DNA of 64,000 bases from a virus (taxonomy: Duplodnaviria; Caudoviricetes): IMG/VR virus record IMGVR_UViG_3300037515_000879, positions 18,258 to 82,257 of that record. One strand, written 5' to 3'. Below, piece after piece: positions 1-64,000 of the stretch. Within the stretch, counting starts at the first letter, position 1. Each line of letters opens with the position of its first letter. The notes under the pieces are model-generated. The model was not told the origin of the DNA. It worked only from the letters and a program-made list of their open reading frames with translations, and did not search any database. The position numbers were made by a program, and so were the translations under genes.

Positions 1-198
1 CATTTTGCCTTTTTGAATACCTTGGTTTACACGTCCAGAATAATACATAAAGGACTGAAATTTGTTATATTTCTTAAATAAATCAAAGGTTTTTCTTGCC
101 ACTCTAAAGTCTTTTTTCATCAACGTAGTCAATGAATTGGCTTCTGTGTGTATTTGAGGGTTGAATCTGTCTTGTGGCCCTCGAAGTAAAACTCCCAT
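1..198 (-). CDS. Major capsid protein, N-terminal 66 aa (runs off window start)
   Basis: Open frame from ATG at 198 to the edge (MGVLLRGPQDRFNPQIHTEANSLTTLMKKDF...). Position after terminase-portal-acidic protein matches crAss-like capsid operon order; TExNxL resembles the crAss MCP N-terminus. Confidence 0.6.
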   Translation of the reverse strand, partial: MGVLLRGPQDRFNPQIHTEANSLTTLMKKDFRVARKTFDLFKKYNKFQSFMYYSGRVNQGIQKGKM

Positions 199-305
199 AA
201 TTGTTAAAGTTTTTTAAATTAATAAATCATTTTTTTTGACTTTAACACTAATGGCCATTGGCTCGTGGTTAAAGGCAGATTTGAAGCATTTTTTAAGGCT
301 TTGCC

Positions 306-1406
306 TTATTTATTTTCTTCTTTTGGTTTTTCATATAAAACACTGTCAATAAGACCCATTTGAGATTTATCCTTGTTGCCCATGGTACCGCGTTTCTGCG
401 CACCAGCGATAGGATTCTTTTTGTTACCTTTTTTGAATTCGTCGATAACAGCTTTCATTCCATCGTTATATGTTAATCCCGTGGACTTTTTAAAGATTTG
501 CTCTTTAAACTCGTTCATAAGGGCTAATTCGGCAATCAATTTTCTATCGTTGCTTAAACTCTCAATGAATTTTCCAGAAGCTACTTTTTTGTAAGCTTCC
601 ATTATTTTTTCTTTTGTGGGTTGTACCCCATAAAAATTTTCGTTTGCATGTAATGCCAAAAATTCTTTTTGGACTTCATCCTTAAAGGATTTTATTTCAG
701 CTTCCTTTCTTTGTTGTTGAACTGTTGAAATGGAAGTTTTCTTATCCTTTGCTTTTTGAAGAACATCTGTAAGGGTTCTTCTCAAATCCCTGGCTTCATA
801 CTTCAAGATGTTATTGTCAATAAGCTCTTGAAGGTCATCTTCAATTTTTTGCGCAACATCTGGATCGTTTAAATCTTTTCCTTCCTGTATTGCAATAGCA
901 TTGAATTGTTTTCTCATTAACGTTTCGTCATTGACAAGATATTTTCCTTCTGGGCTTATAGCTAGCAAAGGCTCTAAAAGATTAATGCTATTTTCAACAG
1001 TTTCAAGTTCAACCTGTTCTTCGGAAACCTCTTTTTCTTTTTCCTTTGATTTTATAAAATCCTTTAGCTCTTCTTCTTTTTTAAAGTCGGTGTTGAATTT
1101 TTTATTGAACTTTTCAAGATCGATATCATTTTCATCGGTTTCTTTTTCAGCTTCATCAAATTTTAGGGAACCATCATCATCTTTATTATCATCTTCGACT
1201 TCTTTTTTTTCAGCAACCTCTTCTTCTTTTTTTTCAATTTCTTCATCTTCAAAATTTTTTGAGACAACGCCGTCAAAATCCTTGATATCTTCAAGATCTT
1301 CTTCTTCTTGATTATTTATAAAAGCTTCGCTATTGAACATATTTTCTGGAGAAAACGATTCAATGCCTTTTATTTCTTCTTCTTTTTTTTCTACTGTTTC
1401 TGGCAT
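306..1406 (-). CDS. Acidic scaffold-like head protein (366 aa)
   Basis: Very Glu/Asp/Lys-rich and coiled-coil-like; lies between portal and MCP; own promoter at 1429-1436. Confidence 0.55.
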   Translation of the reverse strand: MPETVEKKEEEIKGIESFSPENMFNSEAFINNQEEEDLEDIKDFDGVVSKNFEDEEIEKKEEEVAEKKEVEDDNKDDDGSLKFDEAEKETDENDIDLEKFNKKFNTDFKKEEELKDFIKSKEKEKEVSEEQVELETVENSINLLEPLLAISPEGKYLVNDETLMRKQFNAIAIQEGKDLNDPDVAQKIEDDLQELIDNNILKYEARDLRRTLTDVLQKAKDKKTSISTVQQQRKEAEIKSFKDEVQKEFLALHANENFYGVQPTKEKIMEAYKKVASGKFIESLSNDRKLIAELALMNEFKEQIFKKSTGLTYNDGMKAVIDEFKKGNKKNPIAGAQKRGTMGNKDKSQMGLIDSVLYEKPKEENK

Positions 1407-1428
1407 GATATTTAATTTAGATGTTAAA

Positions 1429-1436
1429 CAAATTTA
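1429..1436 (-). promoter_or_regulatory. Bacteroidota sigma70 -7 box (TAAATTTG)
   Basis: Exact TAnnTTTG 23 nt upstream of the 1406 start. The same box precedes genes at 10388, 11287, 12230, 13931, 17572, 24976, 48382 (minus) and 18144, 28863 (plus). Confidence 0.7.
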
Positions 1437-1448
1437 TAAAAAAAAATA

Positions 1449-3686
1449 TTATTCGGTTTTTTTGGCATTTTTATTGGAAATCTCTTGTTGTTTCACCGCA
1501 AGCTCTGCAGCTTTGATGCGTTCTGCCGAACTTGATTTTAGTGCATCGCCATAGCCTTTGCCCTTAACATAAATATTGGCAACATCAATTTCGGTTTCAT
1601 TGCCCTCTCTCGATTTAAGAAGATCCAGTTCTTGTTTTTCGGCCTCTTGTTGCATTAACGCTTTTTGTTGTTCTTGCGCGGCTTTTATGGATTCTTGACG
1701 TATTTTTTCCATGGCATTAAGCATTTTTTGGAATACTTTTTTCTTTTCGGAAGCGGTTTCTTTGTCAAATATATCAATAAGACCCATAATCATTTCCGGA
1801 GTATTGGCATTTCCAAGAGCTAGTTCTGCAGCTCGGTCAATTCTATCTGAAGCTTCTTTATCTTTTTTGGCATCGGAAAGATACATTCCATAATCGGCCA
1901 AAAAAAAGTCGTCAAACAATTTAAGGAATTTTGTTTTCATTTCCCCAAATATGTAATGAATGACCTCTCCTTTTTCATAATCATGTTTTCCCTTTAAAAG
2001 AACTTTTTCCAAAAGAGATTGGACAAATTCATCAAAGGGAGTAAAGATAACTTCTGTTCTGGCAAAGCTTCCCCTTATTGCTTTATCTGTTCCAGTGGCA
2101 GTTTGATATTGATTGACATCACCTTGTCTTTCTGGAGATATACCAACAAATTTATCTGCCAAATTTTCAATAATGGCAAGACCATTGAACAAATCTTGAA
2201 CAACTCCATTTTGTGAAAGATCTAATGAAGTGAATTGGTTGAATGATGAATTCATTCCTTTTTGTTTGGAATTGATAACTATCAATTTATCTTTTTTAAT
2301 ATGATGCATAACCCTATTCAACCCATTTTGAAATGATGACTTTGTAAATTGTTTTGGTGTTTGGGCTGCATCATATACAAGAACACGACTGTCTCCAGCA
2401 GATTTAAGGGCCAACCGAATTTCAAACAAAACTTCTGAAGCCATAGATTGCAATTGATAAAGTTTTGCTGCAACAGATTTTATAAGCGATGTTCCAATGG
2501 TATTGTCGCGAACAATACTAACAACAGGAAGCATACAGGAAAACTGATCATCAACAGAAGAATATCTAGGTTCCATCAATCCATAATCAAGGCAAATATC
2601 AGGACCAAGCATAACAACAAATCTTGGCATTTCGCCATCTATGTACTCAATGCTTTCTTTTTCTTTTTCTTCATAATCAGGATCTAGTTTTTTATAATGA
2701 GTGTTGTTGTATTTGTCTTCACTGATTTTTATTTTTATACGCTTTCTGGATTTCCACATGGCGTTGATAAGTCTTAATCTACCAACTTTATTACTGGTTT
2801 GAAACCATCCATTATATTTTTGGGAGAAATTGAGCTCTCCACTTTCATAAGTGGATGTATCAACAGACCAATTGGCAAAATTTTCAAAAAATTTCTTGAC
2901 CTTTGCTTTATCTTCAGCTTTTAAATTTGGAAATATATTATAGATTTCATTTTCTGTAAGATAATAGTTTTCGAAAAAATATTCATGGTCATCCTGAACA
3001 ATTTTATACGGATCGATGTCATGGTCGCAATCCAATGGATGTACTTTTCTTGATGTCGTAAAACCTTGTGATTTATCAAGAATGACATGTGCTCTGTCTG
3101 AAACACAATAATCGATAAACATTTGTTTCAGTTTTTGTTTTTCTTTTCTGACATCAAGGAAAATATTTATAAGACCATCGGCAACTTCTTCCGCTATGAG
3201 TTTAAAATCGTGCTCTTCAACATTTTCTGGAATTTGTAAATCTGGATTTTCGGTTTGTGGAGCAAAACCAATATTCGATTTGATTTCCTCAACCATTTCT
3301 CTAGCGAATTGTTCAGAAAGAACCTTTATTTTTTGATTGAATTTTTTATTTTTTGAATTTTTATCTATAACATATGCCTTTCTTTTCAATGGACGAGATA
3401 TAAACTCTCCAACAATTTGTTCAATCTTTGTCTGGATAAGCGGATAAACTATATATTCCTGACCCAAAGAAATACCATGAGGACATGTAATGGTTTTTGT
3501 AAGACCAAGTTCTTCTTCGGAAAGTTCTGCATTATAAGCCCTATAAAGCTTCAATATTTCCTTTCTTTGGTCATTGTAACTTGATGTTATTGAAAATGTG
3601 GCATATTCAAGAGCGTGTGCAATGTGCCAATCTTTGTCTTTTTTGTTTTCAGGTATCGTTTGATCAGGTAGGGATAAGAGGCTCAT
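1449..3686 (-). CDS. Portal protein (745 aa)
   Basis: Directly downstream of TerL; size, N-terminal IPE..KDKDW..A..Y pattern and C-terminal coiled coil fit crAss-like portals. Confidence 0.8.
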   Translation of the reverse strand: MSLLSLPDQTIPENKKDKDWHIAHALEYATFSITSSYNDQRKEILKLYRAYNAELSEEELGLTKTITCPHGISLGQEYIVYPLIQTKIEQIVGEFISRPLKRKAYVIDKNSKNKKFNQKIKVLSEQFAREMVEEIKSNIGFAPQTENPDLQIPENVEEHDFKLIAEEVADGLINIFLDVRKEKQKLKQMFIDYCVSDRAHVILDKSQGFTTSRKVHPLDCDHDIDPYKIVQDDHEYFFENYYLTENEIYNIFPNLKAEDKAKVKKFFENFANWSVDTSTYESGELNFSQKYNGWFQTSNKVGRLRLINAMWKSRKRIKIKISEDKYNNTHYKKLDPDYEEKEKESIEYIDGEMPRFVVMLGPDICLDYGLMEPRYSSVDDQFSCMLPVVSIVRDNTIGTSLIKSVAAKLYQLQSMASEVLFEIRLALKSAGDSRVLVYDAAQTPKQFTKSSFQNGLNRVMHHIKKDKLIVINSKQKGMNSSFNQFTSLDLSQNGVVQDLFNGLAIIENLADKFVGISPERQGDVNQYQTATGTDKAIRGSFARTEVIFTPFDEFVQSLLEKVLLKGKHDYEKGEVIHYIFGEMKTKFLKLFDDFFLADYGMYLSDAKKDKEASDRIDRAAELALGNANTPEMIMGLIDIFDKETASEKKKVFQKMLNAMEKIRQESIKAAQEQQKALMQQEAEKQELDLLKSREGNETEIDVANIYVKGKGYGDALKSSSAERIKAAELAVKQQEISNKNAKKTE

Positions 3687-3710
3687 CTTATATATTTTTT
3701 ATAAAAGTAA

Positions 3711-5894
3711 TTAATTTTCTTCTAATCTTCGCTTATGTTCTTCAATGGTAAATGCCATGATATCATTTGAATATCTTGAGAGAACTTCCTTTCTGCGTTC
3801 TTCAATGTTTTTTTTCTGCTGTATTTTAGCTTGTTGATATTCCTCTTTTTCATCACCAACCAAATCAAATTCTGGATCGAACGCTCTAATATTGTGAATA
3901 CTGAAAGGATCTTTTTTTTCATCATTCAATTCTCCATAAGTTTTAAAAACAGCCTCTCCATTGACTATATCATAGAACCCCATTCCATCAATGATATCAT
4001 TGTTTTCCGGATGGTCTTCGATTCCTTCAGACATTTCACTGAACATATCCAATTTTGACACCATAACCATTCCAAGTGCAGAACCTAAATCTGAATTGGA
4101 TTCTCCATAATCGATAAGATGTTCCAAAATTTCAGGAAACCAATAATTTGCAAAATTAAGATTTACTTCTGATTTTAAAAGCCTTAATGTCAATTGCCAC
4201 GCATGTTGATTTGACATTTTAAAACCATATAGATTTTTTGCTTTTGAATTGTAAAGAGTTCCATCAAGGTTTGGACGGGCTTTTAAATATTGATGGCCTC
4301 CAACATCCTTGAAATAATTGATAATGGCAATTTTGGTATATTCAACCAAAAGTTCAATATTGTAATATACTGATAATCTAAATGTTTGTGAATAAAAATC
4401 ATCATCACTATCAGCAGTTCCCCTGTCTAGAATATATGCTATTGGTAAATCACAAGGCTTATTGATTCCATAGAAACAACGATAAATTATTGTGGCACCA
4501 TTTGAGGACCCCTCCCCCGGATCATCTTCATCATAACTGTCATTTCCACCAATATCCGGATGATAAGGATAATTTATGTTCTTTATTGGATCTAAAATTT
4601 TACGTATTGTTCCAAGTTCTTCATCATCAACCCAAACCAATTTTGATTCTCTTGCCAAATGTATTTTATCAATTTCCTTTAGATTTCTAGCAACGGCAAC
4701 AAGTTGTTTTGTCTTTGGATCTTTTGTTGACCATTCCAATTTTCCAATTTTTCTTTGAAACGGACAATTTTCCTGATTATGAAGTTGTGCATTTAGTTTT
4801 TTACGATTAAGAAGTCCACCTTTATTTTTTATAAAAATATCAGATTCTTTTAATGGATACTGTTGAATGTGTTTGACATAACCTTCAGTTCCGTCTTTTG
4901 TCTTTCTTTCTTCAAGAATATATTTAAGCGCGGCTTGTGAATCTGTTCTTCCTGTCCTAAAATCAAAAAACGAAACAACTTTTCCTGTTTTTTCATCTGG
5001 AATACCATCACCTGGATAATAATCGGTTGCAAGAACCAATATTTTTTTGAGATTATATACATTGCGTTTGGCCTGATACATGCTCATATAGCCCTTGGAT
5101 CCTTTTTCGATATCACCTCCGGTACCATAGACAATGGGCGTTCCAAATTGATAAGACCCTTCTTTAAAACATGGTTCGGTGGATTTATATGCGGCAATAA
5201 GATCTTCAAAAAGACCGGCCTCCTCAAATATTGCAAGGCTTAAACTTTTTCCTTCAAACCCCGTAGGCTTGGCAAACATCGTTTTGATGTACATTTGGGA
5301 TTTAAGACCTTTAGGAACTTTTTGTTTGTTTACATAATCCCAATAACCAAGCTGAAATCTATCATCGTTTTTAAATAAGATCCCGGATCTATATTCCGGT
5401 CGCATATGGTCAAACAAATCTTTTACTTTTTCATAAAAATCTGTCGCTTTTTCCTCAAGACCGGCAGCAATGCCAACTTCAGAATCCCTAAAGAACAAAA
5501 GTTCATATCCCATACATGTCGATCCAACATAGGAAAGTCCAACACGTCTTGGTTTTCCGACAATAAGTCCATAATAATTTTTCCTTGCATCTGTTATTTC
5601 ATCATATAAACGACGATCAAGTTCTCTGTAAAATGGATATTCAAATGTTTTGTTGGTGGCACCTTTGCGAAGAAGTTTAATCTTGCACATATTGAGATAG
5701 AAATAGTGCCTACCGGATATTTTTGGCATAAAGGAATTTGGTTTGAAACCATTTAGGCATCTGTCGTCCTGTTTATCCCAATAATCATCATAGGATATTG
5801 TTCCGGGTTTAAAATCGGGAATTTCTTCAACAACTAACGGTCGATAATATTCGCTGTTAAATTTGTTCCAGTCAATTGTTACTTTCATTGTCAA
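3711..5894 (-). CDS. terL: Terminase large subunit (727 aa)
   Basis: Walker A-like GKPRRVGLSY, Walker B AIFEEAG, motif III YGTGG, and RNase H-like nuclease acidic residues (GGNDSYD, DLGSALG). Confidence 0.9.
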   Translation of the reverse strand: MTMKVTIDWNKFNSEYYRPLVVEEIPDFKPGTISYDDYWDKQDDRCLNGFKPNSFMPKISGRHYFYLNMCKIKLLRKGATNKTFEYPFYRELDRRLYDEITDARKNYYGLIVGKPRRVGLSYVGSTCMGYELLFFRDSEVGIAAGLEEKATDFYEKVKDLFDHMRPEYRSGILFKNDDRFQLGYWDYVNKQKVPKGLKSQMYIKTMFAKPTGFEGKSLSLAIFEEAGLFEDLIAAYKSTEPCFKEGSYQFGTPIVYGTGGDIEKGSKGYMSMYQAKRNVYNLKKILVLATDYYPGDGIPDEKTGKVVSFFDFRTGRTDSQAALKYILEERKTKDGTEGYVKHIQQYPLKESDIFIKNKGGLLNRKKLNAQLHNQENCPFQRKIGKLEWSTKDPKTKQLVAVARNLKEIDKIHLARESKLVWVDDEELGTIRKILDPIKNINYPYHPDIGGNDSYDEDDPGEGSSNGATIIYRCFYGINKPCDLPIAYILDRGTADSDDDFYSQTFRLSVYYNIELLVEYTKIAIINYFKDVGGHQYLKARPNLDGTLYNSKAKNLYGFKMSNQHAWQLTLRLLKSEVNLNFANYWFPEILEHLIDYGESNSDLGSALGMVMVSKLDMFSEMSEGIEDHPENNDIIDGMGFYDIVNGEAVFKTYGELNDEKKDPFSIHNIRAFDPEFDLVGDEKEEYQQAKIQQKKNIEERRKEVLSRYSNDIMAFTIEEHKRRLEEN

Positions 5895-5973
5895 TTGTTT
5901 AAAAGAAAGACATCGTTAGCATATAAATAATATATGGTTCACGATGCCTTTCAAGAAACAGAAGAAGTGCCTA

Positions 5974-6552
5974 TTATCTTATTTCGTGATAAAACGAACT
6001 CTTTTTCTCCAATTTCTGTTCTAACCTTGAAAGACTGTAACCGTTGACAACAGGGGATTCATGATAAATATCCTGGCCCTCAATTCGTTTTGTAAAAGCC
6101 TCAATGTCGTCATTGATGCTTCTCAAATCTTTTTTAAGCTGGGCCATTGTGATGTTTTTTCTTTTTTCATCATTGGAATCCAAGGTATCATACTCCTTTA
6201 TTTGCTGGAGTTTTCTAACCTTTTGGTCATAGTAGATTCGTTTCTCTTCAAGAGTTGGATCATATTGTAGGGCATCATATTTTTTTAAGGCAGATTGAAT
6301 CAATTCAGTGTTCCAATGCCATTTGTTTCTGTCTCCAATAACTTCTTCCTGTGCTTTTTTTGGACGGTCAATGTCATTGTAATATCGGATTGGAGATTGA
6401 TAATCGGCAACAAGTGCAACGGCTGTCAAGCAATAGATTCCATAATCTTCACTTTTCATAAGCTCTCTAAATTCCTTTATGGACAATATGCCATCATCCC
6501 CATCTTCAATGAGCAACAATCCTGTTTTTTTATCTATTCTGGTTAAATACAT
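5974..6552 (-). CDS. Hypothetical protein, possible terminase small subunit
   Basis: 192-aa helical protein immediately upstream of terL; call is positional only. Confidence 0.4.
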   Translation of the reverse strand: MYLTRIDKKTGLLLIEDGDDGILSIKEFRELMKSEDYGIYCLTAVALVADYQSPIRYYNDIDRPKKAQEEVIGDRNKWHWNTELIQSALKKYDALQYDPTLEEKRIYYDQKVRKLQQIKEYDTLDSNDEKRKNITMAQLKKDLRSINDDIEAFTKRIEGQDIYHESPVVNGYSLSRLEQKLEKKSSFYHEIR

Positions 6553-6581
6553 TGTGCTAATGTAATAAAAAAAAGAGGAAT

Positions 6582-6905
6582 TTAATTTTCCTCTTTTTTG
6601 TTGGACATTTTATATTTTTTTGCCAGTCGTTCCATTTGTCTTTCGCTTTTAAAAACCTGCCATTCCTTATTTATTTTTTTATAAATATCGGAATAGGATA
6701 AATTGGGATCTAGAAGTTTGTAGAACTCCCTTAAAAAACCAACTTTATAAATCAATTTTTCATGGTTGTTCTTTATATTGTTTGGAACATGGAATATCCA
6801 ATGATCCGTATCAATATTCAGCATATTTTTTTTAATATGCTCTGGAACATTGATCACCGCTTCTGTTGTATCTATAATATAACCAGTAAATTTATTTACT
6901 ATCAT
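6582..6905 (-). CDS. Hypothetical protein (107 aa)
   Basis: Packed co-directional ORF in the operon. Confidence 0.7.
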   Translation of the reverse strand: MIVNKFTGYIIDTTEAVINVPEHIKKNMLNIDTDHWIFHVPNNIKNNHEKLIYKVGFLREFYKLLDPNLSYSDIYKKINKEWQVFKSERQMERLAKKYKMSNKKEEN

Positions 6906-7293
6906 AACGTTTTTCGCTAGACGTTTTAAAACTCAAGACAGGTTTTTCCGTTTTTGAAAGACTCATTGTGGCATAGCGCTCAATTTCTTCTGTAAGGGAT
7001 TTTCCTATTTTTTCAAGATCGTGAAATGAAACAAGCTGTGGAATGGTTTTTTTTACACGGGCCTGAAGCTCTTTGTCAATCATCATTAATATTTCATTAT
7101 TGTGATTGATGTGTTTCTTCATAAGATCCATGGTTTCCATATAATATGTTGGCCCTATTTTTTTTTGATCCTTTGCTTTTTCAACATTTTCACAAAATTG
7201 TACCATTTCGGTACTTAGGTACTCGATGAACCTTTGGGTAAATTCCAAAGTTGTTGTGGCATGATTTTTAAAATCAATCTTCAGCTTTTCCAA
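6892..7293 (-). CDS. Hypothetical helical protein (133 aa)
   Basis: Overlaps both neighbours, as in a coupled operon. Confidence 0.7.
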   Translation of the reverse strand: MEKLKIDFKNHATTTLEFTQRFIEYLSTEMVQFCENVEKAKDQKKIGPTYYMETMDLMKKHINHNNEILMMIDKELQARVKKTIPQLVSFHDLEKIGKSLTEEIERYATMSLSKTEKPVLSFKTSSEKRYDSK

Positions 7294-7516
7294 TTTTTAA
7301 TGCTTTTTTCTTAGATTTAATCTCTTTATAAAAATAGCTTCCATAACTTTCAGCCATCATAAAACTTTCCCATTCTCGTAATGAAAACGGCGTATATTGC
7401 CAAATATCATTGTTATTAAACTTAATAAACAAGGCTTCTTCTTTTGAAACAAAGGCCACTGCGCTTATTTGTGAGCTTTTTTTCTTAATCCAAGGAATAT
7501 CATTGATATCTATCAT
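7274..7516 (-). CDS. KTSC domain protein
   Basis: SSQISAVAF...LFIKFNN..IWQY......W..FM.AESYGSYFYKEIK matches the KTSC consensus. Confidence 0.85.
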   Translation of the reverse strand: MIDINDIPWIKKKSSQISAVAFVSKEEALFIKFNNNDIWQYTPFSLREWESFMMAESYGSYFYKEIKSKKKALKIGKAED

Positions 7517-7519
7517 ATT

Positions 7520-9211
7520 TTAATAGTTTTGATTATAGTTTGGTTTTTCATAAACCTCTTTGTCAACAATGACACAATCCGTAGTCAATAGCATTCCAGC
7601 TATTGATGCAGCATTTTCAAGAGCAACACGGGTTACTTTTACTGGATCTATAATTCCGGAAGAAATCATATTTTCACAAAAACTACCATATCTTGCATCA
7701 ATACCACAATTTGGTGATAATTTTAATTTTTCAATAAGAGTGTTGGTTGTTTTGATTCCAACATTTTCCAATATCTGAACAAAAGGTGCTTTTATTGCTT
7801 CATAGATTACAGAAATACCAAGCTCAACAGAATGATTGTCAGAATATTTATCGAATCTCGGCCTATTTTCTGAAATATGATAAAGAGCCGTCCCACCACC
7901 CGGAATTATTCCTTCTTCTGAAGCTGACTTTACGGCATAAAGAGCGTCCTGGATCCGATGTTGCTTTTCTATAAAATCAACATCTGTGGATGCGCCAATA
8001 TTTATATATGCAAGCCCATCGGTCAATCTTGATATTCTGGTCTGTAAAATTGACTTTTCATATTGATTGATTTGGTCTGTGATTTTGCTTCTGATAAATT
8101 CAGCCCTATTCTGTTTTGCCTTTTCAATGGTCTGGTGTTCTTTCTCACTGATATCAATAGGCCCTTTTATGGAAAGATTGTTTCTTGTTACCATGACAGC
8201 TTCGCTTTTTGGAAAACAATTGAAAACTTCATCATAATCAACAGGCATTTCTTTTTCGTTCAAATTAAAAACAATATCATCAAAATCAATTCCTTCGTTT
8301 TCAAGAAAAGGTGTTTTTCCAAGCATTACGCCAAGATCCCTCAATAAATTGTTTTGTTCTTCTCCAAATTCAGGTGCTTTACAAACACATACTTTAAGAA
8401 CACCGTCAATTTTTGCCTGTACCAACGGACCAAGAACGGAATGATCGATATCCTTACAGATAATTAAAATGGACTGTTGTTTTGCAGAGCATGATTTTAA
8501 AAGAATATTGAAATTATCCGATACTTCTGAAAGTTTGGTATTGGTAATATAAATAATCGGTTTGTCCAGTTCAACAATATCGTTTCCATTATCGGTTATA
8601 AAATGTATGCTATGATATCCCGTTGGAAGATTCATGCCATATACTGTTGTGAGATAGGTTTCCTTTGTTTTTGAACGCTGAATGTTTACAGCACCTTGTT
8701 TTCCGGCAACCTTAAAGGCATCCAGTACAATACTTGAAATTTCAAAATCATTATTGGAAGATATCAATGCTACATTTAAAAGCTTTTCATCGGTATCACA
8801 TGGAACTGAAATTTCCTTAAGCTTTTCGACAATAAGCTTTACCCCGGCATCTATTCCTCTTTTTAAACTTAAAAGATTAATATCCTCTATTGAGGAAATG
8901 GAACCAAGCTCAAGTATTTTTTCTGCCAATATAGTTGCTGTTGTGGTTCCATCACCAGCTTGATTGTCCGAATTGTTTGCCACTTCCTGAATAGATTCAA
9001 TAGCCTGTTGCTCTATTGGATCAGCAGACCATACATGTGCAGCAACAGTAACTCCATCTTTTGTTGCAAAAGGAAACCGATCCCCCTTTTGCCTTATCAA
9101 TACATTTTTACCGCTTGGACCCAATGTTACCCTAACAGCCTTGGCTACAATTTGTGCGCCCCTTATTAGCCGTTCACGGGCATTATGATCATATTCTATA
9201 ATCTTTCCCAT
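7520..9211 (-). CDS. groEL: Phage-encoded chaperonin GroEL (563 aa)
   Basis: VRVTLGPSGKNV, TKDGVTVA, AGDGTTTAT, GIIPGGG and GIIDPVKVTRVALENAASIA; no GGM tail. Confidence 0.97.
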   Translation of the reverse strand: MGKIIEYDHNARERLIRGAQIVAKAVRVTLGPSGKNVLIRQKGDRFPFATKDGVTVAAHVWSADPIEQQAIESIQEVANNSDNQAGDGTTTATILAEKILELGSISSIEDINLLSLKRGIDAGVKLIVEKLKEISVPCDTDEKLLNVALISSNNDFEISSIVLDAFKVAGKQGAVNIQRSKTKETYLTTVYGMNLPTGYHSIHFITDNGNDIVELDKPIIYITNTKLSEVSDNFNILLKSCSAKQQSILIICKDIDHSVLGPLVQAKIDGVLKVCVCKAPEFGEEQNNLLRDLGVMLGKTPFLENEGIDFDDIVFNLNEKEMPVDYDEVFNCFPKSEAVMVTRNNLSIKGPIDISEKEHQTIEKAKQNRAEFIRSKITDQINQYEKSILQTRISRLTDGLAYINIGASTDVDFIEKQHRIQDALYAVKSASEEGIIPGGGTALYHISENRPRFDKYSDNHSVELGISVIYEAIKAPFVQILENVGIKTTNTLIEKLKLSPNCGIDARYGSFCENMISSGIIDPVKVTRVALENAASIAGMLLTTDCVIVDKEVYEKPNYNQNY

Positions 9212-10038
9212 TAATATCTATCTCTTAAAATTGCCAATTCATTCCCAAGCGCAAATCGGGCTTCACATGCATGTACATAAGATTGTGTCTTTGCTATAGA
9301 TGCAAGTCTCATGTCAGAAACCAATGAATCATGTATCTTATGGCTTTCAATATCATTTATTGATTTCTGAACCAATTCCCTGATGAACACAATTTTTTCA
9401 ACATCTGTTTTCAATCCAAAATCATAAAGCAACTTTTGAAGCCCTTCAGCAACATCTGCGGTTGGTGGAATCTGTCGTGCATTGGTAATCGGTTGTTTGG
9501 TCTTATATGGATTTTCGGTTCCATACTGTTCCAATAACTTACCAAGCCAGGCTTTTGCATTGAATAGAGAATTTCTGGTATTGCCTTTTGCTCCAACGGA
9601 TACATCAACAAATTTAATGATGCCATCAAATTTTACCCGTAATTCTTTTATAAAACTTACCGATTCATCCAAAAAATCAATTGTATTTATATTTTCTGAT
9701 AAATCAATCCCTTTTAAAGCTTCTCCTTTGTCTTTAATGGGCTGATCATCTTGATCTCCTTCATTTGGAATCTTGGTGCTTTCCAACAAATCAACATCCT
9801 GTATTTTGTCTGAATCGTTTTTTTTCTTAACAATATCTTCAATAGGCGTTCCTTTTGGAATGTCTTTTATATCAACGATATTGATTTTTTCAGCTTCTTT
9901 TAAATCATCCTCAACAGTAAAGGTATCCATGCTTTTTTCTGTTTCCAAAGTACCGGAATCAATCAACTGCTTGTTACCTGAATTGTCAATAATTTCCTTT
10001 TTTTGGCCTTCCGCTTGTTTCTTTTGTTTTTTTGTCAT
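9211..10038 (-). CDS. Hypothetical protein; acidic N-terminus plus two Acb2/Tad1-like helical hairpin motifs
   Basis: NSLFNAKAWLGKLLEQYGTENPY and SYVHACEARFALGNEL resemble the TKLQEAxMWLGxxL motif. Confidence 0.5.
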   Translation of the reverse strand: MTKKQKKQAEGQKKEIIDNSGNKQLIDSGTLETEKSMDTFTVEDDLKEAEKINIVDIKDIPKGTPIEDIVKKKNDSDKIQDVDLLESTKIPNEGDQDDQPIKDKGEALKGIDLSENINTIDFLDESVSFIKELRVKFDGIIKFVDVSVGAKGNTRNSLFNAKAWLGKLLEQYGTENPYKTKQPITNARQIPPTADVAEGLQKLLYDFGLKTDVEKIVFIRELVQKSINDIESHKIHDSLVSDMRLASIAKTQSYVHACEARFALGNELAILRDRY

Positions 10039-10055
10039 GATTAAAATATTTATAG

Positions 10056-10340
10056 TTAATAATTGTTTTTGTCTTGGTCAAAGCGTATCAATAGTTTCAT
10101 GCTTTCTGAAACCAAATGATAGGTACCAATATTTTTAAGGTTGATTTTTTCAGCCATATTGATGTGATAATAAATAACCTTTCCAAGTATTGAAGCATCA
10201 AGATCACAGCCTATATGCTCTATAACTCCAACTTCATAATTAAGATTTGATTGCGTTTTATAATCAATCTCTCCCTTTTTGTAGTAATTATTCAAGGGAT
10301 ATACCAACATATCCGTTGGATTTAAATGAATGCCATCCAT
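10056..10340 (-). CDS. groES: Divergent co-chaperonin GroES-like (94 aa)
   Basis: Size and LNP..MLV / GEI / GVIEHIG / GKVIYY / YHLVSES pattern follow GroES strands; near groEL. Confidence 0.65.
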   Translation of the reverse strand: MDGIHLNPTDMLVYPLNNYYKKGEIDYKTQSNLNYEVGVIEHIGCDLDASILGKVIYYHINMAEKINLKNIGTYHLVSESMKLLIRFDQDKNNY

Positions 10341-10366
10341 ACTAATTCTGTTTCTTTTTTCAATAT

Positions 10367-10383
10367 TACGACATTATGACGTA
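10367..10383. promoter_or_regulatory. 17-bp pseudo-palindromic operator, copy 1 (TACGACATTATGACGTA)
   Basis: Near-identical copies at 12236 and 13937 (reverse), each beside a TAnnTTTG box. Confidence 0.65.
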
Positions 10384-10469
10384 ATTACAAAATTATAATT
10401 TCGAGGACGTACATTTGTTCTCCTTTTTCCTTTCTCCCCACTTCTTACCGCCCACAGAAATTATAAAGC

Positions 10470-10506
10470 AAAAGCCCCGTCGATTATGCACTTTGTATCG
10501 CGGGGC
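10470..10506 (-). terminator. Intrinsic terminator
   Basis: GCCCCG...CGGGGC stem followed by a U-tract on the minus strand. Confidence 0.75.
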
Positions 10507-10568
10507 CTCATGGTTGAGTGAAATTAAAATTCAAAGAAAATAAGTTTTGTAAATATATAAAAAAATAA

Positions 10569-10835
10569 TCAATTTTTTTTGGCAGTCAATGAGCCCTTGG
10601 CATGTGATTTACCACTTATTGCGTTCATTGGTTTTGATCCAACAAAGGATATTGGGGGAAGTCCACCTTTTCTAGCCCCACAATGACGACAGGCCATGAC
10701 CTGATTTTCATTGCTCAATTTGAACATCATATATTCATGTAATCCAGAATCGCACTTTAAAACACGATTATTTGTCAGCCTTGGATTTCTTTGTTGTGCT
10801 GACTTTTGCTGATTTTGATTGTTCTTGCTTGTCAT
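10569..10835 (-). CDS. Small basic Zn-ribbon-like protein
   Basis: C-x4-H...ACRHCG. Confidence 0.6.
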   Translation of the reverse strand: MTSKNNQNQQKSAQQRNPRLTNNRVLKCDSGLHEYMMFKLSNENQVMACRHCGARKGGLPPISFVGSKPMNAISGKSHAKGSLTAKKN

Positions 10836-10989
10836 CTTGATTTGCTTTAACTGCGTTTTTTAAATCTATATATCCGACCACATTAGGTCTTTTTCCGCAA
10901 ATGGAACAAGCCACTACGGATTGGGCTCCAGTCTTGAACAGAACGAACACATGTTTGTGTTCAGATTCCTTTTTAGCTTTTTTTGCCAT
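10768..10989 (-). CDS. Small basic Zn-ribbon-like protein (paralogue of neighbour)
   Basis: H-x-H...ACSICG. Confidence 0.6.
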   Translation of the reverse strand: MAKKAKKESEHKHVFVLFKTGAQSVVACSICGKRPNVVGYIDLKNAVKANQDDKQEQSKSAKVSTTKKSKADK

Positions 10990-10991
10990 GA

Positions 10992-11264
10992 TTACCAGTT
11001 GTTTTGTTTTTTAAGTTTCTTAAATATACTTATAATTCCTTGGGTTTGTTGGCCAAGCCAAAATATAAATACCCAAAAAGCTACCGTTCTCCAATTCCTT
11101 CCCTCAAAGATTATCCCAAGATAACTGAAAAAGAAAACACCAAGAACAATAATAGGAACAAGAACATTTGTAAACTTATGCTCTTCCTTTATTTCTACAA
11201 TCCAAGCCTTTACAATAACAAAAATATTGATGATAAAAAGCCAAGAATCTCTAATTACATTCAT
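10992..11264 (-). CDS. Membrane protein (2-3 TM segments)
   Basis: Hydrophobic stretches; promoter at 11287-11294. Confidence 0.7.
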   Translation of the reverse strand: MNVIRDSWLFIINIFVIVKAWIVEIKEEHKFTNVLVPIIVLGVFFFSYLGIIFEGRNWRTVAFWVFIFWLGQQTQGIISIFKKLKKQNNW

Positions 11265-11315
11265 AATATTTGGATTTAAAGTTTACCAAATATAACAAAA
11301 CTATTTTGTTTATAA

Positions 11316-12197
11316 TTAAATGTCCAAATAAACAGGCGTTCCATACTTCTTAAGATTTTCTTTCCTTTGATGGAAAACAGTATCTTCAATCGGATAATTA
11401 AACCATACGACTTCTTGAACCTCTTTTGTCCTTATTCCGTTTTTTTTTGATGGAAAACTTATCTTAGTCCAGTCAGAATATAATTCATTGTACAATTTGG
11501 AATCATAACCCGATATCATCACCTTTCCTTTTAGTTTATGGTTCAGTTCCGCTAATTTGATATGTTTGTTTTGTGGAAACTCATGTGTATAATTGTTCCT
11601 TGAATTCCTGACCGATTCAAGATACGGTGGATCCTCATAAAAGAAAATATCCTTGAAATCCAGTTTCTTTATAAAATCAAAAGCATCATAATTCGTAATC
11701 TGAATTTCTTTTCGCAGCAGCAACGCAACTTTGTGAAGTTTTGGTATAGCATTGTTCCATTTGCTTACAGAAGATCCTTTTTCGGCCAAACAGGTCTTGT
11801 GGCACATATCCCAGCCCTTGTTCTGCCTTGAAGAACCAAGGCCCATGAACGATTGTCTCAATCTTACATAGAAACGCCTGGCATTTTCAATTTTGTCATC
11901 GCTCTTTTCCCAGCACCTCTCATATTCTTCCCTACTGCATGGCGTAAATTCCAATAACCGGATCAGTTCCGGCTCATGATCCCTCAACACCTCAAAGAAA
12001 TTGGTAATATCACAATTGATCTCATTGACGGTTTTAATAATCTTACCTTTATAATTCAGGGTAACAGCAAAACTTCCACCAAAGACATCAGCAAAATGTA
12101 CAAAGTTTACCGGAAAATAATCATATAACTGATCCAGGTAAGTAATCTTTCCACCAAAATAATTGAACGCTATAAGTTTGCTCCTGTTTCCACTCAT
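11316..12197 (-). CDS. dam: Orphan DNA adenine N6 methyltransferase (Dam/D12 class)
   Basis: FNYFGGK, FADVFGGS (motif I), YEDPPY (motif IV), MISGY. Confidence 0.92.
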   Translation of the reverse strand: MSGNRSKLIAFNYFGGKITYLDQLYDYFPVNFVHFADVFGGSFAVTLNYKGKIIKTVNEINCDITNFFEVLRDHEPELIRLLEFTPCSREEYERCWEKSDDKIENARRFYVRLRQSFMGLGSSRQNKGWDMCHKTCLAEKGSSVSKWNNAIPKLHKVALLLRKEIQITNYDAFDFIKKLDFKDIFFYEDPPYLESVRNSRNNYTHEFPQNKHIKLAELNHKLKGKVMISGYDSKLYNELYSDWTKISFPSKKNGIRTKEVQEVVWFNYPIEDTVFHQRKENLKKYGTPVYLDI

Positions 12198-12235
12198 TGA
12201 TCATTGTACTTTTAAAAACAATAGTTGTTCAAACA

Positions 12236-12252
12236 TACGACATTATGACATA
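12236..12252. promoter_or_regulatory. Operator copy 2, overlapping the -7 box (12230-12237) of the methylase promoter
   Basis: TACGACATTATGACATA abuts CAAACATA. Confidence 0.65.
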
Positions 12253-12337
12253 TAAAAAAAGTCTTGCAGATTTTTACCCACAAGACTTTGCCCCAAATCA
12301 AGAACTTTATCTCTAAAGTAATGACATTTCAAATATA
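12253..12337 (-). ncRNA. Candidate ~70-nt small RNA unit (promoter 12330-12337, terminator 12253-12289)
   Basis: TATATTTG box, no ORF, AAAGTCTTG/CAAGACTTT stem and U-tract. Confidence 0.45.
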
Positions 12338-12359
12338 ATGATTTTTGACATATAAAGCC

Positions 12360-12824
12360 CTATCTGTCAGATTTTCTCCAATCACCAACAACAAATTTCC
12401 CATCACTGATATACCATCCTTCCCTTACGGTATCAATAGAAACAATGTCAACAGGAGAAAGATTAAGGGCCAACTGGTTCGGGTTCGGATCGTGGACAAC
12501 TTCCATCTTTTTGTTTATGACAACGGAATGCATAACACCTTCAAACGTCTGGCTCGGAACTGTAGCCTCAAAATAACCACCAATCCCACCATCATAATCC
12601 AACACTTCCAATGTCAGCGAAATATTGTCCTTGCGAACCATATGTGGAGTTACATTCAAATAGCCCATCTTTTTGTAGAAATCCATAAGCATATGATACC
12701 ACTTGCCTTCCCCACCCTTAAAATCAGGAACTTCGTCAATATCCATTTCAAACAACGAGGCCATTGTCGCCCGAAGACAATCCCCATTTTCACCGCACAC
12801 CTGTTTTTGGAACACTTTTTTCAT
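12360..12824 (-). CDS. Hypothetical protein with GDC...H..DP pattern (possible papain-like/C39 fold)
   Basis: GDCLRATMASL and HSVV...HDPNP. Start moved to MKKVFQ (12824) because the longer start runs through a terminator. Confidence 0.6.
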   Translation of the reverse strand: MKKVFQKQVCGENGDCLRATMASLFEMDIDEVPDFKGGEGKWYHMLMDFYKKMGYLNVTPHMVRKDNISLTLEVLDYDGGIGGYFEATVPSQTFEGVMHSVVINKKMEVVHDPNPNQLALNLSPVDIVSIDTVREGWYISDGKFVVGDWRKSDR

Positions 12825-12835
12825 AACAAAATATA

Positions 12836-13114
12836 ACAAAAAGACAGGAACGCTGTCCTGCCTTTTCTTCAACTAACCAATCACCAAGAATCAATACATT
12901 AATCCTTGTGATAAATATATAAAAAAAATCCCGAACATTCACCACCTACTAAAATGAATTCTGCCCGGGATTAATTATTAATAGCATTTAATCGAAGTAC
13001 AACAAATATAATACTTTTTAGTAAACAAAAAAATCCCACATCATTCCTGACATGGGATTGCCCCGAAAGGAGCTGGCAATTAACTAAACTTAAAAATATG
13101 ACCTCGTAAATATA
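12836..13114 (-). ncRNA. Three tandem candidate small RNA units (promoter box, ~70-80 nt, terminator)
   Basis: Boxes at 12912-19, 13003-10 and 13107-14; terminators at 12836-66, 12920-72 and 13027-59. G-U pairs and GGAA/UUCG loops fit minus-strand RNA. Confidence 0.5.
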
Positions 13115-13131
13115 ACTGTTTTTTATAGATT

Positions 13132-13557
13132 TTACTTTTGTTCCAATAATAGATTTGTACCAAAAATATCCTCACTCAACGTATGACCGCTTTTTGTAAT
13201 GGCATAAGGAAAAAATACCTCTGCCATTGAAACAATTTCAGATTCTATTATCGCCATCTGCGCATCGGTCCAAACTTTTACAATACGCAAAGCTGTTCTA
13301 ATAGCCTGTTCCTTTGTCTTGTATTTTTTTGGAACATCAGATTGTTTTTCAAGAACCTTGTACACATTTTCCCAATTGCAAGGCAAACTGTAGTAAATAG
13401 GCTTTCCTTTGTAAAAAATTTCAAACGTTAAAGAAATAGGAAGTCCATTTTCATAATCCACAATAATCTTGTTTGCTGAATGCTCCACCAAATTCTTGGT
13501 AATCTCACCAATGGTCTTTATCGGGTCAACAGTAGTAGTATAATTCAATATAGGCAT
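13132..13557 (-). CDS. Conserved-type phage hypothetical protein (141 aa)
   Basis: Clean ORF (MPILNYTTTVD...). Confidence 0.75.
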   Translation of the reverse strand: MPILNYTTTVDPIKTIGEITKNLVEHSANKIIVDYENGLPISLTFEIFYKGKPIYYSLPCNWENVYKVLEKQSDVPKKYKTKEQAIRTALRIVKVWTDAQMAIIESEIVSMAEVFFPYAITKSGHTLSEDIFGTNLLLEQK

Positions 13558-13577
13558 TTCTTCTGTTTTTTAATTTG

Positions 13578-13811
13578 TTATTTCGGAACAGGTGGAACCG
13601 GAGAATATATACTGGACAACTCCTCAATACTGGAAACATTGCTCCTCTCCGATCCAAAACCCTGTTGATAAATAGTCCTAAAAATCCCACCACCACCCCG
13701 TAACAATGATATCGCCGTCTCATAGTCCATATCCTCAACAAATACCTTACCATCCTTCCTTGATACCAACGTAACCAATAAACTACCAGAATGCTCAACC
13801 TTTTTTGACAT
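13578..13811 (-). CDS. Hypothetical protein (77 aa)
   Basis: Co-directional ORF downstream of the promoter at 13931. Confidence 0.5.
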   Translation of the reverse strand: MSKKVEHSGSLLVTLVSRKDGKVFVEDMDYETAISLLRGGGGIFRTIYQQGFGSERSNVSSIEELSSIYSPVPPVPK

Positions 13812-13936
13812 AGATCATATAAACATGTGAGGGTCTTCAAACATGTCTTAATCCAAATCTTCAAACATGTTTTCATCATCATCAACCAATACTATCCCTT
13901 CCATAATTTTTAATATATAAAACGTTTTTTCAAATA

Positions 13937-13953
13937 TACGTCATAATGTCGTA
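13937..13953. promoter_or_regulatory. Operator copy 3 (reverse), overlapping the -7 box at 13931-13938
   Basis: TACGTCATAATGTCGTA is the exact reverse complement of copy 1. Confidence 0.65.
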
Positions 13954-14011
13954 TAAAAAAATTTTTATAAAAAAAATAAAAAATGTGAAAAATAGTGCCG
14001 ACGGATGGTTA

Positions 14012-14060
14012 CTACCAAAAATGCCCCCCCTACAATTTCATTTTCGGGGGGGTGGGGTAG
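14012..14060. repeat. C7/G7 inverted repeat at the strand switch
   Basis: CTACC..CCCCCCC (14024-30) / GGGGGGG (14046-52)..GGTAG in an AT-rich genome. Confidence 0.7.
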
Positions 14061-14110
14061 TTTGATGAACATCAAAAAAGAGAGTCCTTTAGGGTAAAGG
14101 ACCGTTAATC
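14061..14110 (+). promoter_or_regulatory. Candidate phage early promoter module A
   Basis: TTTGATGAACATCAAA palindrome, A-tract, GTCCTTT/AAAGGAC hairpin, TAATC; same layout at 15394. Confidence 0.5.
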
Positions 14111-14125
14111 TAAAATCTATTTATT

Positions 14126-14398
14126 ATGAAAGATTTTAATTCCATTCGTCAGTCTCTATTAAAAGAGGCTACTGAAAATCCAAAAGCATTTGCTACCGCA
14201 AGTGTTGTTGGTGTCGCTGGTTCTGCTGCATCCATTGCATATGCCACGACTTTAACCACAACGTCCATTGTCAATGGCGCTGTTATTACTGCCAAGGCAT
14301 CTGTTGTTGCCAAGGCTGTTGTTGGTGTTGCATTGTTAGGTGCAACCATCTATGGTTCTTACAAGCTCTATGGCTATCTCAAACCTAAAATGAAATAG
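14126..14398 (+). CDS. Ala/Val-rich membrane protein (90 aa)
   Basis: Two small-residue hydrophobic helices; first gene after the strand switch. Confidence 0.75.
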   Translation: MKDFNSIRQSLLKEATENPKAFATASVVGVAGSAASIAYATTLTTTSIVNGAVITAKASVVAKAVVGVALLGATIYGSYKLYGYLKPKMK

Positions 14399-14400
14399 CC

Positions 14401-14631
14401 ATGTGTGATTCCATTTCACGTGAGGAGTTCTACGAAGAAGAGAACGACTTCACATCCGAGTTATTGGATTGGCTCGAGGAAGATATGTTCCAAGAGTCCA
14501 AGGAACAACAACTTATGGACGAACTCGCAATGAAATATTGCGGTTGTCCATTTGATATTATCGACGAGGTTGTCGATAAAGAGGTTGCCACGCATTATAA
14601 GCAACTTATAATCAATGAACTTAAATCATAA
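14401..14631 (+). CDS. Small acidic protein (76 aa)
   Basis: Glu/Asp-rich; tightly packed. Confidence 0.7.
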   Translation: MCDSISREEFYEEENDFTSELLDWLEEDMFQESKEQQLMDELAMKYCGCPFDIIDEVVDKEVATHYKQLIINELKS

Positions 14632-14636
14632 ACATC

Positions 14637-14744
14637 ATGAAAGACACGCCTATCACTCCATTTGATAAAGTCATTGCCATTATTGTGGCAATACTGGTCG
14701 TTTCTATGTTGATTGTCAACATTTATAGATTAATAACCCTTTAA
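14637..14744 (+). CDS. 35-aa single-TM peptide (not in ORF track)
   Basis: MKDTPITPFDKVIAIIVAILVVSMLIVNIYRLITL*. Confidence 0.6.
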   Translation: MKDTPITPFDKVIAIIVAILVVSMLIVNIYRLITL

Positions 14745-14754
14745 AACAATAGCC

Positions 14755-14907
14755 ATGATATCAACACGATTACTCCATGTTGTCATGAGAGTATATGAAT
14801 GCTCTTGTGTAGAAGCCTATCAATTCTTGGTCAATGACCACAACAAGGCTTTCTTGTTTTCAAGTGGCAAGGTTTATATACCTTACCCCTGGTCCAGAAA
14901 ACAATAA
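14755..14907 (+). CDS. 50-aa hypothetical protein (not in ORF track)
   Basis: MISTRLLHVVMRVYECSC...; same AATAGCC-ATG context as the 14401 gene. Confidence 0.55.
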   Translation: MISTRLLHVVMRVYECSCVEAYQFLVNDHNKAFLFSSGKVYIPYPWSRKQ

Positions 14908-14976
14908 AATAATCCATGCTTTTTGTAGGAAATTATACCTACTATGTATAAGATAGTATATTGTTATCGGAGTATC

Positions 14977-15225
14977 TGAACGTACACTATCCGATAGTGT
15001 ATGAACGTACACTATGTTTTCGACTTAAAAACATGATATACAGCAATATACAAAAAAATTTGTGCGCGTTATATATATATATAGCATTTGTGTGTACAAT
15101 CACCAGTATATTATAGTATATTATAGTATCTATTAACATTCTATAATATACTTGTTTTTTTTTTTTGCTGTTTAATAAAATGTAGCATACTATAGTATGC
15201 CATAACATCTATTAACATTCTATAA
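14977..15225. repeat. Cluster of direct repeats and palindromes
   Basis: TGAACGTACACTAT x2 (14977, 15002); TACACTAT-CCG-ATAGTGTA hairpin; ATCTATTAACATTCTATAA x2 (15128, 15207); perfect palindrome GCATACTATAGTATGC (15185-15200). Confidence 0.85.
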
Positions 15226-15393
15226 ATATACCACTGAACGCTTCCGTGTTTTTTTGGATGCTAACAATCTACGGCATAATTATTAACATACTATTGTTAT
15301 AATACTATATATCGGGTGTTAAACTTAGACATTCAGGACATTTGATTTCATATATATATAACATTTTCCATTAATAGTAAATATTCTATATAA

Positions 15394-15447
15394 TGATGAA
15401 CATCAATAAAAAGTTTTAGTATTGTAAACGAATACTAAGGTAATCTT
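15394..15447 (+). promoter_or_regulatory. Candidate phage early promoter module B
   Basis: TGATGAACATCAA, AAAAAG, TTAGTATT/AATACTAA hairpin, GTAATC. Confidence 0.5.
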
Positions 15448-15515
15448 AATATATCATGTTAAGGCAGATGCATGAAAAAAGAAGTGATGCCGTTAATTAA
15501 ATCAATTTATAGTTT

Positions 15516-15845
15516 ATGAAAACTAGGATTAAGAAAGCCAAGGGCTTTATTGTAAATGCGCTAGTACAAGGTGTACAAAGTACATGTAGTGCAACACATC
15601 TTGGGTTGAGTTATTCAATCAAGGGTGTTGAGATTGTTGAATCCAAATTAGTACACAGGGTGTATGGTTTGGAAGAAGAAGAGGTCATTAAAGAGCGTAG
15701 GCTACATACTAATGTAACCATGCTCAATAATGCTAAGGCATACAATGCCTTTAAGGAACGCGTTGTTGAACTTGCTAAGAGTAAGTTCGGTAGTCCTGAA
15801 GAGGTCATTGTAGAGACGATTGATCATGGTAACATGTTTGTATAA
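15516..15845 (+). CDS. Hypothetical protein (109 aa)
   Basis: Clean ORF followed by a terminator. Confidence 0.75.
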   Translation: MKTRIKKAKGFIVNALVQGVQSTCSATHLGLSYSIKGVEIVESKLVHRVYGLEEEEVIKERRLHTNVTMLNNAKAYNAFKERVVELAKSKFGSPEEVIVETIDHGNMFV

Positions 15846-15856
15846 TCTATAATATA

Positions 15857-15898
15857 CACCAACAAAAATCCACCTTTGAGGGGTGGATTTTTTGGTGT
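15857..15898 (+). terminator. Intrinsic (bidirectional) terminator
   Basis: AAAAATCCACC/GGTGGATTTTT. Confidence 0.85.
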
Positions 15899-15919
15899 TG
15901 ATTAAAAACATTTGATAAT

Positions 15920-16264
15920 ATGAATGGTTCCTCAAAAGGAATGGTGATGTTTATCATTATTGTTATGATATCGTTTATGATAGGCAGTTATATACTTACT
16001 GCTACATTTTTCGGTATCATAACATTGGTAGGCCTTATAGTTCTTATAGAGAGCATAGGTCCTTTGAAATGGTTGTTAAGTCGTAGTTCAAGGATATTTG
16101 ATTTAATACTCTTTGGCTTTACGATATTAGCGACAATGAGCTATGGACTCAATATAGCAGCGTCATTGACTGTTGCCGGATTGGGTTATACTTTAGTGTA
16201 TGCTCCGTATTTACGAGAGCAATTAATACTAAAGAGAAAGAATAATAAATCATTTAAAAAATAA
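15920..16264 (+). CDS. Multi-pass membrane protein (114 aa)
   Basis: Three to four hydrophobic segments. Confidence 0.75.
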   Translation: MNGSSKGMVMFIIIVMISFMIGSYILTATFFGIITLVGLIVLIESIGPLKWLLSRSSRIFDLILFGFTILATMSYGLNIAASLTVAGLGYTLVYAPYLREQLILKRKNNKSFKK

Positions 16265-16270
16265 TTCATT

Positions 16271-16522
16271 ATGGATTCTAAACAAAAAAAGGCCATTAAA
16301 GTTGGCCAGGAAGTAATATCCAATACTATTGGCGTTGTAGCCGGTATTGGTGTTGCAGTTGTTGCAATAGGGTATGCAACTACCCTTACTGGAAAGATTA
16401 TTGGTGGAGCGTTTGTTTATGCCTTTGTTGCCGGTGCGAGTTCTCGTGCCGTGGACTTGGTAACAGCTCCTATTGTTAAACATTTAAATAAAGAAGACGA
16501 TGTTTCTAAAGAAGCTTTATGA
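16271..16522 (+). CDS. Gly/Ala-zipper membrane protein (83 aa)
   Basis: GVVAGIGVAVVAIG and GGAFVYAFVAGA. Confidence 0.7.
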   Translation: MDSKQKKAIKVGQEVISNTIGVVAGIGVAVVAIGYATTLTGKIIGGAFVYAFVAGASSRAVDLVTAPIVKHLNKEDDVSKEAL

Positions 16523-16667
16523 CAGAGTTTTAGGTGATAGTCATACAGAGACTACCACTGAATACATTAAAGGCAGGAAAATAGTTACTGTCAAGACCTA
16601 TAAGGGTTCTGTTTGCATTTTTAAAAATGTAACGACCTATTATCCGGGGTTTAGTATTAATCTTTAA
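16500..16667 (+). CDS. 55-aa hypothetical protein (not in ORF track)
   Basis: MFLKKLYDRVLGDSHTETTTEYIKG...; fills the gap between co-directional genes. Confidence 0.5.
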   Translation: MFLKKLYDRVLGDSHTETTTEYIKGRKIVTVKTYKGSVCIFKNVTTYYPGFSINL

Positions 16668-16677
16668 TCTATAACTT

Positions 16678-17034
16678 ATGACCAGAATCAAACCTTGGGA
16701 AGCCAAGGCATTGAAAGGCAGAATGAGAAAGTTCAAATATTTTGTGGATAGTACTTCACATTATTCACATTTCAATACATTCGAGCCTATACTACAATAC
16801 CAGCCTTCCGATAAGGAAGAGGACTTTAAAGTCCAAGTTGGTGTCAATGGAAAGTTGTGTATGACACGTGAGGAGTTCGATAAATATGGATCGTTGACTC
16901 CTACCGATTATAAGTTCATAAACTTGTACTTTCCTACGGAGACTGTGTTTGAAAGAACGGAACGATTCCTTAAAAAACGAATGGAATCTTACCGACTGCG
17001 ACACAAAGAATATCTAAAACAAAGGGCCTCATAA
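16678..17034 (+). CDS. Hypothetical protein (118 aa)
   Basis: Clean ORF ending in a terminator stem. Confidence 0.75.
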   Translation: MTRIKPWEAKALKGRMRKFKYFVDSTSHYSHFNTFEPILQYQPSDKEEDFKVQVGVNGKLCMTREEFDKYGSLTPTDYKFINLYFPTETVFERTERFLKKRMESYRLRHKEYLKQRAS

Positions 17035-17042
17035 AGAGGCCC
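17019..17042. terminator. Terminator GGGCCTC/GAGGCCC
   Basis: Perfect 7-bp GC-rich stem with a minus-strand U-tract. Confidence 0.7.
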
Positions 17043-17140
17043 AATTGTAAGCTTTGCATAATATCTGTTGCTGAACAACGGGTCAAATATATGAAATAAT
17101 ATTGAATGTTATCAAATAAGATTGATATATAGTATAAATA

Positions 17141-17551
17141 TCATATAACTTTAATCAATCTTGGTTTGTTCATTTTGACCTTGATATTCTTTTTGAGCTT
17201 AAATAGGCCGAATAGAAATTCCTGTTGTCTTCTGGAGTAATAGTTGACATAAATGGGATTTATGTAATAGCAATTGCCCTGACAGAATATAAGCTCTCTA
17301 TCAACGAGTTCTTTTCTGTATCTATGGAAATTACCAAAAGAGCTGAAGTTAAGTTCTTGATAGGTTTTTTGAATGATTACACTATCCAAAGACATTGTGT
17401 TTGAAGTGTAATTCAATAAATCTATGAACAGTTCTTGGGCTCTTGGTTTTACACTTGAAAACCGCAATAGACCCTCGTGGGTAATTTCATATTTTTTAAC
17501 TCTATTTTGATTATATAGCTGGGAAATCTTAGCCTTGATGATGTCTTTCAT
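17141..17551 (-). CDS. Winged-helix DNA-binding protein (RepL-like)
   Basis: ELNFSSFGNFHRYRKELVDRELIF...YYINP pattern; own promoter at 17572-79. Confidence 0.55.
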   Translation of the reverse strand: MKDIIKAKISQLYNQNRVKKYEITHEGLLRFSSVKPRAQELFIDLLNYTSNTMSLDSVIIQKTYQELNFSSFGNFHRYRKELVDRELIFCQGNCYYINPIYVNYYSRRQQEFLFGLFKLKKNIKVKMNKPRLIKVI

Positions 17552-17625
17552 TATCGGGATATTATGCCCTACAAATATAATAATTTTGTTTAATTAAAAA
17601 AGTCCTGGAAACAGGCAAATTTAAA

Positions 17626-18087
17626 ATGAGTGCAATTTTCAATACGATGATAGTAACGCTTTGCGTACTTGAAATCAATGAGAAAAAGAACAGTGCAAAG
17701 GTTGAATATTCTTTGCGCGATGGACGTAAAATCATTGACAAGGATATCCTTGAAGATGTATTTATTACTGGACTTGCAAAATATAGATTTGACAACAACG
17801 ATAAGTTTGTTGTTGGGAAAACCTATAAGAGCGAAAACAACAGCAAGGACTATGAGGCGTGTCCAATTAAGTTAATCAGGACCGCTGATTCTAAAAACAA
17901 ACCAATGTTTGTCCTTAAAGTTGTAAATCAAGGCAATGACTATTTAAAAGAATTTGTTACTCCAAATGGTCATGTTGTAAAAAGTCGGTTTTTCACTACT
18001 ATTCCAAATACTGAATGGTTGAGATATTCCGATTACTTTGATTACGCTATTAAAAAGCGTGAAGAAATGAAAGCTGAAAACGTTTAA
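17626..18087 (+). CDS. Hypothetical protein (153 aa)
   Basis: Clean ORF followed by a terminator at 18101-18132. Confidence 0.75.
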   Translation: MSAIFNTMIVTLCVLEINEKKNSAKVEYSLRDGRKIIDKDILEDVFITGLAKYRFDNNDKFVVGKTYKSENNSKDYEACPIKLIRTADSKNKPMFVLKVVNQGNDYLKEFVTPNGHVVKSRFFTTIPNTEWLRYSDYFDYAIKKREEMKAENV

Positions 18088-18189
18088 TTATGTTGATTTA
18101 ATAAGCCCTTTCTTAATTGAAGGGGCTTATTTAAAATAATTTGTATATTTGAGTTGTTATAACATATTAAACCTCAAAAACAAATTATC

Positions 18190-18885
18190 ATGAGCGCGAC
18201 AAAAAGAAAAGACTACGTGGGAACCATCGGTGCATTAAAAATATTGCTTACCGCAATAGTTGCTGGTGAAACCGTAACAATCAATGGCCTTGTATATACA
18301 GCCGTGAATGGAGCAAAAGCCAACAATACTGAATTCAGTGCAGATACATCTGATACTGCTGCTGCAACAGACCTTGCGGATTCTATTAACAATGATGTTC
18401 GTTCTGGAACATATGAAGCAACCTTGGTTGCAACATCTAGTGGAACTCAAGTAACTGTAACGGCGACAAGCACCAATATCAATTTGCTTACTGCAGAAAG
18501 TAATGATCAAGCAATTATAACTGTTGCAGAGAGTTTCACATTGCTTTCATTGGCATCAAATTCCGGAAATAATAATCCTACATTGAAACAGGTGAATTTT
18601 ATGAATACACCATTTTCTGTGCAGAGTTCCGGAGCCGATAAAGAAGTGTGGAAATCAACAACAGCAAGATTGCTTCAGATAGACACCGAGACCAAATTCA
18701 ATGCACTTGCCGTAAGGGATAGAGTATTGAACGGAAGCCGTGAAGGATGGATATCAGCACACGTAGCTAGTACAAGCCTTGAATTTACTTATCTTGATAT
18801 AACAAAAACTGAAATTTCAAAAACCTTGACAATGGCAGAAGTCTTTGCCAGTGGTGATTTGTTCTTTTTGAACGAGGATTTTTAA
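18190..18885 (+). CDS. Stand-alone Thr/Ala-rich beta protein, possible virion accessory
   Basis: GETVTINGLVYTA...DTAAATDLADSIN; flanked by a promoter (18144) and a terminator (18908-18935). Confidence 0.6.
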   Translation: MSATKRKDYVGTIGALKILLTAIVAGETVTINGLVYTAVNGAKANNTEFSADTSDTAAATDLADSINNDVRSGTYEATLVATSSGTQVTVTATSTNINLLTAESNDQAIITVAESFTLLSLASNSGNNNPTLKQVNFMNTPFSVQSSGADKEVWKSTTARLLQIDTETKFNALAVRDRVLNGSREGWISAHVASTSLEFTYLDITKTEISKTLTMAEVFASGDLFFLNEDF

Positions 18886-18946
18886 GTTTAATTGTTTTAA
18901 TTGATTTAAAGCCATGCAATTGCGTGGCTTTTTTTATTATATTGTA

Positions 18947-19189
18947 ATGAAAGAAACAGATATTCGAAAAAAAACCAAGAAACAATATATTTTATCTTCT
19001 AAAGAAAAAAAAGACATTTATACAATGCTTTTTGGTCCTTATGAAGACGAATGGTATGATGAAAACGGTATTGTTGACAATACCGATGTAACAATAGCAA
19101 GAAGGCTTAATATATCAAGGGTATCTGTTGCTGCTTATACAAACAGATTGTGTCATATGCATTTTAATAAAATCAATAGTAATGGATAA
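18947..19189 (+). CDS. Small HTH protein
   Basis: DVTIARRLNISRVSVAAY; start placed after the terminator. Confidence 0.6.
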   Translation: MKETDIRKKTKKQYILSSKEKKDIYTMLFGPYEDEWYDENGIVDNTDVTIARRLNISRVSVAAYTNRLCHMHFNKINSNG

Positions 19190-19385
19190 AAATAAAAATT
19201 TGAAAATATATTATACCTATGGCCATTATTTGGAATATGAGGAATGGTCTGAAATGTTTGCAGATGAAATAGATATGGAGCTTATAAATATTGGAGCTAA
19301 CAATGAATTGGATTTTAATCCAGAAAGGGAGTATGAAAAAAGATACCAAATATATTTAGAGGTATATTATAATTCTCGTGTTTAA
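19182..19385 (+). CDS. Hypothetical acidic protein
   Basis: Start MDKNK overlaps the upstream stop. Confidence 0.6.
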   Translation: MDKNKNLKIYYTYGHYLEYEEWSEMFADEIDMELINIGANNELDFNPEREYEKRYQIYLEVYYNSRV

Positions 19386-19395
19386 ATTAAAAATT

Positions 19396-19908
19396 ATGAA
19401 ACAATTATTAGTTATCCCTCTAATGCTAATAGGATTATTGGGAACATCACAAAATGGATTCCGTATTCCGGATGATGAACATGCCATCTTTAGTGTATAT
19501 GCAGATTATGCTGACAGTAAAGTCAATGGATATGGCCCCAATATAGGGGCTGAATTTGGTTATTCTGGATTTGTGGAAGCCAAGGTTGGATTTGAAACGT
19601 TTCCACAATTGTATGGTGGCTATATAGATGTACATGGTGCAATAGGATTTAAAATGGTACACGGCCTTTGGGAACAATGGAATTATTATGCTGGTATTCG
19701 TGCCATAGTGGTATGGCGCGGTGGAGAAGGCGCGTGGAGAGCCCAGCCAGGCATTGAAGGACAAATAACGTATGACCTCAATGACTGGTTTGGGATTGGA
19801 CTTCGTGGAACCTATGATAAACGCTATGATATGGAAATATTTGATTGGCCTGTAAAAAATGTGGCCAGTGCATATTTGATAATAATATTTAAGCTTAAAA
19901 GACAATAA
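19396..19908 (+). CDS. Secreted outer-membrane beta-barrel-like protein
   Basis: Signal peptide MKQLLVIPLMLIGLLGTSQ followed by alternating amphipathic Gly/aromatic strands (YYAGIRAI, QITYDL, GIGLRGTYD). Confidence 0.65.
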   Translation: MKQLLVIPLMLIGLLGTSQNGFRIPDDEHAIFSVYADYADSKVNGYGPNIGAEFGYSGFVEAKVGFETFPQLYGGYIDVHGAIGFKMVHGLWEQWNYYAGIRAIVVWRGGEGAWRAQPGIEGQITYDLNDWFGIGLRGTYDKRYDMEIFDWPVKNVASAYLIIIFKLKRQ

Positions 19909-19910
19909 AG

Positions 19911-20186
19911 ATGGAAGAAGAATTTGAAATGCCTACACCCTGTCAAAAATGCGGTGAAATATTTGACCTGAATGATGGCACAGGTTCAGTTAAATGGTTT
20001 CCAAACACTGTAATTTGTCAAAAATGCGGTGATGAGGAAGAAAAAGAAATTGAACGAGATGAGGAAATTGAGGACTTAAAAAGCCAAATTGATGATGCAA
20101 ATTACACCATCAAAGAAGCTCGTTCAAGATTAATGGAATTAGGCGTAGATGTTCCTTCTTTAAGAGTTCATACACCTGATTATTAA
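19911..20186 (+). CDS. Zn-finger plus coiled-coil protein
   Basis: CQKCG...CQKCG. Confidence 0.7.
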   Translation: MEEEFEMPTPCQKCGEIFDLNDGTGSVKWFPNTVICQKCGDEEEKEIERDEEIEDLKSQIDDANYTIKEARSRLMELGVDVPSLRVHTPDY

Positions 20187-20356
20187 AGGTGCGGTGGCAG
20201 GGATAAATTATTTCTGCTAACGTTAAAATATATGATTAGTAGTCGTAAATAAGCGACTAAATATCGAATTAAAACTAAGTTATTAAACACTTAATAGCCT
20301 TTAAAATAAGCACGACACAGGCTATTAATTATATATAGTGTTGTGAAACGTTTTTT

Positions 20357-20644
20357 ATGAGAACTTACAAAAATGAATTAGAAGTAATTGCAAACGATTT
20401 ACTTACTCAAAATGCAGAAGCAAAAGGTAATGAAAACAAGCCGAATTATACTAACAGAGAATTTATGAATGCTGTTATTATTTTCCAAACTGCATTAATG
20501 GATAAAATGTATGATAACCAAGACTATGACAAAATGGATGTTGAAAATCGTTTTAAAATGGCTGAGAGTTGCGGATTAGATTTACGCAAATTAATACACA
20601 CTTACACAGGTTTAGATACTCATAAATTCGAGGACTTTCTGTAA
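20357..20644 (+). CDS. Cassette 1 hypothetical protein (95 aa)
   Basis: Fills the cassette; stop lies inside the terminal repeat. Confidence 0.8.
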   Translation: MRTYKNELEVIANDLLTQNAEAKGNENKPNYTNREFMNAVIIFQTALMDKMYDNQDYDKMDVENRFKMAESCGLDLRKLIHTYTGLDTHKFEDFL

Positions 20645-20764
20645 ATGTTGCACAACGTAAAGTATAAGGTGAGAAGCCACACCTGAAATTTGGCTATTAA
20701 ACACAAACCTTAGATGGCTTTTCACTTTATACAGTGTTACCCATCTTTTAAAAATGGCGGACAA

Positions 20765-21064
20765 ATGAAAGCTAAATATGAACAAATTGATGGAGTTGGT
20801 TATCTCACTTTTAAAGTAACCGAAGAAATGGGATTGATGAAATTGCCTGTAATTACTAAAAGAATAAGGCAAGGAACAAATGCTTGGACTTGGAATGGTG
20901 ATTTGGATAAGCCAACATTAAGACCAAGCGTAAGAACTGGTTATTACAACGGCAAAGAAATGACGGAAATACATTATTGGCTTAATGACGGAATAGCTGA
21001 TTGCTTGGGCGACTGCAAAGACGGAAATGCTGGTAAGAAACTACCTTTATTAGAACTCGAATAG
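20765..21064 (+). CDS. Cassette 2 protein, DUF6527-like
   Basis: WTWNGDLDKPTLRPSV...H..L.DG....LGDC; start at MKAKY. Confidence 0.65.
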   Translation: MKAKYEQIDGVGYLTFKVTEEMGLMKLPVITKRIRQGTNAWTWNGDLDKPTLRPSVRTGYYNGKEMTEIHYWLNDGIADCLGDCKDGNAGKKLPLLELE

Positions 21065-21136
21065 TAGCCATTTTTTATTGTGGGTAACGTTTACGGGTAT
21101 GTTGTCGGTTTTTTACGGAATAAATAAAATATAATT

Positions 21137-21451
21137 ATGAAAACAACAAGTGAAGTATTTAAAGAAGTGCTGATAGAATTAGGTTTTGCAGGATATAAAC
21201 CAAGCCAAATGACTAACAGCGATTATTGGTTATGCACTACAACTGCTATGGAACGGTATGCTAAATTAGTAAAAAACTGCAATATACCCGATGTTAGCAA
21301 ATCGTTGCCGATTAAGAAATACGAAATTGATTTTGACGGCAATGTATTGGCAGGGATAGAAATATCTGAAAACACACCGAAAGTATTTGGGGCAATGAAT
21401 GGTTACGGCAATGGTATTAGTATCGAAAATATCAAAATTACCGAGAAGTAA
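21137..21451 (+). CDS. Fusion ORF spanning the attC-like site 3 loop and cassette 3
   Basis: ATG lies in the hairpin loop and the frame reads through GTT (NIPD-V-SKSL). Confidence 0.7.
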   Translation: MKTTSEVFKEVLIELGFAGYKPSQMTNSDYWLCTTTAMERYAKLVKNCNIPDVSKSLPIKKYEIDFDGNVLAGIEISENTPKVFGAMNGYGNGISIENIKITEK

Positions 21452-21515
21452 GGCAATGTTTGGTAACAAGTGGATATATATACCATTACACTATATTAAC
21501 AAATAAATTGAAATT

Positions 21516-21944
21516 ATGATTTGGATATGTAAATGGTTCAAAAAAAGAACTAAAAAAAAAATTATGGTTGTTGAAACTAATATCGAGGAAATGACAATAT
21601 CGGAGCTTGTTTTCTGTCTTGAAGTTAATTCATATAGAAGAAAGCTTGGTCTAAATGAGCTTGAGCTTAATGGACATTTATTGACTTTAGCCAAACATAG
21701 AATGGCTTATTGGACAACAAACGATATTAAAAAAAATTTGCATTTTGAATTTTTTGGAGACAGAAAACCATATCTTGAAAACGGATTCAAATTGGTTTTG
21801 GAGCTTGCCAATTATGGCATTGTCAATGATTTTGAGTCTTTCAAAAAAAGCCCCGAACATAATGAAGGGATATTGATTAAAGAACTCAAATATATTGCAG
21901 TATCGATGAAAGGAAATTGGTGCTGTGTAATCCTTGGTTATTAA
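21516..21944 (+). CDS. CAP/SCP-like domain protein
   Basis: R..LGL..L..N..L...A..H/R...H...KSPEH...IL......IAVS. Confidence 0.6.
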   Translation: MIWICKWFKKRTKKKIMVVETNIEEMTISELVFCLEVNSYRRKLGLNELELNGHLLTLAKHRMAYWTTNDIKKNLHFEFFGDRKPYLENGFKLVLELANYGIVNDFESFKKSPEHNEGILIKELKYIAVSMKGNWCCVILGY

Positions 21945-22082
21945 AAAAACTTATTTTAAGCCCTTTTAACGCGTTTTATTATTTTTAGATACTAGACCAT
22001 CAAAATAAAGAGAAGTCTTTAAAACGCTATATATCTACAATAAGCCAGACCTGTTTTTGTATAATCCTAAAACAGATAAATT

Positions 22083-22321
22083 ATGGAATCAAAAATCGAT
22101 TTAAAAAAAAGTATTGAAAATTATCATTCTGATAGTTTTTATTTGATAAGTCCGGATGGATTTTCAATAGCTCATGAAAAACAAAACAAAGAAAATACAT
22201 AACCATGAATCTTAATGTAATAATACCTGAAAAATGGAACCCTGAATGCAAAAAATCTTTTAATAAATGGATTAACAGGGTACATACCGAGGTTAAAAAA
22301 AAGAAAATTAAAAAATCATGA
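22083..22321 (+). CDS. Two tiny ORFs (22083-22202, 39 aa; 22205-22321, 38 aa)
   Basis: The second ends in an ATGA overlap with radC. Confidence 0.45.
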
Positions 22322-22782
22322 TTGAATATAAAACCGATTTACCACAATTTCATTTGGTAAAAGAAAAATCTGATTTTAAACGTGTAAAAATAACATGTTC
22401 AAGAGATGCTGCAGAATATGCCCATAATTTTTACGGGTTTGATATAGAATTATTTGAAAGCTTTTTTATCATGCTTTTAAACAATTCAAACAATACCATT
22501 GGTTATGTAAAAATATCTCAAGGTGGTATTGTTGGAACTATCGTTGATGTTAGGATTGTTGCAAAATATGCTGTGGAATCTTTGTCAACTGGAATTATTT
22601 TGGTACACAATCATCCAAGTGGAAATTTAAAACCAAGCCAACCAGATATTGACCTTACCAAAAAAATAAAAGAAGGTTTAAAAATACTGGATGTAACTGT
22701 TTTGGATCATATAATAATAATTCCAATTGAAAAAAACGAAAATATAAAATATACCAGTCTTTGTGATGATGGATTAATGTAA
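22318..22782 (+). CDS. radC: RadC-like JAB domain protein
   Basis: ILVHNHPSGNLKPSQPDIDLT...VLDHIII. Confidence 0.93.
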   Translation: MIEYKTDLPQFHLVKEKSDFKRVKITCSRDAAEYAHNFYGFDIELFESFFIMLLNNSNNTIGYVKISQGGIVGTIVDVRIVAKYAVESLSTGIILVHNHPSGNLKPSQPDIDLTKKIKEGLKILDVTVLDHIIIIPIEKNENIKYTSLCDDGLM

Positions 22783-22793
22783 AAATATTTGAT

Positions 22794-23051
22794 ATGATAA
22801 CAAACGCTATTAATACAGTAATAAATTATAATTATTTCTGTATGAATTACAGTCATAAATTTATTCACGAATGTTGGAAAGGGAATGATGTTCTCATACA
22901 ACATCTTGAAATGAAATTCAATGATATTTATTTAAGAAGAGGAACTGCAACAATGCCGTTCTTTTTTGTAGAATTGGACAGGGAAAATCAAAAAAAATTG
23001 ACCAAGTGGATTAATGAAAATCATGTAGCATTTAAAGAACTTGAATTATGA
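22794..23051 (+). CDS. Hypothetical protein (85 aa)
   Basis: Coupled operon ORF. Confidence 0.65.
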   Translation: MITNAINTVINYNYFCMNYSHKFIHECWKGNDVLIQHLEMKFNDIYLRRGTATMPFFFVELDRENQKKLTKWINENHVAFKELEL

Positions 23052-23260
23052 AAAAAACATTTAATTATGTTGAAATAACCCTTGGTATCGTAGAGGCTGA
23101 AGATCTTGAAGATGCTATGGCTGTTGTTGAACATGGGTTTGGACCCAATATTGGACACACTACATATGAAGTGTTTAATCCTGATGATGATCCAAAATTT
23201 TGGGGAAACCTAGAGATTGATACTGTAAAGGAACTTAAATCCAAAATCGAAAAATTATGA
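23048..23260 (+). CDS. Hypothetical protein (70 aa)
   Basis: ATGA overlaps at both ends. Confidence 0.7.
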   Translation: MKKTFNYVEITLGIVEAEDLEDAMAVVEHGFGPNIGHTTYEVFNPDDDPKFWGNLEIDTVKELKSKIEKL

Positions 23261-24141
23261 GTGTTTATGAAATAATAACTGACGAAATAATTAAAAGACT
23301 TGAATCTGGTGTTGTTCCTTGGCAAAAGCCTGTAAGAGGAATGATATTGCCACCAATGAATTTCAAATCAAAAAAACGTTATCGTGGTGTCAATTGCCTT
23401 TTGTTGTCAAATAAAGAATCTATGAGCCCTTATTGGCTTACATATAACCAAGCCAAGGAACTTGATGGTGAAATTACAAAAGGAAGTAAGGGAACCCGTA
23501 TAGTTTTTTCGAAATTGATTGAAAAAGAAAAAAATAATGAAATTGTTAAGGTTCCGATATTTAGATATTCATACGTTTTTAATCTTAATCAAATTAAAAA
23601 CATAGAATGTCCATATAAAAAAGAGTTGGACAGTTTTGGTGATTTTGAATATATTGAAAATTGTCAAAATTTGTTATCAAGATTGGATGAAGAGAAAAAA
23701 ATTCCTAAAATTGAGGAAGTTTATGACAAAAGAATTGCTTGTTATAATGTCAGCAAGGATATTATTTTTACTATTCCTAAAAAACATTATGTTACTTCCG
23801 AAAAATATTATTCGGTAATGTTTCATGAGATTATTCATTCAACAGGACATCTTTCAAGATTAAATAGAATAACCTTGACAGAAAATAAAGACGAAAATTA
23901 TGCCAAAGAAGAATTGGTGGCAGAAATAGGCGCTTCTTTTTTGTGCGGTGTTACCGGTATTATAACTGATACTATTGAAAATAGTTCTGCATATATTGAT
24001 AATTGGTTGAAAAGAATCAGGAATGATAAAACTTTAGTTATAACAGCAGCCAGTAAAGCACAGGAAGCCGTTGATTGGCTTAATGTTTATGATGATTCTA
24101 TTGATAGTGAAATATTAATACAAGGTGAAAGAAATGGATAA
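23257..24141 (+). CDS. ardC: Antirestriction protein ArdC (ssDNA-binding plus zincin-like domain)
   Basis: GVVPWQKP, YRGVN, WLTYNQA, FHEIIHSTGH, YAKEELVAEIGA. Confidence 0.93.
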   Translation: MSVYEIITDEIIKRLESGVVPWQKPVRGMILPPMNFKSKKRYRGVNCLLLSNKESMSPYWLTYNQAKELDGEITKGSKGTRIVFSKLIEKEKNNEIVKVPIFRYSYVFNLNQIKNIECPYKKELDSFGDFEYIENCQNLLSRLDEEKKIPKIEEVYDKRIACYNVSKDIIFTIPKKHYVTSEKYYSVMFHEIIHSTGHLSRLNRITLTENKDENYAKEELVAEIGASFLCGVTGIITDTIENSSAYIDNWLKRIRNDKTLVITAASKAQEAVDWLNVYDDSIDSEILIQGERNG

Positions 24142-24400
24142 AAGAGAGCTTAAATATATTGGAATTGACTTTTGGTCAAAACCGATGTTTAAGGACAATA
24201 AAGGATTTTATTTCTGTTGTCTTAACAAATTGTTCAAAGATGGAGCGTCTTTTGAAGAAGTTACAAAAACGGTTACTGAAAAAGACATTGTTTATCACGG
24301 AACGAATTATGATGATGACTCTATGGGCACTCCCCTTAAACCTGAAAGGATAAAATTTGTTAAGGATTTTACCGAAAACAACGGGTTTAATAAAGAATAA
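24125..24400 (+). CDS. Hypothetical protein (91 aa)
   Basis: Overlapping operon ORF. Confidence 0.7.
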   Translation: MKEMDKRELKYIGIDFWSKPMFKDNKGFYFCCLNKLFKDGASFEEVTKTVTEKDIVYHGTNYDDDSMGTPLKPERIKFVKDFTENNGFNKE

Positions 24401-24414
24401 AGTGGATAGATTTT

Positions 24415-24681
24415 ATGGAATATGAAAAGATAATATTATTTGAATTTGAATGTTCCTGTACAAACATTTCTAAAAAGAAATGGGATATGCTTATGTTTGA
24501 TGCCAAAAAAGCAAATGGCCCAAAAATAAGGAAATTGATCAAAAAACATATCCCCGAACTTTATTATGACCTTGGATTGGAATTTTATAATCCTTATGAA
24601 GAACATTCAAAAAAGACAAAAACACATTTGATTTACCTTCATTCTGGTATAGAATATTTTTTTAGGTATCAAATGGGTTAA
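24415..24681 (+). CDS. Hypothetical protein (88 aa)
   Basis: Clean ORF. Confidence 0.7.
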   Translation: MEYEKIILFEFECSCTNISKKKWDMLMFDAKKANGPKIRKLIKKHIPELYYDLGLEFYNPYEEHSKKTKTHLIYLHSGIEYFFRYQMG

Positions 24682-24953
24682 AATCCTAAATTAGTTCTTG
24701 CAAATGTTTTCCAAGTAGCTATGGTATATGCTGCATTAGTTCCATCCACAACATTAGCACCAATCGGTTGTGATGGCCAATTTTGATGTACTTGTTCTTG
24801 TGGTGCAATGTTCACAATTTTGATTACACTATTTTTTTCGAGTTCTGAAACATCATAATAAACAAGTCTTTTTGGTGTTTCTGCAATTGTTTCAAGTGTA
24901 ACAGTATCATGCATAACAAGTGCTTGGTTTATAAGTTCGATTTTAATGGCCAT
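24678..24953 (-). CDS. Isolated counter-oriented protein (91 aa), possible virion protein
   Basis: Own TAAATTTG promoter at 24976-83. Confidence 0.65.
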   Translation of the reverse strand: MAIKIELINQALVMHDTVTLETIAETPKRLVYYDVSELEKNSVIKIVNIAPQEQVHQNWPSQPIGANVVDGTNAAYTIATWKTFARTNLGF

Positions 24954-25002
24954 GATGTTAAAATTTTGATTTGAACAAATTTAATTAAAAATAATTAATT
25001 CA

Positions 25003-25164
25003 ATGAAAAAGACAATAAAAGTAATGGCATCTATAAAATATCTTAACGGTGGATGTCAAGTGCTTAATCTTAAATTTAAAGACGAAAAAGCCTATAATGA
25101 TTGGTTTGACAAACATAATCGTGACCATCGTAACGGCAAAATAATAGGCGTGATAAAAACTTGA
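25003..25164 (+). CDS. 53-aa hypothetical protein (not in ORF track)
   Basis: MKKTIKVMASIKYLNGG... Confidence 0.5.
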   Translation: MKKTIKVMASIKYLNGGCQVLNLKFKDEKAYNDWFDKHNRDHRNGKIIGVIKT

Positions 25165-25168
25165 TATT

Positions 25169-25483
25169 ATGACAACACATATTCATTGGGAACAAGCAGT
25201 AACGCAGTTCAAACATCAAAAAGAAGAAGATTTGGTGGAAGCCAAACGTATCATTGAGGAAATAGAACGTTCAAATTTTGAGGTTCTGGACTCAAATGAT
25301 GTACACTGGTATGCTTCAACATTGAACGAATTGGTTGAACGTGTAGATGAAAACGGAAAACCAAATCCTTATACAGCAAATGAAATCAGAAGAATAAATA
25401 TGAAGGCCAAAGGCTTGAATTCTTTTGATTTTATGCATACTTTTATCGATGATGAAACAGATGATATTATCGATTTTTATTAA
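25169..25483 (+). CDS. Hypothetical protein (104 aa)
   Basis: Clean ORF. Confidence 0.7.
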   Translation: MTTHIHWEQAVTQFKHQKEEDLVEAKRIIEEIERSNFEVLDSNDVHWYASTLNELVERVDENGKPNPYTANEIRRINMKAKGLNSFDFMHTFIDDETDDIIDFY

Positions 25484-25516
25484 CTTTTAATTTTTTATTA
25501 ACTAAATTTTTTTATT

Positions 25517-27058
25517 ATGACAAAAGTAGATTATCTCGACATGAGGGGCTTTGACCCTGATGATTGGACAGTAATGAAAAAGGAAGAAGCTTCTTTCTTT
25601 CTCGACAAAAAAGGGGCAGTAAACATGATGTATGACATTAAAGAACGAAAAGCCATTGAGGTTTTTGGGGATAATGCATATATCGTGAATATCAAATGGA
25701 CTGAAAAATATAAATCAGAAAGCCCAGGTGTTACTGAAAAACCTTTAACAGTTCCACCAGTACCTCAAGCACCATCCGTACAAACGGTTTCAAAGATTCC
25801 TGAAGTTCCAAAAGTTCCTGAAGTTCCTAAATCTGATCTTCCTAAAAAAAGCGGATTGCTTATTGCTAGAACATCTAAGCTTTTAAAAGAGGGATGGATT
25901 GATTCAGGTATTAGTATGGATCTTATTGGTGAATCCAATGAGGTATTAAAAACATTGTTTTATAAAGACATTGAAGATATGTCCAACGATCAATGGGATG
26001 AATATTTTATTGTTAAACAGGCTTCCGATGATCTGAACGTCAACCTCGAAATGATTGATGAAGCTCAAATCAATCGTGAAGACAAAAGGGATTTGCCTTG
26101 GGAGAATTTCTTGTGTGATAAATATAATAACACAGGAGAGGCTTGTAATGAACAATGTGATTTTTGCAAAAATGCCGAAGCAAAATTTGCAGTTTCCTTG
26201 TGTTCATCAAGTGTTTCATTTTTTGCTAATGAAACACTTGATGAACACAAGGAAACTGCAAAACAGAAGATTGAAAAAATCGTTGAAGCTTCCGGTGTTC
26301 CTAAAGAGAATATCATTATTGCTTCTGTTCCAAAAACAGAAGCTTTTAAGCCACAAAATATAGATAGTGGCAAAATAAAGCTTCGTACTTCACTTTTGTT
26401 GGGTGCTGGAATGGAACTTTCTGACGACAACTCAAATGTTTGGTGTGGTGGTCTTAAGATTGATATCAAAGATTTGGGTGATTTGTCATTTGATGACTTT
26501 TCGAATGTTCTGGAGCATGCAAAAGACTTGGTTTTTAAAGCAAAACAAAGTGAGTCCAAACAAAAAAAGGAATCTTCTAATGTTCCACTTAATGATGATG
26601 GTTCGGTCAATACGTCCGAAATGGAAGAGGCCGATGCCAGAGAAGCTATTATTGAACATCAAAAAACAGTAAGTGGTCCGGACGGAAAAGGAAAAGCCGT
26701 TGGAACCCTGACTGCGAAAAAATCTGCTAATATTGAAGACAAGTCCAATGTTGAAACAATCGAAAAGGAAGAACCTATTAAGGAAGAAGTAGTGGAAGAA
26801 AATAAAACCTCTACTAAAACAAAAAAATTTAAAAAAGAAAAAATAAAAGAGGTTTCAGGTTCTGCCAGTTTACCTATTGTAGTTGCTTCGGAAGAAATGA
26901 CTGAACAATTGATTCTTGTTGATAACATAGTAAAAACGTGTGTTACATTTAAAAACACGGCTTTTGCAATTGTTTCAATAAAAGAAATATTGGAGCTTGA
27001 TGATGTTCCAGAAAGCAAATTGGAAAAAATCAATCTTTTAATTCAAAACCTTAAATAA
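25517..27058 (+). CDS. Acidic low-complexity protein (513 aa)
   Basis: PEVPKVPEVPK repeat, CxxxCxxC patch, Glu/Lys-rich. Confidence 0.75.
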   Translation: MTKVDYLDMRGFDPDDWTVMKKEEASFFLDKKGAVNMMYDIKERKAIEVFGDNAYIVNIKWTEKYKSESPGVTEKPLTVPPVPQAPSVQTVSKIPEVPKVPEVPKSDLPKKSGLLIARTSKLLKEGWIDSGISMDLIGESNEVLKTLFYKDIEDMSNDQWDEYFIVKQASDDLNVNLEMIDEAQINREDKRDLPWENFLCDKYNNTGEACNEQCDFCKNAEAKFAVSLCSSSVSFFANETLDEHKETAKQKIEKIVEASGVPKENIIIASVPKTEAFKPQNIDSGKIKLRTSLLLGAGMELSDDNSNVWCGGLKIDIKDLGDLSFDDFSNVLEHAKDLVFKAKQSESKQKKESSNVPLNDDGSVNTSEMEEADAREAIIEHQKTVSGPDGKGKAVGTLTAKKSANIEDKSNVETIEKEEPIKEEVVEENKTSTKTKKFKKEKIKEVSGSASLPIVVASEEMTEQLILVDNIVKTCVTFKNTAFAIVSIKEILELDDVPESKLEKINLLIQNLK

Positions 27059-27237
27059 TGGAAACAACAAGTAGATTTAAAAATGTCATTGAAACGCACC
27101 TAAAATTTAGGGCGTTTCAAGACCCTTTGTTTGCAAAATCCTTAAAAAAGGAAAATAAAAATATCGATGATTGTGTTAAATACATATTGAACACTGTCAA
27201 AAACAGTGGTGTAAATGGTTTCGATGATAATGATTAA
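27058..27237 (+). pseudogene. Truncated PcfK-like protein (59 aa)
   Basis: FKNVIETHL..RA..DPLFA....KENKNIDDCVKYILNTVKNSGVNGF matches the N-terminus of Bacteroidota PcfK proteins, then stops early. Confidence 0.6.
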
Positions 27238-27269
27238 ACTTGAAAATCAATTTGATAAACTTTAAAATT

Positions 27270-27449
27270 ATGGCAAATAACAAGAAACAATATCGGGTTA
27301 CTTGGATTATAGAACTCGATGCATATAATGAATTGGATGCCGCACAACTGGCTCTTGAAATACAAAGAGATTCAGGAAGTGAAGCGTTAAATTTTGAGGT
27401 AACCGAACTTGGGGCTGGAAACCTTGTCCATGTTGATTTAAATGGATGA
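27270..27449 (+). CDS. Hypothetical protein (59 aa)
   Basis: MANNKKQYRVTWIIELDA... Confidence 0.65.
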   Translation: MANNKKQYRVTWIIELDAYNELDAAQLALEIQRDSGSEALNFEVTELGAGNLVHVDLNG

Positions 27450-28860
27450 TAAAAAGCCATTGATTCCACCAGTACCAAGAAGTCCTGTTCCAGGGCCACC
27501 CGAAACAACGGTGTTTAAAAGTTCTATTGTTAGTTTTGGCCCTGATAAGGCTGTGCCTCAAGCAACAGAACTGGAACAAGTAATTCTTGGTGCGCTGATG
27601 ATTGATAGAAAAGCCATCGATGAAGTTGTCAACCTTTTAAAACCCGAATATTTTTATTTGGATATTCATAAAACAATATTCGAAGCAATCCATTTGGTTT
27701 TTAATGACAATATAGGTGTTGATTTGTTGACCGTTTCTGAACGTCTGAAACGTATGAACAAATTGGCAACAATAGGTGGTGATTATTATCTTATATCATT
27801 GACGCAAAGAGTGTCCTCTTCGGCCCATATAGAATTTCATTCAAGGATTGTAATCCAAAAATATGTATTGAGGTTCTTAATCAAAATGTCTTATGATGTT
27901 GTTGATAAATCATATCATCATGATCCGGACATATTTGATTTAATAGATGGTATTGAGAATGATTTGGCCAATCTTCAAAGCAATGTGATTCGTTCCGGTG
28001 GTTCTTCTTATAGTGATGCCAAAACAGAACTATATGAAAAAACAAAAGCCGTGGAAGCTGGAGAGCCTCCGGGCATATTTACGGGATTGTGGGAATTTGA
28101 TGATTGGTGTGGTGGTTTCCAAAAACGGGAACTTATTACTATTGCAGCAAGACCTGGAATGGGTAAAACTACAGCTATATTGTCAATATGCGCAAAGGCT
28201 TCTTTTGATAAAAATATCCCTGTTGCATTTTTCAGTCTTGAAATGGCTGAAGCAGATTTAAAGGCTAGACTGGCCGCTCGCGGATTGCAAATAGACTATG
28301 AAAAAATAAGACAGGGAAAATTGGAAGCTTCAGATCTTCATAAAGTCATAGCTTATTATGATTTCATAGATAAAAGCAAGTTGACAATTGTTGATAGAAT
28401 CAATAGACATCAGATTATTATCAAGAAAATACGTGATTTGGTACAAAGGAACGGTGTCAAAATGGTTGTTATTGACTACGTTCAATTAATCAAATTGTCC
28501 GAGGTTGGTTCAGGTGATAGAACTGGTGAATTGAATGTGATTACGAGAGATTTGAAGGCATTGGCAAACGAGCTTAACATTCCTATTATAATTGTGGCTC
28601 AATTAAGTAGGGGTGTTGATAACAGAAGTAGCAAAAGACCAATATTGTCAGATTTGAAACAATCAGGTTCAATTGAAGAGGATTCTGATACTGTAATCTT
28701 TTTGTTGAGAATGGCTTATTATGAACAAGAGTTGGGAAAATTGTTGCCGCCACATATTATTGGCAAAACAGAGTTTATAGTTGCAAAAGGCCGGCATATA
28801 GGTGTTAGAAATTTTTGGACATATTTAGACTTTAATAATTATGATTTTCGAAGTGAATAA
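27442..28860 (+). CDS. dnaB: Replicative DNA helicase DnaB
   Basis: LEQVILGALMID, IAARPGMGKT, FFSLEM, IDYVQLI, AQLSRGV, DLKQSGSIEEDSD. Confidence 0.97.
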   Translation: MDDKKPLIPPVPRSPVPGPPETTVFKSSIVSFGPDKAVPQATELEQVILGALMIDRKAIDEVVNLLKPEYFYLDIHKTIFEAIHLVFNDNIGVDLLTVSERLKRMNKLATIGGDYYLISLTQRVSSSAHIEFHSRIVIQKYVLRFLIKMSYDVVDKSYHHDPDIFDLIDGIENDLANLQSNVIRSGGSSYSDAKTELYEKTKAVEAGEPPGIFTGLWEFDDWCGGFQKRELITIAARPGMGKTTAILSICAKASFDKNIPVAFFSLEMAEADLKARLAARGLQIDYEKIRQGKLEASDLHKVIAYYDFIDKSKLTIVDRINRHQIIIKKIRDLVQRNGVKMVVIDYVQLIKLSEVGSGDRTGELNVITRDLKALANELNIPIIIVAQLSRGVDNRSSKRPILSDLKQSGSIEEDSDTVIFLLRMAYYEQELGKLLPPHIIGKTEFIVAKGRHIGVRNFWTYLDFNNYDFRSE

Positions 28861-28892
28861 TATATATTTGTTATATATATATAACATTTAAT

Positions 28893-29180
28893 ATGAACAA
28901 ACAAGATTTAATTAAAAAAGTCTCCACGCTAACAGGTTATAGCGAGGAAATCGTTAAAAACATTATTAACGAAACTATTGATTCCATTAAGGATAACCTT
29001 TATTTTGGAATAGATGTTCACATTATGGGTTTCTTAAGCCTTGTTCTTGTAAAGAAAAAAGCTTCTATACTTAGAAATCCAAAAACGGGAGAAAAGGTCA
29101 TGAAACCAAAACGATATGACGTTAAAATAACACTTTCCCGTATTTTCAGAAAAAAAATTGAAAGCAAAACCGTTTATTGA
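28893..29180 (+). CDS. HU/IHF-family DNA-binding protein
   Basis: MNKQDLIKKVS...GF....RNPKTGEKV; promoter at 28863-70. Confidence 0.9.
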   Translation: MNKQDLIKKVSTLTGYSEEIVKNIINETIDSIKDNLYFGIDVHIMGFLSLVLVKKKASILRNPKTGEKVMKPKRYDVKITLSRIFRKKIESKTVY

Positions 29181-29467
29181 TGTTTAATCCCAGAAGTAAT
29201 TTTAAACCGGTTCCAAAATATTACATAAAAAATATATTGGATGATGAAATCTTTAATAGCGATGCTTTCAACAAACACGTAAAACAAGTTTCACTTAATA
29301 TAAATATGGATGAAAAAACAGTAAAAAAAGTATTAGTAAGTTATTTTATGAACATAGCGTTCGTACTTAACACCGTTAGAAAAATTAAAACAAAGATTAA
29401 CGTACTTGGTTTCTTTTCCCTGATTGTTAGGGATGGATATCTTTACAAAAAAAAAATTAAATCATGA
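29177..29467 (+). CDS. Degenerate HU/IHF-like protein
   Basis: VKQVS....MDEKTVKKVL...INVLGFFSL, without the DNA-binding arm. Confidence 0.55.
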   Translation: MMFNPRSNFKPVPKYYIKNILDDEIFNSDAFNKHVKQVSLNINMDEKTVKKVLVSYFMNIAFVLNTVRKIKTKINVLGFFSLIVRDGYLYKKKIKS

Positions 29468-30414
29468 GTAAGTTTACAGCCCCTGTGGGCGATTCAAAGA
29501 AAATTGAAAATGTGGAATTGATACCTAGGGGTTTTCAATTATGTACATTTTATGCACTTGTTGATATTGGAACTCAAAAGACAAATTTTGGTGATAAACA
29601 CCAAGTTAAATTGTCATTTGAATTTCCACAACATTATCGTAAGTTTTACGAAGATAGGGATCCGCAACCAGCATCAATATTTTGTACGGAAACATTGAGC
29701 ATGAACAAGGAAAGCAATTTGCGAAAGAAATATGTTCAGCCAATGGCCGGAAAGGTGATGACAGATGAAGAAGCTGAAAATTTTGATATTTCCATATTGC
29801 TTGGAAAAAGCTATGTTGCCACGGTTTCACATTCTCCCGATGGTAAATGGGCAAACATAGATTCCATTGTTCCATTGGATTCAAATAACTGTAAAATGTT
29901 TGGTGTAAGTCCTCAAGGTGTACAATCAATAAATAGCATTGAATTTTTTCATCTTTCTGAAGGATTTGATTCCATGGCGTTTGGACATTTAAACAATTAT
30001 TTCAGAGATCTTGTCATTGGTTCAGAAGAAGGAAGAAAATATGCTGCTTCTGGTGGAAAATTCCATGATAAGATAGATTCTAGTGGACAGCAATCACAAA
30101 CTTCTGTTGCTGGACCACCGAGTTCTTTAAAGGTTCAAATGAATCCAGGATCAGCTCCTTATGAAGCAATGATTGCTGCTGGATGGATAGATAAACTTTT
30201 AGTGGAACATGGACACGCAAAATGGATTGAGGCTGTTGCGCCTCCAGTTGTTTCTCCGCCACCTTCAGTTCCATCAACTCCGACGGCTACTCCGCCACCT
30301 GTTGTTAAGAAACTTGTTTTTAAAGATCCAGGCGCCGCTCCTTTAGAGGATTGGATTAAAAATGGTTGGACTGAAGAAAAAATAGTTTCTGAAGGATATG
30401 CGACTTTTCAATAG
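29464..30414 (+). CDS. Phage SSB-like / NGO0469-family replication protein
   Basis: YALVDIGTQ...V.L.FE...TLSM...SNLRK...FDISILLGK; Pro-rich C-terminal linker. Confidence 0.7.
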   Translation: MSKFTAPVGDSKKIENVELIPRGFQLCTFYALVDIGTQKTNFGDKHQVKLSFEFPQHYRKFYEDRDPQPASIFCTETLSMNKESNLRKKYVQPMAGKVMTDEEAENFDISILLGKSYVATVSHSPDGKWANIDSIVPLDSNNCKMFGVSPQGVQSINSIEFFHLSEGFDSMAFGHLNNYFRDLVIGSEEGRKYAASGGKFHDKIDSSGQQSQTSVAGPPSSLKVQMNPGSAPYEAMIAAGWIDKLLVEHGHAKWIEAVAPPVVSPPPSVPSTPTATPPPVVKKLVFKDPGAAPLEDWIKNGWTEEKIVSEGYATFQ

Positions 30415-30545
30415 GAACCATTGTTGAGCAACGCAATGTGGTTCCAATTGTTCTCAAAATTCCTGTAAAGGAGAAAGAGGAAGAAGTTGTAACTATCTTT
30501 GATGGTGGTCCACATCTTGGTGATGAAGATGACTTGCCTTTTTAA
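30408..30545 (+). CDS. -1 frame extension of the SSB-like gene ending in ...GDEDDLPF*
   Basis: 45 open codons with an SSB-type acidic tail; stop overlaps the next ATG (TAATG). Confidence 0.65.
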   Translation, partial: SIGTIVEQRNVVPIVLKIPVKEKEEEVVTIFDGGPHLGDEDDLPF

Positions 30546-30925
30546 TGCATCAGTTTATTTGTATTGTTCAAGAGGGAAAAATAGTACCTCTTGAACATTC
30601 CAAAAAAAAGTTTTTCAATAAGCTTATCAATAGTTATTCAGACTTAAATAAAAAGTTTAAGGTAACTATTGAAAATATTGAAAAAAATATTAATGAAAGT
30701 CAAATTTCTTTATACAGGGCTTTTATAATCAAATCATCGGAACATTTTGGGGTTTCATATAATGAAATGCAAAAAATGTTGATGGTTTATTGGCCTTTGG
30801 ATTTGAGTTCGTCTGTTTTAGAGGTTAAATATAAAGATGTTGATAAGTGGAGCAATGAGGATCTTGATTTATTTATAACAAAAGCCTCTTCGCATTTAGG
30901 CGAATATGGCTTTAAATTCGAATGA
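30545..30925 (+). CDS. NinB/Orf-like recombination accessory protein
   Basis: Q..LY........HFG......M...........FI......L.EYG pattern. Confidence 0.45.
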   Translation: MHQFICIVQEGKIVPLEHSKKKFFNKLINSYSDLNKKFKVTIENIEKNINESQISLYRAFIIKSSEHFGVSYNEMQKMLMVYWPLDLSSSVLEVKYKDVDKWSNEDLDLFITKASSHLGEYGFKFE

Positions 30926-31103
30926 TATGCTATACATAATAGTGGCACAAGCCGCGAGAATGGCCGTAATATGGACGGTGAACGCAACGACCAGAAAGGT
31001 CTTGAAAACAATAGCCATAGGGTCAATTACATTTTATCTTGTAAAAAGGTATAAATTTTTAAAACAGCGAGATGAAAGAAGAAACCTTCACACTAACAAG
31101 TAG
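30906..31103 (+). CDS. Small hypothetical protein
   Basis: Fills the operon gap; start uncertain. Confidence 0.4.
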   Translation: MALNSNDMLYIIVAQAARMAVIWTVNATTRKVLKTIAIGSITFYLVKRYKFLKQRDERRNLHTNK

Positions 31104-32439
31104 TCAAGAAGTTTTACGTGAAAAACTTAAAGCATTTTTAGATAGTACTGAACGTATGTTTCTTTTGATTGGAAAGCCAGGTGTCGGAAAAACCACAATG
31201 ACAAAAATTGTTCTTGAAAAACTTATAACACTTGATCGTGAAAATAAGTTGACAGGAGTAAATGCGAATGTAGTTGGAATTGCTTTGGCACATCAGGCAA
31301 AAAATGTGCTTGGTGAACATATTCCCAATGTATATACTTTTGCAAGTGCTTATGGCATGAAAGAGACATTTCTGGAAAACGGTGCAAGAGTGTTTGAATA
31401 TAATAAATATCAAAAGGATATTCCTATTGGAGAATGTTGTATTCCGGTATTTGTACATGATGAAGTTTCTCAATATACAGAAGAAATGTTGAAAATTGTC
31501 CTTGAAAAAACACCCATATTCAGTAAAATAATATTGATGGGCGACAAAGGGCAGTTGCCACCAATAGATTTTCGAAATGAAAGAAATGACAATGATAGTC
31601 CTGTCTTTGATTTAGATCTTCCTGAAGAGTGTAAACATGAGCTAACAGAACGCGTCAGACAAAGTGAAGGAAATCCAATATTGGATCTTTCTGATATGAT
31701 ACGTGAAGAAATATTTGGAAATCAAAATATAAATAAGGTATTAAAAACAATATCAAGTCCAAGTCTAAATAATGGTCATGGGTTTGATTTTATTCCTTAT
31801 TCCAAATTGAACGAACATATTGAAAAGAAAAATAAGTTGAACACTAGGGTCATTGCCTTTAGAAAAAAGACGGTTGAATATTTCAATATTTCAATAAGGA
31901 ATTTTGTTCTTGACAATCCAAAAGAAATGTTCATAAAAGGTGATATTGTTTGTATGCTTGATAATTATTATCATATGGAAGCTGAAAACATAGTTACCTA
32001 TATTTTGCACAATTCAGATATTTTCAGGCTTACAAAAGTCCATAAAAGGTATCAGAAATTCAGCGATAATCACAAAATGCACAAAATAGAAGTTTATATT
32101 GGAAATATCGATAGTCAAAAAGACAAACAATTGATTGTTCCAACAAAAGAGGGTCAAAAAGAGGTTGACAAAATATTGTTGGAGCTTGCTGCAAAATGTC
32201 GTGAGAAAAAAGCAAAATGGGTGGATTTTTGGGACTTTAAAAAACACTTTTGTATTTGTACCTATGGATATGCTGTAACGGCCTACAAATCGCAGGGGAG
32301 TACTTATGACAGTGTTTATGTAGATATCAATGACATATTATTGACATTACCGTTAACACCAAAAAGAAAGCTTCAAACGATTTATACTGCCATTACAAGA
32401 GCCAGGGAAAATGTTTATTTTCTAAAATCGAAAATATGA
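31072..32439 (+). CDS. SF1B helicase (Dda/RecD-like)
   Basis: GKPGVGKTT, HDEVSQ, GDKGQLPPI, YAVTAYKSQGSTY, YTAITRAR. Confidence 0.92.
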   Translation: MKEETFTLTSSQEVLREKLKAFLDSTERMFLLIGKPGVGKTTMTKIVLEKLITLDRENKLTGVNANVVGIALAHQAKNVLGEHIPNVYTFASAYGMKETFLENGARVFEYNKYQKDIPIGECCIPVFVHDEVSQYTEEMLKIVLEKTPIFSKIILMGDKGQLPPIDFRNERNDNDSPVFDLDLPEECKHELTERVRQSEGNPILDLSDMIREEIFGNQNINKVLKTISSPSLNNGHGFDFIPYSKLNEHIEKKNKLNTRVIAFRKKTVEYFNISIRNFVLDNPKEMFIKGDIVCMLDNYYHMEAENIVTYILHNSDIFRLTKVHKRYQKFSDNHKMHKIEVYIGNIDSQKDKQLIVPTKEGQKEVDKILLELAAKCREKKAKWVDFWDFKKHFCICTYGYAVTAYKSQGSTYDSVYVDINDILLTLPLTPKRKLQTIYTAITRARENVYFLKSKI

Positions 32440-32574
32440 TGGGAGATTCATATTTGGAAAGCAAGAATAAAAGTATTGATTTTTCAAAAACAATGTACCA
32501 TTTTACAATTATACTTTACACAAAAAAGTTTTACAGAAATAAAATTAAAGAGTTTAAAAATAAATTAGAAAATC

Positions 32575-33468
32575 ATGGAAAGAGCGAAATTTACAGCTCC
32601 GGTCAATAATTATGAACAAGTCAATTTTTCCAAAAAGAAAATTGATAAGGTTGCCTTGATTGATGCCGATAGATATAAGCATCTTGTTACATATCGTATG
32701 TGGCAAAAGCTTATGGATGAAGGAGAGCCGCACACGACCTCAATGTTAAATGAAATCATTGATAGATATTTATCAAATGACATATTTAGTTTATTTGAAG
32801 CTAAAGCCTACATATTTTGTTTTAGCGCACCATCTGGATTGGTTTTTAGAAATGCCATTGCACAAGCAAAAAAATATAAAGGTGGAAGAGCCAAGGACGA
32901 TCCTTATTTCTATACCAATAAATATGAAGACATGGCTTATGTCTATGAGTATATAAATGAGAGATATCATACTTTGTTTTTTGAAGATCTTGAGGCTGAT
33001 GATATTTTATCGATGCTTCAATGTGAAAATACTTTTATATTCTCACACGACAAAGACTTAAAACAGGTTCCGGGCTGGCATTGGGATATATTGAAATATG
33101 ATCTTGTAATCATTTCCGAAGAAGAAGGATTTAAAAATCTTTTATATCAGATATTACAGGGCGATAGCACAGATAATATTTCTGGCCTTCAGGGGTTTGG
33201 TGAAAAAGCCCTTGAAAAATTTAAGACTGATATAGATGGTCCTTCAATAAAGGCCGAGCATCTTGTTTACCATATCATGAAGCTTTATACTGATAGATAT
33301 GGTATATTAAAAGGTTTTGATACATTTGTTGAAATGTGGAGTTTGGTTTCACTAAGACTTGATCGGGGAGCTTATAACCGGGATAAATATGCGACTGCAT
33401 TTTATCTGATTGAAAAACTTTGTAAAGATGCAAATAACAGCGGAGATATCGATAGCACTAATGTTTAG
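32575..33468 (+). CDS. 5'-3' exonuclease / flap endonuclease (T5/T7-like)
   Basis: LIDAD, LEADD, HDKDLKQVPG, GDSTDNI.G..G.GEK. Confidence 0.92.
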   Translation: MERAKFTAPVNNYEQVNFSKKKIDKVALIDADRYKHLVTYRMWQKLMDEGEPHTTSMLNEIIDRYLSNDIFSLFEAKAYIFCFSAPSGLVFRNAIAQAKKYKGGRAKDDPYFYTNKYEDMAYVYEYINERYHTLFFEDLEADDILSMLQCENTFIFSHDKDLKQVPGWHWDILKYDLVIISEEEGFKNLLYQILQGDSTDNISGLQGFGEKALEKFKTDIDGPSIKAEHLVYHIMKLYTDRYGILKGFDTFVEMWSLVSLRLDRGAYNRDKYATAFYLIEKLCKDANNSGDIDSTNV

Positions 33469-33697
33469 GATTGCAGAGCTTTATCCTAAAAACATTATTT
33501 ATATGCCTATTGAAGATAGACGTGAAAACGGTGATGTTTATTGGGATTGTGCTATTTGTGAATGGCACAATGATTTTGTTGGAGAAACCGTTTATGCCTT
33601 TGAAAAATATCTTCATCCTTCAAGAGAAACGGCTTTAAATGAAATGGATGTCTTTGTTAAATATATTGTTGATACAGTAAAAATAATGTCAAATTAA
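33410..33697 (+). CDS. Hypothetical protein
   Basis: Co-directional ORF; start probably later than in the track. Confidence 0.55.
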   Translation: MKNFVKMQITAEISIALMFRIAELYPKNIIYMPIEDRRENGDVYWDCAICEWHNDFVGETVYAFEKYLHPSRETALNEMDVFVKYIVDTVKIMSN

Positions 33698-33701
33698 ATT
33701 T

Positions 33702-33854
33702 ATGAAATTAACCAAATATCATAAAGATGTTTTTTTTGCTAAAATCTGTCCTTATTGTAAATCCAGTACAATTAATGTTCCTGAAAAATATATTTATGGA
33801 AAAACCTATAATAAAAAATTGATTAAATGTCTTATTATTAACTTTAATATTTAA
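33702..33854 (+). pseudogene. Truncated Zn-finger (DUF3268-like) remnant, 50 aa
   Basis: ICPYCK...YIYG.......KC, then an early stop. Confidence 0.4.
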
Positions 33855-33858
33855 AATC

Positions 33859-34929
33859 ATGAAAACAAAAACAGAAGAAGAAGTTCAAGAGGTTGTAATA
33901 TTGACCGAAGAACAAATTGAATCGCTTCCAAAAGAAGTAAAGGAGAATGTTGTGTTTCTTACAGAAAAAGTAAATACTACAGATTTAGCTAAATTAAATC
34001 CAGTTGTTACTGAATTGATTGGCATTAGAGAGGATGGTGAAAATTTAAAATTTATTCCTGCCGATAAAGATGGAAATTTTGATAAAGACAACATACAGTC
34101 TTTTGTTGATGTAAAAAAACGGGTAAGATCATTTAGGGCTCGTGTTAAAGATGTTGCCAAACAAATGAAGGAAGAACCGGCAAAAATAACCAAGGCTATT
34201 ATTGCTATTGAAAAAACCTTCATTGACGAAGCTACTGTTGTTTATGATAATGCTGAAAAGGAATTTGATGTATATATTAAGGCAGAGGACGAAAAAGCCA
34301 AAGCCAAACAGGAAGCTAAAAACAAAGCCTTGTTAGATGCTGTAGATGAAGCTTCAAAAGCCAAAGAAGAGGCGAATTTAAAACTTAAAGTTTCGGAAAT
34401 ATATAATAAAATCAAATATGATATTATTACAAAATCTATTGTTGAAAATGTAAGCGAAGCTCTTTTGAATGCCAATGAAGCTCGTTTAAAAGAACTCAAT
34501 GAAGAAATCAATAAAACTTCTTATTCTTCAATTGTTGAGGATATTGATATTTCTATATTGGCACAGGAAGTACGTGTTGAACTTCAGGAATTTTATTTAA
34601 CAGCTAGAAGTAGGTCAATAAAATTGATAAATGAAAAATTGGCCGCAATTGCTATTGAAAAAAAGAATGTGCTTTTAGAAAATGAAAACGCTAAATTTGT
34701 TTCACATAGCTCGGCTGTTCCAAATTTACCTCCTGTTCAGGAAAAAGAGCCTTCCATGGTTGATCCATTGAATGATATTGATCAATGGCCCGACAATGTT
34801 TTTATTGATTATATTTTTAAAGAGGCAAATAAATTGTTATTTTTAACGAGTGATAGGATTCAGAAGAAACCTCATTCCAATCCAAAAATCTACGATTTAC
34901 GAAACCTACTTTATAGATTTAAACAATAA
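33859..34929 (+). CDS. Coiled-coil protein (DUF1351/Gam-like)
   Basis: Long heptad-rich helices; typical of phage recombination modules. Confidence 0.55.
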   Translation: MKTKTEEEVQEVVILTEEQIESLPKEVKENVVFLTEKVNTTDLAKLNPVVTELIGIREDGENLKFIPADKDGNFDKDNIQSFVDVKKRVRSFRARVKDVAKQMKEEPAKITKAIIAIEKTFIDEATVVYDNAEKEFDVYIKAEDEKAKAKQEAKNKALLDAVDEASKAKEEANLKLKVSEIYNKIKYDIITKSIVENVSEALLNANEARLKELNEEINKTSYSSIVEDIDISILAQEVRVELQEFYLTARSRSIKLINEKLAAIAIEKKNVLLENENAKFVSHSSAVPNLPPVQEKEPSMVDPLNDIDQWPDNVFIDYIFKEANKLLFLTSDRIQKKPHSNPKIYDLRNLLYRFKQ

Positions 34930-34932
34930 ACT

Positions 34933-35691
34933 ATGATAGCAATTAAATTTCCAGCCTTACATAAGGCTCTTATGAAAAATGTAAAAGATTTGGACGAAGA
35001 TGATCCTAGAAAAGGGATTATTGTTTTGAACGACAACGCCATTGTGTTTTCGGATCATTTTTGTCTTGTCTGTAATCTCTTCGATTTTTTTACCATTGAA
35101 TCAGGAATTGAAGATGATAAAGAAATCGAAGAACTGAAGCGTATTTTGTTCTTTATGGATGGCCAGATATTCAGTCAGGAATTTTGGACCGAAATAACTA
35201 AGTTTTCACATATGAAAATAGACAAGGGAAGTCTTTATATTGAAAACCCAAAATATTCAAAAGATTTGCATCAAAAAGAATTGGATGTTAATTTCATTGA
35301 ACCATTAAGCAAACTAAATAATGTTTCCAATCAAGGGATAAATAGTGTTGAGGCCATTGCTTTGCCATTTGGTGCCTTGAAATCCATTTATGATACTTTA
35401 TCTTCAGAATTTAAAAATGATTTGATAGTTCTTGAATTTACAGGTCAGGATATGCCAGTAAAATTTACATTCAGAAAACGAAAACATTTTTATGGCTTTA
35501 TAAGCCCACACTATGATTCTGCACAGGAAGGCTTCAAGTTTGAACTGTTGGAAGAGTTGATTGTTTCCACGGAAAAAATGCTCAATGACCTTAAAGAAGA
35601 GGAAAAAAATAAAGTTATTCCACCACCTCCAGTTTTTGAAACTGTTGAAGTTGAAGAGAGCAACACAAATCAATTAAATATAATAGTTTGA
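34933..35691 (+). CDS. Hypothetical protein, possible sliding-clamp-like C-terminal domain
   Basis: IALPFGALKSIY......IVLEFTGQDMPVKF.....GFISP. Confidence 0.45.
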   Translation: MIAIKFPALHKALMKNVKDLDEDDPRKGIIVLNDNAIVFSDHFCLVCNLFDFFTIESGIEDDKEIEELKRILFFMDGQIFSQEFWTEITKFSHMKIDKGSLYIENPKYSKDLHQKELDVNFIEPLSKLNNVSNQGINSVEAIALPFGALKSIYDTLSSEFKNDLIVLEFTGQDMPVKFTFRKRKHFYGFISPHYDSAQEGFKFELLEELIVSTEKMLNDLKEEEKNKVIPPPPVFETVEVEESNTNQLNIIV

Positions 35692-36395
35692 TGGCCTTTA
35701 AAGCACCTACCAATACCACCGAAAACCCTTATGAAATGTATTTCCGGTGGTATTGTGATGATTTGATAAAACATGGTTATTTGGAAAGTTTCGAGCGTGA
35801 AGCTGAAAAATTTAGAGTATTGCCAAAGGTGGATTATAAAAGGGAAAAACACCTTAAAACGAAGGAAAATGGTTTTGAAACAATAAGTCTTTTTCCTGAA
35901 ACGAATTATACCTATGATTTTAGGTTGATATGGTCAGAAAAAGCTTTGTACATATTTACAGAGCCCATAGAGTTTGATGGTTTTTTTGTTTTTGGACATC
36001 CACCGTTTGTTTCCAATTGGATTGAAATCAATGGCGTTGTAAAAATGGTTTCATACATTGATGTGAAACCACATTATAAAGCCGTTGAGTTTGGTGGTGG
36101 AAAAATGAAATCCTATTATACTTTTCCATTTATTCAGAAGTATTTATATATGACCAAGGGTCTATATATAAACAAAACAATTCCTATACATACGGGCAAA
36201 CATGGTATTTCAACGTGTCTTTTTGCCTCAACTTTTACTCCTACTAGATATGTATATACTGATAAATCTGGAGAAGAACGAAAAATTCCTTTTAGAAAAA
36301 AAGGTATTCTTGCTTATTGTGAGCAGAAATCAAAAATAGTTGATGAATTGCTATTTATAAAAAAGAATAAATCAACACAAGTTACATTATTATAA
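35688..36395 (+). CDS. PD-(D/E)XK endonuclease (DUF1064-like)
   Basis: E..Y...C...........YTYDF...YIDVKP......F...QK. Confidence 0.6.
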   Translation: MMAFKAPTNTTENPYEMYFRWYCDDLIKHGYLESFEREAEKFRVLPKVDYKREKHLKTKENGFETISLFPETNYTYDFRLIWSEKALYIFTEPIEFDGFFVFGHPPFVSNWIEINGVVKMVSYIDVKPHYKAVEFGGGKMKSYYTFPFIQKYLYMTKGLYINKTIPIHTGKHGISTCLFASTFTPTRYVYTDKSGEERKIPFRKKGILAYCEQKSKIVDELLFIKKNKSTQVTLL

Positions 36396-36401
36396 ATAAT
36401 C

Positions 36402-36472
36402 AAAGAGCCAATCGAACGAGTCTAATAAGTTTAAAATTATAACATAAGATCTTATTAGGGTTGGCTCTTTTT
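36402..36472 (+). terminator. Long hairpin terminator
   Basis: AAAGAGCCAA/TTGGCTCTTT outer stem, CTAATAAG/CTTATTAG inner stem, U-tract. Confidence 0.7.
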
Positions 36473-36486
36473 AATTTTAATGAAAT

Positions 36487-36648
36487 ATGGTTAAAATAAA
36501 ATATTGTTGGACTTGGAGCTTGTCAGAATGTAAAAAACGTAAGGAAGAATTAAAATCCAAAAAACCTTATATTGGGTTTTGGAGTGATTTATATGATATA
36601 GAAGGGAACGAATATTTTTTAAAAAAAATATTCTTAAAACCTTTATGA
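36487..36648 (+). CDS. 53-aa hypothetical protein (not in ORF track)
   Basis: MVKIKYCWTWSLSECKKRKEEL... Confidence 0.4.
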   Translation: MVKIKYCWTWSLSECKKRKEELKSKKPYIGFWSDLYDIEGNEYFLKKIFLKPL

Positions 36649-36791
36649 TATGATTAAAAAATGTAATAAGTGTGGATGTACCGAAAATAATTCGTGCATT
36701 CAAAAGGTATGAGTCTTTTCTCCAAGGATGCCCACTATTGGAGCCTTGTCAAGAATATTGGCTCCCAATTAATAGCAATCCTATTTAACGA

Positions 36792-36819
36792 AAAAGCCAC
36801 TCTGATAAAAGTGGCTTTT
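36792..36819. terminator. Bidirectional terminator between convergent arms
   Basis: AAAAGCCACT/AGTGGCTTTT. Confidence 0.8.
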
Positions 36820-36889
36820 AATTTAGATATCTTATAAAGCTATAGAAAAAGGCTATATACCCGATCAATTCAATGATTGGGTTATGTAA

Positions 36890-39800
36890 TCAATAAAAAC
36901 CATTGATAAGATTTTTTGTTGTTTGTAGTGCTGCAGGAACCATTTTGCTTGTAAGTTTTGGGTAGTTCCAATAATAATTGGTATCCCAGAACAAATCATT
37001 GGCCGTATTGTTTTCCATCATTAAAGCAAGAATAGACGCCATTCCAACTCCTTTAAGTCCACTGTCAAGTCTTTGGCGCTGTTCTTCTGAAAGATTTTTT
37101 CTGTAATTGATAAAATCGTTTGGGTTGTTCATTACATAACGAAGCATTTTACCAACGGCAGTCAATGTTCCAATGGTTTCTTTGCCATAAATATTGACGT
37201 CTTCTTTAGCAAACCTGTCATGTACCATGGTTGGAATGAATCGACTGAATTGTAACATTGCCGTTCCCCAGGAATATAGTTGAATAGCTCGTTGGTCTGT
37301 TGGTTGATATCCTCTACCATGGGATGATTTTACCCTATCTTCGAGTTCTACCAATTTTTCATTGGCAATTTGCATTTCTCCAGTTTTATAATTTCCATGA
37401 TCATCAAATCTATCCAGTTCTTCTTCAGATAGTAGCCCTAACATATGGACTCTTTGAATCCATTCTTCGGATTTTTTCATTGGCATTAAAGCCAAATCTG
37501 CAAATATGCTATCCAATCCATGTTTTTTTTCAATATTTACTTCATCATAAACATTTATTTCCATAAAGTTTAAGTTGCGCAAAATTTTCTGCATGCGCTT
37601 ATGTCTATCAATGACACCTTGAACCCCACCTTTAAATCCTTTATCAAATCCCCAATACCTCAATTCTCCCTGGATCCATTTTTTCCCACCAAGATCTTTT
37701 ACGTTATGATATTTGCCAGCAAGTATATTTCCAACGACATATAATCCACCGGTTTTAACGTTGGCACTATATCCAAGAGCATAAAATAAATTCAGTCTTG
37801 TAAGTCCTAAAACGACCCTATCAGTGGTTTCTCCTAAAAACGAAGTCTGTCTTTTTCCTTTGCTGAAATAATCTTTCCAAACAGTTTTGATATGAATGTT
37901 CATTTGAGGAAGATTATTTTCTTCGTTCCATGCTAAAACTCCATCAATATAGCCTTGTAGTTTTTGCATGCCTTGAAAATTTTTATTTCCATTGACAAAA
38001 AGACTGGAATGTATATAGTCTCCAAGAGCCTTGTTTAAATCCATTGACGGCAGTTCTCTTGCTTTTATTGACCTATTGTTGGCAAATCTGTTGATTGCAC
38101 CAAATCCCAACGCAGTTTCAACAAAAGGAGCGTCTAATAGGATTTTACTTCCATCTTCATTTTTTCCTTCTTTTAAAAGCGTTTTGGCTTTGTTTCTATA
38201 ATTTCTATATTCCTTTATTTTTTGAAGATCGTTTTTGAAACCTCTCGCAGATTGATATTTATAAAAATCCTCAATCTGTTTAAAGTTGACAAGCTCTCCA
38301 TTGAATTTCATTTTTATGTCATATACTGCTTGGTCTGGATGTCTTGAGTTTACCATAAGTCCAAGAAGTCCACGATTTGAAAAAACTTCCAATTTTGTCA
38401 TTGAGGTATGTGGAATATAATCTTTTTCCTCTTTTTTAATGTCATCTGGTTTTAATTCTTCAGTTGTTTTTCTAAAGTAATCATAAAAATCTTTTTCGGC
38501 TTTTGATAAAAATCCGTTATTAAAAGCTTTTTCGATTTCATCTATAGGACGTAATCTAAAATTTGTAATCAACCTACCTTGATCGTCCAGCCCTTCTTCT
38601 CTTATTACAAGATTTCCATATAATCTATCATAAATTTCCTGTCTGTTTGAAAATAGAGAATCTTTGATTCTTGATAATACATTTTTAAATGTTGTTGTTG
38701 CACCATAACCAAGTTTTTCTTTATAAAGGGCATCGGTTATTTTGTTCATGTCTTGAATATATTTTTTATTTTCATTGATAAATTTTTTGTATTCGATTTC
38801 CATCAATCTTGCCATGCCTTGACTTGCAGGATGATTTGACGGTATCGTAGATCCAGACATCATATAGGCTTTTATTACATTAATATCTTCAACATTTTCT
38901 TTGGCAACAACTCCATTTTTTCTAAAAAGTTCTGATTGTCGACTTGATAGATGTCTGACCAGTTGTTTGACAATAGGAGTAATAATTCCTGAATAAGCAT
39001 AAACATCACGTTCTCCGAATGTTTTGTACATCTTAAGCAATTGTTCAGAGGTTTTGTTTTCAAGATTCTTTAAAACACCTTTATCTATTAGATTGTTTGC
39101 TTTTTGTTTTTCGGCAGTATATTGTTGGTACATATTCAGTCTTATTGCCGGAGAAACGTATGGTTTGAATTCCATTGCCTTTTCATATTCAGATTGGTTC
39201 AATGGAATAATGCTTGTAAATTTATCAATATAAAAATCTTCTCTTGCATCAAGTCCTATTTCTTTTTCTTCGGCGTTTCTTCGAATTTTCGCCATGATTT
39301 CATCATAATTTATTGATGCTTCAACTAAATAATCTAAATATTCCTTATTTTTTCCTTCATCATAAACAGACCATGGTGTTCCAAGATTTTTATCCTGAAT
39401 GGTTGAAAGATTGATATCCCCGTTTTCAATAAGATTATTTGGAATTTCTTCAATCTTTGTTTTTGCTATCATAATGACACGTTCTTCTTTTTGTTTTAAT
39501 GTTCGTTCAGAAGTAACTTGTGCTATTTCTTCAGGTGTAAAATTTTTCATTTCATAAAGCCTTCGGTCTTTTCCTTTTATAACATTGATATAAACCGGTT
39601 GGCCTTTTGAGATTTTATCATATAGATTTTCATTTTTTAATATTCTATCTATAACTCCTGATTTGTTGTTGAAATTAAGTTCTTTTTCAAGATATACTTT
39701 ATGGAAAGGATTGTTTTGTTGCTTTGATGCTCTTAATGCAATAATACGTTCAAGTTCATTTTCAACACTTGGAGAAAGGGCTGTATGTTTGTCCTGAACA

Positions 39801-42800
39801 CTTACTGTTGAATAATGATTGATAAGCCAATTGGTTTCCTTTCCAAAAAAAGGAGCCAATGAAAACGGGCCTTTCCATCCATTTTTGATTAAATCATAAA
39901 GAATAAGGTCGTTCCTTAATTCTTCTGGAAGTTCCATAAATTCCTCTTGGGCTCGCTCCCTTTCAATTTCATTAAAACTGTCATTTACAAAAGAGGTGTT
40001 TGCTGATATGTATTTTTTTTGCTGTATAGGCCCATCAAGGTTGAGATCTAAAGCTTGTTGAAACAACACGCTATTGTTCAGCATTGTCCAATGTTGTTTT
40101 ACGTCTTTTGAGTCTTCATTGATTTGGGTGCGCAGATAATCCAGATAAACATTCATTTTATTGAATATTGATTCTTTATTATTTGGATCTGTGCTCATTA
40201 AATTCTCAACATATTCAATAGGTTTATTGTTAAGGTTCAACAATCTTGATGTTTTGAATTTTAAAATGTCTTTTGATATAGCTTCAATTTGAGTGGCTGA
40301 CAAATCATTTCCTATTTTATCTGTTAATGATTTAAGAACTTTTTTGGTGGCATCAGTATAAACCGTATTAAGATCTATTTGCCCCTTTAATGTTTGTCTT
40401 GCCACGTAAATATAATGTTGCATATCTGGATTTGACCTGAATTCACTTGTTAATTCAAGTGTTTTATTTTCAGAATCATTTTTGATTACATTATCAAAAT
40501 CATTGATTTGTTTTTCAAGAACCAATGGATTAACATGTATTTTGTTATGGCCGCCCATTATGGTTGATATTTTTTGGATTTCAGAATTCATGTCTGATAG
40601 GTAATCCAAAAGCTCTACAACAGATGATTGGTTTGGTCCAATAATATGGATGTTTGATAATGAAATTTTTAAAGACTTAATTTTGTTTTCTTTTATTTTA
40701 AGCCTATTATAAATTTCTTCCTTAATTTTTGATTTTGTTTTGCTTTGATGATATAGACTACTATTGTTTCTATTGAGTTCGCTCCAAAGTTTTGCTGCTG
40801 GAGAATTTAATATCAATCCTACTTGTTCCAATGGTATTCCCATGTTGATCATTAAAGCTGCTTGTGAAATGTTATATTCATTGAGCCCAAGATTATCGGC
40901 AAATAAATGTTTGGCATTATCAAGTATGATATTGGCTAGAATTGCAGATTGCATATTTCTACTTGCATTGCCTTTTTTATCATCATTGAACGTATCATAA
41001 ACGACACCATCTATTTTAATTGGTTTTGTGATTTTAACATTGGTAGCGGCTAGAATATTTGCTATTTTATGGATATTAAAAACGGGACCTATACTTCTTT
41101 TTGAAACCATTGTATTATTATAGTCAATCATTCTTGCTTTTGGAGAAAATGGTATTGTATAATCTTTATTTGAAGGAAAAACTTTGTTTACATTTTCTAT
41201 GATTTTTTCAGTTTCTTTTTCGAACAACATTTTGGTTGTAACTTGATCTGCCATTTCAGGAGAGAGCCAATAGTTTGCTATCAAATCAAAAGCTTGGTTC
41301 CATTTACCATAATCTTTATAGATTTTTATATTGGTGTTGGCCTTTGTTTGTATAAACAAAGCATCCCCATCATTGTCAGATCCTATGATTTCATTGAATT
41401 CTCCAGAAACCATTGTTTGGTTTCCTTGGCCTTGATCAAATCCTAAAACTTCAAACACTCCTGTTGAACTTGGTCCGTGTCCAGGAACGCGAGAAATTAT
41501 AACACTATCGCCTTTGACATGATATCCAATATGGACATTGTTTTTGTCATATTCTTTTCCAATAAATTTTTCAGCATCTTTTCTATTGACATTATGGCGT
41601 TTTTGTGCAAGGTCTAAAGCTGCTTTTTTTAGATCAAGATGTAAATCCAAAATAAAATCTTCTCCTGATTTTGATTTTTGGCTTTTTGCCATACCAGCCT
41701 TTGCGTTTTTCATTGCAGCTTGTCCGGCCAAAGTGTTCATGGTCAACAATGTTCTGGCATTGGATTTATCTTCCATGTGTTTTGGAAGTATTATTTCTGC
41801 AGCAGTAAGGCTTCCATCACTGTTTTTTGTATAGCCCTTTAACGCACTATTTCCTTTAGCTTGGGTTCTCCATCCCAAATCTGGTTTTTGGTGCGCATAA
41901 GTACCAGGGGTAACAAGTTTATTTCCGGCACGTCTTATGGTTTTGGCTAATTGATTTACGACGATTTCATTGATATATGGATGTGCTAAAGAACCATTGT
42001 CTTGAAGCATTATTCTTTGAGCTTGGTTCATGTCTTCATAATTCAGACCTTCCTTTATTATTTTTTCATAGTCTTCAATACTTCCTTCCTTGATTTGATC
42101 AAGTGTTTTTTGAAGATTGATTTTTTTCTGTTCGGCAATGAGGGATTGTATTTGATTGGCCAATTCAACCTTTCCATTTATTGAAGCGTTGACAATGACC
42201 GAATTAATCATTTGAACCGGTGTGTTTACGCGTTCATTTTTTTTGTCCATCAATTGTTGGGGACCGAAATTATAAGCATTAAGACCTAAAAAATTTCCTT
42301 TTTTATCATAATAAAGATTATCATAATAAGTCATTGCTTCGTCAATGTTTTCATTTAATGCTTCATGTGAAAAATTATGTTCATTGAATCCATCAGGTAT
42401 TAAATTGGATTTATCGGATGATTGTGGAATAGCAATTGGAATATGGTTAAATGTGCCATCTGTCAAATCTTCTGAAAGATTTGTTCCAAATTGATCTTGG
42501 TGCCATTTTTCATATTTTTCAGATCTTGCATTTAATATTTTATAAAGAGGATGTGTTTTGCCAACTATTGTGGTATAGCCTTTTAAATAGGCTGTTTTAC
42601 CTTTAAATTTAGGGTTGTCTTTTTCAACACTTGCATTTAAAAACTTAAATCCACCGTTCATATCAAACAATCCCATTCCAAGACGTTGAAACATTTTAGC
42701 GTGTTTTTCCAAAATAAACATTCCAGAATCTGTTCCGGCTTTGCTTCCATTGATTATTTCGTCTTGAAAAAATATGGGCTCGATTTTAAGATTTGGATTT

Positions 42801-45800
42801 TTGACTGACATTACAGGAGAGGAATTCATTTTAAAACGTTTTGCAATATTTTTTCCTTCAATGCCAGGTGCAAACGTATCTATGATATTATATCCATTTA
42901 CAATATTGTTTATGGTGTATTCCGCAATGGTTTCAACTCCTTCTTTTGTAAGTTTTCCTTTATTATCAAAAAGTGTTTTTGTCAATTCAATTTGCATCAA
43001 TTCTTTTGCATTTTGTCTAACAAATAGTATTTGATTGTTCATGGCATCCCTGAAAGCATCCCTGAATTTTCTTTTGTTATTGGATGTTTCGTCAGCAAAG
43101 CTGTTATTATGGATATTGAATATACTATTGATGACCTCTCCATTTGGATTGAATTGTATGTTTCCATTTTTATAAACAAAGACATCATTGAAATCAATGC
43201 GTTTCATGTTCATAAAGAATTTTCTTGGAGAATCAGCAAAGGTTCCAATATTGCCTAAATAACTATTAAGTTTGTTTCCTTTTGCACCTTTTGACGTTTG
43301 TAAAAATGTCAACATATCCTCAATGTTCTGTTCAAGTGCAGTACTGTTTTTATAAAGGCTTCCTTTTTGATTGTCAATATCTTCCAATCCATGATATTGT
43401 GATATCGTTGGTAGTATTCCGTCTTGGAACTGTTCATAAATATTTACAAGGAATTGATTTGGAACAAAAGATTTTCCAAGTTCTTTTTTGTTTGGATATG
43501 ATATATGTGAAAATCTGTCCAAAAATTGTTCAAGTGTTGGTTTACCATTTTCATTACCATGTAAAAACGATATGATATTATCGATTTCCTGTGTAAGATG
43601 ATTGTTGGTAATTCTTACCGGTTCCATGTTCTGTTCTGCGTTTTTAACTGAACTGAAAGGAGAATATTTTCTATTTGTGTTTACTAATGCCTCTATAAGT
43701 GGTCTAGCGTTTGCATAAAACACCTGTATTGAGTTTTTATCCAAACTTCCGTCTTCATTTCTATTAAAGGCGATATCCCCTTTTTTGGTTTTATTGAACA
43801 ATAACTGTTTGTTGATAAATCCTTTTATTAAGGTTTCGATTGGGATATTGATGCCTTTATAAGTAATATAACCATCTTGCTGAAGTTTATGCAATTTCAA
43901 ATTTCTTGGGGCCAACATTTGCACGACACGCATGATGTCTTTTGATTCTGGTGCTGTGGAATTATAGATTCTGTTTACGGCGGCTTCAAAATTTTTCCAT
44001 TCAGTTCCAGCATTTCTGTTAGTAAAGGCATATTTCATTCTGGAAAGAACGTTTTCAACAAGAGTTCTATCTTTATTTGAAAGTGAATTTACAAATTCAT
44101 GCTTTCCATTATTGTTAATGGTATTTCTAAACCCAACAATGTGTTTGGCGTTTGAAAGTACATAGTGCATAGATCCCAATAATTGATATTTGTTGTTTGG
44201 AAACATTTTGTCCAAATATCTATTGAAAGCCTGTATTTCTTCATAAGCAGAATTTTCTATTTGGAATATAAATTCATCTGGAGTATTGTTTTCTTTTGCC
44301 AAACCATAAATTTCGGATTCAAACAATTCTCTGTCAAATAATTTGAATTTGGCTCTATTGGTTACACTGTCCTTGGTTTCTATAAGATTTTTGGTACGCA
44401 ATGTTTTATTGTAAACAATACCAAATCGTCTCAAAACTCTTGATGTCGTTTTGACTTTACTGTCAAAATCTTTATCAAAAAACATTTGTCCGTCATTTTC
44501 AAGAGCATCATCAACAGCATCAAGTCTATCAATTTCCTCGATTTCTGAATTGAAGGATTCAGGAACAGGATTGTCTATTTGTTGAAGTCTTTTGATATGG
44601 ATTTTTTCAACTTCCTGACGATATTGGTCATCAAGTTCTTCTGTTCTGGCATCCATTCCAAATCCCGACATATTTACATTTTTGGTTGCTTTTTTGAATT
44701 GATCGAGAACAAAGCTTCTTAAATCTCCTTGAGGTACGTTTTCTTCACCGTGCAATTGTTTGAGTATTTTTTCAGAACCATTGCCTTCTTCAATTATAGC
44801 TCCTTTTTGGCGCAATAATCCCCACCATTTTTTTACTTCTTTTTGTCTGATGATTTCTTTTCTGGCATTGAAAAGAGAATCTGTCGTTGACGTTAAAGGC
44901 TTTTCGAGATATTCGACGAAAATTTCTTCCAAGATGTATTTCTGTTGTGCAAATGGCATTTTTTTGACATCACCTTCAGATATCATTTTTTCCAAAAATC
45001 CTTCAAGTTGATTTAGGTCAGCGCCTTCTTGTGCAAAATAATTTAGTAATTGTGATTTCGTAACAGGAATTGAACCATTCGGAACCTTTAATTCATATAA
45101 CGTATAATCATCATATAATTTTGATATTTTATCAACAAGCTCTTTATTTTTTAAAGCTTCGTTTAAAGCGTTTTGTGTGCCTGGTTCATTTTGGGTCAAT
45201 TGATAAAAAACATGAGACATTTCATGCATAAATATATTTTCCTGTTCCCAAGCTTTTTCATCAATATATATTGTTCCCAAAAGCGTATGCCCAAGACCTT
45301 GTGATCCCATTGCTTCATATAGATTTTTTACAATAATAACTTGTATTGGATCGTTCATATTGGGAAACATTCTTTTCAATTGGTGGTTTATTACCGCCAT
45401 TTTATGAATGTTGTTTGGACCATATATGTTTTGAAGTGATGATGAATTTAAATAATTGTCAAGTTCATTTGGAGATATTGTTTCTCTATCTTTAATGGTT
45501 TTGCTTTTATTGAGCTTTTTGATAAAGTCTTGAGCTTTTTTATAGGATAGGATATTTATTTTTGAAATATTTATTCCTTTTTGTCTTTTATCAAAACCGG
45601 CCTTTTTTTCGGTATCTTCAAAGTGTTCAGGTTTTGCATTGAATTTTTTGGCAGCCTCTTCATTTTTTTCTTTTTCGCCCTCTTCAATGGTTTTTCCTTT
45701 TTTTGTTTTGGTTGCTTCTTCTTTAATAAATTCAGATTCTTCCTTTGAAAGATTTTTATCTTCTTTTGGAGCGACATTTTCAACAGCTATGGATTCAATA

Positions 45801-48358
45801 GCTTGATCCAGTTCGCTCATTGCCTTCTTGGATGGCTTCTTGTTCGTTTTATTGGAAATAACGTCATAGCCGTCATCTGTGCGCTTAATGGAGACGTTAT
45901 GGGTCCTTTCCAGTTCTTTTATATCGTTGTCGCTTAAATTGTCAATGATGCTCGGTTTTTTGTTTTTCTTTTTTTCTGTGCCAAGTGTCAATTTAACAAT
46001 ACGATCGAGAATATCATCTTTATTGGCTTCTTGAATAGATGTTTCTCTTTCAGACAATCCTTCTTTATTGTTCACTCTTTTTGCGATGTCATCTAAAATG
46101 TCATCCGGTACAAATCCGCTTTTTTCAAATTCAGAATATATTTCATCATCGATTGATTCAAGATTGCCTTTTGGCTTTTCTTCTTTTTCAATTTCCGATT
46201 CTTCCGATTGCTTTTTGGTTTCATCGGTATTTTCAGAAATATCTTCTTCAGATTCAGGCTCTTCTTCTGTTTTTTCTTTTGATTTGAAAACATTGGAAAC
46301 TTTATCTTTTAAACCTTCAAATAAACTAAGACCTTTATCAACAATTTTATTATAGGCATCTTTTCCAGACTGTTTAAGATTTCCATATTTAAGCTCAATC
46401 ATTGATGGCGCGTTTTCTTCTCCTTCTTTTGTAAGTGAAAAATAATCTTCTGTGGAAAGTCCACCAATCAACATATTGTTTCCATATTCATCTTTTACAA
46501 TGTCAATGGTCAATGGAGAGGCTTTTTCTCCGATGATAAGATTTGCCTGATTTTGTTTTGCTTCGGCCAATAACAATGAAGCACCTTTGAGCCTTGAAGC
46601 AAAAATGTTTTCTATTTTTGAAATTTGTTTTTCTTTTTGCGCTTCGGTAAGCATGTCATTACTTTTGATTTCCTTGATATTGTCTTCTGCTATTTGTCTA
46701 AATTCTTCAATTTGACTTTCTGCATAGGTTTGTTTGGCATTGTTCATCAAAAGCGATTGCAATCCTTTTATATTGAGTTTTTCTCCTTTGGCCTTTACTT
46801 CTCTAAAATTTTTGATCATTTCAGCATATATAGGAACTTGTTCTTCAGTGATGTTTCCGCGTTCAACAAGACCGTCCATAAAATCTGAAAAGGCTTCCTC
46901 TTTATTGTCAATGACAATATCAGCAATGGTTTTTTGAATATGGTATTTTTGCCATTCCAGTTCTTCTTTTGAACCATGTCCATTGATTATTTCTGTAAGA
47001 TTGGCTGTTCTGTCATATAGTCTATAATTATCATTTGCTTTTTTATTGAAAAGGCTTTTGATATTGAAAGTTCCACCGGCAAGTGCGCCCATAGCAGCAG
47101 AAATAACTTTGGTTGCTTGGTTTTCTTTTGAATTGAAAAACTCAAAAAAATCATTGTGGTATGGCATTTCTTCTCCTGTAATTTCTGCATATGCTCTTTT
47201 TTTGGACCATTCCTCAAAACTTTCCTGATACATTTCTTCAATGCCTTCAGGAATTGCTTTTCCAGCAACTCTTCCGAGCCCTTTTATAATTGGAGAAACT
47301 TCAAATGAAAATGCCTTTCCTATATTTTTTAGTGATTGTCCATTTGAAAGCAATTTTCCGCCTTTTGATATAGGGTTTAAACTTTTTAATAATTGGCCAC
47401 CTTTACCAAACGTAAATCCCCAAGAAGCCATATCTATAGCTAACCATTCTGCATTGTTTTTAACAGTGCTTGATGCTAATTGTGCCAATTCTTCTTCATT
47501 AAAAACAAGATTGCCGTAATCATCTTTTAAATCCTTATTTTGATTGACAAGTTCGGCTGCATTTTGCATACCAGAAAATATGTTTCCTGTAAGACCACCA
47601 CCAATTGTATTGAAAATAGCTTTACCCGTAGCTGTCAATCCAATATCTGTTGCCAATTTTCCAGCCAAACCACTTCCTGTTCCAACAATGGATTCTCCAA
47701 GTGCTGTTTTTGTAGCTCCAGGTAAATGTTTCATTAAACGCCCACCAAGTTTTGTGGCTGCCCCGGCACCAGCTTTTGCCAAGAAAAGATATTGTACCAC
47801 ATTAGGAACAAGTTCGGCTATTTTTACACTCCAAAACTTTGGATTCATCATTGTTGACCAATTGATTTCTTCTTCTTTTAATTCCTCTGGAATATAGGTT
47901 TTGAATTTTTCAGCAAAATCAGTTCCCGCATTTTGTAGTGCTTCAGAAACAAAAGTTCCTTTTATCAATCGTTCATCCAAAAGACCACCTATGACCTGTA
48001 ATAAATCTCCAGAACCTTTTATGACATCATTTCCAACGCCCCTCATAAGACTGTTTCCAACTTCATCCAAAAAATCCTTATCGGAATATTCCGGACTCAT
48101 TGTTGTTGGATCATCAAAACGTTCTCGTGTTGTTTGGGTTGATAGCGCTCCGGTAAACTGATTGGCCAAAGCAGTATTTTTTTGCCTTTGGTTTTGTTCT
48201 TCATCTATTGATGTAGTTCCATCGATACCTAATTCCTGTTCAAGACCTTTTTCTTTACCATATTCATATAGGCTTTCTTCTTGTTCTGGAATTTGTTCTT
48301 GCTCTTTTTGTTTTGATTTTTCTTTTTGCTGATAGTACAGCTCTACTAGATCTGGCAT
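36890..48358 (-). CDS. Giant virion-packaged two-barrel RNA polymerase (~3822 aa) with a zincin-like HExxH domain
   Basis: SRVPGHGPSS...NEIIGSDNDGDALF (DxDGD at 41363-41377), HEMSH at 45212-45226, cargo-gene context. Start set at MPDL, downstream of a promoter (48382) and a terminator (48391-48416). Confidence 0.85.
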   Translation of the reverse strand: MPDLVELYYQQKEKSKQKEQEQIPEQEESLYEYGKEKGLEQELGIDGTTSIDEEQNQRQKNTALANQFTGALSTQTTRERFDDPTTMSPEYSDKDFLDEVGNSLMRGVGNDVIKGSGDLLQVIGGLLDERLIKGTFVSEALQNAGTDFAEKFKTYIPEELKEEEINWSTMMNPKFWSVKIAELVPNVVQYLFLAKAGAGAATKLGGRLMKHLPGATKTALGESIVGTGSGLAGKLATDIGLTATGKAIFNTIGGGLTGNIFSGMQNAAELVNQNKDLKDDYGNLVFNEEELAQLASSTVKNNAEWLAIDMASWGFTFGKGGQLLKSLNPISKGGKLLSNGQSLKNIGKAFSFEVSPIIKGLGRVAGKAIPEGIEEMYQESFEEWSKKRAYAEITGEEMPYHNDFFEFFNSKENQATKVISAAMGALAGGTFNIKSLFNKKANDNYRLYDRTANLTEIINGHGSKEELEWQKYHIQKTIADIVIDNKEEAFSDFMDGLVERGNITEEQVPIYAEMIKNFREVKAKGEKLNIKGLQSLLMNNAKQTYAESQIEEFRQIAEDNIKEIKSNDMLTEAQKEKQISKIENIFASRLKGASLLLAEAKQNQANLIIGEKASPLTIDIVKDEYGNNMLIGGLSTEDYFSLTKEGEENAPSMIELKYGNLKQSGKDAYNKIVDKGLSLFEGLKDKVSNVFKSKEKTEEEPESEEDISENTDETKKQSEESEIEKEEKPKGNLESIDDEIYSEFEKSGFVPDDILDDIAKRVNNKEGLSERETSIQEANKDDILDRIVKLTLGTEKKKNKKPSIIDNLSDNDIKELERTHNVSIKRTDDGYDVISNKTNKKPSKKAMSELDQAIESIAVENVAPKEDKNLSKEESEFIKEEATKTKKGKTIEEGEKEKNEEAAKKFNAKPEHFEDTEKKAGFDKRQKGINISKINILSYKKAQDFIKKLNKSKTIKDRETISPNELDNYLNSSSLQNIYGPNNIHKMAVINHQLKRMFPNMNDPIQVIIVKNLYEAMGSQGLGHTLLGTIYIDEKAWEQENIFMHEMSHVFYQLTQNEPGTQNALNEALKNKELVDKISKLYDDYTLYELKVPNGSIPVTKSQLLNYFAQEGADLNQLEGFLEKMISEGDVKKMPFAQQKYILEEIFVEYLEKPLTSTTDSLFNARKEIIRQKEVKKWWGLLRQKGAIIEEGNGSEKILKQLHGEENVPQGDLRSFVLDQFKKATKNVNMSGFGMDARTEELDDQYRQEVEKIHIKRLQQIDNPVPESFNSEIEEIDRLDAVDDALENDGQMFFDKDFDSKVKTTSRVLRRFGIVYNKTLRTKNLIETKDSVTNRAKFKLFDRELFESEIYGLAKENNTPDEFIFQIENSAYEEIQAFNRYLDKMFPNNKYQLLGSMHYVLSNAKHIVGFRNTINNNGKHEFVNSLSNKDRTLVENVLSRMKYAFTNRNAGTEWKNFEAAVNRIYNSTAPESKDIMRVVQMLAPRNLKLHKLQQDGYITYKGINIPIETLIKGFINKQLLFNKTKKGDIAFNRNEDGSLDKNSIQVFYANARPLIEALVNTNRKYSPFSSVKNAEQNMEPVRITNNHLTQEIDNIISFLHGNENGKPTLEQFLDRFSHISYPNKKELGKSFVPNQFLVNIYEQFQDGILPTISQYHGLEDIDNQKGSLYKNSTALEQNIEDMLTFLQTSKGAKGNKLNSYLGNIGTFADSPRKFFMNMKRIDFNDVFVYKNGNIQFNPNGEVINSIFNIHNNSFADETSNNKRKFRDAFRDAMNNQILFVRQNAKELMQIELTKTLFDNKGKLTKEGVETIAEYTINNIVNGYNIIDTFAPGIEGKNIAKRFKMNSSPVMSVKNPNLKIEPIFFQDEIINGSKAGTDSGMFILEKHAKMFQRLGMGLFDMNGGFKFLNASVEKDNPKFKGKTAYLKGYTTIVGKTHPLYKILNARSEKYEKWHQDQFGTNLSEDLTDGTFNHIPIAIPQSSDKSNLIPDGFNEHNFSHEALNENIDEAMTYYDNLYYDKKGNFLGLNAYNFGPQQLMDKKNERVNTPVQMINSVIVNASINGKVELANQIQSLIAEQKKINLQKTLDQIKEGSIEDYEKIIKEGLNYEDMNQAQRIMLQDNGSLAHPYINEIVVNQLAKTIRRAGNKLVTPGTYAHQKPDLGWRTQAKGNSALKGYTKNSDGSLTAAEIILPKHMEDKSNARTLLTMNTLAGQAAMKNAKAGMAKSQKSKSGEDFILDLHLDLKKAALDLAQKRHNVNRKDAEKFIGKEYDKNNVHIGYHVKGDSVIISRVPGHGPSSTGVFEVLGFDQGQGNQTMVSGEFNEIIGSDNDGDALFIQTKANTNIKIYKDYGKWNQAFDLIANYWLSPEMADQVTTKMLFEKETEKIIENVNKVFPSNKDYTIPFSPKARMIDYNNTMVSKRSIGPVFNIHKIANILAATNVKITKPIKIDGVVYDTFNDDKKGNASRNMQSAILANIILDNAKHLFADNLGLNEYNISQAALMINMGIPLEQVGLILNSPAAKLWSELNRNNSSLYHQSKTKSKIKEEIYNRLKIKENKIKSLKISLSNIHIIGPNQSSVVELLDYLSDMNSEIQKISTIMGGHNKIHVNPLVLEKQINDFDNVIKNDSENKTLELTSEFRSNPDMQHYIYVARQTLKGQIDLNTVYTDATKKVLKSLTDKIGNDLSATQIEAISKDILKFKTSRLLNLNNKPIEYVENLMSTDPNNKESIFNKMNVYLDYLRTQINEDSKDVKQHWTMLNNSVLFQQALDLNLDGPIQQKKYISANTSFVNDSFNEIERERAQEEFMELPEELRNDLILYDLIKNGWKGPFSLAPFFGKETNWLINHYSTVSVQDKHTALSPSVENELERIIALRASKQQNNPFHKVYLEKELNFNNKSGVIDRILKNENLYDKISKGQPVYINVIKGKDRRLYEMKNFTPEEIAQVTSERTLKQKEERVIMIAKTKIEEIPNNLIENGDINLSTIQDKNLGTPWSVYDEGKNKEYLDYLVEASINYDEIMAKIRRNAEEKEIGLDAREDFYIDKFTSIIPLNQSEYEKAMEFKPYVSPAIRLNMYQQYTAEKQKANNLIDKGVLKNLENKTSEQLLKMYKTFGERDVYAYSGIITPIVKQLVRHLSSRQSELFRKNGVVAKENVEDINVIKAYMMSGSTIPSNHPASQGMARLMEIEYKKFINENKKYIQDMNKITDALYKEKLGYGATTTFKNVLSRIKDSLFSNRQEIYDRLYGNLVIREEGLDDQGRLITNFRLRPIDEIEKAFNNGFLSKAEKDFYDYFRKTTEELKPDDIKKEEKDYIPHTSMTKLEVFSNRGLLGLMVNSRHPDQAVYDIKMKFNGELVNFKQIEDFYKYQSARGFKNDLQKIKEYRNYRNKAKTLLKEGKNEDGSKILLDAPFVETALGFGAINRFANNRSIKARELPSMDLNKALGDYIHSSLFVNGNKNFQGMQKLQGYIDGVLAWNEENNLPQMNIHIKTVWKDYFSKGKRQTSFLGETTDRVVLGLTRLNLFYALGYSANVKTGGLYVVGNILAGKYHNVKDLGGKKWIQGELRYWGFDKGFKGGVQGVIDRHKRMQKILRNLNFMEINVYDEVNIEKKHGLDSIFADLALMPMKKSEEWIQRVHMLGLLSEEELDRFDDHGNYKTGEMQIANEKLVELEDRVKSSHGRGYQPTDQRAIQLYSWGTAMLQFSRFIPTMVHDRFAKEDVNIYGKETIGTLTAVGKMLRYVMNNPNDFINYRKNLSEEQRQRLDSGLKGVGMASILALMMENNTANDLFWDTNYYWNYPKLTSKMVPAALQTTKNLINGFY

Positions 48359-48422
48359 GGTAAAATAATTTAGAGTACAAACAAAGATAAAAAAAAGCAA
48401 CCATTATAGTTGCTTTCCTGTT

Positions 48423-50483
48423 TTATTGGTTTCTCCTAATGAGTTCGTTCATTTGGGCCCATTTAACGGCAATCTCTTGGTTTCGTTGTTTAGTGAGTGC
48501 TGATTCAGCAGATTCATTGATATTGGTCAGCCAACCCTGTATGATTTGAAGATCGTTAACTTTGTAATCTTTTAATTGATCTTCAACATTTCCATGAATG
48601 GCCGCTTTTGTAAAAAAGTTACTGTCAACAAGATCTGTCAATGATTCTTTATCATATTGGGCAGGAACACCTTCTTGTTCCGTTCTTGCAACATGATCAA
48701 ATGCCATATAAAATGATTTCATTAAAGGATATCTGTTTTGTTGACCACCACTATATGCTCCCCAATATTTTGAACCTTCTTGTTCAAAGATTGGATCCTG
48801 AAAAACATCTTCATCTGCACGGTTGACCGTACCTTGCATTTTTACGAGCTCTTCTCTTTGAAGTTGATCAATGGAAGCTGCGGCCATAAATTTTTCGTTT
48901 TCTTCAAGGGTTTGTCCAGCAATATCATTATCATCACCCATGGAAACATCAAGAGCACGTTTAATGTCTGTCATGTCAATAGGAATTTCCATATAATAAA
49001 GGTCGTCCGTATTTGGATTTCTCAAAGCGATAAGTGTAGTGAACTGAAGTTCATCACCACCGCCTTGACCCTTATAGGCATCATGGATATTTTTTGTGGT
49101 TTTTGAATCAATTGTTTTTCCGTCATCATCATAAGCATTCATTATTAAATTTTCATTTCCATCTGAATCTTTTCCTTTCCAACCGGTAACAATGCCTTCA
49201 ATTTTGTAATCTCCTTTAACGGTTTTATTATCTTCTTCCAATTGATTATCTGAACTTAATTTAACGCCATCCATGCGATAGGTTGAATATTGGCCGGAAG
49301 AAGAAGGTGCAAAGTTTAATACTTTACCATCTTTGATTTCATATCCCATACCGGCTTCATTTTTGTTGCCAAGGATTCTATGGCTAATGGTTCCGACAGA
49401 AGCTGGAAGTATTTGATATGAATTTTTAAGTCCATACATTTCATTAAACATTCTTTCAATTGGAGTGGCTTGGTCTGAAAATTGGAAATCAGTTCTATCA
49501 AGACCTTTTTCCGGAAGATGACGTTTTCTTGAAACTAACCCTGATTTATTGTGCAATAATTTGTTGGCCATTGGATTTTGTCCGCCTTTAAGATATTCAA
49601 TAAAGTCTTTGCCTTTTTCTTGTTCAATTTTTTCAATGTTTTCAAGAGTGATTCCTTGTGGAATAGCACTATCAAGTTCTTGTTTGAACAATGTATAATT
49701 GCCTAATATTGTATTTGGTGTTTTTGTTGGTTTGTTTTTATTGGCTCTGGATATAGCTATTGATTTTTGGGCTTCCAGTCTCATTTGAGTTTCGTTGCTT
49801 CCCTGTCCACCATAACCCATTTCTTTCATAAAAGCGACAACATTGGCATAATTAAATTCTTTGTCAGGATGTACAATTTCAAAATTTTGTCTTATACGAA
49901 TCATATTGGAATCATAGGACATAATTTTTTCATATGGTATATCAGTTCCATAATCAAAATTTTGTGATGGTGGTATTTTGATTTCTGCCAACATTCCAGA
50001 AAATGTAATTGTTCCACCGTCTTCACTATTATGATAATCTTCAAGAGATTGTAAATCTTTTGGAGATATCAAATGTCCAAGACCTTTCATTTGGGCTTCA
50101 TATATTCTAGCTAGGTTTTTTTGGTTCTCCTGATATCTAACAGCTTCAGGAGAGCGCATGACACCGTTTGAAATGTTGTTTATAACAGAAAGGCCACCTT
50201 GTTCCATAAACGTTTGTCGTGAACCACCTGAAAGCATCAAATGTTCTGCAATTTGGTTTTGTGCCATACGAAAACGTGCATTGATTTTATTTCTGTCCTT
50301 TTCCAGTAATTGATCGGACATTTGATAGGCTTTTTCATATAACAACTGTTCTTGTTGTTGGGCAATAACCTCTGCTTGTCTATCTTTTTCAATACGAGCA
50401 TCCATTCTTTCAAGAACGGAAAGATCTCTAACGGCACTTTCGGTCGTTTTTATATTATTTTGTAATCCAATTAATCCTTCCAT
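48423..50483 (-). CDS. Probable internal virion/ejection protein (686 aa)
   Basis: Next to the vRNAP; Gln/Glu helical N-terminus. Confidence 0.6.
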   Translation of the reverse strand: MEGLIGLQNNIKTTESAVRDLSVLERMDARIEKDRQAEVIAQQQEQLLYEKAYQMSDQLLEKDRNKINARFRMAQNQIAEHLMLSGGSRQTFMEQGGLSVINNISNGVMRSPEAVRYQENQKNLARIYEAQMKGLGHLISPKDLQSLEDYHNSEDGGTITFSGMLAEIKIPPSQNFDYGTDIPYEKIMSYDSNMIRIRQNFEIVHPDKEFNYANVVAFMKEMGYGGQGSNETQMRLEAQKSIAISRANKNKPTKTPNTILGNYTLFKQELDSAIPQGITLENIEKIEQEKGKDFIEYLKGGQNPMANKLLHNKSGLVSRKRHLPEKGLDRTDFQFSDQATPIERMFNEMYGLKNSYQILPASVGTISHRILGNKNEAGMGYEIKDGKVLNFAPSSSGQYSTYRMDGVKLSSDNQLEEDNKTVKGDYKIEGIVTGWKGKDSDGNENLIMNAYDDDGKTIDSKTTKNIHDAYKGQGGGDELQFTTLIALRNPNTDDLYYMEIPIDMTDIKRALDVSMGDDNDIAGQTLEENEKFMAAASIDQLQREELVKMQGTVNRADEDVFQDPIFEQEGSKYWGAYSGGQQNRYPLMKSFYMAFDHVARTEQEGVPAQYDKESLTDLVDSNFFTKAAIHGNVEDQLKDYKVNDLQIIQGWLTNINESAESALTKQRNQEIAVKWAQMNELIRRNQ

Positions 50484-50489
50484 TGTTTG

Positions 50490-52886
50490 TTAGTTTTGAA
50501 GATTTATCAAGCCAAGCCCTTGTTCTTCGGGATTGAATGGTGTGGTTGCCAATTCTGGAATTTTAAATTCTGAAGATTTTAACGAAGAAACAGGTTTTAC
50601 ATTGTCAATAATTGCCCTTCTGTTCTTTGTTAACTTTGAAAAATCATTGTCTTCCAATGCCAAATCCAAATTTTCCATTTTTAAACCTGAAGGATCAAGA
50701 TCCGGGTTTTGTGAAAGATAATCTATAAAACCACCAATTTTATCCTTATTCGTATTTTGGCCTACAAATTGACCAACTGCTGTTTTTTGGTTTGGATTTA
50801 ATTTTCCATATTTATCATAAACCTCTAAGGTTTTATTAAAGTCAGACTGTATCAAACCTTTTTGGGTTTCATAATAACTTTTTGTTCCAGGAGTGGTTCC
50901 TTTGCCATCATCTGGCATTTTGGGATCAAACCCAAACATTTTTTGCATCAATAAACTTCTATATTGATCATTTACGCTTCCTGGTCCATTTTCACGTTCA
51001 TATTTTAAGGCTTCTATTAGTTTAGAGAATCCAGCTTCTGACAATCTCTCTCCTTTCATTTTTTCTCTCATTGCATCAGTATATTTGATACCATGATTTG
51101 CAATATCTCTTCTTGCATCAAATTCATTGATATATTGAAGCGCTTGACCGTATTGGGTAAAAGCCCTGTCCTTAGCTTCATAATCGGCAACCTGAATACC
51201 AATAAGACCTTTGTTTTTGGCCTGTTCCAATCCACCAAGGTTTCCAAGAACGGTGGCCCTGTTTCCTGATGAAGCATTTACTATATTGGCAAGACCACCT
51301 TGATAGGCATCTGCAAGCTGTCCTTTCATTGCAGCTTCAACCTCAACAGGAAGCCCTTCCTTGCTTTTGGCGGCAAGATCGGCGGTATAGTTTTTAAGGG
51401 CATCGGAAACCTCTTCGGTACGCAAAGGTATTTTTGCTTTTTTTGCATCGCTATTTCCTATAAGCCCAAGAGCCATTCCCATAATGGCATCAACTGGAAG
51501 CTCTTTTTTTCCGGGCTGATAATTAAAATTATCTTGCTTCATGGAACCAAGAGCCAATTCGTTTTTAAAAAAATCTTCTGCAAGATTTGTTTCTGGATCT
51601 TTTTTGGTTTCAATATCTTCAGCTTTTGTTTTTGATTCTTTTTTTGGCTCTTCAGTTTTTGTTTCCTCTTCAGTTTTCCAAGTTTCAGATCGTGTTTTCT
51701 TTTTAAAATTTTTTTTATCGATCAACGGAATCTCTTGTTCCCATGTTCCACCAAACCCACCTTTTACAATTGATGTTTTTTTATTTGGTACAGCTCCGCT
51801 TTCAAGAAAATCTGGAACAAGTTTGGAAACAAAATTATATGCTGCATGTGATTTGCCATCATCTTCAGTGATATTGATTTGACTCTGTTGAGATAAACTG
51901 GCCAATTTTTGTGAAAATCGTTTTGATTCAAATTGAGGAATATATACATTTCCTTTTTGAACCTGTTTTCCACTTGATCCCCATTTTCCAGTACCGCCTC
52001 TGTTTCTATATGGGCTTTGTGTGTTCTTAATAGCCCCTTTAAAAAGATCTGGATAATCATTCATTGCTTTATCAATGTCGCCAATATTTTTTCCTTCGAT
52101 ATTAAAAGAAATGACATCTGCATTTTTAAAACGGTTTACAGTAGCTCCCTCAAGAACTTTTTGAAGATTGTCGCGTTTGTTTTTTTCTTCAAGAGTTTTG
52201 TTGTTTTGTTCTTTTATATGATCATTGATAATATCGGTTTGACCATTATCAACAACTCTTTGATAAAAATCACGTCGCAATTTTTCCTTAGATTCAGAAT
52301 TGATTTGCATATTATCAATCTTCTCATTTTCTTTTTTGAAATTATCAATAACCGATTGTTTTTCATCATCGTTAAAAAATTGGGAGCTTTCTATTGGTTG
52401 TAAAGAATAATCTTCCAAAGTTTTATTGAATACTTCAAGATATTTATTTCCTGAAACATTGGTTTTTGTTTTTTCTGGAAGAACACCTGTTTTTATTGTT
52501 TTTTTGGCAGTCAATGAATCTTGCCAATGAAACATGGCTCCGGCCTCTTCTAAAGAAAGCTTCAATGGATTTGGACCTTTTATGGATTTTTTTGCTTCAT
52601 TATACAAAAATTCTTTTGCATAATATTCAAAATAATCTTCTTGCAATTGTGGATTGTTCTTAAAATCTTCCATGGATTCCAATTTACCATAAAGACCATT
52701 GGCAAATTCCTTGATTCCTTTTATTGGTCCCTTTTTGCTGAACCATTCTTTTGTGAATTGATATTTTCCAGTAGCTGAAGAATTGGGGTTTTCAGCACTA
52801 TATCCACCATTTCCTTTTGATTCAATACCATATAGGCCCATTTTCAGGTTTAGAACAAATGCATCTTTGATTTTGTCTTCATCCAT
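50490..52886 (-). CDS. Ejection protein with N-terminal lysozyme/lytic transglycosylase-like domain (798 aa)
   Basis: IESKGNGGYSAENPNSSATGKYQF. Confidence 0.7.
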   Translation of the reverse strand: MDEDKIKDAFVLNLKMGLYGIESKGNGGYSAENPNSSATGKYQFTKEWFSKKGPIKGIKEFANGLYGKLESMEDFKNNPQLQEDYFEYYAKEFLYNEAKKSIKGPNPLKLSLEEAGAMFHWQDSLTAKKTIKTGVLPEKTKTNVSGNKYLEVFNKTLEDYSLQPIESSQFFNDDEKQSVIDNFKKENEKIDNMQINSESKEKLRRDFYQRVVDNGQTDIINDHIKEQNNKTLEEKNKRDNLQKVLEGATVNRFKNADVISFNIEGKNIGDIDKAMNDYPDLFKGAIKNTQSPYRNRGGTGKWGSSGKQVQKGNVYIPQFESKRFSQKLASLSQQSQINITEDDGKSHAAYNFVSKLVPDFLESGAVPNKKTSIVKGGFGGTWEQEIPLIDKKNFKKKTRSETWKTEEETKTEEPKKESKTKAEDIETKKDPETNLAEDFFKNELALGSMKQDNFNYQPGKKELPVDAIMGMALGLIGNSDAKKAKIPLRTEEVSDALKNYTADLAAKSKEGLPVEVEAAMKGQLADAYQGGLANIVNASSGNRATVLGNLGGLEQAKNKGLIGIQVADYEAKDRAFTQYGQALQYINEFDARRDIANHGIKYTDAMREKMKGERLSEAGFSKLIEALKYERENGPGSVNDQYRSLLMQKMFGFDPKMPDDGKGTTPGTKSYYETQKGLIQSDFNKTLEVYDKYGKLNPNQKTAVGQFVGQNTNKDKIGGFIDYLSQNPDLDPSGLKMENLDLALEDNDFSKLTKNRRAIIDNVKPVSSLKSSEFKIPELATTPFNPEEQGLGLINLQN

Positions 52887-52891
52887 GATTT

Positions 52892-53581
52892 CTAATTTAA
52901 AATTCCTAATTGTTTTTGTCTTAAATCCTTAAGGTTTTCCATTGAGGCAAGTCCTTTGGATATTGAATATTCTTCTTTCCTTTTTAAACGCTCCAAATCA
53001 AATTCATTAAGATTTTGTTCTCTTTGGTTTTCACGCCATTCTTTCATCGCTTTGGTATGCATAAAAGTAGATGCTAATCCACCAAATGCAGCACCACCAA
53101 TTTTACCTATTGTTCCACCAATAGGACCACCTAATACACTTCCTATTTTTTCTCCAGCATCAGATCCTTGAACAGCCCCTTGCAAAATAGCGCCACCAGC
53201 TTTTCCCGGGCCGCCACTGTCAGGAGAGGTGTCAAATTGGTTTCCTTTAAGGTTACTGGCCAATGCCATAACAGAAGGAGTTGCCTGAAGCAAATCCATT
53301 CCCTTTCCAGCGATTTCATTGAATTTTGATCCATTATCTGAATCCAGTCCTGTTTCTGATGGATCAAGACCAGAAACATCGCCAATTGAAGATTCTCCTG
53401 AAAGACTGACAAGACCTTTTGAGGAAATACCTTCATTTAGAGAATTTAACTTTGGTCTAGTAGCAAAATCTGATGCCATATTGGAAAATATGGATGGTTG
53501 TCTTTTTTGATCTTGTGTTTTAAATTTATTTGGATCACTATCTCCAAATCGTTTTAAAAAATCTTCCAATGCTGAATCCAT
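52892..53581 (-). CDS. Gly-zipper ejection/pilot-like protein (229 aa)
   Basis: GSVLGGPIGGTIGKIGGAAFGGLA. Confidence 0.6.
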   Translation of the reverse strand: MDSALEDFLKRFGDSDPNKFKTQDQKRQPSIFSNMASDFATRPKLNSLNEGISSKGLVSLSGESSIGDVSGLDPSETGLDSDNGSKFNEIAGKGMDLLQATPSVMALASNLKGNQFDTSPDSGGPGKAGGAILQGAVQGSDAGEKIGSVLGGPIGGTIGKIGGAAFGGLASTFMHTKAMKEWRENQREQNLNEFDLERLKRKEEYSISKGLASMENLKDLRQKQLGILN

Positions 53582-53589
53582 AATTAAAA

Positions 53590-56500
53590 TTATTGATGGC
53601 TGTATCTCAAAAAATTCAATACCGCCAGAATATCCACTTTGTTTTTTTTAAGGCTTTGTGCCGTAATTTCTATATATACCCAATTTCCCCTAATATCTGA
53701 AATATTGAATTTTTCGTTGGTTTCATTTATCATTGGAACGGTATGTATGCCTTCCCTAATTTTGTACCAATTATGAGTGCCTTTGATTGTTCTATCATAT
53801 CCAAGATCTGATTTTCCAAAGATACATTTAATTGGATAGTCTAAATTAGTAATTAATCCGCAATTTTTGTATTGGATGACTTTTCCAAGTTCAGCGCCAA
53901 TATAAAAACCAAGGATAAGATTTGTTTGTACATTGAAAAAATTAAGTATATCTCCAGTATTTAATTGATGTAATTCTTTGCTTAAAACATCATTTTCAAT
54001 AGTCGTGCGTATTGGAGAGTATATTTTTTCATCAAACATTATAAAAATATCATTGTCATATTCTTTTGGGAATTCACCATTGAATTTTTTGAAAAGTTCA
54101 TTATATGACAACATGAAATTATTGTTTTTCTTGGTACGGATGCGAATACATGTTTCTTTGTTTTCATGGTCAAAATAAGCTTCAGTATCTACAATTGGAT
54201 CGGTTTTGAATTTGTTGAAATATTCAAGATGCAAAAGGTTTTCAAATAATAAAGGCTGTTTGATTTTTATAAATTCAACTTTTCTTTCATCAAAGAAACA
54301 AAATCCATAATCACTTTCAACAACAGCTCGTCGTATGGATGTTCCATAGCTACTCAATACTTTATGACCATCAACAACTGTTCCTGAACCTTGTTGTAAA
54401 TTTATTGGAGATCCTTCGGAATCACTTATAATACGGTCTGTTCCGATATATAGTAATGAGGTTTGTTGTTCTTGAATAGCAAAGACCTCTTCTTGTTCTT
54501 TTACCAAATTTGAAATATATCCCTTGTTTTTTTCAAGTTGTGCATAAAAATTATTTGGCTTGAACATTGTCCAGGAATCAAAATATTCACCGGCAAGCTT
54601 AACATCGGAAACAGCAATGATATGTTCCTGATTTGGATCGTCCTTAAATTTAAATGGTTTTGGAACGTAGGATTTTACATTATTTTCATTGAAATAGGCT
54701 TCATTGATGATTTCTCCTCTTGCAATTTCAAAATTATGTGTTGAGGTTTCTTTATAAGCCTCATATTCATAAGTCATTTTTGGTTCTACTTGACTTTCCA
54801 GAACCACCACATATATCCAAGCACCGTTTCTTGTCCAGCATTTTATTTCTCCTTTTGCTCTTGCACCACCGGCATTGTCATATTCTCTTTCAATAATTTC
54901 GTCATCGCCAAAATCATTTTTCAACCTGATATTAAGGGTTACAAAAACATCAGCACCAACATCAAATATTCGAGCATTGTTACTTGATTTTAAAGTTGGT
55001 ATTGTTCTGCTTAAAGGTATATATGTATTTTTGGAATAAGCTTCAACAGAACGTCCACCAAATACAGAACTTCTATTGTTTCTAAATATATTTATCAACG
55101 GAATGGTATCATAGACTTTTCCAAACGTAGATCCACCTAATCTGATATGTGTGTTTATAGTTGGAATTACTAAAGGCCCTGTAAATTCACTCGTAAACAA
55201 ATCTTCAGATGTTTTTATAAATGTGCTCTTATAACCTGGAGAAGTCATGGCCGCATGAAATATTTCTGCATTGGCTCTACCGTCCTGAAGTTTAAAATCC
55301 CTTGCGTATGCAGAATAATACCATGGCTGGGTTGGTAAACAAAAAGTATTGTTGGACACATCATTTTCAAGGTCAAAAGCTGAACCTGAAATGATTTCTC
55401 CATATCCAAGAGTTTCAGCCTTATCAATATTTATCAATTTGTTTGTAGGAGTATAATTGGCAAATACTGATACATTGATAAAATGATTTTCAACGGTAAC
55501 ATTATAGGTGTCCTCGTTTGCGTTTTGTGGAAGATTTTCAGAATGGTTGTTTCCCTCTATTTGATCTTCCAATATTTTTCTTGAAAATTTCGGATAGATT
55601 TCATCACCTGTATTTGTTGTATCGGTGTTTCCTGTGGCAAGCAATCCACCGCGTTCACGTATAACTGCTGGAGTATGATCAGTATTCAATTTTGCCAAAA
55701 CGTTTATTTGTGATGTTTTTACATATTGATCAGAGATTTTATTGAAATAAAGATCTGGAGAATCAAAATACATTAAAGCCCTATGACACATAACGCGTTG
55801 TGGCGAATCTGTTCCTGTATATTGATTGTTTTCGCCATAATTGTCATAATTTTCCAATGCTGGTTTTTCATATGTTGGGCCACCATAATAAGGAATAATC
55901 CATTTATTGGTAACGGCAGAAGGCATTTCGTGCTGTTCGCTTCCGTTGTGTTGAACTCTTTCCAATGGAGCTGAAATGCCTTGGCATAAAATGGTTCGGT
56001 TGTCTTCAGTACGCTCAACATAAACTATTTGATCCATTGGAATCAATTGTTGTAGTTCACAACTTAAACGAATTTCAATATGCATTTTTATTCCATGTCC
56101 GTAAAGAACACCATTTTCAACACTTTGGTTTACATAAAGATCGCTTGTTATAATAGCGTTTCCGGAATCATCAATTTCAGATTTTAAATCTCCAAGATTT
56201 GGAATCATGACATCACCAAGTGGTATAGTAAAAAAACGTGTGGAATCATTATTGTATGCTTGATATCCAAGCCTATAAATTTCACCTTTCATACAATATT
56301 TTTCCAATGATGGCGTATGATAATCCAAAAGCTTGCCAGATCCATTGTATATTGAAGTTGCCTGATTTAACAATGGTTTTTTAAATTCTCGATAGGTTAT
56401 GCGTATTCCTGTTCCAGAATTAAATCCTATGGACTGTGCTCCAAAAACAAGATTATTGGTATTTATTGCTATTGGAAAAAACTCTATATTATTGTCAAAA

Positions 56501-58245
56501 TTTTCAATGAACTGACTATTATTGGATTCAAACACATATTTCGACATATCTGTTTGAATCATATTATCGGTTGGAGAAAATAGAATTTGTCCAAGCGCAT
56601 TAGAAATAATAAGATTTGGAAAATAGGTTGAAAAATTTACATTATTGGTCTGTTCATTCAAAAGCCATTCCAAAACCTGTTTTATGATATTTGTATAATT
56701 TGTAATTGATAAGGTATTCAACAAAAGTTCTATTTCATTTGAAGTCTCTGTATTTTTTAATTTTAATGTAAGTGGACCAAAAGAGGATATTGTTCTATAA
56801 ACTTTTTCTTTTACATATATAAGTTCATCGGTATTTGATGGATCTATATAGCGATAATTCCAAGGTTCAGGATTGATAAGACAATTATGGGTAGATCCAT
56901 CGCTTTTCCAAGAATGTAGTGGAAACAAATATTCAAGATTGTTGATTTCGGTCGGAAGAGGTTGGTTTCTTAATCCTCCAGCAATCAATTTGTTTTTTTT
57001 TGAGGAAAAATCATTGCAGTATTTCCAAGTGTTCTTAAAATCTATAATATCATTATAAGTAATATTGTCTGCAAATTCAGGTTCGTTTCCAAAATGCGTA
57101 AATTGAACAACGGCACCAACAGATTTTTTACCAAGGTTTCTAATCGCTGTTGGCGGGCCAAGAGCTTCATATTCCAAGGCAATACATTCTATTTCTGAAC
57201 TTGGATCAAAAGATGTAAGGTTACATTTTATTTTTACGGCACTTCCCGTTTTTTCCCCAATGGACCCACCTCTAAATTTTATGGCTTCTTTTTCTGCCAA
57301 TATATAAACAAATAAAGATGCCGGTGAAAATTCACTGACCTGTCCATTTTCAGAAATAATCCTATATACATATAACGCTTTCATTGCATTTAACTGACCG
57401 CCATCGATAATTGAATCAATTTCTGGCTGCAGCAATACGTTGTTTAGAATTTGTTCAAATTCATTTGGTAAACGGTAAGCAAGTTTTGAATCTTTTAAGT
57501 TTACCACACGCCTAACATTGATGGCATCGGTATAATAAACTCTTTTATAGAATTCATTTTCATCAACACCTTCAGTTGTTATTTTTCCATTGATTGGCCA
57601 ATTTTGCCATCCTACCCAGCGCAATGTTCCTGAAAGGTTTTGATTATCATCATATTTCAATGTAATAAGACAATCATCGTAATCAATATTGTTGACCGGA
57701 ATTTCGTCAAGATTAAGGCTACATACGGTTTTGTTTGAAACATTTGCGTTTTCAGAATAATAATCATCAAGATTTACATTTACAATGTTATCGTCAAGAC
57801 ATGTAAAATTTTCTTCAAAATTTGTTGGGTTAATAGGTGGCAAAAATTCCTGATATGAGGTTTCCTCAATACTACTATTATCACTTAATTCATTGATTAT
57901 AGCAACTGGAGCATTTGTTGTTGAGGGATTTGAAATGGTAAACGAATTTGCGTTGATAATGGTTTTATAAACAGTCTGTGTAGATCCACCAAGACTTGTT
58001 CCTTTTATACATTTGGCAAACACCAATATTTCATCTTTAAAAGAATGGGAACCAATATATTTTACGATGTTTATGTTTTCATAGATAAGTTTTGTGCCAG
58101 CACCACCGGAAAAAGAAACAACCCCGTTTTTGGAATATAGCCTTCCACCAATCCCTTTTTGATAGGTATTTTTCTTTTCGATATTGTCTGTTAGATCGAT
58201 AGAATATCCGCCTTCTAATGTCCTGACATCCTTAAAATTTATCAT
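53590..58245 (-). CDS. Tail stabilisation / nozzle protein (crAss-like, P22 gp10-related), 1551 aa
   Basis: RVYYTDA.N..R..N, Y.Y.YR.....G..S.FSP, MKGEIYRLG, YGTS, ..LSYNE..K.F; beta-rich. Confidence 0.7.
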   Translation of the reverse strand: MINFKDVRTLEGGYSIDLTDNIEKKNTYQKGIGGRLYSKNGVVSFSGGAGTKLIYENINIVKYIGSHSFKDEILVFAKCIKGTSLGGSTQTVYKTIINANSFTISNPSTTNAPVAIINELSDNSSIEETSYQEFLPPINPTNFEENFTCLDDNIVNVNLDDYYSENANVSNKTVCSLNLDEIPVNNIDYDDCLITLKYDDNQNLSGTLRWVGWQNWPINGKITTEGVDENEFYKRVYYTDAINVRRVVNLKDSKLAYRLPNEFEQILNNVLLQPEIDSIIDGGQLNAMKALYVYRIISENGQVSEFSPASLFVYILAEKEAIKFRGGSIGEKTGSAVKIKCNLTSFDPSSEIECIALEYEALGPPTAIRNLGKKSVGAVVQFTHFGNEPEFADNITYNDIIDFKNTWKYCNDFSSKKNKLIAGGLRNQPLPTEINNLEYLFPLHSWKSDGSTHNCLINPEPWNYRYIDPSNTDELIYVKEKVYRTISSFGPLTLKLKNTETSNEIELLLNTLSITNYTNIIKQVLEWLLNEQTNNVNFSTYFPNLIISNALGQILFSPTDNMIQTDMSKYVFESNNSQFIENFDNNIEFFPIAINTNNLVFGAQSIGFNSGTGIRITYREFKKPLLNQATSIYNGSGKLLDYHTPSLEKYCMKGEIYRLGYQAYNNDSTRFFTIPLGDVMIPNLGDLKSEIDDSGNAIITSDLYVNQSVENGVLYGHGIKMHIEIRLSCELQQLIPMDQIVYVERTEDNRTILCQGISAPLERVQHNGSEQHEMPSAVTNKWIIPYYGGPTYEKPALENYDNYGENNQYTGTDSPQRVMCHRALMYFDSPDLYFNKISDQYVKTSQINVLAKLNTDHTPAVIRERGGLLATGNTDTTNTGDEIYPKFSRKILEDQIEGNNHSENLPQNANEDTYNVTVENHFINVSVFANYTPTNKLINIDKAETLGYGEIISGSAFDLENDVSNNTFCLPTQPWYYSAYARDFKLQDGRANAEIFHAAMTSPGYKSTFIKTSEDLFTSEFTGPLVIPTINTHIRLGGSTFGKVYDTIPLINIFRNNRSSVFGGRSVEAYSKNTYIPLSRTIPTLKSSNNARIFDVGADVFVTLNIRLKNDFGDDEIIEREYDNAGGARAKGEIKCWTRNGAWIYVVVLESQVEPKMTYEYEAYKETSTHNFEIARGEIINEAYFNENNVKSYVPKPFKFKDDPNQEHIIAVSDVKLAGEYFDSWTMFKPNNFYAQLEKNKGYISNLVKEQEEVFAIQEQQTSLLYIGTDRIISDSEGSPINLQQGSGTVVDGHKVLSSYGTSIRRAVVESDYGFCFFDERKVEFIKIKQPLLFENLLHLEYFNKFKTDPIVDTEAYFDHENKETCIRIRTKKNNNFMLSYNELFKKFNGEFPKEYDNDIFIMFDEKIYSPIRTTIENDVLSKELHQLNTGDILNFFNVQTNLILGFYIGAELGKVIQYKNCGLITNLDYPIKCIFGKSDLGYDRTIKGTHNWYKIREGIHTVPMINETNEKFNISDIRGNWVYIEITAQSLKKNKVDILAVLNFLRYSHQ

Positions 58246-58246
58246 A

Positions 58247-58618
58247 TTATTTAAGTATTAACATAAGTACAATTGTTGCGACACCTACACCGCCTGTAAA
58301 AAGTGTTTTTGCCTTTTCCTTTCTTAATGCCTTATTTTGAACATTGACCTGATCTCTCCATGTTTGAATTTGGGATTCCAAATTAAAAATCAATTTATCT
58401 TTTGTCATTAATTGCTGTTGGTGCAAAGAATCTATTTTTTCATATTGCAGCAACAATTGATTTTTTAAATCAATTTCAATAAGAATGGCATTATAACTTT
58501 TAATGGTTGATACTATTTCCACTTTTTGCTCTCGGTTTAAACCTGTGATTTGAGAGTATGCTGTCAAGCTTATGTTCAGAATAAGTAGAAACGATACCAG
58601 GTATTTCGTCAGTCTCAT
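58247..58618 (-). CDS. Spanin-like partner (signal peptide, coiled coil, C-terminal TM)
   Basis: Overlaps the upstream TM/coiled-coil gene by about 120 nt, as Rz/Rz1 pairs do. Confidence 0.45.
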   Translation of the reverse strand: MRLTKYLVSFLLILNISLTAYSQITGLNREQKVEIVSTIKSYNAILIEIDLKNQLLLQYEKIDSLHQQQLMTKDKLIFNLESQIQTWRDQVNVQNKALRKEKAKTLFTGGVGVATIVLMLILK

Positions 58619-58862
58619 GTTCTTGTGTTTTTAGTTCTTCTTTAATTTTTATTGTTTTCCAACGTATTTTTGGTTCCAATTTGGATAAACTATCATTTAT
58701 AAACCTTAATTTGGCTTCTTCCATCAATATGATATCTCTTTCATTTTTAATGGTTTTTATTTCCTTTTTATAATTGGATGATGAAAAATACCATAATCCG
58801 ACAACAATAAAGTTTATTATAATAAGCACTATGATCGATATTAAATATTTATTGTTTGTCAT
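58500..58862 (-). CDS. Inner-membrane spanin-like protein
   Basis: N-terminal TM (YLISIIVLIIINFIVVGLWYF) plus coiled coil; start MTNNK. Confidence 0.5.
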   Translation of the reverse strand: MTNNKYLISIIVLIIINFIVVGLWYFSSSNYKKEIKTIKNERDIILMEEAKLRFINDSLSKLEPKIRWKTIKIKEELKTQEHETDEIPGIVSTYSEHKLDSILSNHRFKPRAKSGNSINH

Positions 58863-59008
58863 TTTAATTTTTCTCTTTTTTGGTATTTCATAATCCACAA
58901 ACGTACTTGGGATTCTGTTGGTTTATTGTTTTGAAATAAATCAAAATAGGCCATGCATATCATATTGGCATCCCTTCGTTCTTTTCTATTTAAAAAAAAT
59001 TCTACCAT
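58859..59008 (-). CDS. 49-aa protein in the lysis cassette (not in ORF track)
   Basis: MVEFFLNRKERRDANMICMAYFDLF...; overlaps the endolysin stop and the next ATG (ATGA). Confidence 0.5.
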   Translation of the reverse strand: MVEFFLNRKERRDANMICMAYFDLFQNNKPTESQVRLWIMKYQKREKLK

Positions 59009-59586
59009 TCTTTTAATAATGCGTAATCAACAGGTTTCATTCGTTTCCAAGTGGCATTAATCATATTTTTATAATCACTCATTCTGTTCCAAACCTGACA
59101 GGCAAAAGACCATCCATTGATATTTTCTTTTATTATTTCACTAAAAGGATCATAGTCCACCCCGTGCATATTGGCCCAAATAATATCATAATAAAGCTTA
59201 CCTTGTTCTTCAATTTTTTGATCTTTATCGGAATCACGATAAAAATATATAGGCTTGTTTTGTCTTAAGGCTTTCATTTTTCCTTTATGAAGACCTGGTA
59301 AAAAACAATCCTGTACAAATTGGTTTGTTTTCCAAACCGCAGCTCCATCAAGTCCATATTTTTCAAAATTCATTAATGCAGTGCTTCCGGCGTTTGTAGT
59401 GCCTGTACTCCACATAATGAAACTTGGACCGTCAAATACATAGAATTTGTCATCAAATTGATTAAAGGCATCTTCCAATGATTGTACGCCAACAACCAAA
59501 TATTTTCCAATATTTGGAATTTTTCCACCAATAGCTTCAACTTTTTCAAGAAGCTCTTTGTCTTTATAGGTTCTTACATTATTCAT
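59002..59586 (-). CDS. Putative endolysin, L,D-transpeptidase (YkuD)-like catalytic motif
   Basis: NQFDD...TTNAG...GLHKG...YRD.DKD...NMH...GWSFACQV; between holin-like and spanin-like genes. Confidence 0.6.
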   Translation of the reverse strand: MNNVRTYKDKELLEKVEAIGGKIPNIGKYLVVGVQSLEDAFNQFDDKFYVFDGPSFIMWSTGTTNAGSTALMNFEKYGLDGAAVWKTNQFVQDCFLPGLHKGKMKALRQNKPIYFYRDSDKDQKIEEQGKLYYDIIWANMHGVDYDPFSEIIKENINGWSFACQVWNRMSDYKNMINATWKRMKPVDYALLKEW

Positions 59587-59719
59587 TGTTTATGGTATTT
59601 AAATTGATTTTTAATTTATTTTTTAAAATTGTCTTTATTTGAAACATTTGTACGGCATTTAACATATCAATACTGTCTCGACGTTTTAATGATTTCAATG
59701 TTTTTTTTTTTGACAAATT

Positions 59720-59989
59720 TCATAAATCTTCGTCTCCTGGTTTAATTTTAAAATCTTTTTTATTTCCTTTATAAGCCACAACACCATCAACAAGAGCTTG
59801 TGATCCAATATATATTTCAGCTATTCGTACCCAGTTTTCAGGATCTATATGCTTAAAAATCACAAATGCTGTGGCAATAAAAAAAACCATCAGCTTCTTG
59901 CTCATTGCTTTTCCCAATATTAAATCTGCAAGCGGAACCACTGTTTTTTTGTGAAAAAAATCTGCTCCATTTTTTATTAATGTTTTCAT
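59720..59989 (-). CDS. Holin-like membrane protein (89 aa)
   Basis: Two TM segments and a charged C-terminus, upstream of the endolysin. Confidence 0.55.
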   Translation of the reverse strand: MKTLIKNGADFFHKKTVVPLADLILGKAMSKKLMVFFIATAFVIFKHIDPENWVRIAEIYIGSQALVDGVVAYKGNKKDFKIKPGDEDL

Positions 59990-59990
59990 G

Positions 59991-60986
59991 TTACAAATTT
60001 GTTAATAATTGTAAAATTTGAGAACCACTTACAAGTCCTGGATCGTTATTTATACTATTCAATTGAATATTGATATTTCCAATAGCTGGATCATTGGTTT
60101 CCATAACAATAAAGTTTTTAATATTGATATTTCCATTACCGAACTTATCAAGTTCCAATATGGCATTTATAACAATATTTTCATATTCCTCAAATTCTTG
60201 AGAACCAAAATTTATGGATACATTATTATATGCGTTAAGGGATAAGAAATCTGAATTTATTGTTATTGTGAGTTCTGCAGTTCCAAAGGCATGACCGGAA
60301 GAAACCTCAACAATAAAAGATTCTTCTTTTACAGTATAATTTGTTATGATTCCACCATTGTCAAAATCATCATTATAAATCAATAGCGATGGTCCAAACA
60401 AAATGGAAAGTATTGCGGCACTCACAATATTCAATTGAAGACTATAATTTACTGGCGTTATTTCGTTGCTGTTTCCAACTTTATAAACTAATAAGAAATA
60501 AGGGTTTCCACCACCTTCGGAAAGAGCAGTGAATATAGTATATAACAAATCTGTTGTTTTTAATCTTTGTCCAACAGATATTAAATTTCCGTTTAATTTC
60601 AATTCAAAAACACCTGTCATGGAAATTATGTCTATAAACTCAACAGTATCGTTCAATGGCAATATATCCAGTAAATTTACAACATCAAGATTGTTGATAA
60701 CTTGGTTGACATCAACAGATAATGGATCTGCAGAAATACCAATCCAAGAAAGGTTTCCGTTTGCCACATTGCTTGAAATGTTATTAACATTATCATGTGT
60801 TTTCCATTTGAATTTTGTTAATAACGCAATGTTGTTGAATTCCGGTTTTCTTTCAAAAGACAATAATGATTGATTTGCAATTGGATATAATGTGTTCAAT
60901 GCAATTCCTACACCATTTATTTTTGAATCAATAATATTTGGGTCTGGCAATTCCGTTATTGAAAAATGTGTTATCGATCCGGCCAT
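59991..60986 (-). CDS. Virion structural protein (331 aa)
   Basis: Ile/Asn-rich beta protein in the tail block. Confidence 0.55.
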   Translation of the reverse strand: MAGSITHFSITELPDPNIIDSKINGVGIALNTLYPIANQSLLSFERKPEFNNIALLTKFKWKTHDNVNNISSNVANGNLSWIGISADPLSVDVNQVINNLDVVNLLDILPLNDTVEFIDIISMTGVFELKLNGNLISVGQRLKTTDLLYTIFTALSEGGGNPYFLLVYKVGNSNEITPVNYSLQLNIVSAAILSILFGPSLLIYNDDFDNGGIITNYTVKEESFIVEVSSGHAFGTAELTITINSDFLSLNAYNNVSINFGSQEFEEYENIVINAILELDKFGNGNINIKNFIVMETNDPAIGNINIQLNSINNDPGLVSGSQILQLLTNL

Positions 60987-60987
60987 T

Positions 60988-61362
60988 TTAATTGTTTATT
61001 AATAAATCATCTATAAAATTAATGGAAAATTCATAATCGGTATTTTCATCAGCATTTGGCTGTCCTATAAATTTTGGAAACAGTCCTGCTATGTATTGTT
61101 TTTTTGGGTTGAATTGGCTATATTCATTATATGGCCATGAAACATTTACATCAATTTCTGTAGATCCTGGAGGCCCTGTAAAAGTTACATTTCCCAATGA
61201 ATATTTTTTTAAGAACAAAAGACCATCGGAATCTTCACGTTTGGCCTTGATCACAAATATAACATCAGAAATATCATCAATCGTCTTGTCGTAATAATTT
61301 TCGAGTGATAATGTAAAATTTAGATCGTTGTTGTCGCCTATTTTTCTTTCTATGATTTGCAT
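60988..61362 (-). CDS. Small Ig-like/BppU-like structural or assembly protein (124 aa)
   Basis: GD......L.......I.D....F.IK..........K pattern. Confidence 0.5.
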   Translation of the reverse strand: MQIIERKIGDNNDLNFTLSLENYYDKTIDDISDVIFVIKAKREDSDGLLFLKKYSLGNVTFTGPPGSTEIDVNVSWPYNEYSQFNPKKQYIAGLFPKFIGQPNADENTDYEFSINFIDDLLINN

Positions 61363-64000
61363 ACTGGTGGTTTTTGACAGTTAAAAGTTACAACATATTT
61401 TTTATTTTGATTATAAACAATAATGTATTTGAATCCTTTGTTGTGGTTTATAACAAATTTAGGATTTTCGTTGTAAATAATTTTATATTGACAATAATCT
61501 GGTTTATCGCTTTCATTTAAAATACCATAAACAAATGATTTTCCATATGAAGATCCAGATAAAGATCCTTTGGCAATCAATGTTCCGGTAACATCTGAAA
61601 GACCATTTGATTGACCATATATTTTTTCATTGGAATCATTTAATGTTCCTGATACTGTTGCAAAGCCATTTGAAACACCTTCAGTAGATGTTATAGCTTT
61701 TAATATTCCTGATACTGTTGCAATTCCGCTTAAAGTTCCAAGCATGGAATTCTTATAAAAATCTCCAAATACGTTTGATTGTCCATTAATACTTCCAATA
61801 AGATTTCCTTTTCCTTTTAAAACAGCTTGAAGAGCTGAATATGAATTGGAAACTCCTTTTGTTTTGCCATTGTATATCAATAGTCCATTGACCGTTGTCA
61901 TACCATTTGAGGTTCCTTCAATATTGTGTTTTGGAATCAATAAAGCTTGAAGAATTGAAGTGCCATCAGATGTTCCCTCAAGAGACCCTTTGTCTGTTAA
62001 AACACCTGAAACGGTTGCAAATCCACTGGAAACGCCAAATATCACTGTTGCGCTTCCTGAGTCATAAAGAAAACCTTGGATAGTTGCAAAACCATTTGAT
62101 ACTCCTTCAAGCGAACCTTTGGCCGTTAATGTTCCCTGAACCATAGCAGAGCCGTTTGATTCCCCACCTATTGTATTGGTAATAAGAATTCCGTTTATTG
62201 TAACTTGTCCAGAAATGATGCCCAATAAAGACCCTATTCCAGACAATATTCCATCTAAACTGGAAATAGCATTTATTGTTCCTTCTAATTTGACAATAGC
62301 CGTTAATTCTCCTAAAAGTATTGTGGAAGCATTTGATATTCCATTAATGGATCCTTTGGCTATAAGTGTTCCAGAAACAACAGCAATACCATTTGAAGAT
62401 CCTTCAACAGTTGGTTGTAACAATTGACCTAAAATTGTTGCGGCACCATTTAAAGAACCTTCAAGGTTTCCTGTTCCTGTCAATACACCCTGAACTACTG
62501 CAACACCATTGGATTGGCTTTCAATAGGGGCAAGGGCCATTAAAATACCATCCAAGGAAACAAGACCATTTGAAGAACCTTCAATATTGCCCTTAGCTGT
62601 TAATATACCAGATACGGTGGCAACACCGTTGGATGCTCCAAATATTATATTTGAAAATAAAATTCCTTGGATTGTAGATGCTCCATTGGATACTCCTTCA
62701 AGCTTTCCAATGGCAGTAAGTAGTCCTTCGACGACGGAAGACCCATTGATAATTATTTGTATATTTCCATAAGCTATAATTTGGCCCTCGGTGGTTGATT
62801 CTCCATTGGAAATCCCAATTAAAGAGCCTAAACCTTTAAGAAATATTTCAGTATAATATTCTTGATCGAATGAGATAAATTCTGAATCCCAACTAATTTT
62901 ATCAGAATCAAAAGAAATAAATATTATTTCACCAATAATTCCAGTTCCATTGGAAATTCCAATTAAAAATCCTTTTGCTGTAAGAATTCCCGAAGAAGAC
63001 GAAGAAGCATTTACAATTCCAAATATTGGTTCAAACGAACCGCTTTCTATAAGAACACCATTAATTATTGCAATACCATTGCTTTCTCCATTAAGATTAC
63101 CAATTCCTTTAAGTATTCCTAAAAGTGAAGCAATACCATTGCATGCTCCTTCAAGATTACCTCTTGCATTTGCTAATCCGTTTATTGTTGATGTGGCATT
63201 AATGCTGCCCTGTAAAATACCTTTTGCGGATAAAATAGCATTGATGGTTGTGATGCCATTGCTTGTTCCATCAATTTGAACAGGGGAAATTGATAAAACA
63301 GCAATAAGAGATGTTGATGCATTGCTTGTTCCATTAAGAGAACCTTTTGCAATTAATGTTCCTGAAATAGATGCAATTCCATTGCTTGTTCCAATAAGGT
63401 CGTTTGGTGGCGTTAAATTAGGATTAGGATACGCAAGCCAATAAGGGTCGTATTCTTCACTAACAAGTTTATTAAAACAAACATCAAATTCAGGTTTAGT
63501 TCCACTTACACCATAATCAGTTCCATCACTTCCATAATTATGATATAATGGGTCAGCTTTCCATAATCCATAAGTGTCATCCCAAGTATGCCAATCATCA
63601 TCTGTGTTTTCATCAGTTCCAACATAAGTAGGATTTGTTCCTGAAATATCGATTTCAGTTATACTTACCCCATTTGCATTATTGGTATTATCTTTATGAA
63701 AAACAAATAGACTATTACCAGATACTCTTAATCCATAGAGTTCATTAAATTTTTTATCTGTAATTGTTGTATTTGTCCATGTAGCCCAAGAATCTCCGTA
63801 ATTATGATGCCAAATATTTAAACCAAAAGCAGGACTAGCATCTGACCTATACATTACCCAATGGTCTCCATCTTCATCTACAAATATATTATTTCCTGAA
63901 TATACTCCACCTGCGTTTGTTACATCTTGTTGGTTAAAAGAAGTAGTATCATTTTGATTTCCGATAGTAGCTGCTCTAATATTAGAAGTGAAAAATATAA
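61350..64000 (-). CDS. Fibre/spike protein with ~17-aa GxSNGxAxxxGxL repeats (5'-truncated by window end)
   Basis: Frame stays open from 63854 to 64000; dozens of tandem repeats. Confidence 0.75.
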   Translation of the reverse strand, partial: IFFTSNIRAATIGNQNDTTSFNQQDVTNAGGVYSGNNIFVDEDGDHWVMYRSDASPAFGLNIWHHNYGDSWATWTNTTITDKKFNELYGLRVSGNSLFVFHKDNTNNANGVSITEIDISGTNPTYVGTDENTDDDWHTWDDTYGLWKADPLYHNYGSDGTDYGVSGTKPEFDVCFNKLVSEEYDPYWLAYPNPNLTPPNDLIGTSNGIASISGTLIAKGSLNGTSNASTSLIAVLSISPVQIDGTSNGITTINAILSAKGILQGSINATSTINGLANARGNLEGACNGIASLLGILKGIGNLNGESNGIAIINGVLIESGSFEPIFGIVNASSSSSGILTAKGFLIGISNGTGIIGEIIFISFDSDKISWDSEFISFDQEYYTEIFLKGLGSLIGISNGESTTEGQIIAYGNIQIIINGSSVVEGLLTAIGKLEGVSNGASTIQGILFSNIIFGASNGVATVSGILTAKGNIEGSSNGLVSLDGILMALAPIESQSNGVAVVQGVLTGTGNLEGSLNGAATILGQLLQPTVEGSSNGIAVVSGTLIAKGSINGISNASTILLGELTAIVKLEGTINAISSLDGILSGIGSLLGIISGQVTINGILITNTIGGESNGSAMVQGTLTAKGSLEGVSNGFATIQGFLYDSGSATVIFGVSSGFATVSGVLTDKGSLEGTSDGTSILQALLIPKHNIEGTSNGMTTVNGLLIYNGKTKGVSNSYSALQAVLKGKGNLIGSINGQSNVFGDFYKNSMLGTLSGIATVSGILKAITSTEGVSNGFATVSGTLNDSNEKIYGQSNGLSDVTGTLIAKGSLSGSSYGKSFVYGILNESDKPDYCQYKIIYNENPKFVINHNKGFKYIIVYNQNKKYVVTFNCQKPPVCKS

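Follow-up and report, generated by a model that had tools for sequence, protein, structure and literature searches.

Promoter-to-terminator mini-units without open reading frames in the variable early region of a Bacteroidota phage: candidate accessory small-RNA genes

Five protein-less mini-units (U1-U5), perhaps six, lie on the minus strand of an 82-kb phage of Bacteroidota, each running from a promoter-like box to a terminator. This raises the question of whether such units are genes for small RNAs, junctions between accessory genes or what is left of lost genes. The window analyzed is a stretch of 64,000 nt of the virus record IMGVR_UViG_3300037515_000879 (positions 18,258 to 82,257). The five units of the original prediction were all found in their places, and a sixth of the same build, which had been missed, was detected as a candidate (U6). 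The units and the elements between them are:

13026..13114, minus strand: unit 5 (U5), starting 17 nt past the stop of a 141-aa gene; box TATATTTA at 13114-13107, small hairpin at 13073-13060, motif TTCGGGGCAA at 13067-13058, terminator stem at 13057-13034 (GGAA loop), T-run at 13033-13027
12920..13010, minus strand: unit 4 (U4); box TATATTTG at 13010-13003, AU-rich body, terminator with an imperfect 42-nt stem at 12970-12929 and a T-run of 8
12829..12919, minus strand: unit 3 (U3); box TATATTTA at 12919-12912, strong 5' hairpin at about 12912-12880, terminator at 12867-12838, T-run merging into the next box
12822..12835, minus strand: box TATATTTT(G), with the true ATG (12824) of a 154-aa gene 2-3 nt downstream
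12360..12824, minus strand: 154-aa accessory gene (phrog_5845; conserved Cys and His), between U3 and U2
12253..12337, minus strand: unit 2 (U2), starting 22 nt past the stop of the 154-aa gene; box TATATTTG at 12337-12330, motif TTTGGGGCAA at 12297-12288, terminator stem at 12286-12261 (AAAA loop) followed by a T-run
12237..12251: 15-bp operator, a pseudo-palindrome that adjoins the MTase promoter box immediately past the U2 terminator
11274..11300, minus strand: promoter box and 5' leader of a small-gene operon
10466..10557, minus strand: unit 1 (U1), starting 11 nt past the stop of an 88-aa gene; box TATATTTA at 10557-10550, terminator stem at 10506-10474, weaker T-run
17016..17091, minus strand: candidate unit 6 (U6); box at 17091-17084, 41-nt body with a small hairpin, terminator (ending at 17016) shared with a convergent plus-strand gene

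A hairpin with a T-run lies downstream of each of the five boxes, and fold z-scores of U1-U5 range from -2.2 to -4.3 compared with shuffles. Counted from the first nucleotide of the box through the 8-nt window used to score the T-run, the units are 88 (U5), 89 (U4), 90 (U3), 84 (U2) and 91 nt (U1) long, and these near-identical lengths of 84-91 nt speak for small-RNA genes, since scars of random deletions should vary. The stems contain G-U pairs, as had been predicted, which would be C-A mismatches on the opposite strand; this points to RNA structures of the minus strand. A GGAA loop was indeed found in the U5 terminator, whereas the UUCG loop claimed alongside it was not (the small U5 loop is UUUC). 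Upstream of the terminator, folding left U1, U4 and U5 mostly open, in agreement with the 5' halves having been described as unstructured, but U3 and, more weakly, U2 form an additional 5' hairpin. No credible ORF was detected in the units under table 11, TAG=Q or table 4, and since the alternative genetic codes gave nothing credible, a reading as recoded ORFs was rejected. The units are not paralogues of each other apart from a motif common to U2 and U5: TTYGGGGYAA occurs three times in 82 kb, twice directly 5' of the terminators of these two units.

The TATATTT(G/A) boxes were next compared with their other occurrences in the genome. Three of the five unit boxes end in A (the TTTA variants of the original prediction, borne out by the box sequences), the consensus being G, and a clear -33 element is not present at them. 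Of 38 boxes in the genome, 16 lie in intergenic DNA, which makes up 6.5% of the sequence, corresponding to an enrichment of about 10-fold, and 13 of these 16 have the same orientation as the next gene. In every lineage examined, a core gene before TerL is preceded by a terminator and a box, with its ATG 4-7 nt after the box, so that transcription must begin near the box. By these measures of placement, the boxes behave as real -7 promoters of Bacteroidota would. Only 7 of the 38 are followed by a strict terminator at a distance of 45-130 nt, and all seven pairs belong to the minus strand and fall between 10.4 and 17.1 kb. The units thus combine in silico what generally marks an sRNA gene, an own promoter, an own terminator and no ORF. 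No terminator precedes the boxes of U1, U2, U5 and U6.

The genes around the units have promoter signals of their own. Each gene downstream of a unit has its own box, and three also have an operator; sister copies of the 15-bp operator are located at 10368-10382 and 13938-13952 (3 matches; 0.02 expected), and a scan of IMG/VR with the 15-nt sequence gave matches at chance level only. U1 is placed ahead of GroES/GroEL and the packaging/structural block, and other nearby genes encode a Dam methylase and a peptidase-like protein. The box directly before the ATG of the 154-aa gene looks like a leaderless arrangement, the choice of this ATG being based on the N-terminus MKKVFQ, which is kept in 26 homologues. 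An identical 154-aa protein is carried by two other contigs.

Known RNA families and possible targets were then searched for. An Rfam search had been suggested with the original prediction; no family was matched at gathering score in the whole window, nor at E<=10 in 10200-13300, including FopS and GibS, and ARAGORN detected no tRNA or tmRNA. It had also proposed that the RNAs block Shine-Dalgarno-independent initiation regions. When the units were paired with 97 phage translation-start regions, none performed clearly better than shuffled units; the strongest pairing was that of U6 with its own upstream gene, at about 2 sd. The initiation-like sequence to which U5 had been said to be complementary turned out to be the reverse complement of U5 itself and is absent elsewhere in the window. 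The longest antisense match in the phage was 13 nt.

For GroEL, TerL and portal, the relatives are phages of Bacteroidota. Those compared have a TerL 58-70% identical to that of the window and carry the same unit design in the same variable early region. In the relative L184 (TerL 70% identical), 561 nt at this position comprise five ORF-poor units in tandem, of which unit A holds a 19-codon ORF. L183 has three units, one of them 150 nt long, highly structured (z -4.4) and located behind an operator-like palindrome. L165 and L166 have one unit, and no substitutions separate them in 218 nt around it, compared with about 3% divergence in the flanks. This speaks for small-RNA genes, but the block also includes a terminator, an operator and a promoter, and it could reflect recent recombination. 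Synteny of the array is anchored by the leader at 11274..11300, which matches 26/27 nt of the sequence directly after unit E of L161/L184. This unit E is the homologue of U2: the two have a 16-nt block in common, followed by stems that differ in sequence, and a G-run motif occurs in U2, U5 and L184-E alike. Local alignment gave z 3.8 for U2 versus L184-E and z 3.5 for U4 versus its weak homologue L184-B, values that stem from 30 comparisons and are only moderately convincing. Most unit bodies are unalignable between the window and L184, indicating fast turnover.

Further searches yielded little beyond these relatives. A DNA search of the phage collection gave no match, and GroEL as a single query no loci. 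The 16-nt block of U2 and E had one real match in IMG/VR, the L161 contig, the others lying in coding DNA; a conserved 23-nt promoter/leader was likewise found in IMG/VR only in the L161 contig, and not in bacterial genomes. The flanking 141-aa and 154-aa genes belong to mobile families present in unrelated phages, where neither synteny nor adjoining units were seen around the homologues. TerL gave nothing in bacterial genomes and hence no clue to the host.

The slots themselves differ in content between relatives. L161 and L184 are 99.9% identical but set apart by a 102-aa gene whose insertion point is exactly a TATATT box, so that the slot of the 154-aa gene holds an unrelated 102-aa gene in L161 and nothing in L184. 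The gene-free form of L184 has no scar at the indel site (one case only), and it follows that box-to-box recombination does not yield empty units with unique bodies. An integron attC-type reading was rejected, as this sole indel junction lies in a TATATT box with no GTTRRRY core there. The U1 slot contains a 130-aa gene in the nearest relative, L161/L184, where the flanks are homologous and the leader is similar, and for this reason U1 may be an emptied cassette. To this unit the counter-proposal that the units are scars of deleted genes may apply. The slot is ORF-less in L165/L166 and L183, and ORF-less units are found there in both subclades; their multiple alignment is AU-rich and unconvincing, and sequence homology at this position is tentative.

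Because of the promoter-like boxes, the uniform predicted length, the ORF-less units in relatives, the U2 homologue and the motif in U2 and U5, the units look like independent small-RNA genes. In this the original prediction holds, whereas its specific mechanisms (blocked initiation regions, sponging of RNA-binding proteins, RNAP decoys) gained no support from anything computed. We assign a probability of about 0.5 to a reading as accessory genes for small RNAs whose boundaries are fused terminator-promoter modules, one of these being a site of scarless gain or loss of a gene cassette, as at the stem-loop modules of T4. As similar rows of units occur at the same place in related phages, regulatory RNAs of ~70 nt are most likely made from them, judging by sequence comparison. 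The phage itself is of a virulent type and infects Bacteroidota, probably an aquatic member and not Bacteroides. Host RNA polymerase with the primary sigma factor would start a few nt after each TATATTTR (-7 type) box and the intrinsic terminator would end transcription, giving RNAs of roughly 65-75 nt. In each, a variable 5' portion (30-45 nt, either unpaired or with one small hairpin) would precede a terminator hairpin, which is the usual layout of trans-acting sRNAs in Bacteroidota. U1, U2, U5 and U6 lie within the 3' end of the upstream transcription unit and use the same terminator, comparable to 3'-UTR sRNAs with an own promoter; U3 and U4 stand alone. The setting is a hypervariable early/accessory segment whose slots have fused junctions (hairpin, T-run, TATATT...) as boundaries, and a gene cassette was gained or lost without a scar at one of them. 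The sequences show the anatomy of the units, the promoter-like behaviour of the box, an array design and some sequence conserved in relatives, and one indel of a cassette at a box. What we infer is that transcripts arise from the units and act by pairing with mRNAs, probably of the host, or by binding a protein.

The closest counterparts in the phylum are the FopS and GibS sRNAs of Bacteroides thetaiotaomicron (RF04319, RF04182; PMC11697453). They resemble the units in being small stand-alone, multicopy genes with a promoter of the Bacteroidota sigma-A type, and one FopS copy was reported in a phage (PMC11697453). Membership of FopS/GibS would call for a conserved R1 seed and for binding by RbpB (PMC11697453). 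The phage units differ in that they match no Rfam model, are not mutual paralogues except for the U2/U5 motif and probably belong to a different, aquatic host. In the crAss-like phage phi14:2, also a Bacteroidota phage, the early genes begin with ORF-free regions whose transcription exceeds that of most genes and which have no known function (bioRxiv 10.1101/2020.03.07.982082). These are 0.7-1.7 kb long, with tRNA T-arm-like elements and one terminator-like site each; lacking similarity in sequence or design to the 70-nt units, they were rejected as the same element.

The main alternative, possible although on the unlikely side, is that the junctions are functional and the RNAs are not. The 50-60-nt bodies would then be what remains of lost genes, or neutral spacers, with short transcripts as by-products, while the junctions insulate accessory genes and serve as short homology patches through which cassettes are gained and lost, like the documented promoter-early stem-loops (PeSLs) of T4-type phages (PMC2839356, PMC4122927). 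As in PeSLs, a composite terminator hairpin is directly joined to a promoter and repeated in a hyperplastic region of small variable genes, and the indel between the near-identical L161 and L184 stops exactly at such a module, in one case. The junctions of the window, L184, L165 and L183 share a T-run followed by TATATT, and one window junction is identical over 19 nt to L165/L166. The varying slot contents (154-aa, 102-aa or nothing), the gene between homologous flanks in the U1 slot of L161/L184 and the unalignable bodies also fit this explanation. However, one junction per gene would suffice, and three stand in a row before a single gene; four boxes (U1, U2, U5, U6) have no terminator in front; and scarless recombination at boxes leaves empty slots with unique bodies unexplained. 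The uniform unit length, the conservation between U2 and E, the motif in U2 and U5, and the ORF-less units at the U1 position in both subclades likewise argue against it. PeSLs are found on either side of protein genes; here, several slots contain nothing but an ORF-less body, and phage group, host and promoter type differ (T4-type myovirus with a sigma-70 early promoter versus a Bacteroidota-like one). The unit junctions are an analogue of PeSLs, not a member.

Improbable is a role as cis-acting switches, in which transcription ends prematurely at a promoter-proximal terminator unless a phage antiterminator permits read-through into downstream genes, as with lambda PR'-6S RNA-tR' and Q. Lambda OOP and 6S (PR'-tR') RNA are short phage transcripts with an own promoter, an intrinsic terminator and no ORF, OOP being antisense to the adjacent gene and 6S a substrate of Q antitermination. 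ORF-less units do lie upstream of same-strand genes, U1 even ahead of the GroES/GroEL and structural block, and the hairpin with T-run ahead of TerL is conserved in every lineage examined. Yet the downstream genes have boxes of their own, three tandem units are redundant for a single switch, and no Q-, N- or other antiterminator-like protein was detected among ten neighbouring proteins scanned, although a distant analogue is conceivable. Unlike OOP and 6S, the units lack an overlapping antisense target and a recognisable antiterminator, and they stand in a row. Slightly more improbable still are decoy RNAs, be they mimics of host CRISPR repeats (Racr-like), antidotes to RNA-sensing defence or sponges of RNA-binding proteins. 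The fast-turnover accessory position beside the host-interaction genes for the Dam methylase and the peptidase-like protein, the shared G-run motif and the missing antisense target in the phage would suit them, but the units differ from each other and no single mimic is repeated. Micro-peptides are the least credible explanation, as the ATG-started frames of U4 (12 aa), U1 (16 aa) and L184 unit A (19 aa) face frames that enter or cross terminator stems, only 2-4 codons in U2 and U3, no frame common to U2 and its homologue E, and nothing credible under alternative genetic codes.

Small-RNA genes bounded by fused modules are the reading we favor. A wider claim, that the clade keeps fast-evolving small-RNA 'morons', self-contained promoter-body-terminator cassettes swapped, gained or lost at fused junctions like small protein genes, we consider doubtful. 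Bacteroidota mostly do without Shine-Dalgarno sequences, and the biology of their sRNAs is just beginning to be explored; to our knowledge they lack chaperones of the Hfq/ProQ type. On sRNAs encoded by their phages, almost nothing was found in searchable papers. Even if the RNAs are non-functional, the locus would still be a clear case outside T4 of terminator-promoter modules that mediate scarless gain and loss of cassettes. If the units are expressed, Bacteroidota phages have, among their exchangeable accessory cassettes, small regulatory RNAs arranged in rows, which would provide a handle on how these phages reprogram their hosts. Should the 'moron' reading be true, such lineage-specific RNA sets would serve host takeover or counter-defence and may represent a so far undescribed but widespread class of RNA weapons in phages.

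The units lie on a single contig of 82,257 bp with 33% G+C, which encodes a phage portal, a large terminase (TerL), GroEL, a DnaB-type helicase, a Dam-type methylase and a 3,822-aa ORF, and whose GroEL has its nearest counterparts in Flavobacterium, Bacteroides and Cellulophaga phages (36-40% identity). Quick checks of the 3,822-aa ORF (36890-48358, minus strand) revealed neither a PHROG match nor a DFDxD motif, leaving an identity as crAss-type virion RNA polymerase unsupported. Leftward (minus-strand) genes extend from about 13.9 kb via small accessory genes, GroES/GroEL and the terminase to the portal, placing the unit array, which is surrounded by small, poorly conserved genes, at the head of this block; rightward genes start at about 15.5 kb. 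The divergent control region (13983-14103, minus strand) carries a hairpin formed by C7 and G7 runs, and similar C/G runs occur at the equivalent place in the related phage loci L164 and L167.

Units of the array
10466-10557, minus strand: unit 1 (U1)
12253-12337, minus strand: unit 2 (U2)
12829-12919, minus strand: unit 3 (U3)
12920-13010, minus strand: unit 4 (U4)
13026-13114, minus strand: unit 5 (U5)
17091-17016, minus strand: candidate sixth unit of like design

All five units of the original prediction (U1-U5) were present as described. Each opens with a TATATTT(G/A) box and closes with a strong hairpin and T-run, and the 50-60-nt bodies contain no credible reading frame under table 11 or with TAG read as Q or TGA as W. 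The terminator stems have 2-3 G-U pairs apiece and therefore fold only in minus-strand RNA. Box-to-terminator distances, measured to where the 8-nt T-run scoring window ends, are strikingly uniform (88, 89, 90, 84 and 91 nt). Genome-wide, only seven boxes have a strict terminator 45-130 nt downstream; all seven, the sixth unit included, are on the minus strand at 10.4-17.1 kb. The motif TTYGGGGYAA has three copies in the whole genome, two of them directly before the terminators of U2 and U5. Some predicted details were not borne out: the 5' half is not unstructured in U3, which has a strong 5' hairpin, nor fully so in U2, which has a weaker one, the small loop of U5 is UUUC instead of UUCG, and the proposed initiation-like target of U5 is just its own complement, with no other occurrence.

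Base composition does not account for the box, since 16 of its 38 copies are intergenic although intergenic DNA makes up 6.5% of the genome, and 13 of these 16 face the next gene. It fits the Bacteroidota -7 element, TAnnTTTG. At several genuine genes, a box of this type is located 20-38 nt ahead of the ATG. The promoters named in PMC11697453 are canonical sigma-ABfr promoters only. In all lineages examined, a terminator and a box stand before the 192-207-aa core gene that adjoins TerL on its upstream side, with the ATG 4-7 nt after the box. The 154-aa gene between U3 and U2, whose N-terminus was confirmed by 26 homologues, is built in the same way, its ATG following the box by 2-3 nt.

Boxes with near-adjacent ATG
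6552-6581, minus strand: core gene before TerL (same gene in L164, L165, L167, L169 and L183)
12822-12835, minus strand: 154-aa gene

This suggests leaderless or near-leaderless mRNAs in the phage clade. With such spacing, the only sensible option is a transcription start within a few nt of the box, and unit RNAs would therefore be about 65-75 nt long.

A 15-bp pseudo-palindrome, ACGWCATWATGWCGT, adjoins the -7 box of three promoters, those of the 94-aa gene, the Dam methylase and the first leftward gene (10368-10382, 12237-12251 and 13938-13952; three matches versus 0.02 expected), and probably serves as a repressor operator. Palindromes of a similar kind stand before boxes in L164, L165, L167, L183 and L184, once ahead of an ORF-less unit. 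The 154-aa protein (12360-12824, minus strand) belongs to the widespread phage family phrog_5845, and its invariant Cys16, His99, His111 and Asp112 suggest that it is a small peptidase or amidase of the thiol type; the collection gene call (P0001, 134 aa) misses the first 20 codons.

The flanking accessory genes, being mobile, led to unrelated phages when used as queries; true relatives were found via the terminase and form two TerL subclades that are about 60-63% identical to each other.

TerL subclades
Subclade 1: window, L163, L184/L161; 70-75% TerL identity
Subclade 2: L164, L165/166, L167/168/178, L169, L183; 64-68% TerL identity

The gene order 94-aa gene, GroEL, TerL is conserved in these relatives. 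Searches of bacterial genomes with TerL and the conserved promoter/leader did not recover the clade. Every lineage examined has, directly before the TerL start codon, a hairpin and T-run in which pairing is kept while stem bases change, and which might serve the packaging genes as a conserved attenuator or regulatory hairpin.

Hairpin and T-run before TerL
5901-5948, minus strand: window
6321-6356: L161
9949-9990: L165
9947-9991: L167
5756-5789: L169
9950-9990: L183

L184 harbors five tandem box-to-terminator units (A-E) in 561 nt, with a 19-codon frame in unit A as sole ORF, directly upstream of a small-gene operon promoter also found in the window (26/27 nt identical). Unit E is a homologue of U2: the two have the same box and share 16 nt immediately 5' of their terminators, whose stems differ in sequence. 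Local alignment gave z 3.8 for U2 and unit E, and z 3.5, with agreeing unit order, for U4 and unit B; each is one of 30 comparisons and only moderate. Three ORF-less units were found in L183, one of them 150 nt long with a folding z of -4.4 against shuffles and located behind an operator-like palindrome. L165/L166 have one unit, inside a 218-nt block without substitutions whose flanks are about 3% diverged. A further such slot, L164 250-490, consists of an operator-controlled promoter, about 230 ORF-free nt and a terminator; it contains two tRNA-like elements with acceptor-like stems and GGTTCGA T-loops, below ARAGORN and Rfam thresholds (tRNA-Sec model, 17.8 bits). T-arm-like elements, GTTCGAATCC, also occur in phi14:2 non-coding regions.

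U1 is the weak member of the array. In L161/L184 its slot, with homologous flanks including a purine-rich tract and operator, holds a 130-aa signal-peptide gene, which follows a similar box and leader and is itself followed by a terminator. As the slot is ORF-less in the other subclade (L165/166, L183), the ORF-less state is ancestral or recurrent; similarity among the slot versions is AU-rich and unconvincing. The purine-rich tract (G/A runs; window 10400-10455, minus strand; L184 3565-3600; L165 5490-5520) lies between the U1 terminator and the 94-aa gene operator-promoter, a position conserved across subclades.

Rfam searches matched no family to the units, including the Bacteroides thetaiotaomicron sRNAs FopS and GibS, and no tRNA match was obtained. 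Antisense to phage genes was rejected (longest match 13 nt), as was identity with phi14:2-type long early non-coding regions, which bear no resemblance. No phage start region paired clearly better with units than with shuffled units, and no computation supported a particular target or mode of action, those originally proposed included. A literature search found no published description of such arrays in Bacteroidota phages.

L161 and L184 are 99.9% identical phages, and a 102-aa gene is present only in L161 (L161 50-408 versus L184 2024-2033), its insertion point falling precisely on the TATATT of the box that separates unit D from unit E. Gene-free L184 bears no scar, and the pair represents a naturally occurring, scarless polymorphism of a cassette. 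In the window the same slot is occupied by the unrelated 154-aa gene, and a Dam methylase gene that L184 lacks, served by an operator-promoter of its own, lies between U2 and the operon promoter. Fusion of a terminator T-run to the following box is found throughout, one such junction being identical over 19 nt in L165/L166. These junctions and the cassette indel follow the same logic as the promoter-early stem-loop (PeSL) modules of T4-type phages (PMC2839356, PMC4122927).

Taken together, the units are best read as putative small-RNA genes, at a probability of about one half, because of their anatomy, promoter evidence, uniform length, shared motif and ORF-less occurrence in both subclades. 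The main rival, in which the junctions are the whole explanation and the transcripts do nothing, is less likely; bearing on it, box-box recombination removes a gene cleanly and is therefore not by itself the source of slots that are empty but have unique bodies of 50-60 nt. Attenuation switches, decoys and micro-peptides carry little weight as alternatives. A PeSL-like insulator or recombination role of the junctions has good support and can coexist with small-RNA genes.

Follow-up and report, generated by a model that had tools for sequence, protein, structure and literature searches.

Can a phage without an integrase carry an array of integron-like gene cassettes? The question is raised by the region 20219-21467 (+ strand) of a 64,000-nt window from the 82,257-bp genome of a distant crAss-like phage, where three hairpins bounded by AAC and GTT lie within 1.1 kb. 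The first-pass annotation had interpreted this region as an integron-like, Bacteroidota-type cassette array, and the covariation, the cassette-exact indels, the mosaic breakpoints and the presence of the same sites beside a bacterial recombinase described below support this interpretation. We consider it likely that the array consists of three mobile cassettes of a Bacteroidota-wide integron-like system, with the strand exchange, the circles and the acting enzyme being inferred only.

The hairpin sites and their cargo genes

AAC...GTT hairpins were detected in the whole 82,257-bp genome using a score cut-off of 27. Only the three annotated hairpins scored at or above this cut-off, all on the + strand (Table 1), while 40 dinucleotide shuffles of the 82-kb genome produced a mean of 0.3 hairpins per strand and a maximum of 2. 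A first scan for inverted repeats was uninformative because AT-rich DNA contains many chance repeats and the tool ignored G.T pairs. When the whole window was searched, neither Rfam (gathering thresholds) nor a tRNA scan produced a match.

Table 1. Coordinates of the cassette array, its head hairpins and its borders.
Feature	Position	Strand	Composition
Left border	20205..20221	+	R''-like half-site ending in AAC; fits the R'' arm pattern of bacterial arrays
Site 1, head hairpin of cassette 1	20219..20342	+	17-bp L stem, 20228-44/20320-36
Cassette 1	20222..20656	+	Hairpin 1, GTT arm 20340-53, ORF1 20357-20644, AAC arm 20643-56
Site 2, head hairpin of cassette 2	20654..20738	+	18-bp L stem, 20662-79/20715-32
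Cassette 2	20657..21088	+	Hairpin 2, GTT arm 20736-58, ORF2 20765-21064, AAC arm 21067-88
Site 3, head hairpin of cassette 3	21086..21295	+	20-bp L stem, 21094-113/21271-90
Cassette 3	21089..21467	+	Hairpin 3, GTT arm 21293-309, ORF3 21137-21451, AAC arm 21452-67
Right border	21468..21515	+	AAC followed by A, not G; no further site; next gene starts at 21516

The three sites conform to the plan of an attC site (R'' ending in AAC, spacer, L'', loop, L', spacer, and R' starting with GTT), with asymmetric spacers and a longer L stem than is usual. Site 1 is composed of the R-box half TAACG, a spacer of 5-6 nt, the L stem (14 Watson-Crick and 3 G.T pairs) enclosing a loop of 75 nt, a spacer of 3 nt and GTT; it has the G.T pair typical of the family at L-stem position 12 and can be aligned with 31 other sites (alignment A3, see below). 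Site 2 falls in an 85-nt length class, and its stem contains 16 Watson-Crick and 2 G.T pairs, the latter at positions 7 and 12. Sites 1 and 2 have all family features: a TAACG/TGTTA R box closed by a G.T pair, a stem of 17-20 bp, and the G.T pair at position 12. Site 3 lies where it had been annotated, but the stem is 20 bp instead of the proposed approximately 22 bp (16 Watson-Crick pairs plus 2 wobbles, with 2 positions mismatched), and 157 nt instead of approximately 150 nt separate its arms; its R box and stem are present, although near position 12 the stem is bulged or mismatched. The long loop of this site is real, but it is not only a loop, since it encodes the start of ORF3. The imperfect pairs had been described as mostly G-T on the top strand, and in sites 1 and 2 all non-Watson-Crick pairs are indeed G.T on the + strand. 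As free single-stranded DNA, the + strand of site 2 is predicted to fold into the stem (-11.5 kcal/mol, z -2.4), and the bottom strand folds worse (-8.9 kcal/mol, z -0.7). For site 1, whose stem is AT-rich, the minimum-energy fold of free single-stranded DNA is a different one.

A GTT.../...AAC inverted repeat brackets every small ORF of the array, so that the bases following each GTT pair with the AAC end of the next site, as the first-pass annotation had noticed. The arms of cassette 1 form 12 Watson-Crick pairs and 1 G.T pair, with 1 mismatch, over 14 positions, those of cassette 2 pair with gaps, and those of cassette 3 with one indel. The gapped anchored arm scores of cassettes 1 to 3 were 22, 25 and 22, respectively. 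A score of at least 22 is reached by 0.36% of all GTT/AAC pairs located 150-520 nt apart in the phage genome (P = 0.0036 each), and therefore any one arm pair of the window, taken singly, is unremarkable. That three such pairs occur at positions which the hairpins had set in advance is not due to chance. The arms (14-22 bp) are longer than the 7 bp of classical end pairing and the loops are variable, both as proposed. The same relation holds in longer arrays. In the siphophage lillamy9-1, the arm after a site pairs best with the arm before the following site in 11 out of 11 steps (scores of 25-30 versus a background of 8-17), and in the bacterial array G023:C12 pairing with the next site exceeds pairing with the own site in 23/23 steps. 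Moreover, the homologues of ORF1 carry at least 5 distinct yet mutually complementary arm pairs, each with a G.T pair at arm position 11.

ORF1 (95 amino acids) belongs to no known family: no Pfam or PHROG family was found, and the ESM Atlas returned unnamed viral clusters only. It shares 78% DNA identity with gp15 of lillamy9-1, in a match that ends at the ORF borders, and homologues are present at 70 viral loci, in which the head hairpin is kept with the ORF and similarity stops directly after AAC. ORF2 (99 amino acids) is a DUF6527 protein (Pfam PF20137, E 5e-8) whose relatives in the INPHARED collection are limited to distant DUF6527 proteins of unrelated phages. ORF2-like units at 4 other loci (L093-L096) differ in both their upstream and downstream neighbors; the homologues in L094 and L095 are headed by the site 2 hairpin, those in L093 and L096 by other hairpins. 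An upstream in-frame ATG (20714) was rejected as the ORF2 start: the frame is broken by a 1-nt difference in L095, whereas the ATG at 20765 is conserved.

ORF3 (104 amino acids) is a two-part fusion whose ATG (21137) and approximately 50 N-terminal residues lie inside the site 3 loop. No match to it was found among INPHARED phages. Its homologues elsewhere are split at the GTT junction, with L102 and L103 corresponding to residues 1-68 and 1-44, respectively, and L104 and L105 to residues 54-102. In L106, the last 18 codons of ORF3 and a near-identical AAC arm are followed by another site. A start codon inside a long loop is also present in sites of lillamy9-1 and sniff9-1, including the annotated start of sniff9-1 gp17.

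On the left, the array begins at a half-site that is probably the secondary site where the first cassette entered; its flank is closely similar to that of a two-cassette locus in Algoriphagus. On the right it ends as arrays do at other loci, where the last AAC is followed by T or A. The cassettes do not stand out as foreign by their GC content (33%, the same as the backbone). With regard to an attI site or a Pc promoter at the array head, the Bacteroidota -7 box TAnnTTTG does not occur in positions 20151-21560 and the left border of the array is only an AAC half-site, in a system for which there is no attI model. The array sits among early genes on the + strand, near RadC-like and ArdC-like anti-restriction genes.

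Conservation of the sites and position of the breakpoints

We aligned 32 sites chosen with the hairpin detector (A3). Compensatory changes were found at 17 of the 18 L-stem pairs, and 93.8% of the cells were paired, versus approximately 40% when the partners were slid. The G.T pair at stem position 12 was present in 31/32 sites and the one closing the R box in all 32, while almost no sequence is common to the sites beyond TAACG and TGTTA. The paired fraction is partly built in because the sites were picked with the hairpin detector; the arms and the sniff9-1/lillamy9-1 indel described below are free of this bias. Judged from these sequences, selection acts on the structure of the sites. A covariance model (R1) was built from the 120-126 nt length class, with site 1 in the training set. 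R1 scored site 1 at 80 bits, and at E <= 1 it did not report sites 2 (85 nt) and 3 (210 nt), which are outside the length class of the model.

The same layout was found in unrelated Flavobacterium and Polaribacter phages and in the 70 viral contigs with ORF1 homologues. The system occurs in siphophages, podophage-like contigs and a crAss-like phage. The lillamy9-1 genome contains 12-14 sites, all on the gene strand, and our scan of the Polaribacter phage P12002L detected at least 9 co-oriented sites with cross-pairing arms. At the viral loci, all 72 R1 matches were on the gene strand.

The phages sniff9-1 and lillamy9-1, whose host is Flavobacterium sp. LMO9, are 99.7-99.9% identical outside a block of 1165 bp; this block, located at the TAACG of one site, corresponds precisely to two cassettes. 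In this indel the hairpin remains with the downstream gene, and the junctions have approximately 16 nt of identity in common. As the first-pass annotation had advised, we looked for the same cassettes beside other neighbors: ORF1 and ORF2 units were found in many different neighborhoods, with similarity stopping at AAC, and the chromosome of Algoriphagus confluentis holds one ORF1 unit, hairpin included. Contigs of other metagenomes depart from the window at 20745, 21095/21097, 21291 and 21466. One of them joins the sequence from 21095 onward to a different AAC arm. Another, from a soil metagenome of another study, contains positions 21291-21466 (176 nt) with 100% identity between unrelated flanks, and because of this identity within different flanks the comparison points to a very recent, presumed movement of the cassette 3 body. 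As read from these alignments, the AAC and GTT cores are where the mosaic breakpoints lie, whether in sister phages, in viral contigs or in other metagenomes.

Insertion had been proposed to occur at G|TT. The main junction in the phages is instead at the AAC side of the gene strand, which equals G|TT on the complementary strand, and GTT-side junctions also occur besides these dominant ones. Because the dominant junction is on the AAC side of the gene strand, the hairpin in phages appears to travel with the downstream gene and not with the upstream one.

For the window phage itself, neither a recombination event nor a circle or an empty site was observed. Among the contigs of four metagenome runs covering 19000-23000, none skipped a whole cassette or contained a circle junction; holes in contig cover (e.g., in X8 at 20340-21129) are no evidence either way, and small contig joints at 20777-20846 and 21364-21437 were discarded as rearrangements since they come from diverged homologues. 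A search for sister genomes with the flanking proteins (19378-19908, 21516-21944 and 19911-20186) yielded no close relatives, only distant contigs of 36-62 kb.

Bacterial arrays and a linked recombinase

The absence of an integrase, which the first-pass annotation had stated for the window of this lytic-type phage, was confirmed in the complete genome (CheckV), where the recommended search for an IntI-like recombinase gave no match to the tyrosine recombinase family PF00589. Ten array-bearing viral records searched for PF00589 contained no full recombinase adjoining the array; one had a 40-amino acid C-terminal stub right after the array end, and another an integrase approximately 50 kb away.

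Of 151 genomes sampled from the Algoriphagus phylum, 81 contained R1 matches, which were often clustered on one strand. The G023:C12 array comprises 24 sites in 20 kb. In G023, there are 31 G.T versus 1 T.G pairs on the site strand, to which 19 of the 22 cargo genes run antisense. Because the G.T bias follows the site strand while most of these genes are antisense, the signal of the site appears to be in the DNA and not in the mRNA. Bacterial cargo is thus mostly opposite to the phage orientation, in the classical gene-then-site order.

In Algoriphagus, a 390-amino acid tyrosine recombinase is encoded at L092:2833-4005, 1.1 kb from a four-site array. The family that it matches best is the integron integrase TIGR02249, with a score (202 bits) below the cut-off of 265. 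In the comparison with VchIntIA (2a3v), a segment of 66 residues in IntI corresponds to 23 residues in this enzyme, and approximately 43 residues of the insert are missing. The parallel with integrons drawn by the first-pass annotation is accordingly kept in the sense of integron-like, but not classical, because the linked bacterial recombinase is without the IntI-specific insert. A close homologue of this recombinase was present in 7 of 10 further array-bearing genomes checked (8/11 with Algoriphagus) and absent from the remaining 3 of the 11; in 7 of the 8 genomes having one, the best homologue lies 0.7-12 kb past the array end. In the bacterial arrays examined, the recombinase is co-directional with the cargo. 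A XerD-like recombinase heading a co-directional gene array with repeated intergenic elements is present in bacterial arrays built from these sites (G011, G023 and G031) and not in the phage.

Proposed mechanism, alternatives and known systems

A cassette consists of a structured site, a GTT arm, one ORF and a complementary arm ending in AAC. The site reads TAAC|G and, after a spacer of 4-6 nt, a stem of 17-20 bp with fixed G.T wobbles and a variable loop, followed by a spacer of 1-3 nt and T-GTT. This architecture, the covariation, the breakpoints at the cores, the spread over different replicons and the linkage to a recombinase in bacteria were observed; the mechanism that follows is inferred. 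The arms of a cassette present as a free circle are predicted to pair into a helix of approximately 14-22 bp below the hairpin, completing an attC-like site, and the gene-sense strand, folded as single-stranded DNA, would be the substrate. The host or another element may supply, in trans, a Xer/IntI-like tyrosine recombinase that exchanges strands in the AAC core, resulting in insertion, excision or swap of cassettes, while a rarer exchange in the GTT core could swap hairpins between cargo bodies. The phage site is placed upstream of the gene and can contribute its start codon together with an N-terminal domain, of which ORF3 is an example. Junctions on both sides of the hairpin need both strands as substrates, or another process, and a matching recombinase in the phage host is an assumption, the host being unknown. 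A broader reading, which we put forward only tentatively, is that lytic Bacteroidota phages, Crassvirales-like ones included, are active in a phylum-wide, non-IntI integron-like network in which they borrow a short Xer/IntI-like host recombinase and swap single-gene cassettes with one another and with host chromosomes, the flipped cargo having the hairpin as a 5' leader that might provide start codons or entire N-terminal domains and would give rise to new fusion proteins by site-specific recombination.

The alternative that survives best, although we regard it as rather unlikely, is that the cassettes once arrived by such a system or on a recombined segment and are now fixed and immobile in this phage. 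The complete genome without a recombinase, the lack of border polymorphism among same-phage contigs of the four runs, the GC content equal to that of the backbone and the short array ending in non-site sequence would all fit this. However, the three sites have all kept signature features, including the G.T wobbles, the cassette 3 body is found unchanged elsewhere within different flanks, and near-identical sister phages differ by whole cassettes.

Shuffling without any dedicated recombinase, in which the hairpins would only provide short homologies for the general recombination of the phage, as proposed for T4-type cassettes, agrees with the recombinase-free phage arrays, with breakpoints on both sides of the hairpins and with the short identity at the sniff9-1/lillamy9-1 junctions. 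We find it very unlikely, as the sites have hardly any sequence in common and retain their structure by compensatory changes, and it leaves unexplained the complementarity between the two ends of each cargo, the fixed G.T wobbles and the linkage to a bacterial recombinase.

Harder still to sustain is that the array is a fragment of a classical integron, with ordinary attC sites served by the IntI of co-resident bacteria. The CALIN criterion (at least 2 close attC sites without integrase) is met, provided that the sites count as attC-type; the R/L box plan is attC-like and the arm relation that of the textbook, and in P12002L, where a CALIN has been called, IntI1 recombined 1 of the 2 tested sites (PMC9892861). 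Yet the P12002L site belonging to the family described here, attC1, is the one that IntI1 did not recombine. In addition, IntegronFinder 2.0 was nearly empty for Bacteroidetes (only In0 elements and a single complete integron) versus sites in more than half of the genomes sampled here, the array-linked recombinase is without the IntI insert, and the phage cargo is flipped relative to the classical order.

Least credible, and already disfavored, is a purely RNA-level role, with hairpins and repeats acting as mRNA processing, stability or translation signals that spread only with their genes: in phages it is the sense strand that carries the G.T (G.U) pairs, the start codon closely follows the 5' arm, the stop codon shares bases with the 3' arm and the phage has no recombinase, but bacterial sites show the same strand-specific bias antisense to most of their cargo genes, homology between contexts stops exactly at the AAC/GTT cores, a dedicated recombinase clade adjoins the bacterial arrays, and Rfam gave no match. 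IS200/IS605-type ends and MITEs were discarded; there are no target duplications and no common terminal sequence, and arm-to-next-arm pairing does not fit them.

The prevailing view is that Bacteroidota have almost no integrons and that phages rarely carry them. The cassettes considered here, which we take to be mobile, resemble integrons and CALINs in their single-gene units, one-strand arrays and imperfect AAC/GTT hairpins built of R and L boxes plus an unpaired spacer and a variable loop. As in integrons, each site is followed by a core matching the inverse core of its successor, folding of one strand is favored by imperfections that are strand-specific, and a tyrosine recombinase stands at one end of the bacterial arrays. 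They differ from integrons in the short recombinase segment and the score below the TIGR02249 cut-off, in arm pairing of 14-22 bp rather than approximately 7 bp, in an asymmetric internal loop (4-6 nt versus 1-3 nt), in an L stem of 17-20 bp with a nearly invariant G.T pair, in a phage site that precedes the gene and can encode its start, in a recombinase co-directional with the cargo, and in arrays that are not detected as integrons in published IntegronFinder surveys. A structured-site cassette system is thus present in more than half of the sampled genomes of the Algoriphagus phylum, and phages and Bacteroidota appear to share an integron-like gene-exchange system missed by standard integron tools. 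For annotation, this provides exact cassette borders and a search model. If the proposed mechanism is true, strictly lytic phages and their hosts would have a route to trade methylases, regulators and genes of unknown function, the IntI-specific domain would not be needed for a working attC-type system, and many 'intergenic hairpins' of Bacteroidota phages otherwise read as terminators would be explained. The hairpin-as-leader layout would moreover suggest a way of making gene fusions, and new single-strand recombination sites and enzymes would become available for tool building.

A phage parallel is offered by the promoter/stem-loop (PeSL) mobile cassettes that Arbiol and colleagues reportedly described in 2010 in the hyperplastic regions of T4-type phages. 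Like the array of the window, these are said to be small accessory genes flanked by repeated stem-loops and shuffled between related phages. They are also said to carry early promoters, whereas the window array has no Bacteroidota -7 box, and are thought to recombine by homology. Unlike PeSL, the window sites vary in sequence and not in structure, the cargo ends are complementary, and there is a dedicated recombinase in bacteria.

Published precedents are partial and consist of the rAID-1 clusters and the P12002L CALIN. In rAID-1 clusters of gut Bacteroidales, small orphan genes form co-directional arrays with a XerD-family tyrosine recombinase at their head (Ross et al. 2019; bioRxiv 10.1101/471110). 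In the parts of that preprint available to us, these clusters are reported from more than half of Bacteroidales genomes, with repetitive intergenic sequences called reminiscent of integrons (bioRxiv 10.1101/471110). With respect to gene order, Algoriphagus and G023 show the same arrangement. That portion of the source deals with intergenic motifs and immunity cargo, and describes no folded sites, cassette borders or phage-borne arrays (bioRxiv 10.1101/471110).

P12002L is a virulent Polaribacter phage in which a CALIN was called (Qi et al. 2023, PMC9892861). This lytic phage of Flavobacteriaceae has attC-type sites by DNA methylase genes and, like the phage studied here, no integrase. Two sites in 'divergent directions' were reported; attC2 was recombined by IntI1, attC1 was not, and attC1 had been predicted by HattCI only (PMC9892861). 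Unlike the present analysis, that study made no link to a Bacteroidota-specific recombinase or to hairpin-headed cassettes (PMC9892861). In our scan, attC1 heads a methylase gene at record position 30046, has the plan of the window sites and is clearly a member of their family.

Three hairpin-headed ORFs in the early region of a crAss-like phage

The array is located on the + strand, among the early genes of a virus record of 82,257 bp with a CheckV completeness of 100%. Because the nearest relatives of its terminase in the phage collection are Crassvirales (approximately 25% identity) and the record also encodes a portal protein, GroEL, and a 3,836-amino acid ORF, "distant crAss-like" is a fair label for this phage. 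Between the ORFs at 19911–20186 and 21516–21944, we found 3 small ORFs, each with an AAC/GTT-bounded hairpin upstream. With the RadC-like and ArdC-N genes close downstream, the cassettes share their early region with likely counter-defence genes. A tyrosine recombinase was not found in the complete phage genome.

Features of the array and its downstream neighbours (window coordinates)
Feature	Position	Strand	Remarks
Site 1	20219–20342	+	AAC...GTT hairpin
Site 2	20654–20738	+	AAC...GTT hairpin
Site 3	21086–21295	+	AAC...GTT hairpin
ORF1	20357–20644	+	no known family
ORF2	20765–21064	+	DUF6527
ORF3	21137–21451	+	no known family
Cassette 1	20222–20656		
Cassette 2	20657–21088		
Cassette 3	21089–21467		
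RadC-like JAB protein	22318–22782		0.9–1.8 kb downstream of array (joint range with ArdC-N gene)
ArdC-N + zincin anti-restriction protein	23257–24141		0.9–1.8 kb downstream of array (joint range with RadC-like gene)

The first-pass annotation had described 3 AAC...GTT-bounded hairpins at these positions as an integron-like cassette array, with the stretch beginning at the GTT of each site (GTT arm) complementary to the stretch ending in AAC before the next site (AAC arm). All 3 hairpins were found where it had placed them, and the observation was confirmed. Both genome strands were scanned for hairpins, scoring Watson-Crick pairs +2, G·T pairs +0.5, and mismatches −3. Only sites 1 to 3 reached a score of 27 genome-wide, all on the + strand and inside 1.1 kb, and 40 dinucleotide shuffles of the genome produced a mean of 0.3 hairpins per strand. 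Each GTT arm pairs with the next AAC arm with gapped anchored scores of 22, 25, and 22, which only 0.36% of the GTT/AAC pairs at comparable distance in the same genome reach. A single arm pair is unremarkable, but 3 at pre-set positions stand out. AACGTT-type motifs of the array kind occur genome-wide only within the 1.3 kb of the array. The strongest GTT/AAC-anchored inverted repeat of the genome (21609–21768; score 30, 11-bp perfect core) lies inside the ORF just downstream of the array without an adjoining hairpin site; it could have arisen by chance or be the remnant of a cassette body.

Site architecture and cassette borders in phages

We aligned 32 sites of the 120 to 126 nt class, site 1 included. 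The common plan consists of an R box, in which TAACG pairs with TGTTA with an invariant closing G·T, an asymmetric internal loop (approximately 4 nt 5' and approximately 1 nt 3'), an L stem of 18 bp, and a loop of approximately 75 nt. Paired cells amounted to 93.8% versus 37% to 45% when partner columns were slid, and changes on both sides were found at 17 of the 18 L-stem pairs. Stem position 12 is G·T in 31 of the 32 sites, and G·T outnumbers T·G by 56 to 3. Since these sites were picked by a hairpin detector, pairing itself is partly built in; fixed wobbles, covariation, and arms were not selection criteria. Site 2, of the 85-nt class, carries G·T at positions 7 and 12; in site 3, which has the R box, the 20-bp stem is interrupted by a bulge or mismatches around position 12. 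When site 2 was folded as single-stranded DNA, the + strand gave exactly the predicted stem and the − strand folded more poorly. For site 1, the minimum-energy fold does not contain the AT-rich stem.

ORF1 shares 78% DNA identity, ending at the ORF borders, with gp15 of lillamy9-1, an unrelated Flavobacterium siphophage whose leftward early region contains 12 to 14 sites of the same plan, every one on the gene strand. When all its GTT arms were compared with all its AAC arms, the best partner of each site was the next one in 11 of 11 steps. Polaribacter phage P12002L (record 29000–41000, minus strand) carries 9 or more sites of this kind; they are co-oriented with cross-pairing arms, flank methylase, Mom-like, and small genes, and include the published two-site CALIN (attC cluster without integrase). 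ORF1 homologues occur on 70 viral contigs, and their arms come in at least 5 sequence versions, each pair mutually complementary and each version with a G·T wobble at arm position 11. All 72 covariance-model hits in viral loci were on the gene strand, approximately 25 of them being training sequences. ORF1 cassettes with typical sites were also present on 2 contigs of approximately 2 kb binned as Pseudomonadota and Saccharibacteria MAGs, which probably reflects mis-binning of phage or Bacteroidota DNA and not a wider host range.

The early regions of phages sniff9-1 and lillamy9-1 are 99.7% to 99.9% identical apart from a 1,165-bp block found in sniff9-1 alone. It consists of exactly 2 cassettes, and the insertion point is the TAACG of a site in lillamy9-1; the hairpin of that site remains with the downstream gene (record 6210–7397 in sniff9-1, approximately 6600 in lillamy9-1; both are isolated phages). 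At ORF1 loci, the upstream hairpin is kept with the ORF across many contexts and similarity ends right after the terminal AAC, and ORF2 with hairpin 2 was found in 2 further loci (L094 and L095) with other neighbours on either side. From these 3 lines of evidence, we define the phage unit as hairpin, GTT arm, ORF, and AAC arm. Exchange also occurs at the opposite end of the hairpin, with ORF1 bodies (loci L035 and L031) and ORF2 bodies (L093 and L096) found behind differing hairpins. Contigs from other metagenome runs diverge from the window at 20745, 21095/21097, 21291, and 21466, all a few bases or less from AAC/GTT cores, and a soil contig of another study carries 21291–21466 at 100% identity within unrelated flanks. 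AAC and GTT cores thus both act as borders; strand exchange is inferred.

Bacterial arrays and the associated recombinase

An ORF1 cassette with its hairpin is also part of a chromosomal two-cassette locus (L079) in Algoriphagus confluentis NBRC 111222, a genome with 13 sites detected by the covariance model. The left flanks of this locus and of the phage array share a near-identical 16-nt AAC-ended sequence (L079 1075–1094, window 20205–20221), which may indicate that R''-type targets of this sequence are preferred or that arms follow a shared consensus. Model matches (E ≤ 1e-5) were found in 81 of 151 genomes sampled from the Algoriphagus phylum, frequently as one-strand clusters. The bacterial array G023:C12 contains 24 sites within 20 kb, with arms pairing better with the next site than with their own in all 23 steps, a G·T bias of 31 to 1, and G·T at position 12 in 20 of the 24 sites. 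Here, 19 of 22 cargo genes are on the strand opposite to the sites; compared with bacterial cassettes, those of phages are flipped and hairpin-headed. As viral sites are on the gene strand and the G023 cargo is mostly opposite, the strand bias is a property of the site and not of the transcript, which argues for a role at the DNA level. Three consecutive cassettes of this otherwise antisense array (219847–221761) have phage-like sense cargo; cargo might be able to invert by way of the inverted-repeat arms.

In Algoriphagus, a 390-amino acid tyrosine recombinase is encoded 1.1 kb from a four-site array, co-directional with the array cargo. Its best NCBIfam match is the integron integrase TIGR02249 (202 bits versus a cut-off of 265), closely followed by XerA, XerD, and XerC, and the closest relative with a solved structure is an archaeal enzyme of the XerA type. 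Alignment with VchIntIA gave 2 blocks separated by 23 residues versus 66 in IntI, indicating that most of the IntI-specific insert is missing from the protein. Seven of 10 further array-bearing genomes checked encode a close homologue (E 1e-59 to 1e-73); the other 3 do not. In 6 of the 7 the best homologue is on the contig of the array, 0.7 to 12 kb beyond the last listed site, and housekeeping Xer genes score far below the array-linked homologues. The recombinase is on the site strand in G055:C33 and G079:C44 and on the opposite strand in genomes G011, G023, G031, G134, and G051, so at least 2 array layouts exist. Among 10 array-bearing viral records searched, 9 have no recombinase near the array and 1 (IMGVR_UViG_3300042569_002373) has a 40-amino acid stub directly past the array end. 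This stub, in the last 150 nt of the contig and directly 3' of the terminal AAC of an ORF1 cassette, is a tyrosine recombinase C-terminus with the conserved H-x-x-x-Y end motif region.

Relation to integrons and loop-encoded starts

For Bacteroidetes, IntegronFinder 2.0 reported one complete integron and otherwise only In0 elements. The preprint on rAID-1 gene clusters of gut Bacteroidales describes co-directional arrays headed by a XerD-like recombinase, with intergenic repeats "reminiscent of integrons" (Ross et al., bioRxiv 10.1101/471110). In P12002L, IntI1 recombined the second site of the two-site CALIN but not attC1 (Qi et al. 2023, PMC9892861); attC1, which heads a methylase gene, is a member of the site family of the window, and the recombined site is less typical of it. 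We found no published description of the site family, its borders, or the phage arrays as such. The integron-like reading initially proposed for the array is supported, but as a non-IntI variant in which phage cassettes are hairpin-headed. Strand exchange and circles are inferred, as is the identity of the acting enzyme, and whether the phage array presently moves is open.

The loop of site 3 has coding content: it contains the ATG and the first approximately 50 residues of ORF3, the remainder of which follows the GTT. Homologues divide at this GTT, with 2 loci (L102 and L103) matching only the N-terminal part and 2 others (L104 and L105) only residues 54–102, both kinds in non-cassette settings. 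Judged from these partial matches, ORF3 is a fusion. Similarly, the DNA methyltransferase gene of sniff9-1, one of its 2 extra cassettes, has its annotated start codon within the site loop.

Follow-up and report, generated by a model that had tools for sequence, protein, structure and literature searches.

Three hairpins, each with AAC at one foot and GTT at the other, lie among three small genes between positions 20213 and 21469 of the window, by which we mean the whole 64,000-nucleotide stretch of phage DNA that was analysed. An earlier note, made from the sequence, had proposed that these cassettes share one reading frame across GTT, so that recombination there would place leaders in front of new cassettes, by fusion or by ATGA coupling. 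The locus raises the question of where such cassettes are exchanged and whether the exchange can create new proteins. The best explanation, and one that we consider likely as a whole, is that the three cassettes of 20213-21469 form an array belonging to an integron-like system that is frequent among Bacteroidota and the phages that infect them, and in which the AAC foot is the usual exchange point, GTT is a second one, and a recombinase acts on folded strands.

Layout of the array and its hairpin sites

The source record (82,257 bp) is AT-rich and crAss-like, with a CheckV completeness of 100%. When the sequence was re-read, all of the coordinates and frames given in the earlier note proved correct. 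The three sites are built on a common plan, consisting of an AAC box, 5 to 6 unpaired nucleotides, an imperfect stem of 17 to 20 nt, a loop, 2 to 3 further nucleotides, and a GTT box; the loops are 35, 75 or 157 nt long across the three window sites. The features are as follows.

20213..20348, plus strand: site 1, with AAC box 20213-20221, 5' arm 20228-20244, 3' arm 20320-20336 and GTT box 20340-20348
20357..20644, plus strand: cassette-1 gene, 95 aa, no Pfam family, starting 17 nt past GTT
20648..20744, plus strand: site 2, with AAC box 20648-20656, arms 20662-20679 and 20715-20732, and GTT box 20736-20744
20765..21064, plus strand: cassette-2 gene, DUF6527 (PF20137, E = 5e-8), starting 29 nt past GTT
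21080..21304, plus strand: site 3, with AAC box 21080-21088, 5' arm 21094-21113, a 157-nt loop, 3' arm 21271-21290 and GTT box 21293-21304
21137..21451, plus strand: ORF of the site-3 gene, with its ATG in the 157-nt loop of site 3 and its stop at 21449-51
21137..21292, plus strand: head of the site-3 protein (residues 1-52), encoded by the loop and 3' arm of site 3; the same head occurs on other bodies
21293..21451, plus strand: body of the site-3 protein (residues 53-104), without an ATG before residue 87 and predicted to be beta-rich
21461..21469, plus strand: terminal AAC box of the third cassette, TTTGGTAAC, complementary to the GTT box with one mismatch

Judged against shuffled arms, the stem scores are 16 for site 1 (P = 1.5e-4), 22 for site 2 (P < 5e-5), and 18 for site 3 (P = 1e-4). 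The 5' arm of site 3 pairs at a single GTT position, 21293, out of the 1,420 that the window contains, and this, together with its P value, shows that the long stem around the ORF start is real. The AAC box of site 2 (20648-20656) is the complement of the start of cassette 1, and that of site 3 (21080-21088) is the complement of the start of cassette 2 over 8 nt. Altogether, the GTT and AAC boxes of the window are complementary over 6, 8 and 9 nt, the 9-nt pairing including one mismatch. Because no hairpin follows the terminal AAC box, the array ends at 21461-21469. A cyclic arrangement, in which the GTT box of site 3 would pair with the AAC box of site 1, was rejected, GCTAAC being merely the commonest core and TTTGGTAAC at 21461-69 the true partner.

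At the nucleotide level, the cassette-1 gene has 78% identity to gp015 of the unrelated 38-kb siphovirus lillamy9-1, a Flavobacterium phage. In that phage, sites of this type, with boxes complementary over 10 nt, lie on either side of the gene, which starts at an offset of 19 nt from GTT, compared with 17 nt in the window. In lillamy9-3 and lillamy9-7 (MN812214 and MN812218), the homologue of this gene lies 3.6 kb closer to the record start than in their siblings, a shift that may come either from where those records begin or from some extensive alteration of the cassette region. The cassette-2 gene has an alternative ATG at 20714, within the 3' arm of site 2, and the 5' arm of that site is similar to a site in L005. 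L005 also carries, at 3001-3076, a decayed cassette remnant that retains only the last 18 codons of the body, from an internal Met, followed by an intact terminal AAC box and a 50-nt hairpin site. In sequencing runs X6 and X8, contig coverage has gaps at cassettes 1 and 2 that no contig bridges, and none of the listed sequencing runs holding window DNA is an RNA run. Just downstream of the array, the window encodes a RadC-like JAB protein (22318-22782; E = 1e-33) and an anti-restriction-type protein with ArdC-N and zincin metallopeptidase domains (23257-24141).

The site family and the exchange of whole cassettes

Our detector found 189 sites in the fetched DNA, compared with 10 in block-shuffled DNA, and in 96 of the 189 the GTT and AAC boxes are complementary over at least 9 nt (mode exactly 10 nt), an extent reached by no site in shuffled DNA. 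Since the 9 to 10 nt after GTT are the reverse complement of the 9 to 10 nt ahead of the next AAC, a circularised cassette would rebuild a complete site, and this box complementarity is the signature of integron cassettes. A search with one arm motif alone matched 13 contigs in IMG/VR and, among GTDB genomes, at least 120 stretches, nearly all of them from Bacteroidota. Hairpin sites are absent from the distant IMG/VR relatives L002-L004 and L006-L008, and an Rfam search of the hairpins returned only sub-threshold miRNA and snoRNA noise. Clusters of attC sites that lack an integrase are termed CALINs. Phage CALINs have been published (Qi et al. 2023, PMC9892861), and integrons have been reported in Bacteroidota (PMC8618304).

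Closely related phages reveal where whole cassettes are cut. Comparison of sniff9-1 and morran9-1 with lillamy9-1, to which they are 99.5-100% identical, showed insertions with AAC|G at both ends, the inserted unit in each case consisting of a hairpin with its gene or genes; in the morran9-1 unit, the ATG lies inside the hairpin loop. L014 likewise differs from L009 by a hairpin and gene bounded by AAC|G. The main crossover is thus the AAC foot upstream of the hairpin, and these indels show that the hairpin and its gene, leader and body included, normally move as one cassette. The proposal in the earlier note that a leader could translate any cassette placed behind it finds no support in this pattern, in which leader and body travel together, and exchange at GTT is probably a second, rarer event. 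When L014 2270-2280 is compared with L009 384-546, the head-body ORF of L009 type proves to be internally deleted in L014, leaving a short truncated frame, and just downstream of it L014 has an extra unit of hairpin and gene that encodes a membrane-anchored protein.

The two strands of the sites are not equivalent. Stems on the AACG strand contain 104 G.T compared with 13 A.C pairs in viral sites and 153 compared with 18 in bacterial sites, although the stem score that was used rewards G.T and may thereby inflate the bias, and the AACG strand folds better than its complement by 2.1 to 2.3 kcal/mol. In attC sites, IntI cleaves 5'-AAC-3' of the strand with these properties (PMC5027507). The spacer departs from the attC pattern for the cleaved strand, the 5' arm having the longer unpaired stretch (4.7 compared with 1.7 nt). 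Because the G.T bias tracks AACG and not the transcribed strand, it points to a constraint that acts on the folding of the DNA and not on RNA. An RNA-level role of the hairpins as the main constraint was rejected, the G.T-rich strand being antisense to the genes in bacterial arrays.

Gene orientation separates the phage from the bacterial cassettes. Of 28 cases in viral contigs, 25 have the gene on the AACG strand, whereas 55 of 62 in bacterial genomes have it on the other strand, so that phage cassettes are the inverse of the canonical arrangement seen in bacteria. An integron ORF is promoterless, lies upstream of attC, and is carried opposite the recombined strand; in phage cassettes, by contrast, the gene is on the folding strand and the hairpin comes first. 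Since the hairpin precedes the gene, phage genes are able to begin inside it, and for about one third of phage cassette genes the start does lie in the loop, with translation then passing through the 3' arm and GTT box. Phages seem to hold a separate, inverted pool of cassettes.

No tyrosine recombinase (PF00589) is encoded in the complete 82-kb record (G000), and in none of the five array-bearing Bacteroidota genomes does any protein reach the TIGR02249 cut-off for IntI (265 bits). The array-linked bacterial enzyme scores 195-198 bits against this model, with model positions 175-237 missing, and its best NCBIfam match is NF040815, at 209-219 bits, just below the cut-off of 220; it is XerA/IntI-like. 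The best Xer/IntI-like gene, encoding 398-404 aa, lies 1-7 kb from the array in three of the five bacterial genomes. These are Bacteroidales MAG chromosomes (L034 and L153, L112 and L154, and L142 and L155), with arrays of 4-6 sites, and the recombinase genes of L153, L154 and L155 are co-directional with the cassette genes and encode an N-terminal extension of about 130 aa, without the insertion specific to IntI. In the proposed mechanism, 5'-AAC-3' on folded single strands would be cut by a tyrosine recombinase of Xer/IntI type that comes from the host or from another phage; action on the better-folding strand would give the AAC-foot events, and action on the complementary, less favoured strand the rarer events at GTT.

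If replication switched from one co-infecting genome to another at the feet of hairpins where it stalls, AAC and GTT junctions would likewise arise, with no need for a site-specific enzyme. Breakpoints are indeed found at both feet, and the phage itself has no recombinase. Such copy-choice does not account, however, for the cassette-specific 10-nt box complementarity that is kept in 96 sites, for a G.T bias that stays with AACG even in bacteria, whose cassette genes run antisense to it, or for the presence of a Xer/IntI-like recombinase beside the arrays in three of five bacterial genomes, and we regard it as very unlikely.

Among known systems, the arrays stand nearest to integrons and CALINs, with which they share hairpin sites with AAC/GTT cores, a cassette start complementary to the cassette's own distal box, arrays of small genes, crossover at 5'-AAC-3' of the better-folding, G.T-rich strand, and, in bacteria, an adjoining Xer/IntI-type recombinase. 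They are unlike them in that IntI is absent, both from the phage and from the surroundings of the arrays in five bacterial genomes, in that phage genes start in the loop and are translated through the arm, and in that a second exchange point lies inside the coding sequence. The pdif/Xer modules of Acinetobacter plasmids are similar in having inverted Xer-type half sites and in relying on host Xer, with no dedicated integrase; they differ in that pdif sites are 28-bp duplexes that form no hairpin and are untranslated.

Repeated re-pairing of heads and bodies at GTT

In the third cassette, the frame entered at GTT is open to the stop at 21449-51, and the ATG at 21137 in the loop of site 3 opens the same frame 52 aa before the Val, as the earlier note had described. 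GTT 21293-95 is codon 53, with 156 nt (52 codons) upstream of it, and the GTT box of site 3 is translated as Val-Ser-Lys-Ser. The fusion proposed in the earlier note is supported, in that an N-terminal segment with its own start is read through GTT into a body in which no ATG occurs before residue 87. An AlphaFold model of the protein has helices at residues 4-14 and 27-46 and strands from residue 62, with pLDDT values of 92-96 in the head and the lowest values, 61-76, at residues 41-60. The model suggests that the translated 3' arm and GTT box (residues 45-56) form an unstructured inter-domain linker, given that the predicted helices end at 46, the predicted strands begin at 62, and confidence is low over 41-60. 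A Foldseek search of the model against PDB and BFVD found nothing at E <= 0.001, a tblastn search of 50,697 phage records with ORF 21137-21451 found no match, and a scan of GTDB genomes with its protein found no relative.

The 59 relatives of ORF 21137-21451 that we obtained almost all match one half of it. The alternative considered in the earlier note, that 21137-21451 is always one intact conserved gene, does not hold, as only P0002 and P0018 are full-length. Identity to the body starts exactly at V53 in nine proteins, and a second body allele starts right after Val-Ser in ten more. The body is 93-100% identical behind many unrelated heads, about 27 besides its own, and at least eight further C-termini carry the head, with Val-Ser again forming the joint in several of them; the same head on different C-termini was what the earlier note had anticipated. 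Clustering of 39 relatives gave 28 head families and 7 body families, with the junction at Val-Ser in 36 of the 39, and the four four-gamete quartets among these proteins exclude simple divergence. Junction DNA covers three head contexts (the window, L009 and L014, and a contig from run X10), the other 36 junctions being protein sequences.

At the nucleotide level, homology between the window and L009 (92% identity) is confined to 21285-21467, a stretch that runs from GTT to AAC. L009 forms a separate hairpin, whose loop encodes another head in an identical phase and whose arms upstream of GTT are unrelated to those of the window. A soil-metagenome contig from another study (run X10) carries 21291-21466 without a single change, preceded by an arm and head of the L009 type and followed by different DNA. 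Reassortment of this kind also occurs in another protein of two modules, unrelated to the first (L023 6205-6516, minus strand), in this case at Val-Ser-Asn-Ser. Re-pairing of heads and bodies at GTT has thus happened repeatedly, and the system has two exchange points. Another soil contig from run X10 matches the window to codon 6 of the head (21154) and is then unlike it over 173 nt, a breakpoint that does not coincide with the foot of any site.

Ordinary phage mosaicism, in which heads and bodies would be re-paired by homologous or microhomology recombination in conserved linker DNA while the hairpin stood idle at GTT, deserves consideration here. The 3' arms and GTT boxes fall into conserved sequence types and might supply microhomology, and the head domain is also shuffled in hairpin-free architectures (L007 and L008), so that some of the shuffling is ordinary. 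Mosaicism does not readily explain, on the other hand, why identity begins at the same codon in two unrelated families or why the stretch of DNA in common has its ends precisely at GTT and AAC, and the unrelated arms upstream of GTT in the window and L009 leave almost no homology for recombination. The maintained box complementarity, the strand bias, and the exact breakpoints make microhomology and copy-choice alike less likely, and we consider mosaicism an unlikely source of the junctions at GTT. In L006 (2960-3003 and 3260-3290), a hairpin-free relative, two adjacent genes end in the same tail of about 30 nt and share an internal segment; this may be the kind of repeat found at boundaries in classical mosaics.

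Frame statistics were compiled for 114 non-identical viral sites in 35 records, a crossing ORF being one that starts at least 30 nt upstream of GTT. GTT is read in phase 0, as Val, by 27 of the 36 crossing ORFs, in phase 2 by 7, and in phase 1 by 2, and the Val-frame enrichment envisaged in the earlier note therefore holds for ORFs that cross the core. At GTTAG and GTTAA cores, where phase 1 is closed by a stop, phase 0 leads by 15 to 4 (P = 0.0096), and at other cores it accounts for 12 of 17 ORFs (P = 0.0019). Because kinship among the sites weakens these statistics, a conservative family-level count was also made, in which phase 0 is the sole phase for 10 of 13 families (P = 0.046 at p = 1/2). 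Since most crossing genes keep GTT in phase 0, exchanges at GTT stay in frame. Translated in this phase, the GTT-N6-AGT box gives Val-x-x-Ser. Unrelated loop-encoded heads also end alike, in Asn-Pro-x-Leu-x-Ile-x-x before the Val, which is the phase-0 translation of the conserved 3' arm.

Integron sites are usually viewed as intergenic and as moving whole genes. Here, the site is partly translated and the second exchange point is in frame, so recombination makes new two-domain proteins and not only new gene orders. The closest published parallel to this in-frame use is an engineered attC linker (Nivina et al. 2020, PMC7439510), in which a recombination site in coding DNA likewise doubles as a flexible inter-domain linker and allows in-frame domain exchange. 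That design is engineered, uses IntI1, and translates the whole site, whereas the phage arrangement is natural, only the 3' arm and GTT box are translated as linker, and the head is encoded in the loop. We found no publication on natural in-frame exchange of heads and bodies at such sites, which is the natural counterpart of the engineered use of attC sites as peptide linkers and offers a specific explanation of how small phage proteins could have become so highly modular. An analogy may also be drawn with exon shuffling at phase-compatible introns, in which modules similarly meet at a fixed codon phase; the phage exchange differs in taking place at the DNA level only, with no splicing. A broader reading, which we offer as a possibility and hold tentatively, is that Bacteroidota phages practise natural, recombinase-driven domain shuffling, in which the hairpin sites serve as DNA-level exon borders and phase-0 Val has been selected so that any head in a loop can join any start-less body. 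If this were true, the phages would have a combinatorial supply of small proteins, plausibly for host takeover or for the arms race with antiviral defence.

Gene starts beyond GTT and ATGA coupling

Cassettes 1 and 2 had suggested coupling to the earlier note. In cassette 1, GTT 20340-42 opens the frame GTT GTG AAA CGT TTT TTA TGA, whose TGA (20358-60) overlaps the ATG at 20357, and in cassette 2 the ten codons from GTT 20736-38 lead to a TGA (20766-68) that overlaps the ATG at 20765; both overlaps are present as described. In its full form, the model of the earlier note makes leader-bearing sites expression devices for any cassette behind them, by fusion or by ATGA termination-reinitiation. 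The ATGA geometry at both window cassettes favours it, and across all cassettes the overlap occurs in 6 of 60 (3.3 expected), with another 6 open in frame; without the two discovery cases, the overlap count is 4/8 compared with 2.7 expected. The 58 ORFs that start past GTT are nevertheless distributed uniformly over the three phases (15/25/18), and the stretch from GTT to ATG contains a stop or is in the wrong frame in 80% of cassettes. Moreover, the homologous cassette of lillamy9-1 has a different offset (19 compared with 17 nt), the loops of sites 1 and 2 hold no ORF, and no ORF enters cassettes from these two sites. ATGA coupling as a rule therefore has no support beyond the window, given the phases and the 6/60 overlaps, and the overlaps at cassettes 1 and 2 look incidental. 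We give the full model hardly any credence. The earlier note had allowed that its three junctions might be due to chance; the crossing at site 3 turns out to be part of a significant Val-frame trend, whereas the two ATGA overlaps belong to a class that is not enriched.

Many cassettes have a similar stretch between the core and the gene. In the window (20340-20359) and at sites in L016 and G006, GTT is followed by N6, CG, a run of T, and an ATG 17-20 nt past the core, and this leader may be a conserved translation-initiation element or a point of contact for the recombinase.
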